46,682 nucleotides of DNA, taken from positions 1-46,682 of the forward strand of contig JAUNIV010000001.1 in NCBI GenBank assembly GCA_030523385.1. The letters are read 5' to 3'. Under the pieces are notes generated by a model. That model did not search any database, had not been told where the DNA came from, and worked only from the letters and a program-made list of their open reading frames with translations. Shown piece after piece: positions 1 to 46,682 of the stretch. The position numbers and the translations under genes were made by a program. Positions within the stretch are counted from its first letter, which is position 1; each line of letters opens with the position of its first letter. This DNA comes from Bacteroidales bacterium (lineage in GTDB: Bacteria; Bacteroidota; Bacteroidia; Bacteroidales; Bacteroidaceae).

Positions 1-1
1 C

Positions 2-868
2 TGATATACAATTAGTTATAAAATATCGTGATATTACGAAGTACAACATGGCTCCATAGAAATGCACCGTCAGATAACGTATCATCCATTTCGCCCAGGC
101 TCCTTCCCATTTGGGCAAGAGTGAAAACGCCCACTGTATCGGACCGAAAATTGTGAGCATACCGAGCAGGATTTGCTGGCAATAGATGGTTGCCCACCAA
201 CCTATTCTAAAGACAATCAACGCAATAACCATCACGATTTTGTCTATGCAGACCACCGCACCGGAGGTCAGTGAAGTAAACCATAACTTGCTGGCATCCT
301 TCTCCATGTTGGTAACTTCATCGACACCGGTCTGTTCCATGGTCGATTCTATCAGTGCGGGATCCATCGTACCGGCACGGGCCACATCCGCCTGTGCCTG
401 CAAGCTTGTATAGAGTGTGTCACGGACGAAAATGAGCTGCTGCACTTCCTCAAACTTATCCCCGATCTGGGCGGCTTCCGCCTGATACAGGTCATGGGTG
501 TAGGAGCCTATGGCATTGGGGATGTACGAGAGGAAGTCAAGCACACACCAGCTGCTGCCGCTGTTGTGCATCCCGGTGTCCGCAGGAGGATACCACCATG
601 TCATCACGATGGCCACCGCCAAGGGACGGAACAGTTTCATCACATCGAGCGGTTCGTTTTTTACCATCATCTTATAAGCCATGCCTGCCGCCATCACGAT
701 AGCGAAGAGTGCAGCCAGTGCCATACACATCTGAAGAATCCACCAAAAAGGACCTTGTGACCCGGTGAACGTGGCATCGCACAGGAACTCGTTGGTCTGG
801 AAAATCACGTCATCCACCTCTTCCTCAAGCAAGTTGATGCCAAAGTCGCTAAGAATATTGTCTGCCAT
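2..868 (-). CDS. TraJ/VirB6-like conjugative membrane protein; no stop in the window, probably interrupted near position 35
   Basis: ATG at 868 (MADNILSDFGINLLEEEVDDVIF...) opens a frame with no stop before the window edge, so it is missing from the ORF track. It has several hydrophobic segments (..QQILLGMLTIFGPIQWAFSLLPKWEGAWAKW..) and lies at the distal end of the tra operon. Confidence 0.7.
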   Translation of the reverse strand, partial: MADNILSDFGINLLEEEVDDVIFQTNEFLCDATFTGSQGPFWWILQMCMALAALFAIVMAAGMAYKMMVKNEPLDVMKLFRPLAVAIVMTWWYPPADTGMHNSGSSWCVLDFLSYIPNAIGSYTHDLYQAEAAQIGDKFEEVQQLIFVRDTLYTSLQAQADVARAGTMDPALIESTMEQTGVDEVTNMEKDASKLWFTSLTSGAVVCIDKIVMVIALIVFRIGWWATIYCQQILLGMLTIFGPIQWAFSLLPKWEGAWAKWMIRYLTVHFYGAMLYFVISRYFITNCIS

Positions 869-911
869 TGAATGTTGTTTATTAGTTGTTTATTTCAGAA
901 TCTGTCTGTTT

Positions 912-1643
912 CTATGGTTGATTGACACAGTTTCCCATCGCACTCCAGCACGCATCGCGCCACCGGGCCAGTGCTTCCGCCGCATACACGGCGTTCTTGT
1001 TTTCCCTTTCATAGCTTGATGCCAATAGTGAGGTGGTCGTCTTGCTGTTAGCCAGATAGACGAGATAGCGTACCAGTTCCTCGTTCTTGCGCGACACGTC
1101 GGCATAGATGCTCAGATACTGTTTCTTGCGCTGCGAGTTGGGCATATAGGCTTCCTGCGTCGCTTTGATGGCCGATTTGAACACGTTATAGTATTCCTTC
1201 CACACCGTCTGCTGTCCGGGAGTGCCACCCAGTTGCAGGATGCGGTCGATATTCTTTTTGAAATCCGCCATCTTGGAGTTGAGCTTGTCACCCTCCGCCA
1301 GCCATGCGACATCCAGTGCGCCGCCTGTACGGTCAGCCACGTTCAACGCCTCTATCTCGGCACGTTTAGTCATAGCGGAGTCCAGTTTCTCCGCATCATC
1401 CACCTGCCAGTAGCCTGCAATCCCCACCGTCGTGCGAAACGACAGCTTGTTTTTTGCAGCGGCGGTTTTCCTGTAGTTGCTGTGCAGCAAGGTGTAGTAC
1501 AAGTCCGGAGTAAGGGAGCCGGAACCGATCTCCGCCACGGTAAACTGGTTCTGTTTGGCGGCATCATGGTTGTAGGTCACGTTCTGCGCAGTGGCCGAAA
1601 CCATGCACAGTCCTGTCATCAGATAGAGTATCAGCCGTTTCAT
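912..1643 (-). CDS. Secreted ICE conjugation-region protein (DUF5045-like)
   Basis: 243 aa with a signal peptide followed by VTYNHD..KQNQFTVAEIGSGSLTP. Overlaps the upstream gene by 4 nt within the tra operon. Confidence 0.65.
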   Translation of the reverse strand: MKRLILYLMTGLCMVSATAQNVTYNHDAAKQNQFTVAEIGSGSLTPDLYYTLLHSNYRKTAAAKNKLSFRTTVGIAGYWQVDDAEKLDSAMTKRAEIEALNVADRTGGALDVAWLAEGDKLNSKMADFKKNIDRILQLGGTPGQQTVWKEYYNVFKSAIKATQEAYMPNSQRKKQYLSIYADVSRKNEELVRYLVYLANSKTTTSLLASSYERENKNAVYAAEALARWRDACWSAMGNCVNQP

Positions 1644-2380
1644 TTCTTGTTTCTATATGGGTTAAGCCCGCTCTGCCGCCATCGTCCGAAGGCATCTTCG
1701 ATGATGAGTGATCGTGAACGGGGTGTGTAAATACTTTCTTTCCAATAGCCTATCCGCACTTGGATATACCTCCATGTATCGAAATAGGCGGCATTGAGCA
1801 GTTTCTTGATGTTGTCAAGACTGGTGTTGATGTTCTCCAACACAAGCATGAGATCGGATGTCGAACAGGCGGCGGCTCCGGTAGCATACAGCACCAGGTC
1901 GCTGACCGAGCGGTACAGGCTCTTTCCCTCGACCGAGATGCGGTCGATGCACCTGAGGCTTATCCGGATGATGATGGTGTCCTGAAGGGCGAGTTTGTTA
2001 CGCTTCAGCACCTTGGAGTTGTAATCACTCAGCAATTTTTTGTAGTCACCGATGCGGTCGCTGACCGTCTGGTAGGTGGAATACACGTTCATGGAGGTTC
2101 GCAACGACTGGTACAGCACGTCTATCACATCGAAAGCCCTGGTATATTTGTCAAGGTCGAAGTTCAGCACCTTGTAATCTTCCGCGGCCTTCGCGCTGTA
2201 CTCGTGCAGGAGGTTGTTGCTCTGCTCCAGTGTGGCACGGGCAAGAAGCAGGCTGCGCTGGTTCTTGTGGTCGGAGATATAGGCTTCCACCGAGCCTACA
2301 TCAAAACCGAACTGTGCCTTGGCGATGACCGGCATGGCCAGCATCAGCAGCGTCATCAATATGTGGATAGGTGTTCTCAT
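1640..2380 (-). CDS. Secreted helical ICE conjugation-region protein
   Basis: 246 aa with a signal peptide (..VIAKA-QFGFD) and 4-nt overlaps with both neighbours. Confidence 0.7.
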   Translation of the reverse strand: MRTPIHILMTLLMLAMPVIAKAQFGFDVGSVEAYISDHKNQRSLLLARATLEQSNNLLHEYSAKAAEDYKVLNFDLDKYTRAFDVIDVLYQSLRTSMNVYSTYQTVSDRIGDYKKLLSDYNSKVLKRNKLALQDTIIIRISLRCIDRISVEGKSLYRSVSDLVLYATGAAACSTSDLMLVLENINTSLDNIKKLLNAAYFDTWRYIQVRIGYWKESIYTPRSRSLIIEDAFGRWRQSGLNPYRNKK

Positions 2381-4911
2381 TCTGTCGTTTCTTCCATTGG
2401 TTTGTAATTTCTACTTCCGGCCCTGTTCATCCACCGGGCAAAACTCTCGTCAAGCAGCGTGCGTCTGCGTCCTTGCTCGTCATTGACATAAGGAGCGGCC
2501 TTTTTCAACACATCAATGATAGACAGTTTATAGTGCATCATCTTCTCCAGACATACGAGGTCGGCATAGATGCGTGTCAGGCGGCTATCCACATCACGCG
2601 CGATTTCCAACCGGTCCGACGACCACAGCAGGTGGTAGGTGTCCGTGCTGTTGTCCTGTTCCATCGGATTGTTCTTGATGTATTCGGTGCTGATTGTGCA
2701 GGACGGATAATCCCTTGCAATCTCTGAGATGCGGTTGTTCACGGCGGCGGCATTCTCCCGGTCGCTCTTGTTCGGGTCGAGTTGCATCACATCCACGACC
2801 TGGGTGTTGCTGTAATCCGCCGTCAGTGTCCATTCTATCTGCATGATGGCCCTGTGTATCTTGATGCCGAGGAAATATTTCGGCTTGCGGGCGATGCTCA
2901 GCGTGGCCTTGAACGTAATCACGGCGTCCATGCTCCCGGAGGTGGCGGTGCGCACATAGGTGTAGCCCTCCCAGTGTCCCTCTCCCTGCCAGATGAGGTC
3001 AAAGGCGGTCTTGCAGTCGTTCATGATGGCGGGGATGCGGTAGTAGTCATCGGTGGGCACATCCTCGCCGCCGGCGGCTTCCTCACGCGCTGCCCGCAGG
3101 TCAGTGAGTTTCTGCCTGAAGCCATCCTGCTCGCGTGTCAGATTTTCGATCTGACCCTTGTTGGCGTTGTACTGCTGGCGCAGTGCCGCCGCTTCCTCCA
3201 CGGTGGCATTGGCTATCCGGCTTATCAGCGACCGGTTCTCGGCATTCAGAATGTCAATCTGTGTCTGAAGTTCCGCTATACGGTTGTTGTATTCATTTTC
3301 CAGACGGTCAAACTCCGACAGGTCGAGGCTGTTGTCCGTCAGCGTGGTCTGCATGGCGCACTCCTTGGAATGGGCATTAAGTGAACCGCCGCAGCTCCGG
3401 CATTTGTATTGCGTGGTTCCCTGCGATATAGTGAACCCGTCATGGCAGGTCACGGAGATAATCACGCTCTCCGTGCCTTTCATCTTGGCTTCATCGGTCG
3501 CCTGATAATAATTTCGGGCATCCGAACCGATGTAATAGACGAATCCCTCTTCATTGTCATTGTACTCCGACAGCCGTGCCTGCATCTGTCTTTGGAAGGT
3601 GCCCAAGTCCATGGAATAGGAATCAAAGACATCCTCGTAAACCTCTTCCGTCCGGTTCCAGCTTTTGGTGACCCGGATGGAATAGGCATAGGCTTTGGCG
3701 TACTGTTTGTTCTTCTTTGACAAGATATAGGCGTATCGGGAATAAGACAGGTTATAAAGGTCCCCGTCTCCCGATGCGTTCATCTGCTTCACCTTCGCCC
3801 TCGACCATCCGGCATAACTCTCCGAATTGGAGAGTATCTGCTCCGTCTGTGCCGAAGAGGGATAGAAATTTGCGTCGGTCGTGTTGAAACGTGTCCAGGC
3901 ACCGCCGTAGAGGATGCTGTTGTCATCGGTGGGCGGCATATAGTCACAAATTGTCTCGCTGCCGCTGTCCCGGCGGTAGATGTACCACCGCTGGGTGTAA
4001 TACTGCCCCATAGTCTCACGGAGATAGTCGGTCATCCATGAGGTCATGTTGTAACTGTCTATGTTGAAAAGCCGGGCGACATTCTCCGGTCCACCGACCA
4101 TCGAGAGCAAAGTGCCTCCAAGATTTTGCTCAAGGGACTTGTAGAATCCGTAACTGCTCTCCGCAGCGTTCACAATCGCCGCCACATTTCCTTTGGCGAT
4201 GTCATTGAACGAGCTGCCGCCGAGCAGGGCCCCCATCATGTTCTCGGCTCCCGCTCCGGCGATGCTGACTCCCATGTCATACAGGGTGCTAATGTCGGAT
4301 TCAAGATTCTCCTTGTTGAAATGGTTGGGAATACTGCCGAGGTCATCAAAAAACCTCTTCCAGTCCACATTGCCACTGCCGGCAAGGTCGAACAGCGGCT
4401 GGAACTGCGGGGCTATCTGCAGGAATACCACATCACGGAACGACAGCGAGCTGTTGGTGACGATGGACTCGAACTGCATGCAGAGCGTTTCCACCTCGTG
4501 ACAGACCTTGAACAGGTAGCTTCCCCAGTAGAGTGCGGTCTGTGGTGAACGGAGCATCATGCCGGCGACAATCCATATCTTCGGCATGATTTTCGCACTT
4601 ACTAATGAATAGATGCGGCGGTAATAATAGTTTTCCGTTGCACTGCTCCAGATACCGAGGTCGGTCAGTGCCTTGCGGTCAAGGTACTTGGACATGAAGA
4701 TACCGGCTGTGGCGACTTCGGCGGCACTGTAACGGTCAAGTATCTTCCTGACCTGTTCGCTGTAATACATTTCCGTCGCGGTATCCGTGCCGAAAGCGGC
4801 GGTCATGGCGGCCACCGTTTTCTTATCGTAGTTGACGGAATACCACACCGAGGCCGCAGCGTCGGACGCTACAGCCAGCAGTACGGTCAATATGAGCAGG
4901 AGGCGGTGCAT
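2377..4911 (-). CDS. Large secreted ICE conjugation-region protein with coiled coil
   Basis: 844 aa with a signal peptide, a CRSC..H..C cluster and a heptad-like coiled-coil stretch. Lies in the tra operon. Confidence 0.75.
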   Translation of the reverse strand: MHRLLLILTVLLAVASDAAASVWYSVNYDKKTVAAMTAAFGTDTATEMYYSEQVRKILDRYSAAEVATAGIFMSKYLDRKALTDLGIWSSATENYYYRRIYSLVSAKIMPKIWIVAGMMLRSPQTALYWGSYLFKVCHEVETLCMQFESIVTNSSLSFRDVVFLQIAPQFQPLFDLAGSGNVDWKRFFDDLGSIPNHFNKENLESDISTLYDMGVSIAGAGAENMMGALLGGSSFNDIAKGNVAAIVNAAESSYGFYKSLEQNLGGTLLSMVGGPENVARLFNIDSYNMTSWMTDYLRETMGQYYTQRWYIYRRDSGSETICDYMPPTDDNSILYGGAWTRFNTTDANFYPSSAQTEQILSNSESYAGWSRAKVKQMNASGDGDLYNLSYSRYAYILSKKNKQYAKAYAYSIRVTKSWNRTEEVYEDVFDSYSMDLGTFQRQMQARLSEYNDNEEGFVYYIGSDARNYYQATDEAKMKGTESVIISVTCHDGFTISQGTTQYKCRSCGGSLNAHSKECAMQTTLTDNSLDLSEFDRLENEYNNRIAELQTQIDILNAENRSLISRIANATVEEAAALRQQYNANKGQIENLTREQDGFRQKLTDLRAAREEAAGGEDVPTDDYYRIPAIMNDCKTAFDLIWQGEGHWEGYTYVRTATSGSMDAVITFKATLSIARKPKYFLGIKIHRAIMQIEWTLTADYSNTQVVDVMQLDPNKSDRENAAAVNNRISEIARDYPSCTISTEYIKNNPMEQDNSTDTYHLLWSSDRLEIARDVDSRLTRIYADLVCLEKMMHYKLSIIDVLKKAAPYVNDEQGRRRTLLDESFARWMNRAGSRNYKPMEETTE

Positions 4912-4931
4912 ACTTGTTGATTGGTCGTTTC

Positions 4932-5234
4932 TTATTTCCCTTTCTTCACCGTCCCCGTCTTGAGGAAACGGTATTTTCCGGAAGTGCAGCTCTCGTTGGC
5001 GGGTGTGTATTCCACATATCCGCGTGACTGCAGTTCCTCGCTGGCGGATTTCATCGCCGTGACGCTGTAACCGCTGACAAGACTGAGCAATGCGGCCGGA
5101 TTGATGCTGATCGTTTCCTGGCGGTCACGCTTGTGACGGTAAAGCAGGTAAAAGAACAGCACGGTGGCTTCCTTGCTGAAATTGTTGTTGTCGCAATCGC
5201 GCCAAAATTCCTCAATGAGTTTGTTCTCGTTCAT
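4932..5234 (-). CDS. Small hypothetical protein, possible winged-helix (DnaD-N-like)
   Basis: 100 aa fitting the gap between two tra genes, with EATVLFFYLL..ELQSRGYVEY, a wHTH-like pattern. Confidence 0.55.
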   Translation of the reverse strand: MNENKLIEEFWRDCDNNNFSKEATVLFFYLLYRHKRDRQETISINPAALLSLVSGYSVTAMKSASEELQSRGYVEYTPANESCTSGKYRFLKTGTVKKGK

Positions 5235-5246
5235 AATGAATGTTGT

Positions 5247-7814
5247 TTATGGGTTATTTTTATCGTTCCTTGTGGGCAGGTTGAGCACATGGCCGACCTT
5301 ATGCACCCGTCGGGCAAATTCCAACGGGGCGGCGATGCCGGAGTTGTCCCAGTCACGGCAATATCTTTCGATAGCATCCTGATGGCTGCACCCTAATTCC
5401 GACTTGTAGAGTTTGAGGGCATCTTTCTCAGCACGCTCGGTGGTATAGGTCATGTAGCACTCGTGCGATTCCTCCACACCGTACACGCCGCTGGTCGATC
5501 CTCTGCGGATGAACACCTCGCGGAAGAAAGAGCGTCCTTCCTTGTTGTCAAGCCTGTTGATGGTAAAAATCTTCTTGCAGTCCACATCGGTGAGTCCGAG
5601 GATGGCTTTGATATTGTCGAAGCGTTCACGGAATTTGCTCTGGTCAAGCAGCATCACCACATCGGAATTGTTGATGATGGCCTCCTTCACAATCTCACTG
5701 CCGATGATGTCCTGTATCTCCTGTGTCACGACACCGACCGATGCCCAGAACTTGCGGGCTGTCTTGTAGAGGTACTTGATGTATTCGGCCATGAGCGGGG
5801 TGGCGATGGCTTTCCACGCCTCTTCGATCACAAGGACCTTACGGTTCTTTTTCAGACGCATCTTCTGCAGAAAGACATCCATGATAATCAGCGTGACTAT
5901 CGGGAACAGCGTGGCATCATCCTTGATTGCGTCAATCTCGAACACGATAAAGGTCTCATCAAACAGGGTGCTGTCCATGTTCTCGTTCAGCGTGGTCTCG
6001 TGGCTGCCGCCCTTATAGAAATCCCGAAGCTGGTAATTGAGGTCTGCCGTGTCAATGCCTTTCAGTTCGTTCTCGGTGATAATCTCCGGGATGCGGACGA
6101 CGGCGAAGTCGAAAAACGAGTTGAACGAAAGCGGCGCATCAATTTTACCCGTAAAGTAACTGCGGTAGTATTCCTCGATAGCCTGTCCGATAAGTCTGTC
6201 CTCCGTCTTTGTCACAATGCCTTCCGAGCCTTTCCATATCTGCAGGATAAGATTCTTGAGGAAGTTGATTTTCTCGATGTTTATCTCTTCCTTGGTAATC
6301 TTAAACGGGTTCATGGTGATGGGTTTTTCCTCGGTATAGGAAATGTACTTGCCGCCGAGATACTCGCATAGTCCCTCGTAGGAGTTTCCCGTATCGACCA
6401 TCACGACATCCGTTCCTTGCTCATGAAGCTGCCTCACGACGGAGTTCATGTGGAAGCTCTTGCCGCTTCCCGATGGTCCTAAACAGAAGAAATTGGAGTT
6501 GTCGGTCATCTTGACCTTACCCTCCTTGCCGGTGATGTCGATGGCTACGGGCATCCCTTTCCGGTCAGTATAGTATATCTTCAGCGGGGTGTCCTCGCTG
6601 CGCTGCACATGCTCCTTATACATAAGGCAGGTGGCGGCGTCCGACAGGGTGAGAAAACGGTCGTACTCGGGATCCATGTTGTAGCAGTTGCCGGGAAACG
6701 AGTTCACGAACAGCTCAAGCTGGTTGTAGGCACGCTTGGAGATATGGATGCCCATGCGCCCGAACATGTTTTCAAGATGGTTCACGGGCTTCTGCATATC
6801 TGCATTACGTGGACAGCATACAACGAGGTTGAAGTGTGTATATACAAGCTGCTTGCCCTCGCGTGCCACCACTTCCTGCACCTGCTTGATGTCCTCCACG
6901 GCAATCTGGTTGCTCGGATTGGGGATGGAGGCGTGACGGTTTTTCTTCTTTTCAAGAGCGGAAAGTTCCCGCTTTTGGTTGGGAATGAAAATCATCTGGT
7001 TGTAGATGACGGTCTCGGCTTCCGGGATACTGTCGATGGCGGACATGAGGTCAAGGGGCATCCCTGTGTTGTTCACCTCCACATTGGTGAAAGGACGGAC
7101 AAGGGAAGGAAGCCCGGCACAGTCCACATCGACAAGGGAGAACACGCGACATTTGCGGTCACCCATGCCGATGCCCTCGTCATCTACCTTGAAATTATTC
7201 ATGGTGACGACCGGACTATTGAAGTCCAGCGTGAAATACCGGTCAACATAGCTGTCACATTCGTCGGCCGTCAGGAACCTCACCTTCATGCCGCCGTCAC
7301 GCAACTGGTCCTTCACCTTGCGTATCTTCACAAGGAAGTCCTTCCATTTCTTCAAATCGAAGGAATACAGCTTCCCTTTCTTCGATTCCTGCGTAATGAC
7401 AAGGCATGTGCGCGTATCGGTATAAGGACGGCCCTCAAAATATGAGAAATAGGATCTTGACAGGAACTCTTTTTCCTTTGCGTCCGCCTGCACGAACCCA
7501 CGGCGGGAGAACACATCCTGTTTGTGTATGGCATAGCCCTCGCCGAGGGTCTGTACCACCGCCGAGAACAGATGGCAGAAATCGTAATAGCAGTCGGCAT
7601 CGGCAGAATACTTCTGCACGGGGTTCTCTATTTCAAGTATGGCGGAATACTCGCCGGTCTTGGTGTAAATGACACCAATGCCGTCATTGCCCTCCACGGA
7701 GAAATAGATGTCACGGAAGACACGCTTGCGTTTGCCTCCCGTTCCGAAAGCGGCCACCGAGATTGCCATACCGATAAGCACTGCTGCAAAGAATATGATA
7801 ACGTACCAAGTCAT
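5247..7814 (-). CDS. traG: VirB4-type conjugation ATPase (Bacteroidales TraG family)
   Basis: 855 aa with an N-terminal TM, Walker A GPSGSGKS, Walker B VLVIEEAW and the motif KTARK..VGVVTQ. Confidence 0.9.
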   Translation of the reverse strand: MTWYVIIFFAAVLIGMAISVAAFGTGGKRKRVFRDIYFSVEGNDGIGVIYTKTGEYSAILEIENPVQKYSADADCYYDFCHLFSAVVQTLGEGYAIHKQDVFSRRGFVQADAKEKEFLSRSYFSYFEGRPYTDTRTCLVITQESKKGKLYSFDLKKWKDFLVKIRKVKDQLRDGGMKVRFLTADECDSYVDRYFTLDFNSPVVTMNNFKVDDEGIGMGDRKCRVFSLVDVDCAGLPSLVRPFTNVEVNNTGMPLDLMSAIDSIPEAETVIYNQMIFIPNQKRELSALEKKKNRHASIPNPSNQIAVEDIKQVQEVVAREGKQLVYTHFNLVVCCPRNADMQKPVNHLENMFGRMGIHISKRAYNQLELFVNSFPGNCYNMDPEYDRFLTLSDAATCLMYKEHVQRSEDTPLKIYYTDRKGMPVAIDITGKEGKVKMTDNSNFFCLGPSGSGKSFHMNSVVRQLHEQGTDVVMVDTGNSYEGLCEYLGGKYISYTEEKPITMNPFKITKEEINIEKINFLKNLILQIWKGSEGIVTKTEDRLIGQAIEEYYRSYFTGKIDAPLSFNSFFDFAVVRIPEIITENELKGIDTADLNYQLRDFYKGGSHETTLNENMDSTLFDETFIVFEIDAIKDDATLFPIVTLIIMDVFLQKMRLKKNRKVLVIEEAWKAIATPLMAEYIKYLYKTARKFWASVGVVTQEIQDIIGSEIVKEAIINNSDVVMLLDQSKFRERFDNIKAILGLTDVDCKKIFTINRLDNKEGRSFFREVFIRRGSTSGVYGVEESHECYMTYTTERAEKDALKLYKSELGCSHQDAIERYCRDWDNSGIAAPLEFARRVHKVGHVLNLPTRNDKNNP

Positions 7815-8278
7815 TTGTCTTTATCCGTGTTTTGTTCACCCCATTCTTTCAGCTCGTTGCTGATACATTTGTTCAGATGCTCTCTCCAGTATGGCTCATA
7901 CTCTATGATGTCAAAATAGGGTTCTTTGTCCTCGTCATCATCTATCAGGTACGCAGCGATGTCCCAACTGATATAATCAATCATTTCGTCTATTACCCTT
8001 TCACCTGCTTCTTCGATGACAAACTCACCGAAATATTTCAGGGGAATCTTGACTTCGGGGAATAAGAAAATATGCACATGGCTATCCCCGTTGCCTTCAT
8101 GGTCTTCCACACTGTTAATGCTTATCACCAGATATAGCTGGGTTGGTTCTTTACCATCTTCATAATTATCTGTAAATTCCGCACTTATTTCAAAATGCTT
8201 CGGGAGGGGAACCATAGATACGGAATTACTTCCAAACTCCCGTAACCGAAGAATGAATGTGCCTGTTTTGTCTGCCAT
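7811..8278 (-). CDS. Acidic hypothetical protein inside the tra operon
   Basis: Likely start MADKTG at 8278; the track start (8374) overlaps the previous gene. More AT-rich than its neighbours, and the stop overlaps the traG start. Confidence 0.6.
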   Translation of the reverse strand: MADKTGTFILRLREFGSNSVSMVPLPKHFEISAEFTDNYEDGKEPTQLYLVISINSVEDHEGNGDSHVHIFLFPEVKIPLKYFGEFVIEEAGERVIDEMIDYISWDIAAYLIDDDEDKEPYFDIIEYEPYWREHLNKCISNELKEWGEQNTDKDK

Positions 8279-8304
8279 TGTTCTTTTATATTTATTGATG
8301 TGGA

Positions 8305-9771
8305 TTAGAATAGATAAAAGAGCCTTGTTTTCATATCGCTGTGCTCCTTGGAATTGTAGGCGGTGACGAACCATCCGGTCATGTCAATCGAATAGAAAGT
8401 GTCCTCGCCGGATTCGCTGGAGGTGGCATAGATGCCTTCCGGCATCTTGAAAAAGGCAGGCATGCTGTCCTTATGCTTTTCAAGATGGTAGGCAAGCCGG
8501 GCCATCTCCGCAAGCGACGGTATGTAGGCCGACGGCAGCACACGCTTGTCCTGGAAGTTCTTGAGGGCATGGCTGTCCGCATGGCGGAGTATGCCCTGTG
8601 TGAGTGCGGCTCCGTCGTCGAAACCCAATGCGCAACTGCCCGGATATCGGATTCGGGGACTAAACACGATATGTTCCTCATCCTCCTGCGGCTGTCCGAA
8701 ATAGCCCTCACGCAACTTGCCGTCAGCCGTATCGAAGATATGGCCGGTTCGGAAAGACTTCTTCCCGAACCAGTTGCTCGTACTGTTGTCGTCCAAGGCA
8801 ACGGCTTTGCCGTGTCGCCCGTCTGTCTGGATGACACAGGCAAGGGTATTCTCATCGAATTTGGAGGTCAGAGTTCCATTCCTTTGCAGGAAATGTCCGA
8901 TGCGGACAGAGTCCGTGCCGAAAACGGACGGTTTCACAAACGGATGTTTGGTATCTACCCAGCTGCTGCCTACGGAAAGTTTGCCATTGCTGACATGAAG
9001 GCGCAGTTCGGTGATGCTTCCCCGTCTCAGAGGCGGTAGCGTGGTGGATATGGACAATTTCTTCCCGTTGATTTTGAGGAATATCTGTATTTCTCCGGAA
9101 TCCTCCGTAGGAATGAGGTTGAAGTCGTGCGGGATGCCGTTGTTCAACAGGCAGTCCTTGTTGGGAGAACATACGTTGCCGGCATCGGCACGTGTCCCGG
9201 CCAGTTTCCCCTTAAGCGGAATCAGGAAGGCTACTGTTGAAACGCAGTCCCCCTGTATCTCCAGAATCTGCATCACGTCACTGATATTGTCGCTTTTCAG
9301 TATCAGGCGCAGCAGTGCGGTAAGTTCTTCTAATTTCATTGTAATCTTTGTTTTGTCATTTGTCTGTGTCACGGATTGGATCTGTCCGGCGAGTCTTTCG
9401 CCGAGCGGATGGCTAATCGTAACAGTGTCGGCCGGATGCAGTGACGGAAGGAACGGATAACAGACATGGGGTGATGCCGTACTGTCGGCCAGAACAGGGA
9501 CAGTGGGCTTGAACACCTTGCCGTCGAAACGGAACTCCACGGCTTTGCCGCCCTCCATGCCGTCAAGCCATACGGCAAGCGAGCCTATGGCTTCCAGCTC
9601 GCCCTTTGTCCGCCCCGTGACCTCTATCTCAAGGGGCTTGGACATCTTCGACCAACTGTCTTTCACCTTTTCCGCCGTTTGGTGGGCGGACAATGCGTCC
9701 CCTTTACGGGTGTTCCCCGAACATCCGGCAAGGAACAAGGCAAGAAACAATATCAATCCGCAGTGTCTCAT
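8305..9771 (-). CDS. Lipoprotein, possibly fimbrillin/adhesin-like
   Basis: 488 aa with lipobox FLAGC. The beta-rich N-half has fimbrillin-like traits (VCYPF, ALLRLILK, LRRGSITELRL); the C-terminal domain has AYIPSLAEM..YATSSE. Confidence 0.55.
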   Translation of the reverse strand: MRHCGLILFLALFLAGCSGNTRKGDALSAHQTAEKVKDSWSKMSKPLEIEVTGRTKGELEAIGSLAVWLDGMEGGKAVEFRFDGKVFKPTVPVLADSTASPHVCYPFLPSLHPADTVTISHPLGERLAGQIQSVTQTNDKTKITMKLEELTALLRLILKSDNISDVMQILEIQGDCVSTVAFLIPLKGKLAGTRADAGNVCSPNKDCLLNNGIPHDFNLIPTEDSGEIQIFLKINGKKLSISTTLPPLRRGSITELRLHVSNGKLSVGSSWVDTKHPFVKPSVFGTDSVRIGHFLQRNGTLTSKFDENTLACVIQTDGRHGKAVALDDNSTSNWFGKKSFRTGHIFDTADGKLREGYFGQPQEDEEHIVFSPRIRYPGSCALGFDDGAALTQGILRHADSHALKNFQDKRVLPSAYIPSLAEMARLAYHLEKHKDSMPAFFKMPEGIYATSSESGEDTFYSIDMTGWFVTAYNSKEHSDMKTRLFYLF

Positions 9772-9774
9772 TTT

Positions 9775-10074
9775 TCAAATCTTTTTTGAACAGGTGTAAA
9801 CGAATATCCCTTTGTCTGTTTTTTTGGTGTGAAGCCCTTTGCGCTGTTTCACCATGATTAAACCGGCTCCCGTGCTGACTGCCATAACCAGTACGACAAG
9901 TCCGGCGAGAAAGCCCAGCACACAGTAGCCGATTATGAATCCGACTATCGCACCTCCCGCTGCTCCGGCAGCCCAGTAGATGTACCGGCCCTGGATACCC
10001 AGGAATTCAAGAGGCTTCTGAAGCCCCTTGAAAACCGGGTATGCAGTATAGCCGTTGTCTGCGTTCTCTGCCAT
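9775..10074 (-). CDS. TraF-like (DUF4133) small membrane protein
   Basis: Start MAENADNG at 10074, motif YPVFKGLQKPLEFLGIQGRYIYW, two TM segments and a KGLHTKK tail. Confidence 0.8.
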   Translation of the reverse strand: MAENADNGYTAYPVFKGLQKPLEFLGIQGRYIYWAAGAAGGAIVGFIIGYCVLGFLAGLVVLVMAVSTGAGLIMVKQRKGLHTKKTDKGIFVYTCSKKI

Positions 10075-10078
10075 AAGG

Positions 10079-10165
10079 TCAGGAGATTCCGAAGAACATA
10101 GGCAGTGCCTGAGCTGCTGCAATCAGGAAGATGCAGGCTCCGACCACCATCATGATCTTCTTCTT
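10079..10165 (-). pseudogene. 3' half of the split TraE-like (DUF4134) gene
   Basis: Encodes KKKIMMVVGACIFLIAAAQALPMFFGIS*. This continues in frame from ..MNNEEQDV at 20032-20313 and matches the paralogue tail KKEIMMVVGAILF. Confidence 0.85.
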
Positions 10166-10185
10166 GAGAATCTGCTTCCGAATTG

Positions 10186-10203
10186 TAAAGTGCTGAATAT
10201 CAA
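10186..10203 (+). repeat. Left subterminal inverted repeat (pairs with 19958-19975)
   Basis: TAAAGTGCTGAATATCAA; its reverse complement matches TTGATACTAAGCACTTTA at 16/18. Confidence 0.65.
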
Positions 10204-10230
10204 CACTCCCAAAAAGCAAAAAGTACCAAA

Positions 10231-10253
10231 AGAAACAAACTGGAAACAAAAAT
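10231..10253 (+). repeat. Putative integrase arm-type site, left end
   Basis: AGAAACAAA-CTG-GAAACAAAAAT, repeated directly at 19867-19889. Confidence 0.7.
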
Positions 10254-10536
10254 TTCAAAAACCCCAAAATGAAAACATCTGCTTAACATATCTTAACACG
10301 GAAATGAACGGAAATTTTCATTTTCTATCATTTTGTGCTGCGTTCCTGAAGGTGCAAAATCAGGTATTGTGAACCTTATTGTCGTTTCAGCAATCAGGTT
10401 GAAAAAATGGCTTTAGTTGGAAAAATGTGCACGAAAAGTGGGCTTTTCAGGTGGCATTTTATAGTATTTTCTGCGAAAATACAGTTGTATGTTTAACTTT
10501 CTACGTATAAGTCTCTTTAGTCTCACGGAATTTTAT

Positions 10537-10544
10537 TAACTTTG
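10537..10544 (+). promoter_or_regulatory. Bacteroidetes -7 promoter element for lnu
   Basis: TAACTTTG matches TAnnTTTG, 28 nt before the ATG at 10573. Confidence 0.6.
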
Positions 10545-10572
10545 CACCAAAGTTTATTTTAATTGCAATTTT

Positions 10573-11073
10573 ATGGTCACTTATTTTGATGCATGTGAGA
10601 TTCTTGAAATGCTGTCTGAAGCATCTGTAAAGGTGTTTCTGGACGGCGGTTGGGGTGTCGATGCACTTATAGGCAGAGAAACAAGAATACATAACGACAT
10701 CGATCTGTTCGTAGAGAAGAAAGACTATGGTAAGGCCATATCCGTGATTACCTGGAAGGGATACAGAGAAGTTGTAATGGACTATACGACCGATAGCCAT
10801 ACTGTCTGGAAAGATGACAACGGAAGAATAATCGATCTGCATTGTTTCGAATATGTCGAAGATGGAATTCTATATGACGGATACACTTTCCCAAGCGAAA
10901 CTTTCTCAGGTAAAGGAAATATCGGGAATATTGAGGTAACATGCATAAACCCGGAGGCACAGGTACAGTTCCATCTTGGATATGAATACGATGAAAATGA
11001 TGTCCACGACGTCCTGTTATTATGCAGAACTTTCAATCTTGAGATACCGGAGCAATATAAAACTCACATCTGA
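10573..11073 (+). CDS. lnu: Lincosamide nucleotidyltransferase, Lnu(C)-like
   Basis: 166 aa with KVFLDGGWGVDAL..HNDIDLFVEK, HTVW..RIIDLHCFEY and FHLGYEYDEND.HDV, motifs I recognise from Lnu(C). Confidence 0.85.
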   Translation: MVTYFDACEILEMLSEASVKVFLDGGWGVDALIGRETRIHNDIDLFVEKKDYGKAISVITWKGYREVVMDYTTDSHTVWKDDNGRIIDLHCFEYVEDGILYDGYTFPSETFSGKGNIGNIEVTCINPEAQVQFHLGYEYDENDVHDVLLLCRTFNLEIPEQYKTHI

Positions 11074-11084
11074 TTCAATATGCT

Positions 11085-11834
11085 ATGATTACTGATAGTT
11101 ATGATATTGAAACTGAACCAATGATCAATCTGTTTGATTTCTACGGCAGACGTGGAGATTTTGCAGATATATGCCTGATAATATTCTCGAAGGAGATTCA
11201 TCGGCATTTACTTGATTCCTACGAATCTGAAATTATTGCAACTATGCCGGCTTGCAATGGCGATACGCATATCTATAAAACAACTTATAAAGGAGTTACG
11301 ATAACTTTCTACCTGTCAGGAATAGGTTCAGCAGTAGCATCCTCTCAATGTCATCTTGCAAGCTGGCTAACTGGAGCATCAAAGTTCATTATGTTCGGTT
11401 CCTGTGGCAGTCTTGACCGTACAACCACACAAGGTAGATTTATCATACCGACACAAAGTTACAGAGGGGACGGGTGTTCATATTATTTTGCAGCACCATC
11501 CGACTATATTGATATAGCCGCAAGCAAGGAACTTTCCATAATTTTCGACAAATTATCTGTACCATATATTACAGGTAAAATATGGACGACAGATTCGATG
11601 ATCAGAGAAACAAAAGGACTTGTACGCAAACGTATGGAAGAAGGGTGCATCGCTGTAGAAATGGAATTGGCTGGAGTTCAATCTGTGTGCGACTTCTACA
11701 ATTTGAAGTTGTATGCTTTTTTTGAAACAGGTGACATTTTGGATACAAATGGATATGAAGCCAAAGGCTTGAACAATGCCAACCATAGTTTAAACAAACT
11801 TTATATTGCTTTAGAAACGGCAACCTACATCTGA
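11085..11834 (+). CDS. Nucleoside phosphorylase (PNP/UDP family)
   Basis: 249 aa with GIGS, IMFGSCGSL, WTTD..RET and CIAVEMELAG motifs. Confidence 0.85.
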   Translation: MITDSYDIETEPMINLFDFYGRRGDFADICLIIFSKEIHRHLLDSYESEIIATMPACNGDTHIYKTTYKGVTITFYLSGIGSAVASSQCHLASWLTGASKFIMFGSCGSLDRTTTQGRFIIPTQSYRGDGCSYYFAAPSDYIDIAASKELSIIFDKLSVPYITGKIWTTDSMIRETKGLVRKRMEEGCIAVEMELAGVQSVCDFYNLKLYAFFETGDILDTNGYEAKGLNNANHSLNKLYIALETATYI

Positions 11835-11877
11835 AGTATATCAGAATTGTAAATTCCCATTTAGCGGACTATATAAA

Positions 11878-11918
11878 AAGTATTCCATAACCATCTATAC
11901 GTGGTTTACGGAATGCTT
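11878..11918 (+). terminator. Stem-loop downstream of the lnu-PNP cargo
   Basis: AAGTATTCC..AACCA..TGGTT..GGAATGCTT imperfect inverted repeat. Confidence 0.45.
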
Positions 11919-12031
11919 ACTTTATAACAATTAGGTTTACACTCGTTTATTTTGACGGTGCAAAGTTACTCATGCTATCTGGCTCCCACAACGGGCAATA
12001 GTGCACATTTTCAAGAAAATGACGTTTTCAA

Positions 12032-12080
12032 GAAAAAAAATATCCCTACAAACTTAGACTATGCCAAGTTTCGTAGGGAT
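12032..12080 (-). terminator. Intrinsic terminator of the mob operon
   Basis: ATCCCTAC-AAACTT / AAGTTT-C-GTAGGGAT stem followed by a T-run on the minus strand. Confidence 0.65.
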
Positions 12081-12102
12081 TTTGGAGGGTATAAACATTA
12101 GA

Positions 12103-12720
12103 TTACTTTGTCCAGTGGTAGTGACTGTCGAGCATCAGGAAGATAGCCAAGCCGAAAATAACGAGTCCAAGGACAAAGAAGAACCAGAAGAAATACTGCA
12201 CATAGTGTCCGAGGTAGGTTCCGTCGTACTCCTTGTACCTTTCCTGAACCCTTCTACGTTCTTCATAAAACATTTGATTGACCTCACGGATATGCTTCTG
12301 CATCTGAGTGGTCATCCATTCATGTTGTTTGTCGAACATGTCCTGAATCTTCTTCCAGTCAACATCATCGACTCTGACTGAAACCTTCAACTTGGTTGGG
12401 GCATCCTTCAGAACATTGTCAATGTGGGTATTGATGGTGTCAACCTTACCACTGATAGTGTCAACGGCATTGCCAAGAGCAGTCTGAGCTGAATTGTACT
12501 TACGGATGGCAGACTCCAGTTGAAGAGTTGCATTGATCCAAGTGTTGGTCGCTTTGTCAATGTTCTCACTCAACTGCCTGAGTTCAGGCGCACGACTGAC
12601 AACAGCATCCTCGGCATCATGCTCTTCAATCTCTTCCTGGACTTCGTTCATCATGTCATCGAAGTCAGGCTTCTGCTCGTCATCTTCGATGAGTTCTTCT
12701 ACATGTTTTGTTCTTCTCAT
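12103..12720 (-). CDS. Mobilization-associated coiled-coil protein with C-terminal TM
   Basis: Likely start MRRTKH at 12720, directly after the relaxase. Has a hydrophobic C-terminal segment. Confidence 0.65.
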   Translation of the reverse strand: MRRTKHVEELIEDDEQKPDFDDMMNEVQEEIEEHDAEDAVVSRAPELRQLSENIDKATNTWINATLQLESAIRKYNSAQTALGNAVDTISGKVDTINTHIDNVLKDAPTKLKVSVRVDDVDWKKIQDMFDKQHEWMTTQMQKHIREVNQMFYEERRRVQERYKEYDGTYLGHYVQYFFWFFFVLGLVIFGLAIFLMLDSHYHWTK

Positions 12721-12737
12721 TGATATGTAGGATTTGT

Positions 12738-13976
12738 CTAACGGTGGAATGAACGTCTTTTCTGCGGTGGCTTGCACATGGCATGAGCCATCTGGAGGCA
12801 ACGGCGAGCCCGCTCACGCTCGTCTTCGTCATCATCCTTACCCCAACCAGAGGAAGGAGCAGAACCACCACCGCCACAAGATTCGGACACGGTTGTTGCT
12901 GCATCAATCATATCAAGGAAGAGAAGCATACCTACATGAGAAATGTCCTCTCTTGATGCAGTCATATCAGAATCAGGAACCTGAACCTCATTGAGGAAGA
13001 TGTCCTTGACCGTGTTCGGAATATAGATTCTCTTCATTTCACCGCTAACATTGACATTGAAGGCAGTCTTGGTAGCAACTGGCAATGGCTTAGAATTGGA
13101 CTGGGTAGGTTTCGTTGTCTGAGCAACATGGCGAGCAGGGCGAGCCGGTGAAACGGAAGGTGAAGCAGGTCGCATCTTGACCTGAGTAGGCTTAGGATGC
13201 ATCTTCTTCCATGTGGCTTCAAGCTGTGATACCATGAACTTTCGACCGATGGCAGAAGCCTTGAACACTGAGGCATTCTTGCCGATGGTGTAGCCCACAA
13301 GTTTGCAGTTAGTAGTGTCATACCTTGGATTGACCTCATAGCCTCTCATGCGAAGCATATCAAAGTAACGGTCAATGTCGAAACTATCCATCTTCTGAAG
13401 GGTATATTCGCAAAACTCCGCTATATCTTGTTGGCGCATTTCACGAACCTCCTGAGGTTGCTCCCAACCATGCCTTGCGTTGATAATTTCCGCAGCCCTT
13501 ATTGCTCTGATGTGAACATCGTGAACATCGTTGGTCTTGCCGTCATTATCCACACGGCAACAGTCAAGATGCAGGTGAAGGGTTCCAGACTTGGAATCCC
13601 GATGCAAGGCAGCAACACTCATAGAATTGCGGAAATTGGTCTTGACCTTCTCCTTAAAGCCTTTGGGTAAAAGTCCGACTGAATCCAAAGCTTCCAATCC
13701 TTCATCAGCGAGGTTTGCCCAGTCATCCAAGGTATAGTTCTCTGACTCTTCCTTGGATGGGGAGAGTACAAACGTGGTCATGAAGCGTTCCAACTTTCGC
13801 CCAACAGTCCTGTCCTGTTGATGCAACTGGCAGTGATGCTTCATCCGATACCAGATTTCGGTGGCATCGAGATAGTCAGGCATGTGGTTCACCTTGACCA
13901 CGGTTGCATCCTCCTTCTCCATTGCGTACCTTGCGGCATTGCCGCCATAGGCTACTGGTCTTGCGAGTATAATCAT
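12738..13976 (-). CDS. Relaxase (MOBP-like)
   Basis: 412 aa with an N-terminal Tyr (AARYA), FVLSP and the His motif LHRDSKSGTLHLHL. Coupled to a MobC-like gene. Confidence 0.85.
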   Translation of the reverse strand: MIILARPVAYGGNAARYAMEKEDATVVKVNHMPDYLDATEIWYRMKHHCQLHQQDRTVGRKLERFMTTFVLSPSKEESENYTLDDWANLADEGLEALDSVGLLPKGFKEKVKTNFRNSMSVAALHRDSKSGTLHLHLDCCRVDNDGKTNDVHDVHIRAIRAAEIINARHGWEQPQEVREMRQQDIAEFCEYTLQKMDSFDIDRYFDMLRMRGYEVNPRYDTTNCKLVGYTIGKNASVFKASAIGRKFMVSQLEATWKKMHPKPTQVKMRPASPSVSPARPARHVAQTTKPTQSNSKPLPVATKTAFNVNVSGEMKRIYIPNTVKDIFLNEVQVPDSDMTASREDISHVGMLLFLDMIDAATTVSESCGGGGSAPSSGWGKDDDEDERERARRCLQMAHAMCKPPQKRRSFHR

Positions 13977-14371
13977 TCGTCTTCTTGAACTTTGGTCAGT
14001 ACAGGAGAAGTAAGGTTGTCTTCAATGCTATACCAGTGTTTGATGAGTCGTTCAACGGCTTCAATCCACCACTTCATGAACTTTGGAGATCTGAACATCT
14101 TCTGCTTTTCCTCGGGTGAAGCATCGTGCAACTTACTGCGGACTTTTATCAAGTCGGTACGTGCCTCAGTCAGAGAGTTCAGGGCTTTGCTTTCCTCTGG
14201 AGTGAGTCGCTGACGTGGGTGATGCTTCTTGCCAGTCTCAACGAGATACTTGCCTATGCTCATACCACATTCCTTAGCGAGTTTTTTCAGTTCCTTCCAG
14301 TCCTTATCGGTACAGCGGAAGGAATGCACCCTTGTGGGTGTCTTCTTGATAATCTTCTTTTTCTTAGCCAT
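13973..14371 (-). CDS. MobC-like ribbon-helix-helix relaxosome accessory protein
   Basis: 132 aa with the RHH pattern RVHSFRCTDKDWKELKKLAKECGMSIGKYL. Overlaps the relaxase start. Confidence 0.8.
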   Translation of the reverse strand: MAKKKKIIKKTPTRVHSFRCTDKDWKELKKLAKECGMSIGKYLVETGKKHHPRQRLTPEESKALNSLTEARTDLIKVRSKLHDASPEEKQKMFRSPKFMKWWIEAVERLIKHWYSIEDNLTSPVLTKVQEDE

Positions 14372-14399
14372 ATCTTTGAATATGATTAAAGGGATGAAT

Positions 14400-14560
14400 A
14401 TAAATCAGTAAAAAAGAAGGACATAGGTCTGCGAGCCTGCGAGTAGCCCGAGAAACTTTTAGGACTGCATAAATTTGGTCACAAATAATGTAGTACAAAA
14501 GGATTTCTCGAAAAGTACCTCTTAAAAATCGGTCCTTTTACCTGCTAAGTTCCCGTCAGG
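14400..14560. other. Candidate oriT region
   Basis: Intergenic, upstream of mobC. Contains a CTGCGAG direct repeat (14429, 14437) and a CGAGAAA/TTTCTCG inverted repeat (14449, 14504). Nick site not identified. Confidence 0.35.
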
Positions 14561-14659
14561 GCTTAGAAAGTCGTTTCGGCTTGCCGTGTTGTCCTGTATC
14601 GGTAAACGTCCTTTGGGATGGTTTGGCGGTGCAGGTCGCATTCCTGAGTCCTCAGACGG

Positions 14660-15487
14660 CTATTTGTTGCCGTTCTGGTTGTAGTAGCCGTTAGGCTTCT
14701 GATAGCCGTTGAAAGGCGGTCTTTGATTGCCGTTAGGCTGTTGTGGCTGCTGTCCTCCTTGCTGAGAAGGTATCTGCTCATGCTGCTTCCCTTCATTCTG
14801 CTTGCCATCGGCTTCACCTTGGGGAGAAGGGCTGTCAGCAGACTGCGGGGAATTGTTTTCAGGAGGTGATGGTGACTTGTTGCCATCTGCTCCAGACTTA
14901 CCCACATTGCCACTATCATTAGATTGTGGTGATTGGTGCGACACATTGCCAGTTGTCTGAGGATTGTTGCCCTCGGCAGAGTCATTGGATTTGTCATCGG
15001 CAGAAGCAGAACCTTCCTTGTCCTTCTTCTTGTCATCAGGATCCTCAGTGATGATGACCTTGGAGGCAGGAACTTCCGCATGGATGATTGCCGTACTGTC
15101 GTTATTGCGCTTTAAGGCAAAGGCATTCGACACGAACTTGGCATCAACATACCAGCCTGAGAGACAATGAAGGGTGTAGATGCGGTTATCTTCCACTTCC
15201 TGAGAAGAGAAAATGCCCACAGCCTCCATAGCATCCAACAGCTTTGGAACCGTCTTGCGGTCTTTGTCCCAGAGTTTGGCAAGTTGGGTATTGTCAACCA
15301 TAACTTGACCTGCCAAGATTTCTACTTGCTTGGTCTTGCTGATTTGCACAAGTTTTGGAACTGGCTCGGCAAGATCCACAAGCGACATGAAGCATTCCAT
15401 ACGGTCAATCTTGTACTTCTTGCTTCGAAGATGCTTCAACTGCTCTTCAGAGAAAGTGAAGCAACGATGTAATTTTTTATCGTCCAT
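14660..15487 (-). CDS. Hypothetical protein: HTH-like N-domain plus low-complexity S/Q/N/G tail
   Basis: 275 aa with an HTH-like segment QLAKLWDKDRKTVPKLL and a disordered-looking C-terminal half. Confidence 0.7.
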   Translation of the reverse strand: MDDKKLHRCFTFSEEQLKHLRSKKYKIDRMECFMSLVDLAEPVPKLVQISKTKQVEILAGQVMVDNTQLAKLWDKDRKTVPKLLDAMEAVGIFSSQEVEDNRIYTLHCLSGWYVDAKFVSNAFALKRNNDSTAIIHAEVPASKVIITEDPDDKKKDKEGSASADDKSNDSAEGNNPQTTGNVSHQSPQSNDSGNVGKSGADGNKSPSPPENNSPQSADSPSPQGEADGKQNEGKQHEQIPSQQGGQQPQQPNGNQRPPFNGYQKPNGYYNQNGNK

Positions 15488-15554
15488 AGTCTATGATATT
15501 ATTGAAATGTAACCGAATAAAGGGAAAAGGAATATGCCATCAAAAAGAAGAGAA

Positions 15555-16670
15555 TCACTGGATAAGTTCAACCAGGGATTTCTTCATGTCATCATCAATG
15601 ACTCGGTATCGGGCAAAAGCAACGCTGCCTTTGGCATGACCAGACATAGAAGCAACCAAATCAGGGTCTTTGACCATGCGGTAAAGATTACCGATAAAAG
15701 TCCTTCGTGCAAGATGAGAGGTAGCCACATCTGAGATTGGCTTCTTCTCTTCAAGCCGTGTCTTAGGGTTAATCACAGTGACAACACGATTTACCTTGGC
15801 ACGCTTCAAGATTCTACGGATAGCATCGTTGAACTTGAAGTTATAATGCTTGGGGAAGATTGGTTCATCATCACCATGGTCATGGCCATCAAGGATAGCC
15901 ATAGCCTTGGGGATAAGAGGAACCCTTACAACGTCACCTAACTTGCCCTTGGTCTTGATGGGGATATATTCCAGAACACCGTCAATAATGTTCTTGGGGG
16001 TGAAGGTCACAAGATCACTATGACGGCATCCGACCATACACTGAAACACGAACATATCACGATACTCAGCAAGTTCTGCATCATCCGTTAGGTCTGCATC
16101 CAGAACTTGGTCACGCTCCTGAATGGTCAGGAAATATGGAGTGCCATAGAGTGCCTTGGGCATGTCATAGCCAAAGAAGGGGTCATTGTTTGTGACTCCC
16201 TGCTTTCGTACCCAGTTGCAGACGGTACGCATCAAGGTCATGTTAGTGACGATGGTATTCATAGATATGTCATAGTCAGAAGACAGGAAATCCGCAAACA
16301 CACGAAGATCATCGGCAGTCATGCTGTCAATGTTCATCGGGTGTTTGTGTTCATCCTCAAAACGAGTAACCTTGTCAATCAGGCATCGGGTGTTACACTC
16401 CTGATGCTTGCCGAAATGCTCGTTCTGGTATGGAGTGAGCGCATGGATAGCCTTGATGCAGACACTCTGCACAAGCAGGGTTCGTCTGCCGATAGTGTTT
16501 TCTTGGTCAATGCCCTTGTTGGCATGTGAAATCTCGCACAGTTCATTGAAGGCATCCTTCATACTGTGATAGCCTGTGCCATCCTTGGCATAGGTAACGG
16601 CAAGGCTGGCTACCTGAGCCAGTTTGTCGTTGTACTGCTGTTGATTGAAATCCTGATTCATAATACTCAT
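15555..16670 (-). CDS. Tyrosine recombinase (third in the element)
   Basis: 371 aa with catalytic motifs GCRHSD, HLARRTF, SGH and FARY. Confidence 0.85.
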   Translation of the reverse strand: MSIMNQDFNQQQYNDKLAQVASLAVTYAKDGTGYHSMKDAFNELCEISHANKGIDQENTIGRRTLLVQSVCIKAIHALTPYQNEHFGKHQECNTRCLIDKVTRFEDEHKHPMNIDSMTADDLRVFADFLSSDYDISMNTIVTNMTLMRTVCNWVRKQGVTNNDPFFGYDMPKALYGTPYFLTIQERDQVLDADLTDDAELAEYRDMFVFQCMVGCRHSDLVTFTPKNIIDGVLEYIPIKTKGKLGDVVRVPLIPKAMAILDGHDHGDDEPIFPKHYNFKFNDAIRRILKRAKVNRVVTVINPKTRLEEKKPISDVATSHLARRTFIGNLYRMVKDPDLVASMSGHAKGSVAFARYRVIDDDMKKSLVELIQ

Positions 16671-16673
16671 TGA

Positions 16674-16994
16674 TTAGTGGTTGGCAAGTTCATTCAGCTT
16701 CTGGGCTGCTGCCTCCTTGGTCTCAGCCTCAGACATGCTGCGGTTCTGACGCATCCACTTCAGAAGTTCAGCCTTCTCAAAGTAGATGAGTTTGCCGTTT
16801 GGACGGAAGAAAGGAAGCTCATGACGATGGGTCATCTTGTAGAGACTGCTCTTTGATATACCCATGAAAAGGGCTGCTTCTTCAAGTGTCAATACCTCCT
16901 TGGCTGCGCTGAGAGTGTTCTCCAGAACCTCGATGCGATGCTCAAATGACTCTACCTTCAAAAGAAGAGTCTCGTTGTCAATAGTCTTATTCAT
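16674..16994 (-). CDS. Excisionase-like HTH_17 protein
   Basis: VLTLEEAALFMGISKSSLYKMT..RPNGKLIYF. Confidence 0.85.
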   Translation of the reverse strand: MNKTIDNETLLLKVESFEHRIEVLENTLSAAKEVLTLEEAALFMGISKSSLYKMTHRHELPFFRPNGKLIYFEKAELLKWMRQNRSMSEAETKEAAAQKLNELANH

Positions 16995-17142
16995 AATCTT
17001 GATATTTAGTTGTTTACGTTATCCTGAATGCTTGGTTTTGAGATAGCAAGCCCCTAAGGGTAGCGGAAACCACTACCTTGAATCAGGGCACTGCTTTTGA
17101 TGAAATGAAACTGGTTGTTATCCTGAATCGGCTCGTTAGCCG

Positions 17143-18405
17143 TTATTCGTTATCCTGTATATCTATGACCTTGCGAGGGTGCGTGTTGGTCGCTGCCGTT
17201 CGCTTGGTTCGTGGAATCTTCTTGTTCTCGGTGTGTGGCTTGCGACTCCTGAATACCGTCTTGGTATTGGAGATAGCCTTGACCTTTTCCTCAGTCAGCA
17301 CGTCTGCATAGACTGCGGTTGATTTGAGCGACTTGTGACCCATGAGTTTCTTGGTGGTCTCGATGTCACCAGTAGCCGCTTGGATCAATGTGCCAAAGGT
17401 ATGTCGGGAGGTATGGAAGGAGATTGTCTTCGTGATACCTACCTTCTTGGCTATTCGTTTGAGAGCTGCATCCACATTGGCATGGGCAGGAAGGTGGAAA
17501 ACCTTGTCATCCTTCTTGGGTGGCATCCATGCTTCTGCGGTTGAGCAGATTGGGACGGCATTGAGTTCCTTGGTCTTCTTCTGGACGATTACAAGTGTGT
17601 TCGTTACCTCGTTCCTCATGATGTTTGACCATCGCAAAGCCCTTATGTCGCTGATGCGTAGTCCTGTAAGGCAAGCGAAGCCAAATGCCAACTGGGTTTC
17701 CCTGACTCCGTTAGTCTCTTCGGATGCCATGAAGAGTTTGAGTTCATCGGGTGTAAGGTACAGCTTGTGACCAGACTTTGGCTTGGAGATTGTGTCTTCC
17801 TTCTCCAACTGATAGAAGGGGTTTGCCTTCAACTTGCCAGTCTTGACTGCCTTGTTGAATACTGCGACAATGCGTTGCTGCATGTTCCGCAAACTGGCAT
17901 TACTCAACGGCTTTGCCTTGACTCTCACATACTTCTGAGGTACATAGTCATTCTTCAGCCAAAGAAAGAATGCCTTGAACCATGTCTTATCGAACTTCAT
18001 CAGAGTGATGTGCGGTCTGCGTTTGGCTTTCAGAAACTCCTTCATGCGTTCTTGAAGGTATTGAGTCTGCTCGACAGTCCTCTTGGAATATTCGGGATTG
18101 CCGTCCATCCACTCCATGTAAGTCTGGATCCAGTCAATGACTTCGGGTGAGTCATCGTTGGGAATGTCGGGTACAACCATCAAGTGACCTTTCTCGGGAA
18201 TGGTCTCGGGATGAAGGACGCGCTCGGCACGAATCTCCTGCGCACGTTTCAAGGTAGCCTCGTTGCGTTCCTTTGTCTCTTGGTTAATCTCAGGGATTAG
18301 GTAGAGGGAAAGGAACTCAAACTTGCGCTTGCCATTCTCATAGATGTCAAGATACAGGCTCTTGTTGTCGTTTTCAAGGTCTTTTTGTCGAAGTGTGATG
18401 GTCAT
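17143..18405 (-). CDS. Tyrosine integrase (Arm-DNA-bind/SAM/catalytic)
   Basis: 420 aa with SLYLDIY, GLRISD, HTSRHTF, MGH and AVYA. Confidence 0.9.
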   Translation of the reverse strand: MTITLRQKDLENDNKSLYLDIYENGKRKFEFLSLYLIPEINQETKERNEATLKRAQEIRAERVLHPETIPEKGHLMVVPDIPNDDSPEVIDWIQTYMEWMDGNPEYSKRTVEQTQYLQERMKEFLKAKRRPHITLMKFDKTWFKAFFLWLKNDYVPQKYVRVKAKPLSNASLRNMQQRIVAVFNKAVKTGKLKANPFYQLEKEDTISKPKSGHKLYLTPDELKLFMASEETNGVRETQLAFGFACLTGLRISDIRALRWSNIMRNEVTNTLVIVQKKTKELNAVPICSTAEAWMPPKKDDKVFHLPAHANVDAALKRIAKKVGITKTISFHTSRHTFGTLIQAATGDIETTKKLMGHKSLKSTAVYADVLTEEKVKAISNTKTVFRSRKPHTENKKIPRTKRTAATNTHPRKVIDIQDNE

Positions 18406-18529
18406 ATCAATGATTGTTATAATTGGTTATACCACTGGGGTGAAACACCACCCTGGTTTATCAAAGGGGGTGATTTCAAGTCACCTCCCTTAACTCTTTG
18501 AAGGGGGGGGTACTTTCAAAGTACATCCT

Positions 18530-19702
18530 TTACTTGAACATTCCATCAATGAGGTTGATGGCTTCCTCCTTCTTCTTATCTACGATTTTCGCATAGATTT
18601 CAGTGGTCTGAATGTTGGTGTGACCCATCAACTTGCTTGTGGTGAACAGGTCTGCGCCAAGTGTCAGCATCATTGTGCCGAAGGTGTGACGTGAACAGTG
18701 GAAACTGATGTGCTTCTCTACACCTGCTGCCTCTGCCCATTTGCGAAGGGCTCTGCCTATGACGGTCTGAGTAGTTGGTATATCAAAGAAGGGAGTTGTT
18801 ATTCCCTTTGGTTTTGGTAACCAACGCTTTGCCTCTTCAGAGAGTGGGATGATGACAGGCTTCTCCGTCTTCTGCATTTCCATGTCAATATACTCGCCCT
18901 TGCCGTCAGGAGTCTTGAAAATGTGAATCGGTGCAAGTTTGTACATATCACTGAGTCGCAATCCAGTGAAACAAGCAAAGATGAAGGCTTGCTTGACCTC
19001 TGGGCGGTAACTGTCGGTTGCCATGAGGGCTTTAAGTTCCTCAATGGTAAGGTATTCCTTCTTGCCATCCTTTGGCTGAATGCGCTCCTTGGCATCCAGT
19101 TCCTTCATTGGATTGTTTCGGATAATACCTTGACGGACAGCATTGTTGAGAGTAGTCGAGAACATGCCGAGGTAACGGCTTGCCGTGTTCTGGCTGATAG
19201 GTCTTGGCTCAATGTACTTGCAGTGTGAGTTTGGGAAGGTGCGAAGGAACTTCACATACCCACGGCAGAAATCAGCATTGACCTCTTCAAGGGTGATGAA
19301 GGTCTGATTGGACTCTTCAAGATATTTCTCCACGGTGTGAAGCATTTCAACACGACAATGGAGGGTTGACTTCTTGGTGCTGACTCCACCTTCACAATAC
19401 TTCTTGATCCATCCTGTCAAGAGTTGTGAACCCTGCTTGACGGTTTCCCAGTCTTGCACTCCGTGACCATGGAGAGCCTTGATGCGCTCTGCCTTGATAC
19501 GTTCTGCGAGTGCCATCGTTTCCTTGTTCTGCTCCTTGCAGAGTGGATTGACCTCAGGAATGATATAGAGTTTCAGATACTCATACTTTCTGACTCCCTT
19601 CCAGTAGATGTCAAGATAGATACTCTTGTTGCCATCTGCGAGAGGTTTGAGACGAATCTTAATCGGCTCCTTCAGTTTGACTTGTTTCTTTGGTCTTGCC
19701 AT
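18530..19702 (-). CDS. Tyrosine integrase
   Basis: 390 aa with SIYLDIY, GLRLSD, HCSRHTF and MGH..TEIYAK. Adjacent to the right end of the element. Confidence 0.92.
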   Translation of the reverse strand: MARPKKQVKLKEPIKIRLKPLADGNKSIYLDIYWKGVRKYEYLKLYIIPEVNPLCKEQNKETMALAERIKAERIKALHGHGVQDWETVKQGSQLLTGWIKKYCEGGVSTKKSTLHCRVEMLHTVEKYLEESNQTFITLEEVNADFCRGYVKFLRTFPNSHCKYIEPRPISQNTASRYLGMFSTTLNNAVRQGIIRNNPMKELDAKERIQPKDGKKEYLTIEELKALMATDSYRPEVKQAFIFACFTGLRLSDMYKLAPIHIFKTPDGKGEYIDMEMQKTEKPVIIPLSEEAKRWLPKPKGITTPFFDIPTTQTVIGRALRKWAEAAGVEKHISFHCSRHTFGTMMLTLGADLFTTSKLMGHTNIQTTEIYAKIVDKKKEEAINLIDGMFK

Positions 19703-19866
19703 GCTTGTTTATATTTTATTTTGGTAATTTACTCCCGAAAGAAGGGAAAATGAATTTTGCAGAGGGTCTGCGAGGGTTGGGCTTTTCGGATGCTGATATA
19801 TCGTTTCTGCATCGTGATTATGCCTTTGAAAGCATGTGCAAAGATATGAAAATCAAGCCATATATG

Positions 19867-19889
19867 AGAAACAAATCAGAAACAAAAAT
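19867..19889 (+). repeat. Putative integrase arm-type site, right end
   Basis: AGAAACAAA-TCA-GAAACAAAAAT, matching 10231-10253. Confidence 0.7.
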
Positions 19890-20031
19890 CATTTTATTAT
19901 ATCTTTTTAAGAGTCGGTTGAGCAAGAATCGGAAAAATCAAAAAATCGCTTATTCGCTTGATACTAAGCACTTTATTTGTCACTTCCTTTCTTATCCTTT
20001 CCAACCAATTTTGGAGGACTAAGATATTTTT

Positions 20032-20313
20032 CACGTCCTGCTCCTCGTTGTTCATGGCGATATAGACGCTGATCGCACCTACAACAGCCACGACGCCGGC
20101 AATGGCGTAGCAGAGCTTGACAACGATGGGCACATACTTGGCGATTTCCTCGCTGACCGTGGTCAGGGCCGTAGTACCGGCTTCGTAGTTGCCTGCGGTG
20201 TTCTGGGCGAGACAGGCAACGGTGCCGACAAGCAGCATGACTGCCAGTGAGTTGAATCGCGGTGATGTGACGAATTTCTTGATGGAATTCTTGATTTTCT
20301 GTAATTTGTTCAT
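20032..20313 (-). pseudogene. 5' half of the split TraE-like (DUF4134, pilin-like) gene
   Basis: Encodes ..IAKYVPIVVKLCYAIAGVVAVVGAISVYIAMNNEEQDV, then runs into element sequence. Confidence 0.85.
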
Positions 20314-20375
20314 CTGTTTTGTTTCAAAATTGTTTTACGGTTCTCTTATTTCTCATTTGCGCATTTGAGTCTCTT

Positions 20376-20798
20376 TTATACACGATAGCCGAAGAAGGCG
20401 GGGAACACGATGGTCGCTCCGATAATGAACAGGATGGCTCCCACCACCATCATTATCTCTTTCTTCCAGCCTTCTTCTCCGGCGTTTATCTTGAAGTAAA
20501 TCTGCAGGCTGGCGATGACAGACACGATTCCGGCCACCGCATAGCAGATATACACCACATACAGTAGCATGGTAATCACGAAGTCATGGGCTTTCGCCAG
20601 TCCGTCCGCACCCCAACTGTAATCCACTCCGCCGCATTTTGCGGAAGCGGACAGGCAGCAAACGGACAGGATTGCCGTCAGTACCACTCGTATAGGATCA
20701 ATATGTCTCACGGGTATGGCTGACTGTGGATTTACGGAAAGCAATGTCTGATTTCTTGTCATACAGCATCTGTTCAAGTTCTTCAAACGAGACACCAC
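20376..20798 (-). CDS. Second DUF4134/TraE-like protein (true start probably near 20700)
   Basis: YICYAVAGIVSVIASLQIYFKINAGEEGWKKEIMMVVGAILF, a paralogue of the split gene. Confidence 0.75.
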   Translation of the reverse strand: MVSRLKNLNRCCMTRNQTLLSVNPQSAIPVRHIDPIRVVLTAILSVCCLSASAKCGGVDYSWGADGLAKAHDFVITMLLYVVYICYAVAGIVSVIASLQIYFKINAGEEGWKKEIMMVVGAILFIIGATIVFPAFFGYRV

Positions 20799-21120
20799 CC
20801 TCGCTCGTCACGTCGGTCTCGTCCATATTGTCTGTAAGGTTGTCAAAACGGCCTGTGCCGCCTGATTGGGTTTCCACTTCCGTGGCGGCAACCCTTGAAT
20901 GGTCATTGTCTGGGGCAGTTTCTTCCCCGAGAGAGAATCCGTCACCACTTTCCCTGACCGGAGTGGCCACAACTTCATCCTGCATCCCGCTGACATCAAA
21001 TTCCTCGACCGAGGTTTCTTTCTCGTTTTTCTTGCCGTAAAGGTCCTTGCTGATATGGTAGCCGTAATAGATGATATAGGCTATCGTCAGCACGATGACA
21101 AATATTACATACGGTGTCAT
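20698..21120 (-). CDS. Membrane-anchored acidic protein, first gene of the tra operon
   Basis: 140 aa with N-terminal TM VIFVIVLTIAYIIYYG and an acidic remainder. Confidence 0.75.
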   Translation of the reverse strand: MTPYVIFVIVLTIAYIIYYGYHISKDLYGKKNEKETSVEEFDVSGMQDEVVATPVRESGDGFSLGEETAPDNDHSRVAATEVETQSGGTGRFDNLTDNMDETDVTSEGGVSFEELEQMLYDKKSDIAFRKSTVSHTRETY

Positions 21121-21490
21121 TGTCGTTTGCGTTTAATTGGGTTTGAGTTTAATTTTTATGCAAAGTAACATTGAAGATTATGTGCAGGAAAATTATATCC
21201 TGACAAATCTCATTTTCTTAACCGTAATTAGTATAAGACGCTGATTTCAAACTTACTTTCATACTCTGAATGAAATTTAACCACAAATAGAGTATGATTA
21301 TATCACAGTATGATTATATAGTATTTTCAACCACTGAAGCACCAAGAACAACCTCTCATCGTTTTACTTTATTCCGGGCGCATATATGATGTGCTAAAGT
21401 AAAATGAGCAGAAATACGCTACTTGCAAGTCCAATTTTGTCCGATAATCCGAAAAAAATGCGTCCTCAGGTGGAAGTTTCTGAAAAAATA

Positions 21491-21522
21491 TTTGGTTGTA
21501 GTTTATTTTGGTGTTAATTTTG
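21491..21522 (+). promoter_or_regulatory. Bacteroidetes housekeeping promoter for the defence island
   Basis: TTTG (21491) - 20 nt - TAATTTTG (21515) fits the -33/-7 consensus. Confidence 0.7.
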
Positions 21523-21672
21523 CAATGAAAATCATCGCTAAATGTGTACTAAAATAAATACACTATGCAAACGACACCCTCCTAATGGGATAAAGTTCAC
21601 TTCATGACTGGGAAAATCAACCTCTATCAGAAGTGAAGCTTATTATTATGTAGATCTCAAATTTACAAACTT

Positions 21673-23607
21673 ATGGTTATCACACGTGAACAACGCTTAG
21701 AAATATACAAGGCAATAAATGCATTAGGAAATATCTGGGGACAAACCGGCAACCTTAACAGTGTGCAATTCCTGAATAGAATTTGGGATTTGCGGCTAAT
21801 GTCATCTTCTGACCCTCGGTTCAAAACTGCAGCAGAAGATGCAAAGAAGCATCTTATAGATAATGATGATTGGGATGACGATTATGTGTTTCTTGATAGA
21901 TTCAAACTTCTTGATTGTAGTGAAGAAGAATTCCTCAAATTTATCAATGTTGTCATAAGTCCAGAAGTCAGAGGTGATGAGAAAGAAGTAGAAAAATACA
22001 TTTCTGTCATAGAATCATTATTGCCCAAAGAATATGAGATAATAGAAACGATAGACAAGAATGGGCAAACCATTCATTCTGCTTTAATGAAAAGCAAAGA
22101 TGATAGTGAATATGAACAGTATCCTATTGGATTAAGTCCAAATGATATATTGTTTTTCACCAATGTAGAACCTACAAAATATCCAGCTTTTCAAATTGAA
22201 ACTGATAATTGGGATGATTTTGGATATAAAACTACGTCAAAATTATACTATTGGGATAACAACGCCCAATGCAACCCCATTGACAAACTAAAAATTCTCA
22301 ACTCAGAGGAAGACAATACAAGTAAGGTATTGCCCGAATCGTTCATGTCATTAGGTGCGACATTCTGCAGTTTAGGCCAGAGTGAACATTATTATAGAAA
22401 ACTAAAGCAATTACTTCCTGACAAATATCAATCAGTATTATACGCATTAAAAGATACTGCTTGGTTTTCTGAAATACAATATCGTTTTGAAAATCATCAA
22501 GGTTTTAAGAGATCTCTTTTAAGGGAAATATCTACAGAGGCACTTTTATCAAGTGTCAGACGGAAAGTTGAGAGAGGGGAAAATGATTCTTGGGATTTTA
22601 TGTTCAAAACCCAAGTTCCATACTCCGAACAACCTATTGATATAAACTTTGAATTTGGCGATCTTGAAGATGTTGACAATCCGAAACGTATAAAAGCATT
22701 GATTGGTGCCAATGGTTCAGGTAAGACTTCAATTCTAAAGGCTCTCGTGAAAAGTCTTATTCGCAACGAAGGTGATTTTTACCCATCCCATCCTGTCTTT
22801 TCAAAAGTAATCGCCATATCATTCAGCATTTTTGATACATTTATATCTCTTAGAGGAAAGTCTGTTCTTACTTATACATACTGCGGGCTTCATGATAAAG
22901 AAAATACTGTCATGTCCGTAGAGGATCGTGAAGCGCGATTAATAGAATCATTGATTTGGATTAATGGTGGTAATGAGGGGAAAGGATTTGGCAATACACG
23001 ATTAATAAGACTATTTTGCAAAGGCCTTGAAATCGTCTTTCCAAAGGACTGGGTTGATTCAGTATGGACAGATGACGGTTTAGCCATAAGCGCAATATTA
23101 GAGAAATCTCGAACTATGAGCACAGGAGAAGCGATGATTCTCAATCTGATTGCTTCGTTGTATGCTAATATACGCCAAAACTCGCTTATTGTTTTTGATG
23201 AAATGGAAGTACACCTTCATCCTAAAGCAATTCGCCAAATGATGTCCCTCCTTTTCAAAATTACAAGGGAGTTTAATTCCGCTTGTATATTAGCAACTCA
23301 TTCTTCTATTGTAGTTCAAGAGCTGTTGGCTGACAATGTCACGATTATTGATAAACTTCAAGATGGAACCCCAGAACTACGTATTCTAAATCATGAATCA
23401 TTAGCCGAAAATCTTTCGGTGATAAGTGATGAAATTTTTGGGGAGTCTTCTATTTCTCCTCATTACAAGGCCTTTATCCGAACAAAGGCTCATGATTCTG
23501 ATACTTTGGAGGTATTGTTGAAACAACTTTCATCACGAAAATTACCGCCAAGTTTAGCTCTTTATATGCAGGCTCGATATGAATTTGAAAACAAAAAGAA
23601 ACAATGA
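21673..23607 (+). CDS. ABC/AAA_21-type ATPase with N-terminal AbiJ-NTD3-like domain (Septu PtuA-like)
   Basis: N-domain FLNRIWDL..S.DPRF..NDDWDDDYVF; Walker A GANGSGKT; signature MSTGE; Walker B IVFDEMEVHLHP; H-loop ATHS. Confidence 0.8.
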   Translation: MVITREQRLEIYKAINALGNIWGQTGNLNSVQFLNRIWDLRLMSSSDPRFKTAAEDAKKHLIDNDDWDDDYVFLDRFKLLDCSEEEFLKFINVVISPEVRGDEKEVEKYISVIESLLPKEYEIIETIDKNGQTIHSALMKSKDDSEYEQYPIGLSPNDILFFTNVEPTKYPAFQIETDNWDDFGYKTTSKLYYWDNNAQCNPIDKLKILNSEEDNTSKVLPESFMSLGATFCSLGQSEHYYRKLKQLLPDKYQSVLYALKDTAWFSEIQYRFENHQGFKRSLLREISTEALLSSVRRKVERGENDSWDFMFKTQVPYSEQPIDINFEFGDLEDVDNPKRIKALIGANGSGKTSILKALVKSLIRNEGDFYPSHPVFSKVIAISFSIFDTFISLRGKSVLTYTYCGLHDKENTVMSVEDREARLIESLIWINGGNEGKGFGNTRLIRLFCKGLEIVFPKDWVDSVWTDDGLAISAILEKSRTMSTGEAMILNLIASLYANIRQNSLIVFDEMEVHLHPKAIRQMMSLLFKITREFNSACILATHSSIVVQELLADNVTIIDKLQDGTPELRILNHESLAENLSVISDEIFGESSISPHYKAFIRTKAHDSDTLEVLLKQLSSRKLPPSLALYMQARYEFENKKKQ

Positions 23608-24458
23608 TTAGGTATCCTTTATATCAATCCATCAATGATGATAATACACCATTTGATGAGTATAAAACTGCGGCACAAGGGGATGCTATCCTTGGTGCTA
23701 TTGAAACGCAGATGGAAAGCTGCTATAATGATTATGACAATGCTGTCATCAGTGCTTCTGTCCATAATCTGAATCCTCATGGCTTTATCACTCCAGAAAA
23801 GGACAATCTAAAAAAATTATACAAGAGTGATTGTGATATAGCCAAGAAAATACGACAACATCATAACAGATTTACCAGTACTACAAGACGGGTTTATAAT
23901 AACAAATGTCCGTATTGCACATTATCAGAACCATCTACAATAGAACATATTCTTCCAAAAGAAAAATATCCGGAATATGCAGTTCATTTATATAATTTAA
24001 TACCCTGTTGTTCTAAATGCAATAGTCATAAAGGTGAAGCTGTCAAGGACTCATCTGGATTCCCTTATACCATAAACTTTTACTATCACGATCCTGAAAA
24101 TTGTGAATTTTTAGAAGCCGATTGTACGATTGATTCTAATGGATATCCCTCCTTTACATACATACTCACATTTCCCCCAAACGCAGATCCAGCATTGGTT
24201 GCAATAATAACCAACCATTTTAACAGGCTTCATTTGATTGAACGATATAATGAGGAAGTTGTAAAGAGTTATGCCGAAATGGAATTACTAATAAAAACAA
24301 TCTGTTGCGGGAAATCCTTAAGTGATACATTGCAATTCCTTCATGATTACCTTTCTCGTACAATACATGATTATGGATTAAACCATTATTTTGTTGCGAT
24401 GTTAAGATGTCTGATAAGTTCATCAACATATCATACCTATTTACAATCAATTTTATAG
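23604..24458 (+). CDS. HNH endonuclease (PtuB-like)
   Basis: CPYC..EHILPKEKYP..NLIPCCSKCNSHK, with a 4-nt overlap with the ATPase. Confidence 0.85.
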   Translation: MIRYPLYQSINDDNTPFDEYKTAAQGDAILGAIETQMESCYNDYDNAVISASVHNLNPHGFITPEKDNLKKLYKSDCDIAKKIRQHHNRFTSTTRRVYNNKCPYCTLSEPSTIEHILPKEKYPEYAVHLYNLIPCCSKCNSHKGEAVKDSSGFPYTINFYYHDPENCEFLEADCTIDSNGYPSFTYILTFPPNADPALVAIITNHFNRLHLIERYNEEVVKSYAEMELLIKTICCGKSLSDTLQFLHDYLSRTIHDYGLNHYFVAMLRCLISSSTYHTYLQSIL

Positions 24459-24538
24459 AAACAATGAATCACCTGCTTCTATGCAAAATTATTGGAGGTG
24501 TTTATCAATAATATTTACGTAAAACGAAACATTATAAA

Positions 24539-25294
24539 ATGGGTACAAAAATCAATAACCTACGCCAGCAAATACCATCGAATGGGATAATGCTCACTTC
24601 ATGGCTGGAGAAATCAGGCTTCAACAGAAATGAAGTTTATGATTATATGGAATCGGGATGGCTACAACGCATATCTACAGGTGTATATCAATTCACCGGG
24701 GATACCCCTACACTTTATGGTATATTAGCTTCATATCAAAAACAGATCGGGCTGAAATATCATATCGGAGCCGCGTCTGCGTTGGAACTGAAAGGTTTCT
24801 CTCATTACATTGCGATGGGGAAGCCGACTGCCGTCGTTTTTTCTCCGGTACGACCGCCGCTTCCCAAATGGTTAAACGATGCCGACCTTGATATGAATCT
24901 TGCGGAAGTGGCGACCAAAGTGTTGGGGACCATCGGTATCGAACAAATGGATTACCAGGAACAGACATTGACAGTCTCATCACCTGAAAGGGCAATAATG
25001 GAATGTGTTCTCCTTTCACCTTCCCGTTATGATTTAATGGATGTGTATTATCTTATGGAAATGCTTACATCCCTTAGATCCGCCCTTATACAACAACTAC
25101 TGGAAAACTGCACTTCAGTGAAAGTAAAGCGGATGTTTCTGTATATGGCGGAAAAGGCACATCATCGCTGGTTCGCCAAACTTGACCTTTCCAAAATATC
25201 TCTCGGTTCTGGCACACGGAGTTTTGCAAAAGGCGGTGTAAAAGTCAATACATACGATATTGTAATACCCAAAGAACTTGCTGATTATGAATAA
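24539..25294 (+). CDS. abiEi: Type IV TA antitoxin AbiEi
   Basis: SGWLQRISTGVY, ALELKGFSHY, SSPERAIME and LLENCTSVKVKRMFLYMAE motifs. Confidence 0.85.
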   Translation: MGTKINNLRQQIPSNGIMLTSWLEKSGFNRNEVYDYMESGWLQRISTGVYQFTGDTPTLYGILASYQKQIGLKYHIGAASALELKGFSHYIAMGKPTAVVFSPVRPPLPKWLNDADLDMNLAEVATKVLGTIGIEQMDYQEQTLTVSSPERAIMECVLLSPSRYDLMDVYYLMEMLTSLRSALIQQLLENCTSVKVKRMFLYMAEKAHHRWFAKLDLSKISLGSGTRSFAKGGVKVNTYDIVIPKELADYE

Positions 25295-26192
25295 TATATA
25301 TAGACAAAAAGTCGAACTCCTTTTGAGAATTCTACCGTTTGTAACGGATGAAGAATGTTTCGCTATACATGGTGGTACAGCCATTAATCTGTTTGTGAAA
25401 GACTTATACCGTCTTTCGGTTGATATAGACGTAACTTATATTCCTATTGAAGACAGAAATACAAGTCTTCTGCGGATAAATGAGGCTCTTGAGAGAATAA
25501 GCGATAGGGTCAAACGCACATTCCGGGATGTAAGGGTTATCCCACGTCTTGATATCAGTAAAATCACTTGTGAAAGCCGGGGATGCCAAGTGAAGATTGA
25601 AGTAAACCAGACAAAACGCGGACTTGTCTGCGGTGATGCAATACTGTATCCTTTGTGTGAAAAAGCGCAAGAAATGTTCGGAATGGAAGTAGATGCAAGA
25701 ATAGTGTCGCTACCTCAGCTTTATGGTGGTAAAATTTCAGCAGCCCTGTCACGCCAACATCCCCGCGACCTTTTTGACATAAAACAGATGGACATTCCAT
25801 TGACAGACGTAAAAGAAGGACTGATATTCTGTCTGCTTGGAAGCGACCGTCCTATACACGAGTCGTTTGCGCCCAATCTTATCGATCAGCACGAAGCAAT
25901 GGAGCGTCAATTTTCCGGCATGAGTGAAATACCTTTCACCTACAATGACTTTGAAGCGACAAGAGAGAAACTTGTCAACGATGTCAATTCTGTGATGACG
26001 GAAGATGATAGGCGATTTCTTATAGGCTTTGAAGAGCTTTCCGTTGATTGGGAGAATTCTCCGTATTCATCTTTTAAGGAATATCCTTCGGTAAGATGGA
26101 AGATGCAGAATTTGCAGAAGCTGAAAGCATCAAACCCGAAAAAGTTGAATGCAGAAGCTGACAAACTCAGAAACATATTCGGAATGGAATGA
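25287..26192 (+). CDS. abiEii: Type IV TA nucleotidyltransferase toxin AbiEii
   Basis: GGTAINLF..RLSVDID and GGKISAALSRQHPRDLFD. The ATG at 25287 overlaps the abiEi stop. Confidence 0.88.
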   Translation: MNNIYRQKVELLLRILPFVTDEECFAIHGGTAINLFVKDLYRLSVDIDVTYIPIEDRNTSLLRINEALERISDRVKRTFRDVRVIPRLDISKITCESRGCQVKIEVNQTKRGLVCGDAILYPLCEKAQEMFGMEVDARIVSLPQLYGGKISAALSRQHPRDLFDIKQMDIPLTDVKEGLIFCLLGSDRPIHESFAPNLIDQHEAMERQFSGMSEIPFTYNDFEATREKLVNDVNSVMTEDDRRFLIGFEELSVDWENSPYSSFKEYPSVRWKMQNLQKLKASNPKKLNAEADKLRNIFGME

Positions 26193-26206
26193 TGACCTGC
26201 TACATT

Positions 26207-26257
26207 TTTCAATGCTTGGATTGCCTCTCTTAACAAAGCTGACAGCACAAAACGGAT
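26207..26257 (+). repeat. 51-bp intergenic copy of an internal abiH segment (27269-27319)
   Basis: 47/51 identical direct repeat. Confidence 0.85.
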
Positions 26258-26376
26258 ATTAAACAGATGTTAGGACTTGGCCTTTGCACAGTGAAAGGAA
26301 ATGGGTCCTAAACCAAATATGTGCTGGTGAAAACTTACCTTCAAGCTGCGAATGCACTGAAATTCAAATATATTAA

Positions 26377-26409
26377 GTATCGGTAATCAAGTATATTGAT
26401 TACCGATAC
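26377..26409. repeat. Perfect 14-bp inverted repeat
   Basis: GTATCGGTAATCAA-GTATA-TTGATTACCGATAC. Confidence 0.85.
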
Positions 26410-26505
26410 CGATAAGTTAGATAATTATTGCAAGTAAAAAATACCCAATAGTCACCCAACACCTCCCCAACAGTTACCCAACAAGTAGTAATACCGTAAT
26501 ACAAG

Positions 26506-26751
26506 GTGGTTGAAAAAGAACACCTAAGTACCACCCAAGTAGAGAACCTGATTGCGGTAATTGGTGAGAATACATATTCGGTTACGGAAATGATGGAAAA
26601 ACTGCAATTAAATAATCGGAGGTATTTCACCAAAGAGTATTTGAAGATTGCCGTTACCGAAGGACAGGTAGAACCCATCTATCCCGAAAGTCCGAATCAT
26701 CCACGGCAAAAATACCGTCTTACCGACAAAGGTAAAGGACTGCTACAATAA
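26506..26751 (+). pseudogene. Stand-alone or remnant C-terminal HTH of a Fic/ATP-binding-type protein
   Basis: PESPNHPRQKYRLT C-terminal motif, preceded by ACCCAA-type repeats like the TxQV linker repeats of such proteins. No catalytic domain. Confidence 0.55.
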
Positions 26752-26806
26752 TAGATTGTATTGATGTGATATGTATTGGCGTGCGATTATTTTGAGCGCG
26801 GCTGAG

Positions 26807-26890
26807 TATGGGGAACTGATGCGGTTCCCCATAGTTCCCCAATCTCGATTGCCCCAAACTTTGCCCCAAATTGCCCTAATTTGCCCCAAA
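26807..26890. repeat. 10-bp hairpin plus four TTGCCCCAAA-type direct repeats
   Basis: TATGGGGAAC-N7-GTTCCCCATA, then TTGCCCCAAA at 26849, 26861 and 26881 and TTGCCCTAAT at 26871. Confidence 0.8.
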
Positions 26891-26906
26891 CTCAATTCGA
26901 TAAATA

Positions 26907-27896
26907 ATGACAACAATATCTACGCATTTTAAACATTTATACATCATTGGAAATGGTTTTGACATTCACCATAGTATTAACAGCAGCTATTCAAATTATC
27001 GTAACTGGCTTGAAGAGAACGAGCCGGACATATATTCACAGTTATGTGACTTATACGGTGTTCCAACAGAAGAGGATGAAGCCCACGAATGGTGGAGTGA
27101 TTTTGAGAACATGCTTTCAGAGATAGACCTCTATGATTATGTTGAAAATGTTGTGGTTGAAAATTATCCAGACTTCTCAAGCGATGATTTTCGAGACAGA
27201 GACTACCACGCTGCAGAAATTGCCGCTGAGAATGAACTGGGGGCTTTAATATATCACATAAAACGTACTTTCAATGTCTGGATTGCTTCTCTTGACAAAG
27301 CTGACAGCACAAAACGGATCCACCTTGAAAGAGAAAACTCCTTATTCATAACTTTCAATTATACCCGGACATTAGAGGATTTGTATCGGATACCAGATGA
27401 GCAGATTGTGCATATACACGGTATGGTTGGAGAGGACGAACTTATTTTAGGACATGGCAAGAATTATGCGGAGTTGAAAGAGGAACTGGAGATAGCACAA
27501 CCACAACCTCCTGCAGACTTAGATGAATACGAACTGCAAGATTGGTATTCGTCTCATAGCGATTTTATGACACAACAGACACAAGAAGTTGCGATCTCAC
27601 AAATAGCTTCTTTGCAAAAGGATGTAGAACGGATTATTTCGGAAAATCACTCTATTTGGAATAGTCTTGGAGAAGTTGAGACAATCCATGTATTTGGATT
27701 TTCATTTTCCGACATTGATACACCTTACCTGAGTACAATCATCAGACACATCAATACGGATAAGGTCAAATGGGAAATCAGTGCTTTCTCAAATCGAGAC
27801 AGAGAAAAAGCGCAGACATTTATGACTGATGCAGGAATTAAAGAAAATTTGTGGGCACCATTGGTCGCATTATGCGATGTGCAGAAATACAAATAA
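26907..27896 (+). CDS. abiH: AbiH-family abortive infection protein
   Basis: LYIIGNGFD, FITFNYT, VHIHG..LILGHG and VFGFSFSDID..Y motifs. Confidence 0.85.
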   Translation: MTTISTHFKHLYIIGNGFDIHHSINSSYSNYRNWLEENEPDIYSQLCDLYGVPTEEDEAHEWWSDFENMLSEIDLYDYVENVVVENYPDFSSDDFRDRDYHAAEIAAENELGALIYHIKRTFNVWIASLDKADSTKRIHLERENSLFITFNYTRTLEDLYRIPDEQIVHIHGMVGEDELILGHGKNYAELKEELEIAQPQPPADLDEYELQDWYSSHSDFMTQQTQEVAISQIASLQKDVERIISENHSIWNSLGEVETIHVFGFSFSDIDTPYLSTIIRHINTDKVKWEISAFSNRDREKAQTFMTDAGIKENLWAPLVALCDVQKYK

Positions 27897-27924
27897 CTAT
27901 CGTTATTTGATGATTTATAATACA

Positions 27925-27964
27925 ATTCCCTGTCTTATTTTTTGTTGAAAGTAAGACAGGGAAT
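27925..27964. terminator. Bidirectional terminator between abiH and the primase
   Basis: 13-bp stem ATTCCCTGTCTTA / TAAGACAGGGAAT between convergent genes. Confidence 0.75.
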
Positions 27965-27990
27965 CTTTGTATCGGTATTGAGTACAGAAG

Positions 27991-28884
27991 TCAGGGACAA
28001 AAACGCTTGCCACGGAGAAAGTCGTTAAGGTCTTTGTAGCCCTTATAGACTACCGAAGCGTCATGTATTCCGTCACGAGTTTCGTTGAGAGTATCCACAG
28101 CTCTGCGCCCGGCATCGTCATTGTCAAGGCAGCAGGTGACAGTCGGATAAGAGGCAAGCCATTTCATCGCCTTGCGGAGATTGGAAACGGAGTTCAACAC
28201 CACAAAATCCATTGTCTCGGCAAAGGGTGTGAAATCCGAACGGCGGCATAAGGTCATGTAAGACAGAAAGTCCATGAACCCCTCAAATACGGTACACAGT
28301 TCATTGCCACTACCCATTTGTATGAGCGACACATCCTTCTGCCCAACAGTCCCTTTGAAGAACGGGTTTCTCACCTCATAGCCGCCCAGGACATTCCCGA
28401 AACCTATACCATAGTAGTGCCGATGACCAAGCGAGAAATGAATTTCTCTACAAAACTCCACGGCAACTGAACTGTCTATGCCTCTGGAGCCAATATAGGA
28501 CAGAAGTTTGTCATTGGTAAGCGGCTTTACCGTCACATCCCGGAATGTGCCGGCTCGTTCATCCTGCAATTCTGACGGAATGCGTTCCCTGATGACAAGC
28601 TTTGCCGTGGTGTAGTTCTGGATATGCCGGATTACCTCCATGATGTCGTTGGTATTATACATCATCTTGCCAAGGTCTATGATGTCACCGCTCTGCATTG
28701 TGGCGAGGTCGTACCAGCGGTTCTTCTTACGGCTGACCTTGAACGACGGATGCCGGTCCTCCCTGTATGGAGCATGGTAAAGCGCGTATGTCTGGTAATT
28801 GCGTACAGGGCGTATGCCTATCTTTTCAAGATAACCGATGATGTCGATTCGCTTGATTTCTCCGAAATTCACTGCCACGTTCAA
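27991..28884 (-). CDS. DNA primase-like Toprim protein (CHC2-like N-domain)
   Basis: PYREDRHPSFKV..WYD, VFEGFMDFLS, CLDNDDAG and YKDLND. Confidence 0.85.
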   Translation of the reverse strand: MNVAVNFGEIKRIDIIGYLEKIGIRPVRNYQTYALYHAPYREDRHPSFKVSRKKNRWYDLATMQSGDIIDLGKMMYNTNDIMEVIRHIQNYTTAKLVIRERIPSELQDERAGTFRDVTVKPLTNDKLLSYIGSRGIDSSVAVEFCREIHFSLGHRHYYGIGFGNVLGGYEVRNPFFKGTVGQKDVSLIQMGSGNELCTVFEGFMDFLSYMTLCRRSDFTPFAETMDFVVLNSVSNLRKAMKWLASYPTVTCCLDNDDAGRRAVDTLNETRDGIHDASVVYKGYKDLNDFLRGKRFCP

Positions 28885-29984
28885 TTTCTTAACTCCGTTA
28901 ATTTGTTCTGCTCATATCTGTATTCACGGCTATCCTTGACGATGATGCCCTTTGACATAAGATGCTTCAACCACATCACAAACGAGGTACGTCCGCGCCT
29001 GTAGCCGGTTTCCGCATACATTTCCCGCAATTTGCCGACCAACGTATTGTAACCTTTGACCGGACCTTCGGCAAATACCTTGTCAAGAATCTCCTTGTGC
29101 TGCGATACGGTGATATTCTCGAATGTCACCCGTTCCTCTTCATCGCTGCTGAATCCCGGTATATCCTCCGGCAAACCGTCTTCATTGATACGGAAGGCAA
29201 AGTTTGAGAACTCCTTTTCCCTGGTAATCATCGGACGGACTTCGCTCACATCAGGATTTATCTCGCTTTTGATGATTTTCATCACGGTCTCCGCCTTGTT
29301 GTTCAGTTCTGTACCGATGTGGCCTCTCGTATTGTCATCGCTCTTGTTAAGGTGCAGGACAGTATGGATGTGGATATTGTACATGTTGGTCCACCGCATG
29401 AGGTCGTTGATTATCTCAACGGACTCTCCGGGAGAGTTGATGTCATTGATAAGGTCGCGGATGCCGTCGATAACAACAAAACCAATCTTATCATCAACTT
29501 CCAGAGCGGAGTCTATGATGTTGCGGCGTTGCTGTGGCGTGAACTCCCTGAGCATAAGAAAATCCAATGACGACACCTCACAGTCGGAGGGCAGTCCGGA
29601 CATTCTGAGTATGCGGTGAAGCACCTTGAAACAATGCACGCGACTTTGCTCTGTATCTATATACAGCACCTTTGTCTTGCCTTCGGGCAGTTTGGCACGA
29701 TAATGCAGCACTTCTTTCCCTGAAATCAATGCAGCGACTATCGCACTCACATTGAATGTCTTTCTTGATTTCGGCTTGCCTACGGACGCACTGAAATTAC
29801 CCACTGTGGCCACCGTGATCTCATCGACCGTCAGTATCTCCGGAGGAAAGACATAGCGGTCTGTGGCACGGATGCGGACGTATTCAAGGAATTTCTTGAA
29901 CTTATCCCGGTTGGCTTTTTCCTGTGGTGTCAGCTCCTGCTTTGCCGGAAATATCCTGTCGAATGGTATTTCTTCTATCTTCAT
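28881..29984 (-). CDS. AAA_25/RepA-like P-loop protein
   Basis: GKPKSRKT, LYIDTEQ, VVIDGIRD and RGHIGTEL. Confidence 0.85.
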   Translation of the reverse strand: MKIEEIPFDRIFPAKQELTPQEKANRDKFKKFLEYVRIRATDRYVFPPEILTVDEITVATVGNFSASVGKPKSRKTFNVSAIVAALISGKEVLHYRAKLPEGKTKVLYIDTEQSRVHCFKVLHRILRMSGLPSDCEVSSLDFLMLREFTPQQRRNIIDSALEVDDKIGFVVIDGIRDLINDINSPGESVEIINDLMRWTNMYNIHIHTVLHLNKSDDNTRGHIGTELNNKAETVMKIIKSEINPDVSEVRPMITREKEFSNFAFRINEDGLPEDIPGFSSDEEERVTFENITVSQHKEILDKVFAEGPVKGYNTLVGKLREMYAETGYRRGRTSFVMWLKHLMSKGIIVKDSREYRYEQNKLTELRN

Positions 29985-30439
29985 TTCCCGGTTCCTCTCT
30001 TGGCTTTGCGGTTCCCTTTGGATAAATCCGCCATGGTTTCGGCTGCCGCCCTGCGGTTCATCTCATGTTTGGAGTAGATGACATTGCGGCGAAGCACGTC
30101 ATCGAGTTCCTTACGCTCGATATAGATGAACTTGCCACGGGGCTTGAAATGGGTTATCTCCCTGTTGGAAGTCATAAGATATATCTGACTTTTTGATACC
30201 CCGATATATTCCGCCGCTTCTTCAACGGTAAGCATCTCACGGCACATGAAGAGCTTTGACTCAAGTTCCTTGAAATGCTCGAATATTTCACCGAGGTCGC
30301 CATAACGCTCCATGAACGCGCAGATGGACTCGATACGCTGTACCGCCTCGTCAACAGTGCTTTCTCCCATTTTGGAGAGCAGATGGCTTACGTTTTCCAC
30401 CCGTTGGAGGGTGGCTATAAATTCTGATGTCATAACCAT
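29981..30439 (-). CDS. Excisionase-like HTH_17 protein
   Basis: MLTVEEAAEYIGVSKSQIY..KPRGKFIY. Confidence 0.85.
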   Translation of the reverse strand: MVMTSEFIATLQRVENVSHLLSKMGESTVDEAVQRIESICAFMERYGDLGEIFEHFKELESKLFMCREMLTVEEAAEYIGVSKSQIYLMTSNREITHFKPRGKFIYIERKELDDVLRRNVIYSKHEMNRRAAAETMADLSKGNRKAKRGTGK

Positions 30440-30448
30440 TTCCTCCCT

Positions 30449-30787
30449 TTAATAATAGCACTCATGTTGTGGTTCAGTCTCATTGATGAGGGCTGTTTCA
30501 GTCTCGATGTCCATGCGGGACTTCACCCATCTGTCAAGATCTTCCTTGTTGAAGAAAATGCGTCCGTTGGTCGGACGGCTGTGAGGGATGTCATATTTGC
30601 GCACCAGTTTGTACAGGTGGCTCGGGGTGATGCCAAGATACAAGGCTGCATCCTCTACCGTAAACGTACCCTTCAGATGGAAAAGCATCCCTATGAGCTG
30701 GTCAACACGCGACAACAATTTGTCGAGCTTGACGGAACACCGTTCTCCCCATTGGGAGTCAGTGACAGTTTGCTGTTGTTCATTCAT
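30449..30787 (-). CDS. Excisionase-like HTH_17 protein
   Basis: FTVEDAALYLGITPSHLYKL..RPTNGRIFF. Confidence 0.85.
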   Translation of the reverse strand: MNEQQQTVTDSQWGERCSVKLDKLLSRVDQLIGMLFHLKGTFTVEDAALYLGITPSHLYKLVRKYDIPHSRPTNGRIFFNKEDLDRWVKSRMDIETETALINETEPQHECYY

Positions 30788-30948
30788 TGTTTCTTTGCTT
30801 TTTTGATTCTACATTCAGAGCCGTCGCCCCACGTGTTGAAAGCTTTCGACTGCAAAGGAACAATACAAACGGGTATTGAAAGCAATATTTTGAATGACAC
30901 TTGCAAAGTCTCACTCAAAATATCACTATCACTTAAAGATTTGACCGT

Positions 30949-31677
30949 TTATTGGGCATATTTCTCACGGATATGCTTCATAAGGATGTCTATGTCATCC
31001 TTATGGGTGAATCTGCCGTTACTCCTTGCACGGCTTAGTGCGGAAGAGTAATTTGAACGTGACTGGGGCTTGTTCTTTCCTTGCAGCAGAATGGAACCGC
31101 TACGTCCGAGGACTGTCTGCCAACGGTGGTTAATCAGGTTCATGGCACTGAGACAGTCGAAGAAATAGGAAATGCACATGAGATTTCCCGCAACCAACGG
31201 CATGTCCAGCGTACCGCTCATAAGGTCGTTCATCTCCTGCACCGAGACTTTCTTCTGGAAGAAACCGGCACCATTGGCACAGTCGGCAAGCAATGGCATA
31301 TCTTCGGCTCTGATTACACAGGACAGCTTCAGTTCCGGCACTTGTCCGATATATGTCGTTTTGAATGTCACATGATCGGGATTTTCGTCATCACGGCTTT
31401 CGGTATAAACAAGGACTATCATCTTATCTATGTCCGAGGCTTCCAAGAAAGGTTCGGAAAAGAACCGTTTTACAAGATCAGACCTTTCCTGCAAGAGGAT
31501 GCCGATGGCTCCCATTGCCTTGCGGTGAATGTTGTTGCCGGCCGCATCTTTTTCATCGGTGTAATGATGACCGTCGAGGAACTGCATTGCGAACACCCTC
31601 GGTGTCATTACACCTGTGACCACATAGTTCTGATACTCCCTGTGCGCTTCCAGCAACAGTTGGCGCAGGTAGTCCAA
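30949..31677 (-). CDS. Hypothetical protein, possible ICE excision regulator
   Basis: 242-aa ORF directly upstream of the excisionase operon. Function inferred from position only. Confidence 0.6.
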   Translation of the reverse strand: MDYLRQLLLEAHREYQNYVVTGVMTPRVFAMQFLDGHHYTDEKDAAGNNIHRKAMGAIGILLQERSDLVKRFFSEPFLEASDIDKMIVLVYTESRDDENPDHVTFKTTYIGQVPELKLSCVIRAEDMPLLADCANGAGFFQKKVSVQEMNDLMSGTLDMPLVAGNLMCISYFFDCLSAMNLINHRWQTVLGRSGSILLQGKNKPQSRSNYSSALSRARSNGRFTHKDDIDILMKHIREKYAQ

Positions 31678-31840
31678 TCCTGCATTACGATTAACGGACT
31701 GCCGGGAAAACTCTTTTCCTGTAAAAAAAAATAAAGAGCTTCCGGATGAGTGTATTTACTTCCATACTTAGGATGCTTTACTGATAGAACGGCGCGACTG
31801 TTTCCCGGTAAAAGGAACAATCACGCCGTTTCCATTCTGT

Positions 31841-32458
31841 TTATAATTGATTCCAGTTGCCATCCATAATGTATGGTAACTTGTTCTTGATTTCTTCCAC
31901 AGACCAATCCCACCATTTCAAAGCCTGCATCCGCTTTATTATTTCAGGACTGAACCGCTTTCGTATCTCCTTGGCCGGAACACCACCCACAATAGTATAG
32001 GGCGGCACGTCTTTCGTCACAGCCGCTCTTGTGCCAATTATAGCTCCGTCACCGATATGGACACCAGCCATAATTACGGCTTCATAGCCTATCCACACGT
32101 CATTGCCAATCACGATGTCGCCTTTGTTGTCCCAAGCGGAGGCCACATCCGCCTTGTTCAATTCCCAGTCTTCATAGAACAGCGGGAATGTATAAGTGGA
32201 CAACGATTTCAGTCTATGATTGGCACAGTTGAACAGGAACTTTGCTCCACACGCAATAGAGCAAAACTTGCCTATTATCAGCCGTTCATGGTTAATGGGG
32301 TAATGATACAACACGTTGTTATGCTCAAACAGGCGAGGATCTGATACAAAATCATTGTATATGGTGTAGTCGCCGACCTCAATGGACGGATCGTTGATTA
32401 CGGCATTGAGATAGACGGTTTGATTGTCGCCGGTACGGGGATATATCTTAGTCATCAT
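31841..32458 (-). CDS. Vat/CatB-family hexapeptide O-acetyltransferase
   Basis: LIIGKFCSIA, ANH..STYTF and GDIVIGNDVWIG..VTKDVPPYTIVGGVPAK..WWDW. Confidence 0.88.
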   Translation of the reverse strand: MMTKIYPRTGDNQTVYLNAVINDPSIEVGDYTIYNDFVSDPRLFEHNNVLYHYPINHERLIIGKFCSIACGAKFLFNCANHRLKSLSTYTFPLFYEDWELNKADVASAWDNKGDIVIGNDVWIGYEAVIMAGVHIGDGAIIGTRAAVTKDVPPYTIVGGVPAKEIRKRFSPEIIKRMQALKWWDWSVEEIKNKLPYIMDGNWNQL

Positions 32459-33759
32459 AAGTTCGTATTTTTAGTTCTGTCGTTCTTTAGATAAAAGATG
32501 GACTGAATGCCGAGCAATGTCACAAACAGGTATTCCATCAGCCAATAAGTTGCCAGCGTTACATTGCAACGGCTTAATCCCCATAACCCCAACAGATAAA
32601 CAATAATAGTGCTCACATGAAAGACAAACACCGCCCGTGTCGCCCCGGTTCCTACCACTGCGTTCAGATAGACATAGCTGGGCAGTGCAAGGAAATAGTC
32701 GAACAGCATGACGGCAAACGGCAGGCATGCGGCCTGCACTATGTCAGGGCTATCCGTATAGGCTCCAATGGCAAACCTGTGGAAAAGCAATGCGAGTATA
32801 ATGAGGGGAATACCTATTGCATATCCCAGACGGGTGATTCTGCGGCAAAGAGGAAAAACGGCATCCCTTTCACCAGCTCCAATCAAATTGCTCACCAAAG
32901 AGCCGGTAACTGCCGATAAAGCATTGACAATAACTGCAAATAGGGTGGAAACACTCCTTACAATATTGGAAACGGCCAATTCTGTCTCACCAAGACGCTC
33001 GATAGCCAGAAAGAAAACAAACCAGGCGGCCACACTTGTAAAGAACTGCAACATGCTCCATATCGAAACAGAAAATACCTCTTTCAGTATCTTTACATCA
33101 ATACGCCAGTACAAGCCATACGCCTTTTTGTCAATATGCCGATACATATATACGGACAATATAGCCAGTGAACACAATTCTGCAAATGAGGATGCGATGG
33201 CAGCTCCGGATATTCCCATGTCAAAGCCGAATATCAGAATCCAGTTCGTCGGGATGTTTACCAATACAGCCATGAAGGCTGCCACATTCAACGCTTTTGT
33301 CTTTGTGATACCCACCAAGAAGGAACGTAAGGCGAGGAAGGGGAAAGAGAACAGCAATCCCCACATACGCCAATCCAAATAACGGATAACCGCATGATAG
33401 ATGTCTTCAGAAATTATCAGGTGCTTCAGCAAAATTGGAGAAAGAGCCTTGGATACCAGGCAGACGGTCACTGCAAATATCGACAGGAAGAACAGTCCTT
33501 GAATGAACGCTTTCCCGGTTTCCTCATACCTCTGTTCTCCGTTACGACGGCCTATTACCACTTGCAACCCCATACTGAATCCGAGACCAAGCATATAGAT
33601 CGCCCAAAACCAGATCCCGGCAAGGGCGGATGCGCCAAGTTCCACATCACCTACATGCCCGAGAAACAGGGCATCGGTAATGTTTATCAGTTGTTCGATA
33701 AGGATGCTCATCATTACAGGAAAAGCGATGAGCCAAATTTTCTTATATGTATAATTCAT
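32455..33759 (-). CDS. MATE efflux transporter
   Basis: 434 aa with about 12 TM segments, QLINITDALFLGHVG and GISGAAIAS. Confidence 0.9.
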   Translation of the reverse strand: MNYTYKKIWLIAFPVMMSILIEQLINITDALFLGHVGDVELGASALAGIWFWAIYMLGLGFSMGLQVVIGRRNGEQRYEETGKAFIQGLFFLSIFAVTVCLVSKALSPILLKHLIISEDIYHAVIRYLDWRMWGLLFSFPFLALRSFLVGITKTKALNVAAFMAVLVNIPTNWILIFGFDMGISGAAIASSFAELCSLAILSVYMYRHIDKKAYGLYWRIDVKILKEVFSVSIWSMLQFFTSVAAWFVFFLAIERLGETELAVSNIVRSVSTLFAVIVNALSAVTGSLVSNLIGAGERDAVFPLCRRITRLGYAIGIPLIILALLFHRFAIGAYTDSPDIVQAACLPFAVMLFDYFLALPSYVYLNAVVGTGATRAVFVFHVSTIIVYLLGLWGLSRCNVTLATYWLMEYLFVTLLGIQSIFYLKNDRTKNTNL

Positions 33760-33922
33760 TTGTTCAAATCAATATGACACAATATGCCATGCCGCTTTAC
33801 GCAGCGCGACAATCCTATAATTATTTGATAAGGGATAATGACAAAACAATAATTGACAAGTTTAAGAATATAAACCTGTCTATTGCTGAACAGCAATCAG
33901 ATGTGCTATTCGTTGAGCGTAG

Positions 33923-33946
33923 CTATATGCACAACTGCCATTTCAT
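33923..33946 (-). promoter_or_regulatory. Putative leader peptide MKWQLCI upstream of MATE-vat
   Basis: ATG AAA TGG CAG TTG TGC ATA TAG, lying between a TACCTTTG -7 element (33982-33989) and the MATE start. Confidence 0.4.
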
Positions 33947-34095
33947 ATTGTTGAACAACTTTTCTTTTTATGTTAGTTCTACAAAGGTAGCCCTTTTCCC
34001 TTAGAATCCATCCTAAGACTGCCTACACCTTATGTTTTACGCATATTATTTAATTATATTTTACACATTTTAATCAAAACACCAATCTATGAGGC

Positions 34096-34575
34096 TTAAT
34101 TTCCTATTTTGCGAAACACGGCCAAAGTCCTTCCATCACCATTTTTAAGGAACAGGGAACCTGAAGTCGCTGTGTACTTTTTTATTTCCGACAAGATGAT
34201 TTTCATCTCAATCTCTATGGTCATATCGTCACATGCCATTTCCGTCCATGCCATATTTTGGAATGACAAAAGAGAATCATCAACAGCAAAGTCCCCTGAA
34301 ATGGAATTACAATCCGTCTTGCAGGAGAATGTGCCGGTATCAAGAAATCGGAGCTGGCAACTTTTGTCACTTTTTACTTTAGCCAAAAACATGGATGAAT
34401 ATTCAACCGGATTATATTTTTCAAGCTGCCAACATCCATAGATGCCGCCAGAGGCAATCTGTGGCAAACCAGACTCCATGCTACTGCCATCGCTAACTTT
34501 CGCGGTCTGCTGTCCACATGATACGATGAGCAGTGTCAATACCAGCATCATGAATAAACCCTTGCTTTTCTTCAT
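34096..34575 (-). CDS. META/HslJ-domain lipoprotein
   Basis: Lipobox IVSC, and TDCNSISG..WTEMAC. Confidence 0.8.
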   Translation of the reverse strand: MKKSKGLFMMLVLTLLIVSCGQQTAKVSDGSSMESGLPQIASGGIYGCWQLEKYNPVEYSSMFLAKVKSDKSCQLRFLDTGTFSCKTDCNSISGDFAVDDSLLSFQNMAWTEMACDDMTIEIEMKIILSEIKKYTATSGSLFLKNGDGRTLAVFRKIGN

Positions 34576-34577
34576 GC

Positions 34578-34922
34578 TTATTTCTTTTTGATGGTTTGAC
34601 TTTTGCGCATGGACATCTCATCGGCAAAAGCCTGTTCTCCATGTTCTTTGATATAACGGATGCAGGCGGGTCTATCTGACTTAAACAGAAAGGCGAAAAC
34701 CTTTGCTATCCAATTTGAAAACACTTTGCACTCTTGAACATTACGGGAGCACTCGGCACAGGTGCTGAACTTGTTTGCCGTACAGCACGAACGGATTTTG
34801 CACCAGCCAGCTTTGTCGTTTTGTTTACATCCTGGGCATTTTCCGTTTAAGAACTTGCGGCAAGCCCCGCAGTACAGACCGCAAGCAGCGATATGGCGAG
34901 TATCTGTTGTCACATTTTTCAT
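34578..34922 (-). CDS. Cys-rich DUF3795-like protein
   Basis: IAACGLYCGAC..CPGC..CKIRSCC..CAEC. Confidence 0.8.
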   Translation of the reverse strand: MKNVTTDTRHIAACGLYCGACRKFLNGKCPGCKQNDKAGWCKIRSCCTANKFSTCAECSRNVQECKVFSNWIAKVFAFLFKSDRPACIRYIKEHGEQAFADEMSMRKSQTIKKK

Positions 34923-34931
34923 AAGTCTAAT

Positions 34932-35858
34932 TTATATATTACATTTTGATATTACAGGAACACATATATCCACTGTCAGCTTCTTATCCGGATGTTCTTC
35001 GGGATTATTCATATAAATCTCAAAGGCCAGCCCGCAACACTTACTGCCGTATTCATCTATCAAGTGGAACATACATTCCCATGCGTGATGAATCTCATCC
35101 CATGTGATTTCAAACCTCCCCACGGCATATTGCCCGGCAGGAATGGTGTATGAACTTATTTCTCCGTTGGTCTTCATAGGCCCCTTGACTACCAGACAAG
35201 CATCTGAAATGAGCTTTCCTTCTTCTGTCACACTCGGATTGTTATGATAGATGGATATTAAACGGGGATTGTGCATCGTGACCAATCCCTTGGAGTATGC
35301 CCAACGCATCAGCTTTTCAAATGCCTGTTGCATATTTGAATATGCACCATAATGGCGGCAATACACCACATGGATAGCATCTAAACGCTTGATCTCGAAA
35401 CTGCAGTTCATATTTATATCTCCTATCTTGAATGTTTTTTGTGTGCAAAAATAGTGGGAATAGGAACGGCTTTGTGGATTCATTATGCGCTCCAATGTAC
35501 GTTTCTTGCTATTCTCTTGTAGCCACTTGCACCTGTAGGCCTCTGCGGTCATGCCAAAATGCTTCTTGAAATTACGACAGAAAACATTGACGGAGTTAAA
35601 GCCACATTCAAAAGCAATGTTCATGATAGGCTTTTCCACGTCGTTCCGCAGCTGTATCGTCGCAAGTTCCAAACGCCGGCGCATGACATATTTAGCCAAC
35701 GATTCGCCCATTGCAGCCGTAAATATACGGTGAAAATGGTACGTTGACAGATAGGTCTTCTGCGCCAATAATTTTATATCAAGGTCTTCGTTTATATGGG
35801 CATTGATATAATCAAGGACCATATTCACTTGCTTTGTATATTTGGCATAATCACTCAT
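34932..35858 (-). CDS. AraC-family regulator with C-terminal GyrI-like effector domain
   Basis: YHFHRIF..IAFECGFNS..FKKHFGMT followed by a GyrI-like domain (RHYGAY..GQYAV..FEIY..DICVP). Confidence 0.9.
   Translation of the reverse strand: MSDYAKYTKQVNMVLDYINAHINEDLDIKLLAQKTYLSTYHFHRIFTAAMGESLAKYVMRRRLELATIQLRNDVEKPIMNIAFECGFNSVNVFCRNFKKHFGMTAEAYRCKWLQENSKKRTLERIMNPQSRSYSHYFCTQKTFKIGDINMNCSFEIKRLDAIHVVYCRHYGAYSNMQQAFEKLMRWAYSKGLVTMHNPRLISIYHNNPSVTEEGKLISDACLVVKGPMKTNGEISSYTIPAGQYAVGRFEITWDEIHHAWECMFHLIDEYGSKCCGLAFEIYMNNPEEHPDKKLTVDICVPVISKCNI
35446..35512 (-). promoter_or_regulatory. Internal promoter/operator within the araC gene
   Basis: A 20-bp box (35493-35512) identical to 36308-36327, with a TATTTTTG -7 element at the same spacing. 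Confidence 0.7.
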
Positions 35859-35944
35859 TGCGTATCGTCATTTACCACAATGGGAATAGATGTCCGCGCT
35901 CATTTCCGAAACAGAGATATTCCCAAAGTGTTGTCGTTATTATC

Positions 35945-36226
35945 TCATGGACATTTTCTCCAGCGTTTGAGGGTTGGATAAAACTGTCGAAGCCAATCCT
36001 TCATTTCCTCCACGGTCAAGTTTGTCCCAGACCACTCGTTTATCTCATCAGTGAACTGTGCACTGTGCTCGACCATCTGCTCCATAGTCATCTCTTGCGT
36101 GAACTTGCCATCTTTGTAGCAATCAAGGCAGTAATCCTCATTGGGACTACCGTCAGCGTTCGTTCCTTTGTACTCGCCAGTCTGTGGCATTGGCATCCCA
36201 CAGCTTTGACAAAATTTCTGTTCCAT
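35945..36226 (-). CDS. Zinc-ribbon (Zn_ribbon_2-like) protein
   Basis: FCQSCGMP..GTNADGS..YCLDCY..PTLKRW. Confidence 0.85.
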   Translation of the reverse strand: MEQKFCQSCGMPMPQTGEYKGTNADGSPNEDYCLDCYKDGKFTQEMTMEQMVEHSAQFTDEINEWSGTNLTVEEMKDWLRQFYPTLKRWRKCP

Positions 36227-36260
36227 ATCCTATATTATTTCTGTTAAATGATTTAGCCGG

Positions 36261-36327
36261 CAAAATTAGTGAGAATATACTTTTTCCTGTGGACACATAT
36301 TGTGCTTCAATGTACGTTTCTTGCTAT
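36261..36327 (-). promoter_or_regulatory. Promoter and putative AraC operator of the Zn-ribbon/araC operon
   Basis: TAATTTTG -7 element (36261-36268) and a 20-bp box at 36308-36327. Confidence 0.7.
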
Positions 36328-36579
36328 CTTATTGCCGATTTTTGCTCCAATGCGTTTTGGGTCGCTATTCTATATGATACCATACGGCATTAACTTGACA
36401 ACCGTATTTATGCGAATGGTGGAGGATTATACCAAGCCACATATCTGCAATGAGCCGTCAGGCACCTCAGTCGGTATAAATATATATGCCCCTTGACTGA
36501 CTGACCTTAATGGCTCGCCCGCAATTTTTCGGTTAGTCACTCTAAATATATACACCCTTTGACCGACTGACTTGTTTTG

Positions 36580-37725
36580 CTATTCAAAGACGCCATCGAA
36601 CAAAGAAACCGCCTCGTCTTTCTTTGTGTTGATAATCCGGGCATAACGCTGGGTGTGGCGAATGGTGGTGTGCCCGAGCAGCTGGCTGGTCGTATAAATG
36701 TCTATACCCGCAGTAAGACAGAGTGTTGCGAAGCTGTGCCTCCCCGCGTGAAAAGTGATGTCCTTTGTGATTCCGGCGTTCTTCATCCATGTGCCGAGAG
36801 TCTGACCGTAACTCCTTGTCAGCCGGGGGAACACCTTGTCTTCCGCCGTGGCATCCTCCGGTTGCTCGGGCAACCATTTTCGGGCATTCATGTTCAACGG
36901 CAGGAACAGTTCGACACCGGTCTTGTATTGGATAATCTCGACTTGCCAATGGGTTGCGGTCTTCACTATGTCTTTCCAACGGAGGCTCATGATGTCATAG
37001 ATGCGGAGTCCGCTGAAGCAGGAGAACAAGAACGCACCCTTGATGTCCTCTCTGTGACATGGGGTAGCGATAAGCCGTTTGATTTCCTCGACCGTCAAAT
37101 ACTCACGCTTATGCTCTTTGATGGATAGCGAAGCTCTGGTTATTCCCTTGAACGGGCTTTTAGGTATCACGCTTTCACGTACTGCGTAATTCAAAGCCGC
37201 CCTGACATAGCCTAAGTATAGGAACACCGTGCTTTTCGTTATTTTTTTCCGATCCGTATTAAGAGCGGAACGGCTGGCAAGGTGTTCCATAAAGCCCGTA
37301 ATGAATTCCTTATCCACATCGCCAAGTGTGATTTCGGAATCATAACTGGCAACTTCTTCTACAGAACGGTCAAGCCATCTCTTCGATGATTCTGCACAGC
37401 TTTTCTTTGCGTTCTCGGCATAGATTCCCATCCATGAACAGAACGGCATCCTGGCTTTATGAGACTTATCTTTTATGCCTGCAATACGGTTAGTAAGGTC
37501 AAGTATCATTTCTTCCTTGATGGCATTGGCCTGTGCAAGGGTGTTGGCGTTCATGATCTTTGACGACATGTCTGTCTCAGGCACAAGATACAGCTTGAGA
37601 AACTTGTACGTTCGCTTCCCATTATGGTATATATCCAAATATAATGAGCGGTTGCCGTTTTTCAACACCTGCTCGCGGAGCCTTATTGGTTCCTTCATTA
37701 CTACTTGTTTCTTCGGTCTGCCCAT
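36580..37725 (-). CDS. Tyrosine integrase (ICE, second of a tandem pair)
   Basis: SLYLDIY, GLRIYD, HAGRHSF and LGH..QRYA. Confidence 0.92.
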   Translation of the reverse strand: MGRPKKQVVMKEPIRLREQVLKNGNRSLYLDIYHNGKRTYKFLKLYLVPETDMSSKIMNANTLAQANAIKEEMILDLTNRIAGIKDKSHKARMPFCSWMGIYAENAKKSCAESSKRWLDRSVEEVASYDSEITLGDVDKEFITGFMEHLASRSALNTDRKKITKSTVFLYLGYVRAALNYAVRESVIPKSPFKGITRASLSIKEHKREYLTVEEIKRLIATPCHREDIKGAFLFSCFSGLRIYDIMSLRWKDIVKTATHWQVEIIQYKTGVELFLPLNMNARKWLPEQPEDATAEDKVFPRLTRSYGQTLGTWMKNAGITKDITFHAGRHSFATLCLTAGIDIYTTSQLLGHTTIRHTQRYARIINTKKDEAVSLFDGVFE

Positions 37726-37731
37726 TGTCTT

Positions 37732-38862
37732 TTAATCGAATAGTTTGTCAATCATGTAAACCGCATCCACTTTCTTCTTGTCGATAATTTTAGCATATGC
37801 TTGGGTCGTTTCCACATCCGAGTGTCCCAACAACTGGCTTGTGGTATAAAGGTCCGCACCCATAGTCAATGTCATCGTTGCAAAAGCGTGGCGGCTCACG
37901 TGATAGGACACCCGTTTGGTAATACCTGCTTTTGATGTCCATGTCTTCAATACGTGGTCACAATCACTTAATGTGGGGACGTCGAAGACGGAATCGTCTG
38001 GATTTCCTTTTTCTTCCGGCATGAATTTCTGTGCCTGTTGGCTCAAAGGTAGGTAGATAACCTTCCCTGTCTTTTGCTGGCGCAGTTCTAGATGGACTTT
38101 GCCGTTATCTTCGATTACGTCTTTCCAGCGTAATCCTTTGACATCACTGTAACGCAATCCACAAAAACATGAAAACAAAAACGCGGTCTTTACTCTTGGG
38201 CTTCTACATGGAGTATTGATAAGCGTTTGTACCTCTTCGATGGTGAGATACTCACGCTTTCTACATTCACCTTGTATTGATGCCCAGTCAAATGAAAGCA
38301 GCGGATTGTCACCAAGGATTTCCAAGTCCACGGCATAATTAAGAGCGGCACGTATGTATCCGCAATAACCGGCTATTGTCTTTTTCGCCAACGGCTTTTG
38401 CGTTGTTCTTGCCTTACGGGTTTCCAAATACTCTATGAATCCCTGCAAGAAATCCTTGTCAACCTCGTAGAGCTTTATACGAGGATTATGAACCTTCAGG
38501 CAAACCGACACGGCGTGTACATGATTAACAAGGGAACTGCGTCCTTTTTTTCTTCCAAATTCAGCATATTCATTGAGCCAGTCGATAAGCGGCATTTTGG
38601 CTTTGTCCGAAAGAGCCGTCATTGGCTTCTTGTTGGTAATGTCAAGAATACGCTGTGCTTTGATGGCATTGGCAGCTTTGAGCGTATTGGCATTTCTCTC
38701 CTTTGCCTCCTGCGATATTTCAGGGACAAGGAAGAGTTTGAGAAATTCATACCTCCGTTTACGGTCGGTATAAATATCTAAATAGATAGACTGGTTACCG
38801 TCCTTAAGCTGCTTGAAGCGGATGCGGACAGGTACCGATTCGGACTTTTTTGTTCTTGCCAT
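37732..38862 (-). CDS. Tyrosine integrase (ICE, terminal)
   Basis: Start MARTKK at 38862, downstream of a TACCTTTG -7 element at 38888-38895. Motifs GLRYSD, HVSRHAF and LGH..QAYAK. Confidence 0.92.
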   Translation of the reverse strand: MARTKKSESVPVRIRFKQLKDGNQSIYLDIYTDRKRRYEFLKLFLVPEISQEAKERNANTLKAANAIKAQRILDITNKKPMTALSDKAKMPLIDWLNEYAEFGRKKGRSSLVNHVHAVSVCLKVHNPRIKLYEVDKDFLQGFIEYLETRKARTTQKPLAKKTIAGYCGYIRAALNYAVDLEILGDNPLLSFDWASIQGECRKREYLTIEEVQTLINTPCRSPRVKTAFLFSCFCGLRYSDVKGLRWKDVIEDNGKVHLELRQQKTGKVIYLPLSQQAQKFMPEEKGNPDDSVFDVPTLSDCDHVLKTWTSKAGITKRVSYHVSRHAFATMTLTMGADLYTTSQLLGHSDVETTQAYAKIIDKKKVDAVYMIDKLFD

Positions 38863-39020
38863 TAATTGCCAATGCTTTATTCGTGTGCAAAGGTACAAAA
38901 AATAGCTCAAAATGACTAACAAAAAAGTAACATAATTGACCGAAATAACAAAAAATAGCCATCCCTCCTTTAGAAACAAAGCAAAAACAGACATCAGCAA
39001 ACCATTGTAAATAAAGGATT

Positions 39021-39230
39021 TTATTCATACTTGCTTATAATTCCTCGCTCGCAAATTTGCCTTTTCACTTTATTTGTCACACAAATGCGTAACATGGCAT
39101 CATTCTTTCTGTCCATATAAACATAATGTCTCCGATTGTAGTAAAAATGCCATCCCACAGAAGGCAGATGTTCAACATTTCCACATTTCTTCTTGATTTC
39201 ATTCACGATTTCTTCTTGTTTCATACGCAT
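39021..39230 (-). pseudogene. Short hypothetical ORF, possibly truncated by the ICE end
   Basis: 69 aa; its 3' end crosses the candidate attachment palindrome at 39072-39086. Confidence 0.35.
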
Positions 39231-39655
39231 AAATGTTTTGTTTCAATATTTTATGAGTATGAAATAAGTTTTGTAACCTTTTCTATCACCAAATAAATGC
39301 GTTCGCACCAATATATTTGTAAACATGCCTCTTCAAAATCATTGAAAAAGAAGACCATTCAAACTATCTCATATATTTAAGGAAGTATTCCCTAAAACGA
39401 TAAAAAACATAAGACACGGCAAGTAATAAAATTGCATGAAGAAATACAAAAGCTACAGTTGTTCCCGTCACAATCCCATTTCCCGCTGTTTTGGTGCAAT
39501 AAAAAAAGACATATGTACAGGCATGGCATCAGGCTTGTACACATAGAAGAAAACAACAGACAATTGGAGCTGTTTCTATAAATATCTTATCCCGAACCCG
39601 CGTATTTATGCAATCAACATCTAAGAAGTAACCACTATAAAAACATTTTTTCAAA

Positions 39656-42600
39656 TCAATCCAACATTATAAATGCCGCCCAAAGGAATGGGTCTGGATA
39701 TTTACTGCGGACTATGGACTTTGTTTGTTCAAAAGCCTTGTGCTTGTCCCAGTCGCACTCTTTAGATGAAAGTTGCTCATAGAATGTCACCATGAAGTCG
39801 GTCGTCACTTTATCGCTGACACTCCATAATGCCATGACAATAGTGCCTACACCTGCTTTCTTGAAAGCACGCTGCAAGCCATATAAGCCTTCAGAGGTTG
39901 CCTTACCCTGACCAGATTGACAAGCTGAAAGAACCACCAAATCCGTAGTACTCAAATCCAAACGTGCGATGTTATTGGCCGTAAGGATTCCGCCAAGCAC
40001 ACCTTCAGGCAGAGGTTTACCCAGCCATGCCGTATTGCCGCCACTTAGTACAAGACCGGAAAGCAACATGGCATCGGTATATCCTCTCAAATAGTCCACG
40101 TCATTTGCACGGTCTGGCGTATAATAGAATCCATGCGTGGCAATCTGCAATATCTTCGGAGAATTGCCGTGCATGCTCAGGAAAGACTCTTCCGTACCCT
40201 CCATGTCCATACGTGGAGTGACCTGCCATTGTTTTGCCTTCAAAATGCCTTCAATCTTAATGATTTCCTCTTTTGAGCCAGGTAGTTCATGGAAGACTGA
40301 ATCGCCTCGTACCATGTCTCCACGCATCACCATCAGGTCTGATAAATCATATTTCTTCGCCTCACACACCATCGTTGTAGGTTGCAGGTCATATTTTAAA
40401 CCACCATATAATACTGCCGTTTGAGGCTTGGCAGCTAATGCCTCACTACGTTTCTTTAAAAGTTCGCGTGCCGAAGACAATCTCACAAAGTTGTAATGAT
40501 CGCCTAACAAAGAGCCATCTGAGAGCGGTAATGATTCCAGTGATACTTGGAACAACAGTTGTGACGGCACATAATAAATGGTTGACCCTTCCGCAACATG
40601 TTCTTTCAACGGGTCCCATAACAATTTCAGTATCTCTGGTGCATAATCTTCATCGTAATACATATCTGGACGAACTATACCCAATGAGTCTATCTGGTTT
40701 TCTGCAAAAAGTGTCTTAAGCAATGGATATTCATCCGTCTTGTTTATTATATAGGCGGCATACCTGCGTCCCTTTGTCTTGGAAACAAAGTCCGTAAAGT
40801 CTATCAGTACTTCATTTGGTTTCATTGCCTGCTTGATGGCATTGTAGTCAACATCCATAAATCCAGTGATACTGCCAAAACTGCGACAACGCTCAGACAG
40901 GCGTGTAGCGATGCGGTCTGCCCGTTGCGACATGCTCAATATGCTGTCTGCATGATGCTGGTAATCCTTTTCCCATTCCTTTATTTGGTTCTTCATCAAT
41001 GACAGCCGCATATAGTCGCGCATATCCTCTTCAGAGCCCTCCTTCTTTACCACATCTACCAATGACCGTTCTGATTCAAGCAGGAAAGCCTTTGACATTA
41101 CAAGTGCGTCATAGCAACTCTGTGTAAACTGTGTCTGGTAGAGTTTTGCCTGCAGTGCATATGGCGTCATATTCATAAAGAACGATGATACAGGGTTCCA
41201 AAAACTTGTCCTTTCTTCAGCGTTCATGTAGGGGACACGTTCCTTTATCAAATTTTTCAACCTCGTTGTTGCCTGCATATAGTTCTTACATCCCTCATCA
41301 ATATGCCCTGCAAATCCATTGGCATTGGCAAGGTAGTTCAAGGAATTGATATATTCCATGCTACTTTCGCCATATATATTACGAATATTCTCCGCATACT
41401 GTTTGTAGTGTTGTTCCATCTCAACATAACGTCCAAGTTGATATTCCATGCCGCCTTTCAACGCCAATAAAGACGTTCTGTCACCATCTAATATGCTATA
41501 TTGTATGCCCAACATTTCGTCTGCCTTTTGATAATCCTTTAATGCGGCTGCATAATTATTGAACGCAGCATGACAACGAGCACGTGTCACATAATAATTA
41601 CAAAGTTCTTTCGTCTCGGTAATCTTTTCCGCTCCTTTGAATAGTGAATCAATACAGGCAAAGCAATTCGTCTTGTCATCTTTTAACCTATAGATATCTG
41701 CCAGCGGCATATATGGCATACTATATCCTGCGGCATCTGCACTATAGTTGGACTGATACTCGACAAGGGCTTTTTCCCCGTATTCCAAAGCGTGGTCATA
41801 ATCTCCGTTTGCTATATACAGACTGCGAAGCTTTGCGTATATAACATATCTGTTTATTTGGTTTGTACCTACATTTACCCTTTCAGCAATACTCTTCCCT
41901 CTCATATACCACTCTTCAGCCAACTTATACAAGCCCGTTTCTTTTGCCTCGTCTCCTTTCTGTAGATAGTAGTCATATCTGGTTTTCTCATCTCCTGCCG
42001 CTTCAACTAACGAATCCATAGATGCTGTGCAAAAACGGACTATTTTCATATCTCCTGTAGAAGTTCCAAATGACCATAATGACTTTAATATGTCCATCTG
42101 GTCTGACACTTTCCCGTTTTTCTTTGCCAATGTCAGAGCCTGTACATATGCCTCTTTACACCCCGTGAAATCATAGAGATAGTTCTTGACTGATGCAATT
42201 GCCTTCAGTACGGATATCTTATATGAATCGATGCCTATTTTACGGAAACCCTCCAATGCCTGCTGATAGCAGTTCAAAGCCTCTTCAAATCTCTGTGAAG
42301 AGAAACAATCAACACCTTCAATATAAAATGACTGATACAGTCGGGGATAGACATATTGAGCCAACTTCTCATCTGCATACGGTTCTATCTCATACAGAAT
42401 ATCTCTTCCCAGTCTATAATCATTTTTCTTTTCCCAATTTGGTTTGATTAGTCCTTTTGCATACAGATATCCATTTGTGACATATAGCTTGGCAATATCC
42501 TTTTTTTCGACATCGTTAATATTTCCTTGTATCAGTTTCTTTGCCAGTAGATATGCATCTTTGTGTCGTTTAAGATTTTCAAGGCATTTGCATGCCATTG

Positions 42601-42823
42601 TCTGACTGCATACATACACTTGTCTCTCCGCTTCTGTCCTCTGTAGTTCTGTGTTCTTTCCCACAACCAGAAAAGCGTCAAGGGCCTCTGCCTGTCTGTT
42701 GGCTTTGTTAAGTTCAAAAGCCAAGTTCATTTTCTCAACTACTTCGGCTTCGGAAAGGGATTGGGCATTCATCTGCATTTGGAAGCACAACAGTGCGATG
42801 CATATCAATAGTTTCTTATTCAT
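39656..42823 (-). CDS. Exported TPR-CHAT protease (clan CD)
   Basis: 1055 aa with a signal peptide, a long TPR-like helical region, an intact CHAT dyad (ILQIATHGF and LVVLSACQSG), and GLQRAFKKAG..ALWSVSD..PFLWAAF. Confidence 0.92.
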   Translation of the reverse strand: MNKKLLICIALLCFQMQMNAQSLSEAEVVEKMNLAFELNKANRQAEALDAFLVVGKNTELQRTEAERQVYVCSQTMACKCLENLKRHKDAYLLAKKLIQGNINDVEKKDIAKLYVTNGYLYAKGLIKPNWEKKNDYRLGRDILYEIEPYADEKLAQYVYPRLYQSFYIEGVDCFSSQRFEEALNCYQQALEGFRKIGIDSYKISVLKAIASVKNYLYDFTGCKEAYVQALTLAKKNGKVSDQMDILKSLWSFGTSTGDMKIVRFCTASMDSLVEAAGDEKTRYDYYLQKGDEAKETGLYKLAEEWYMRGKSIAERVNVGTNQINRYVIYAKLRSLYIANGDYDHALEYGEKALVEYQSNYSADAAGYSMPYMPLADIYRLKDDKTNCFACIDSLFKGAEKITETKELCNYYVTRARCHAAFNNYAAALKDYQKADEMLGIQYSILDGDRTSLLALKGGMEYQLGRYVEMEQHYKQYAENIRNIYGESSMEYINSLNYLANANGFAGHIDEGCKNYMQATTRLKNLIKERVPYMNAEERTSFWNPVSSFFMNMTPYALQAKLYQTQFTQSCYDALVMSKAFLLESERSLVDVVKKEGSEEDMRDYMRLSLMKNQIKEWEKDYQHHADSILSMSQRADRIATRLSERCRSFGSITGFMDVDYNAIKQAMKPNEVLIDFTDFVSKTKGRRYAAYIINKTDEYPLLKTLFAENQIDSLGIVRPDMYYDEDYAPEILKLLWDPLKEHVAEGSTIYYVPSQLLFQVSLESLPLSDGSLLGDHYNFVRLSSARELLKKRSEALAAKPQTAVLYGGLKYDLQPTTMVCEAKKYDLSDLMVMRGDMVRGDSVFHELPGSKEEIIKIEGILKAKQWQVTPRMDMEGTEESFLSMHGNSPKILQIATHGFYYTPDRANDVDYLRGYTDAMLLSGLVLSGGNTAWLGKPLPEGVLGGILTANNIARLDLSTTDLVVLSACQSGQGKATSEGLYGLQRAFKKAGVGTIVMALWSVSDKVTTDFMVTFYEQLSSKECDWDKHKAFEQTKSIVRSKYPDPFLWAAFIMLD

Positions 42824-43412
42824 CAGCGGAGTCCTTTCTGTCTATGTTTGAGTAAATTGTGTCATTCTCAATTGTGTCTGCTGGTGTTGCACCAACTTCG
42901 TCATAGATTTCATCATCACCACGAACATTATCCTTGGGTCTTCCCGTAAAGCTTGGAAAAGAGTTGTTGTTACCCCCATCAAAGATGCCGTCATTGCCAC
43001 GTATCTGCTCCATTGGATTGCTATTGGAGGCATCATTCACGAACATCGGGTGTATGGCAAAGAAGCCTACTACAAGCACAGCTGCCACACCTGAAATCCA
43101 CAGCCATATTTTCTTTTTTGACCGCCCTGGCCTTTCTGCCTCCATTGGAGCCGAACAATAACATGCTGCATCAGTACCGGTTGAACGCATTGCTTTGGCT
43201 CTCCGTTCCTCTTCATACTGTTGCTGGGACTGGGTCAATGCCTGTAGTTTCTCCTCACGGCTGCGGATGGAGTCTTTCACATTCTGTGTAAACTCCAGTT
43301 GTTCCTTCTTCTCATTATCTTGTTCTACCTCACGCAAGAACATTGTCTTTTCGGAATCATTCATGCGGTTAAGCAGGTAGTTGTCTATTCTGTCTTGAAA
43401 CTTTTCGTCCAT
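42816..43412 (-). CDS. Putative single-TM anti-sigma factor
   Basis: N-terminal anti-sigma-like DRIDNYLLNRMNDSEK..F, TM segment IWLWISGVAAVLVVGFFAI and a short acidic outer tail. Follows the ECF sigma gene. Confidence 0.75.
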   Translation of the reverse strand: MDEKFQDRIDNYLLNRMNDSEKTMFLREVEQDNEKKEQLEFTQNVKDSIRSREEKLQALTQSQQQYEEERRAKAMRSTGTDAACYCSAPMEAERPGRSKKKIWLWISGVAAVLVVGFFAIHPMFVNDASNSNPMEQIRGNDGIFDGGNNNSFPSFTGRPKDNVRGDDEIYDEVGATPADTIENDTIYSNIDRKDSADE

Positions 43413-43424
43413 ATCTGTTGTCTT

Positions 43425-44087
43425 TTATGAATTCAGCTTTCTCATATAGATTTCTCTCGCAGACTTGCGCAAAGCGTTCAAACACTTGTTCTTTTTTGTC
43501 TTTAGAGCATCATAAGACGCTATTGTCGGCATTTCTTCAAGTATAACCTCCAGTTTCTTCTCCTCGTAATAGAATTTGGTAAGTATTTGGCTGCACCGTG
43601 GTGACATGTGGGATATGACATCGGCTATTATTTCGAGCATCATGTTCTCACCCGAATCATATAGCATATCAATGTACTCATTGGGATTGAATCCTTCTTC
43701 TCTTATTAAACGCCCCAATTCTGTCTCAGGATCTGCGTAGACAGGATGTTCCCGTCCATATTCCAGATATTTGTTTCGGGCAATGCTCATAAAGTAGGTG
43801 AGGATGCTGCCGCTTAGGGGCTTGTTGTCTTTCCCCATCACGACACCATCCTCCACATATATCTTTTTTCTTTCGATATTCTCCCAAAACGCTATGAACG
43901 TATTTTGTAGAATCTCTGCTGCCGCCTTCTCGTCTGCAAAGAACACACCCCTGTAGTTATCCCAAAAGTAGTCGGCGCAGTATGCGTATAGCTCATACTG
44001 CGTTAGCCGCCTTTTGTCTGCGATACCCGCTACAAGACGTGCTTCATTCTCTTGTATGGGTGCCCGGAATTGTATTGTTTTTGCCAT
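43425..44087 (-). CDS. ECF-type RNA polymerase sigma factor
   Basis: Region 2 AAEILQNTFIAFW..LTYFMSIARNKY and region 4 MSPRCSQILTKFYYEEK..KTKKNKCLNALRK. Confidence 0.85.
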   Translation of the reverse strand: MAKTIQFRAPIQENEARLVAGIADKRRLTQYELYAYCADYFWDNYRGVFFADEKAAAEILQNTFIAFWENIERKKIYVEDGVVMGKDNKPLSGSILTYFMSIARNKYLEYGREHPVYADPETELGRLIREEGFNPNEYIDMLYDSGENMMLEIIADVISHMSPRCSQILTKFYYEEKKLEVILEEMPTIASYDALKTKKNKCLNALRKSAREIYMRKLNS

Positions 44088-44977
44088 TATCGTATGATGT
44101 CTGTTATGTTATATCTGTTAGTCTCACCGGTAAGGACAGGACGTTGTGGCCTGCTACCGGTATTCTTGTTCATGAACATCCTGAGTTGCCGCATGAAACT
44201 GTTATTGTCCCCATTCGGTATTTCCCGTATCTTTTTGTATAAAGCGTATGTCAATTTTCCAGCGACAGGATTTCTCATCTCTATGTTGACCTGATTGCTT
44301 TCACAGGCACTTAATGTAATCCACCTCTCTGCATTAGGCTTCGCATCAGGATTAGCCACATCATCCTTTTTCTCCTCACCTCTGAAGAATGCCATGACAG
44401 CTTCAAATATGTCTGTTACACCACGAACCACCTCTTCCTCATTTCCGCGTGTGCCGTCTCCGCTATGACAAGCGTCGATTACAACAAGAATCTTGCCACT
44501 GTCACCCACCTTGTTACGGATATTGTTCAGGTATTTGTTTACCTCATCATCCGTGAGATGCTTCTCGCCCCTGTCTTTAGCACATGGGCTACGGTAAGCA
44601 TCGTAAGGAATCCAGCATTCGTCCAAACCATCTGACTCGTCATTATGAACATCTCTCATCTGCTGACCGTGTCCAGAATAATGAACATATACAATATCGC
44701 CTGTCTTGCACGATTTCGCCAACCTATTGAATGCATTGACAATTTTTGCTTTGGTTGCCTGTTCATCTTTCAGCTTAACGATAGACGTAAATCCTGAATT
44801 GTCCAGCATTTCCAGCACATAGGGCATATCCTTGTCCCCGTTAATTTTCGCCCATGCCTTATCCTCTTGCTGCCCTAAACAAATCACAAGTGCCCTTTTT
44901 GTCTGTGCTTGCATAGCCAGAGACAAAAAGAGCACCATTGTCAGTGCTGGTAATATTCTTAACAGATTATTCATCAC
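44087..44977 (-). CDS. Exported caspase-family (peptidase C14, meta/orthocaspase-like) protease
   Basis: Signal peptide, KRALVI, intact dyad VHYSGHG and VIDACHSG, LTDDE, and LSAC..GKLTYAL..QRP. Confidence 0.9.
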   Translation of the reverse strand: MMNNLLRILPALTMVLFLSLAMQAQTKRALVICLGQQEDKAWAKINGDKDMPYVLEMLDNSGFTSIVKLKDEQATKAKIVNAFNRLAKSCKTGDIVYVHYSGHGQQMRDVHNDESDGLDECWIPYDAYRSPCAKDRGEKHLTDDEVNKYLNNIRNKVGDSGKILVVIDACHSGDGTRGNEEEVVRGVTDIFEAVMAFFRGEEKKDDVANPDAKPNAERWITLSACESNQVNIEMRNPVAGKLTYALYKKIREIPNGDNNSFMRQLRMFMNKNTGSRPQRPVLTGETNRYNITDIIR

Positions 44978-44992
44978 ATAATCACCATTTAT

Positions 44993-45268
44993 TTAGTAAT
45001 GTGTCCTATATGCATGTCCGCAGTTACGGCAAGTCTCACCGCGTCCTTCGAACTCTTTACATTTACAACCACTTTGCCCACAGCGTCCAAATCCTTGTGT
45101 GTCACCACGAGCCACTTCCGTTGTATCAGTTCCTAAACTGTCTTCGGCAACAGATTCTTCCATTTGCACTTCCTCTTCCTGTGCCTTGTCTGGTGTCTTA
45201 CTGTTACCACATGCAATAAACATCGAAGCGCAATATGCGATAACAAATGTTCTCTTTATCTTCTTCAT
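44993..45268 (-). CDS. Small lipoprotein with acidic linker and C-terminal Cys/His cluster
   Basis: Lipobox FIAC, and C-x4-C-x-C-x9-C-x2-C-G-H-x4-H at the C-terminus. Confidence 0.8.
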   Translation of the reverse strand: MKKIKRTFVIAYCASMFIACGNSKTPDKAQEEEVQMEESVAEDSLGTDTTEVARGDTQGFGRCGQSGCKCKEFEGRGETCRNCGHAYRTHY

Positions 45269-45275
45269 TGTCTTT

Positions 45276-45300
45276 TACCCTCGTTCGTGTCGGGCACAAC
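45276..45300 (-). repeat. Conserved gene-proximal repeat, copy 1
   Basis: TACCCT-cgtt-CGTGTCGGGCACAAC (+ strand), 22/25 identical to 46053-46077. Confidence 0.8.
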
Positions 45301-45371
45301 TTCTAATAGGCTTGCCCTATTTTATAAACACCAAATCCCCAAGTTCTGCATCGGGAATTTTTTGATTAGAA

Positions 45372-45521
45372 CTAATTAATACTTTTGTTGAATACAAAGC
45401 GACTCACAGTTACAATTATTGCTATAATACTCCAAAGAGCATTTTTGGCATTAAAACCACAGGTTGTACCCTCTCGATTATAGTGAGAGCGTCTATAACG
45501 ATAATCACTGTCATAATCCAT
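45372..45521 (-). CDS. Possible 49-aa small membrane protein or gene remnant
   Basis: MDYDSDYRYRRSHYNREGTTCGFNAKNALWSIIAIIVTVSRFVFNKSIN*, below the ORF track cut-off. Confidence 0.25.
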   Translation of the reverse strand: MDYDSDYRYRRSHYNREGTTCGFNAKNALWSIIAIIVTVSRFVFNKSIN

Positions 45522-45582
45522 CCGATGTTTACAAGATGAGAGAATTAAGACTATTCATTGTGAACCGATTGTAAGTTTACTC

Positions 45583-46044
45583 CTAAAAATCAAAGATTAA
45601 TTTAATAGTGCCAGTGTGGGTATATTCAGCATCGTCATCCGATGAATAACTCACTGCTGTAATATTACCAGAAGAAATATTGGGAACAATCCACTTTAAT
45701 GTGGAATTTCCGAGATCCAAAGTTTTATGCTCGCCATCAGGAAGAGTCAGATAAACTTCTGTTTCACCATTACTGGGCGTATAAGTGATTTGGACCTCGT
45801 CACCAGGAGACACAAAAAGTTCGTTGCTAACTTTTGTAACCGATACACTCTCCTCACCATTAATTGTAATTGACGTGCTTATATTCACTGAAATTCCTCC
45901 AGTTACAGCATTATCATTGTTAGTGAGATTGACAGCTGTAATAATGAGGTCATTGGCTACAATTTCATTTTTATCGCCATCGCCACAACCTGCAAGCAAA
46001 AGGCTAGAGACGACAAATCCAAATAAGATAAATAATTTGTTCAT
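45583..46044 (-). CDS. Beta-rich lipoprotein of unknown function
   Basis: 153 aa with lipobox LLAGC. Confidence 0.75.
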   Translation of the reverse strand: MNKLFILFGFVVSSLLLAGCGDGDKNEIVANDLIITAVNLTNNDNAVTGGISVNISTSITINGEESVSVTKVSNELFVSPGDEVQITYTPSNGETEVYLTLPDGEHKTLDLGNSTLKWIVPNISSGNITAVSYSSDDDAEYTHTGTIKLIFDF

Positions 46045-46052
46045 ACACCAAA

Positions 46053-46077
46053 TACCCTAATCCGTGTCGGGCACAAC
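46053..46077 (-). repeat. Conserved gene-proximal repeat, copy 2
   Basis: TACCCT-aatc-CGTGTCGGGCACAAC (+ strand). Confidence 0.8.
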
Positions 46078-46301
46078 CATTAAAATTAAATATATCTTTT
46101 ATGCACACAGACAACTAAAGGTAACCCTTTCTCCTCGTTTATATTTATATACGGGGCTAAGTCTGAGCAATTTTAATCGTCCAATTGAACACCGATTATG
46201 TATTTCTATCACTTATTCAACATTCCAGTAATAAGACTATCTTTTGGACGTCTGATTTTGTTGTTTACTAAAAACAACCGCCATAGCGGTTGAAATATTT
46301 A

Positions 46302-46682
46302 TTACTCAATAGTTTCTACATCACCATTTTCAACTGTTCCGTTTCCTAGTATGGAATATTTTACGGATAATTTTTTTTCAATATACAAATCCGAATATTT
46401 TCCTGAATGTTTACCGTAAAATTCCACTAAAATGAAATGGTCGCCGGTTGCTAAATCTTCTGGTTTCAATTCATATTCAAGTTCATATGGAAGACTCCTA
46501 ACTCGGCCTATTTCTGTATCATCAAGGCTATATACAATTGTGTAGGTACAATTATCATTTTCACCAAAAATAGGATAAATATTCAATATCCCATCTTCTA
46601 TAACGAAATGAAGGCTTTGAATGTTTGATACAACATTTTCTTCCTTTTCACAACTAGAAAAAGCAAATAGATAAATAATAAT
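46302..46682 (-). CDS. Lipoprotein, 5'-partial (Ig-like?)
   Basis: The frame stays open to the window edge (..IIIYLFAFSSCEKEE.., lipobox FSSC), then YSLDD..SLPYELEY..GDH. Confidence 0.65.
   Translation of the reverse strand: MIIYLFAFSSCEKEENVVSNIQSLHFVIEDGILNIYPIFGENDNCTYTIVYSLDDTEIGRVRSLPYELEYELKPEDLATGDHFILVEFYGKHSGKYSDLYIEKKLSVKYSILGNGTVENGDVETIE

What the first reader, a model, noticed from the sequence alone, without database searches (positions are those of the whole stretch)
44993..45268. Lipoprotein built like a propeptide carrying a releasable Cys/His-rich mini-domain
Seen: lipobox, then a ~30-aa acidic disordered spacer ending in EVAR, then GDTQGFGRCGQSGCKCKEFEGRGETCRNCGHAYRTHY (37 aa, 5 Cys, 2 His). 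Inference: cleavage at R|G would free a small metal-binding or disulfide peptide. It could be the ligand for the TPR-CHAT, an inhibitor, or a secreted effector or signal.
Basis: partly seen in the sequence, partly recalled or inferred. Interest (0 to 1): 0.7.

Follow-up and report, generated by a model that had tools for sequence, protein, structure and literature searches.

The report
Protease-released zinc mini-domain lipoprotein
A small bacterial gene encodes a predicted membrane-anchored protein with a predicted two-zinc mini-domain behind an arginine-glycine tag; the neighbouring caspase-like proteases and likely anti-sigma factor carry the same tag, so the mini-domain is likely cut loose when this untested protease switch fires.

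Summary
In detail: a 91-aa gene on the minus strand with lipobox Cys20, an acidic low-confidence linker, R54-G55 and a 37-aa tail with 5 Cys and 2 His. The tail belongs to an unnamed, patchily spread bacterial family. All seven residues are invariant in 72 aligned homologues, and the only structural match among 48,161 chains is the Zn2Cys5His2 region of GCN5 PCAF_N (weak, Z 3.1). It is more likely a zinc knuckle than a disulfide peptide. R54 is kept in 27 of 28 lipoprotein-clade sequences, in an otherwise divergent linker. The same hydrophobic-x-R-G tag recurs in the co-operonic caspase (24 of 24 covering), anti-sigma-like protein (17 of 18) and TPR-CHAT loop. Ten of 12 lipoprotein loci lie near a caspase or CHAT gene; 0 of 7 distant loci do. 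Best reading: a co-substrate of a periplasmic Arg-specific protease switch, released as a soluble zinc domain. It is optional cargo (absent from 20 of 20 other caspase loci), so it is unlikely to be the CHAT ligand. Cleavage, zinc binding and function are untested. The scan noted similar CHAT/anti-sigma arginine modules on other DNA, but not this domain.

The parts
44993..45268 (-). Gene for the 91-aa lipoprotein (P0001)
45209..45268 (-). Signal peptide (res 1-19) and lipobox Cys20; no acidic lipoprotein export signal at +2..+6, so likely periplasm-facing
   Evidence: sequence; Cys20 conserved; export-signal consensus from PMC5080379
45107..45208 (-). Acidic low-confidence linker, res 21-54, ending in E-V-A-R54
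45104..45109 (-). R54|G55, predicted cleavage site
   Evidence: R in 27 of 28 lipoprotein-clade sequences; same tag in partner proteins
44996..45106 (-). 37-aa mini-domain, C63-x4-C68-x-C70-x2-F-x6-C80-x2-C83-x-H85-x4-H90, predicted Zn2Cys5His2 knuckle; second R76-G77 in its loop
45274..45305 (-). Conserved leader element with a covarying 7-bp hairpin ending 2 nt before residue 1's codon region (core 45286-45299)
44087..44977 (-). Exported C14 caspase-like protease (296 aa): H103/C170 dyad, invariant D50 and D168, R185-G186 in the loop after the catalytic Cys
43425..44087 (-). ECF-type sigma factor (220 aa; below family cut-offs)
   Evidence: Sigma70_r2 E 0.0018; TIGR02985 E 1.3e-8
42816..43412 (-). 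Single-pass membrane anti-sigma-like protein (198 aa) with R138-G139 and R164-G165 after the membrane segment
   Evidence: (weak); role inferred from position and topology
39656..42823 (-). Exported TPR-CHAT protease (1055 aa): H897/C968 dyad, R834-G and R839-G in a loop
45583..46044 (-). 153-aa lipoprotein upstream, preceded by a second copy of the leader element (core 46063-46076)

Best explanation
The gene encodes a predicted periplasm-facing lipoprotein whose acidic linker ends in a conserved Arg-Gly tag in front of a predicted two-zinc (Zn2Cys5His2) mini-domain, and it is likely cut at R54|G55 by the likely Arg-specific caspase-family protease(s) of its own operon, which would free the mini-domain as a soluble output of the switch. 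Shown here: the anatomy; invariance of the seven ligands; conservation of R54; the same tag in the caspase loop, in the anti-sigma-like protein outside the membrane and in a CHAT loop; intact catalytic dyads; operon linkage. Inferred: (1) TPR-CHAT senses an envelope signal and activates the caspase by cutting its R185|G186 loop; (2) the active protease clips the anti-sigma at its R|G as a site-1 cut, so that the ECF sigma is freed; (3) the same activity clips this lipoprotein, giving a 37-aa zinc domain like the signal-peptidase-released forms of other family members; (4) the domain acts as a small binding module on an unknown periplasmic target. It is accessory cargo, not the trigger.
For: R54 in 27 of 28 hand-picked lipoprotein-clade sequences, the only column at 90% or more between Cys20 and G59. 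It is absent in all 10 Bacteroidales forms with an ordinary signal peptide (9 'other/noRG' plus P0006, which my script misflagged as lipoprotein). A regex built from these tags hits 24 of 28 lipobox-flagged homologues (hand count) but only 8 of 157 lipoprotein-like ORFs of the own genome. Caspase R185-G186: 24 of 24 sequences covering it, with D50, H103, D168, C170 in 25 of 25; two caspases carry E-V-A-R-G, the lipoprotein's own tag. Anti-sigma: R[GS] tag within 45 aa after the membrane in 17 of 18; CHAT R834 in 19 of 24, R839 in 13 of 24; tag density 3.8, 3.9 and 1.3 per 1000 aa in caspase, anti-sigma and CHAT against 0.36 in the cytoplasmic sigma. Caspase folds with metacaspases and MALT1, which cut after Arg/Lys using acidic pocket residues (PMC8283722, passages). 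Linkage: 10 of 12 lipoprotein loci hold a caspase or CHAT gene, 7 as next neighbour, while 35 of 300 family genomes have such a caspase anywhere. Precedents: CHAT activates a caspase that cuts a sigma factor and an inhibitor (bioRxiv 2023.06.23.546230, passages); Arg cleavage of lipoprotein precursors in Porphyromonas (PMC5954841, passages). Fold: 7BY1 residues 83-153 is the only chain of 48,161 with Z>=2; that region is Zn2Cys5His2 with ligands in the same order (PMC8586995, passages); Atlas structure rows name PCAF_N, basonuclin-2 and ZF-HD, all under its naming bar.
Against: No cleavage, zinc binding or expression was measured. The lipoprotein-plus-RG state may have a single origin (tree), so the counts are not independent events, and the tag regex was derived from these sequences. 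My control for the anti-sigma tag (45 aa before the membrane) also hit 7 of 18. The structural match is weak (Z 3.1, rmsd 4.4; Foldseek E 4.9), and the last His is spaced x4 here against x3 in PCAF_N. Two lipoprotein homologues lack a clean R-G (L008 has R-E, L017 no Arg); both lie at contig ends, so their linkage cannot be judged. The genome also has a clostripain-family (C11) protease gene that could cut the same site. Linked loci differ in which protease they keep (L013 caspase only, L016 CHAT only), so the cutter cannot be assigned. How a Sec-exported domain would load zinc in the periplasm is unexplained.
Confidence: 0.5

Rival explanations
1. Decoy substrate or feedback inhibitor: the lipoprotein's tag, or the second R76-G77 held in the loop of the zinc knuckle, occupies the protease active site and sets the threshold of the switch, as PCi does for PCaspase.
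For: First gene of the operon. Tag identical to that of two homologous caspases. R-G in the domain loop in 40 of 42 Bacteroidales-clade sequences against 3 of 115 distant ones (the Arg was part of my clade definition, so this is partly circular). PCi is both cut by and inhibits PCaspase.
Against: Absent from 20 of 20 other caspase loci and found in only 1 of 300 family genomes as a real hit, so the proteases do not need it. Signal-peptide forms mostly unlinked to the proteases keep the loop R-G too.
Confidence: 0.17
2. The R-G site is cut constitutively by a housekeeping Arg-specific protease (clostripain or gingipain type), as in type V pilin lipoproteins, and the gene merely travels in the same cargo island as the protease module.
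For: Known Bacteroidales route. A C11 protease gene lies elsewhere in the genome. Some unrelated lipoproteins of the genome carry T/S-R-S/G tags. The islands are dense arrays of secreted-protein genes sharing a leader element.
Against: That route acts on surface-exposed lipoproteins, and this one lacks an export signal. Direct adjacency to a caspase or CHAT gene in 7 of 12 loci, in four different gene orders. Forms without the tag are mostly not adjacent.
Confidence: 0.13
3. No cleavage: the protein works as a tethered zinc or redox sensor, or metal buffer, and the R-G is a binding or docking motif.
For: Seven invariant metal ligands. No direct evidence of processing. L008 and L017 lack the clean tag.
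Against: The tag sits where caspase-family enzymes are cut (loop after the catalytic Cys; the linker cleavage of type II metacaspases is recalled, not from a call) and where a site-1 cut on an anti-sigma is expected. Free mature forms exist in the family.
Confidence: 0.13
4. One reading: the released peptide is the signal sensed by the TPR-CHAT (a self-made peptide loop).
For: Next to the CHAT gene in L004, L014, L015 and L016. The DdvA TPR-CHAT is proposed to sense a protein signal.
Against: 13 of 20 caspase-selected loci carry CHAT and none carries this gene. L013 has the gene with no CHAT within 10 kb. Distant homologues have no CHAT nearby (0 of 7).
Confidence: 0.07

Closest known systems
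Zn region of the GCN5/PCAF PCAF_N domain (PDB 7BY1; PMC8586995, passages read)
   Same: Five Cys and two His in the order C-C-C-aromatic...C-C-H-H; only chain with Z>=2 in the wide structural search; Atlas structure rows also list PCAF_N and basonuclin-2 clusters.
   Different: Here the knuckle is the whole mature unit, bacterial and exported; the middle loop is 6 aa instead of 23; last His at x4 instead of x3; no PCAF_N Pfam hit; no helical E3 scaffold.
SAVED-CHAT / PCaspase / PCc-sigma / PCi of Haliangium ochraceum (bioRxiv 10.1101/2023.06.23.546230, passages read)
   Same: CHAT protease, C14 caspase and sigma factor in one operon, with a small extra protein that could be substrate or inhibitor.
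   Different: Here both proteases have signal peptides, the sensor is TPR not SAVED, there is a membrane anti-sigma-like protein, no CRISPR or cyclase gene was seen among the window's ORFs, and PCi is described as CI-2-like, not a Cys/His domain.
DdvA/DdvS of Myxococcus xanthus (PMC11506125, passages read)
   Same: Periplasmic TPR-CHAT with a His-Cys dyad, membrane anti-sigma and ECF sigma; site-1 cleavage by CHAT is proposed there.
   Different: Split here into separate TPR-CHAT and anti-sigma genes, with an added caspase and the zinc mini-domain lipoprotein; no zinc anti-sigma domain.
Type V pilin lipoprotein precursors (Mfa1, FimA; PMC5954841, passages read)
   Same: Signal peptidase II lipoprotein released from its anchor by a cut after Arg.
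   Different: Those are surface-exported, cut by gingipain and polymerise; here the product would be a 4-kDa domain and no export signal is present.
DUF6422 (PF19986)
   Same: Weak hits in 8 of 72 family members (best E 0.012) and an Atlas structure row.
   Different: No hit for this protein; far from significance; function unknown.

Membership tests
PCAF_N-type Zn2Cys5His2 knuckle | Five Cys and two His in the order C-xn-C-x-C-x2-aromatic-xn-C-x2-C-x-H-x3/4-H | tested here: met
   Invariant in 72 of 72, 156 of 157 with the full motif; ligand list in PMC8586995; last spacing x4 against x3
PCAF_N-type Zn2Cys5His2 knuckle | Same fold | tested here: inconclusive
   Z 3.1, rmsd 4.4, 44 aligned, sole hit with Z>=2 of 48,161; Foldseek E 4.9; Atlas rows under the naming bar
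PCAF_N-type Zn2Cys5His2 knuckle | Binds two zinc ions | not testable with these tools
   Needs ICP-MS or a structure
PCAF_N domain (PF06466) | Pfam hit and the helical regions after the Zn region | tested here: not met
   No Pfam family for P0001; protein ends at the last His; not listed among hits for 72 members (first 25 of 37 families shown)
Lipoprotein (signal peptidase II substrate) | Basic N-region, hydrophobic core, lipobox Cys | tested here: met
   Sequence; Cys20 conserved at 90% or more; lipidation itself not measured
Surface-exposed Bacteroidota lipoprotein / type V pilin-like precursor | Acidic export signal at +2..+6 | tested here: not met
   G-N-S-K-T here, at most one acidic residue in the aligned homologues against the consensus in PMC5080379
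Surface-exposed Bacteroidota lipoprotein / type V pilin-like precursor | Conserved Arg at the end of the propeptide | tested here: met
   R54 in 27 of 28; the cut itself is untested
SAVED-CHAT/PCaspase cascade | CHAT and C14 caspase with intact dyads plus a sigma factor in one operon | tested here: met
SAVED-CHAT/PCaspase cascade | SAVED sensor domain on the CHAT protein | tested here: not met
   Pfam shows TPR and CHAT only
SAVED-CHAT/PCaspase cascade | CHAT cleaves and activates the caspase | not testable with these tools
   Inferred from the invariant R185-G186
DdvA/DdvS | TPR-CHAT fused to a membrane anti-sigma with a zinc anti-sigma domain | tested here: not met
   Separate genes; no zinc anti-sigma hit on the 198-aa protein
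DUF6422 (PF19986) | Score over the gathering cut-off | tested here: not met
   No hit for P0001; best E 0.012 among 72 members

The most novel reading that the evidence does not exclude
Gut-type Bacteroidales carry a periplasmic initiator-executioner caspase cascade (TPR-CHAT, then C14 caspase) that reads one shared Arg-Gly tag on all its targets. It frees an ECF sigma factor and at the same moment releases a membrane-tethered, minimal PCAF_N-type zinc knuckle as a processed messenger or effector, much as animal caspases mature cytokines. The knuckle is the founding member of an unnamed bacterial family of exported binuclear zinc mini-proteins.
Probability: 0.2. Interest if true: 0.85.

Novelty: new variant of a known kind. 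Interest (0 to 1): 0.62.

Why it matters
It supplies a concrete, small, testable substrate and a predicted cut site for exported bacterial caspase-family proteases, whose periplasmic substrates are so far only proposed (DdvA). It also points to a stand-alone bacterial version of a binuclear zinc fold described from eukaryotic GCN5/PCAF, with no family in Pfam, NCBIfam or PHROGs for this protein. One peptide assay (R54 against R54A, with each protease) would test the whole shared-tag model.

Tried and rejected
Family libraries: no Pfam, PHROGs or significant NCBIfam family for P0001. PDB by sequence: only chance L32/Trm112 zinc-ribbon hits, E>=0.038. Complex prediction of residues 45-91 with the CHAT C-terminal part, the caspase and two zinc ions: no answer (score 0.00, controls not folded); not used either way. 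Sequencing runs: none was listed. Longer or fused forms: none at E<=0.01 among 7,989 candidates, weak evidence. Not found in viral contigs, phages or plasmids (queried with a cyanobacterial homologue). Genome samples with the profile: family 2 of 300, of which G281 matches only the leader part and was rejected; order 1 of 301; phylum 3 of 401, each counting the own genome; phylum of the Nostoc genome 4 of 151; phylum of the Acidimicrobiaceae genome 0 of 121. Loci L012 and L023 were chance matches and were dropped; L022 showed no intact motif; the second own-genome hit (C441, E 0.014, stop inside) was rejected. Disulfide peptide: disfavoured by the odd Cys count, invariant His pair and 83 of 115 distant homologues without a hydrophobic leader. 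RiPP precursor: no modifying-enzyme cluster was apparent from the ORF lists of the loci read (by eye, not scanned). Leader element as an ECF -35/-10 promoter: the upstream CATAAA-like word is in 13 of 30 copies at variable distance, so not supported. Rfam: no family at the element. A second Atlas look-up did not complete. The primary PCAF_N structure paper was not held; a review was read instead. Literature: ten searches listed no paper on this domain or on this Bacteroidales module. The ECF re-classification paper has no 'CHAT' or 'caspase' in its main text; its supplementary group tables were not read and may describe the module. The 'CHAT' hit in PMC13472631 was an author name.

Full report
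1. Observation. The coordinates hold a 91-aa ORF on the minus strand. It has a basic N-region, a hydrophobic core and lipobox Cys20; a 34-aa spacer with 10 acidic residues ending in E-V-A-R54; and a 37-aa tail with 5 Cys and 2 His. AlphaFold2 on a 72-row alignment gives pLDDT 54-61 for residues 21-60 and 88-93 for 61-91.

2. Surroundings. Downstream on the same strand, with gaps of 15 bp or less, lie a C14 caspase (Pfam E 1e-20), an ECF-type sigma factor (TIGR02985 E 1.3e-8, below cut-off), a 198-aa single-pass membrane protein (anti-sigma-like by position and topology; library hits are weak) and a 1055-aa TPR-CHAT (CHAT E 1.6e-45). Both proteases begin with signal-peptide-like leaders (read from the sequence) and keep their His-Cys dyads. 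Two tyrosine integrases follow, and the rest of the window has conjugative-element-like ORFs (by eye). The named homologous loci are from Muribaculaceae, Bacteroidaceae and other Bacteroidales. This is the only CHAT gene found in the 79%-complete own genome.

3. The tail is a family. phmmer over 1.84 billion representatives gave 69 hits at E<=1e-3, nearly all proteins of 49-167 aa ending in the same domain; one 614-aa chance hit was dropped. A profile search listed 90 proteins (partly overlapping). C63, C68, C70, C80, N82, C83, H85 and H90 are invariant in 72 of 72, and 156 of 157 distinct sequences have the full Cys5His2 motif. Leaders vary: lipoprotein, ordinary signal peptide, Tat-like RR leaders ending A-x-A directly before the domain (14 of 115 distant sequences), or none (83 of 115 without a hydrophobic leader). 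So the bare domain of about 33 aa is a natural unit, and many copies stay in the cytoplasm, which favours metal over disulfides. The family is rare and patchy: the own genome is the only real hit among 300 family and 301 order genomes; 3 of 401 in the phylum; 4 of 151 in the phylum of the Nostoc genome. It has no Pfam, NCBIfam or PHROGs family; DUF6422 is a weak lead.

4. Fold. Foldseek found nothing at E<=1e-3; 7BY1 (GCN5 PCAF_N) was row 7, E 4.9. The wide search aligned 48,161 chains and only 7BY1 chain B reached Z>=2 (Z 3.1, rmsd 4.4, chain residues 83-153). That stretch is the Zn region, whose two zinc ions are bound by Cys107, 113, 115, 142, 145, His147 and His151, with a conserved Trp118 (PMC8586995, passages). 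The order and most spacings match C63, C68, C70, F73, C80, C83, H85, H90. The Atlas structure search lists PCAF_N, basonuclin-2 and ZF-HD clusters, all under its naming bar. Each line is weak; together with the motif I put a binuclear zinc knuckle at about 0.75 (inference).

5. The Arg-Gly tag. In 28 lipoprotein-clade sequences that I picked (fragments and duplicates left out), R54 is present in 27 and is the only column at 90% or more between Cys20 and G59, although the linker varies widely in length. The ten Bacteroidales forms with an ordinary signal peptide lack it. A regex built from these tags hits 24 of 28 lipobox-flagged homologues (hand count) and 8 of 157 lipoprotein-like ORFs of the own genome (that set missed the gene itself). 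The partners carry the same tag. Caspase: R185-G186 in 24 of 24 sequences that cover it (25 aligned), 15 residues after the catalytic Cys, next to a low-confidence stretch of the model; two homologues read E-V-A-R-G like the lipoprotein. Anti-sigma: 17 of 18 within 45 aa after the membrane, against 7 of 18 in the control segment before it. CHAT: R834 in 19 and R839 in 13 of 24. Density per 1000 aa is 3.8, 3.9 and 1.3, against 0.36 in the cytoplasmic sigma factor. The caspase resembles metacaspases and MALT1 and keeps D50 and D168 in 25 of 25; related enzymes cut after Arg or Lys through acidic pocket residues (PMC8283722, passages). That D50 and D168 form the pocket is my inference from motif position.

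6. Linkage. Of 12 lipoprotein-type loci (window, L004-L008, L013-L017, L019), 10 hold a caspase or CHAT gene; in 7 it is the next gene, in four gene orders. The two others end at contig edges, and these are also the two without a clean R-G. Of 4 intact signal-peptide-type loci, one has CHAT 1.1 kb away and one a weak caspase-like hit 9.8 kb away. Of 7 distant loci (three are the same Nostoc locus), none has either. Conversely, 35 of 300 family genomes have the caspase, and none of 20 caspase-selected loci holds this gene, though 17 have the sigma factor and 13 a CHAT. The gene needs the module more than the module needs the gene. The tree does not exclude one origin of the lipoprotein form, so these counts are not independent.

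7. Mechanism. Most likely the protein is a tethered pro-form facing the periplasm: residues +2 to +6 lack the acidic export signal of PMC5080379. When the switch fires, TPR-CHAT would activate the caspase at its loop, as SAVED-CHAT activates PCaspase. An Arg-specific cut would strip the anti-sigma's outer part, as proposed for DdvA, and the same activity would free the 37-aa zinc domain. Anatomy, conservation and linkage are shown; every cut, the zinc and the action of the product are inferred. I give 0.5 to release by the operon's own proteases, 0.17 to decoy or inhibitor, 0.13 to housekeeping processing like type V pilins (a C11 gene exists), 0.13 to no cleavage and 0.07 to the ligand idea. 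The complex prediction returned no answer and is not used.

8. A shared leader. The gene and the upstream 153-aa lipoprotein are each preceded by the same 14-base core. All 30 regex hits in the loci scanned lie 15-22 nt before an ATG. The element folds into a 7-bp stem with a 10-12 nt conserved loop; the variable pair reads C:G 26, G:C 2, A:T 2, T:G 1, so 31 of 31 stay paired. The pattern is in 40 of 300 family genomes against 2 for the reversed control; 34 of 36 further copies precede an ATG, mostly of secreted-looking proteins (by eye), including other Cys/His-rich mini-proteins. No Rfam family matches. It precedes this gene in 8 loci and marks it as one of a co-regulated or co-mobilised set; its function is open.

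9. Comparison and novelty. The operon works like a periplasmic blend of the PCaspase cascade and DdvA/DdvS but is a member of neither (no SAVED; split anti-sigma and CHAT). The domain resembles the PCAF_N zinc region but is not a PCAF_N domain. Ten literature searches listed nothing on this domain or module; subscription papers and the ECF classification supplements were not seen. Earlier notes of this scan describe similar CHAT/anti-sigma modules with a conserved arginine on other DNA; none came up for this protein, the leader or the zinc domain. Verdict: real, new variant of a known kind, interest 0.62.

Noticed in passing
window 45274-45305 and about 46050-46082 (- strand); L004, L006, L007, L009, L013-L017, L064-L134 (many): Undescribed leader element with a covarying 7-bp hairpin and conserved loop at a fixed 15-22 nt before start codons of secreted-protein genes in Bacteroidales islands; 40 of 300 family genomes, no Rfam match. 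Could be a cis-regulatory RNA, a processing site or a recombination mark.
   Followed up: partly
L005 9683-9967; L006 9021-9311 and 15577-15972; L007 17905-18195; L013 13127-13393; L106 700-954; L129 1530-1790: Two further families of small exported Cys5His2 proteins with longer loops in the same islands (profile comparison: probability 79%, E 1.5e-5 for the L007 type; 2% for the L006 type). The L006 15577 copy has a membrane anchor and E-V-S-F-R-G before its domain, a possible second tethered pro-form.
   Followed up: partly
P0022, P0072, P0147; window anti-sigma residues 152-157: Some homologues have a long acidic N-terminus ending in an S/T-F-[TS]-G motif right at the domain start, and a similar P-S-F-T-G lies in the anti-sigma-like protein: possibly a second processing motif.
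   Followed up: no
P0020: A 167-aa protein with three tandem copies of the mini-domain.
   Followed up: no
L005, L006, L007, L019, L020, L021: A second, different ECF-like sigma factor gene often lies within a few kb of the mini-domain gene, in L020 and L021 with its own small anti-sigma-like partner.
   Followed up: no
L005 3-8742, L007 2306-9286, L009 946-8610: The islands carry eukaryote-like signalling genes by eye: a GTPase-like protein, Sel1 repeats, FHA, PP2C-like phosphatase and Ser/Thr kinase.
   Followed up: no
L010 9895-10110: The Nostoc copy of the mini-domain gene is broken by stops and frameshifts.
   Followed up: partly
L032 8077-8298 and 8398-12021: A cyanobacterial mini-domain gene lies divergent to a 1207-aa protein that looks by eye like an HTH-NTPase-repeat (STAND-type) protein.
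   Followed up: no
window 36580-39000, 17143-19702, 12738-13976, 5247-7814, 21673-26192: The module sits on a probable integrative element: several tyrosine integrases, a relaxase-like and a TraG-like ORF, and an ATPase/HNH-like pair plus an AbiE-like pair that may be defence genes (the last four by eye only).
   Followed up: no
window 39240-39278: Weak Rfam hit to CRISPR-DR31 (E 0.14, below gathering score), probably chance.
   Followed up: no
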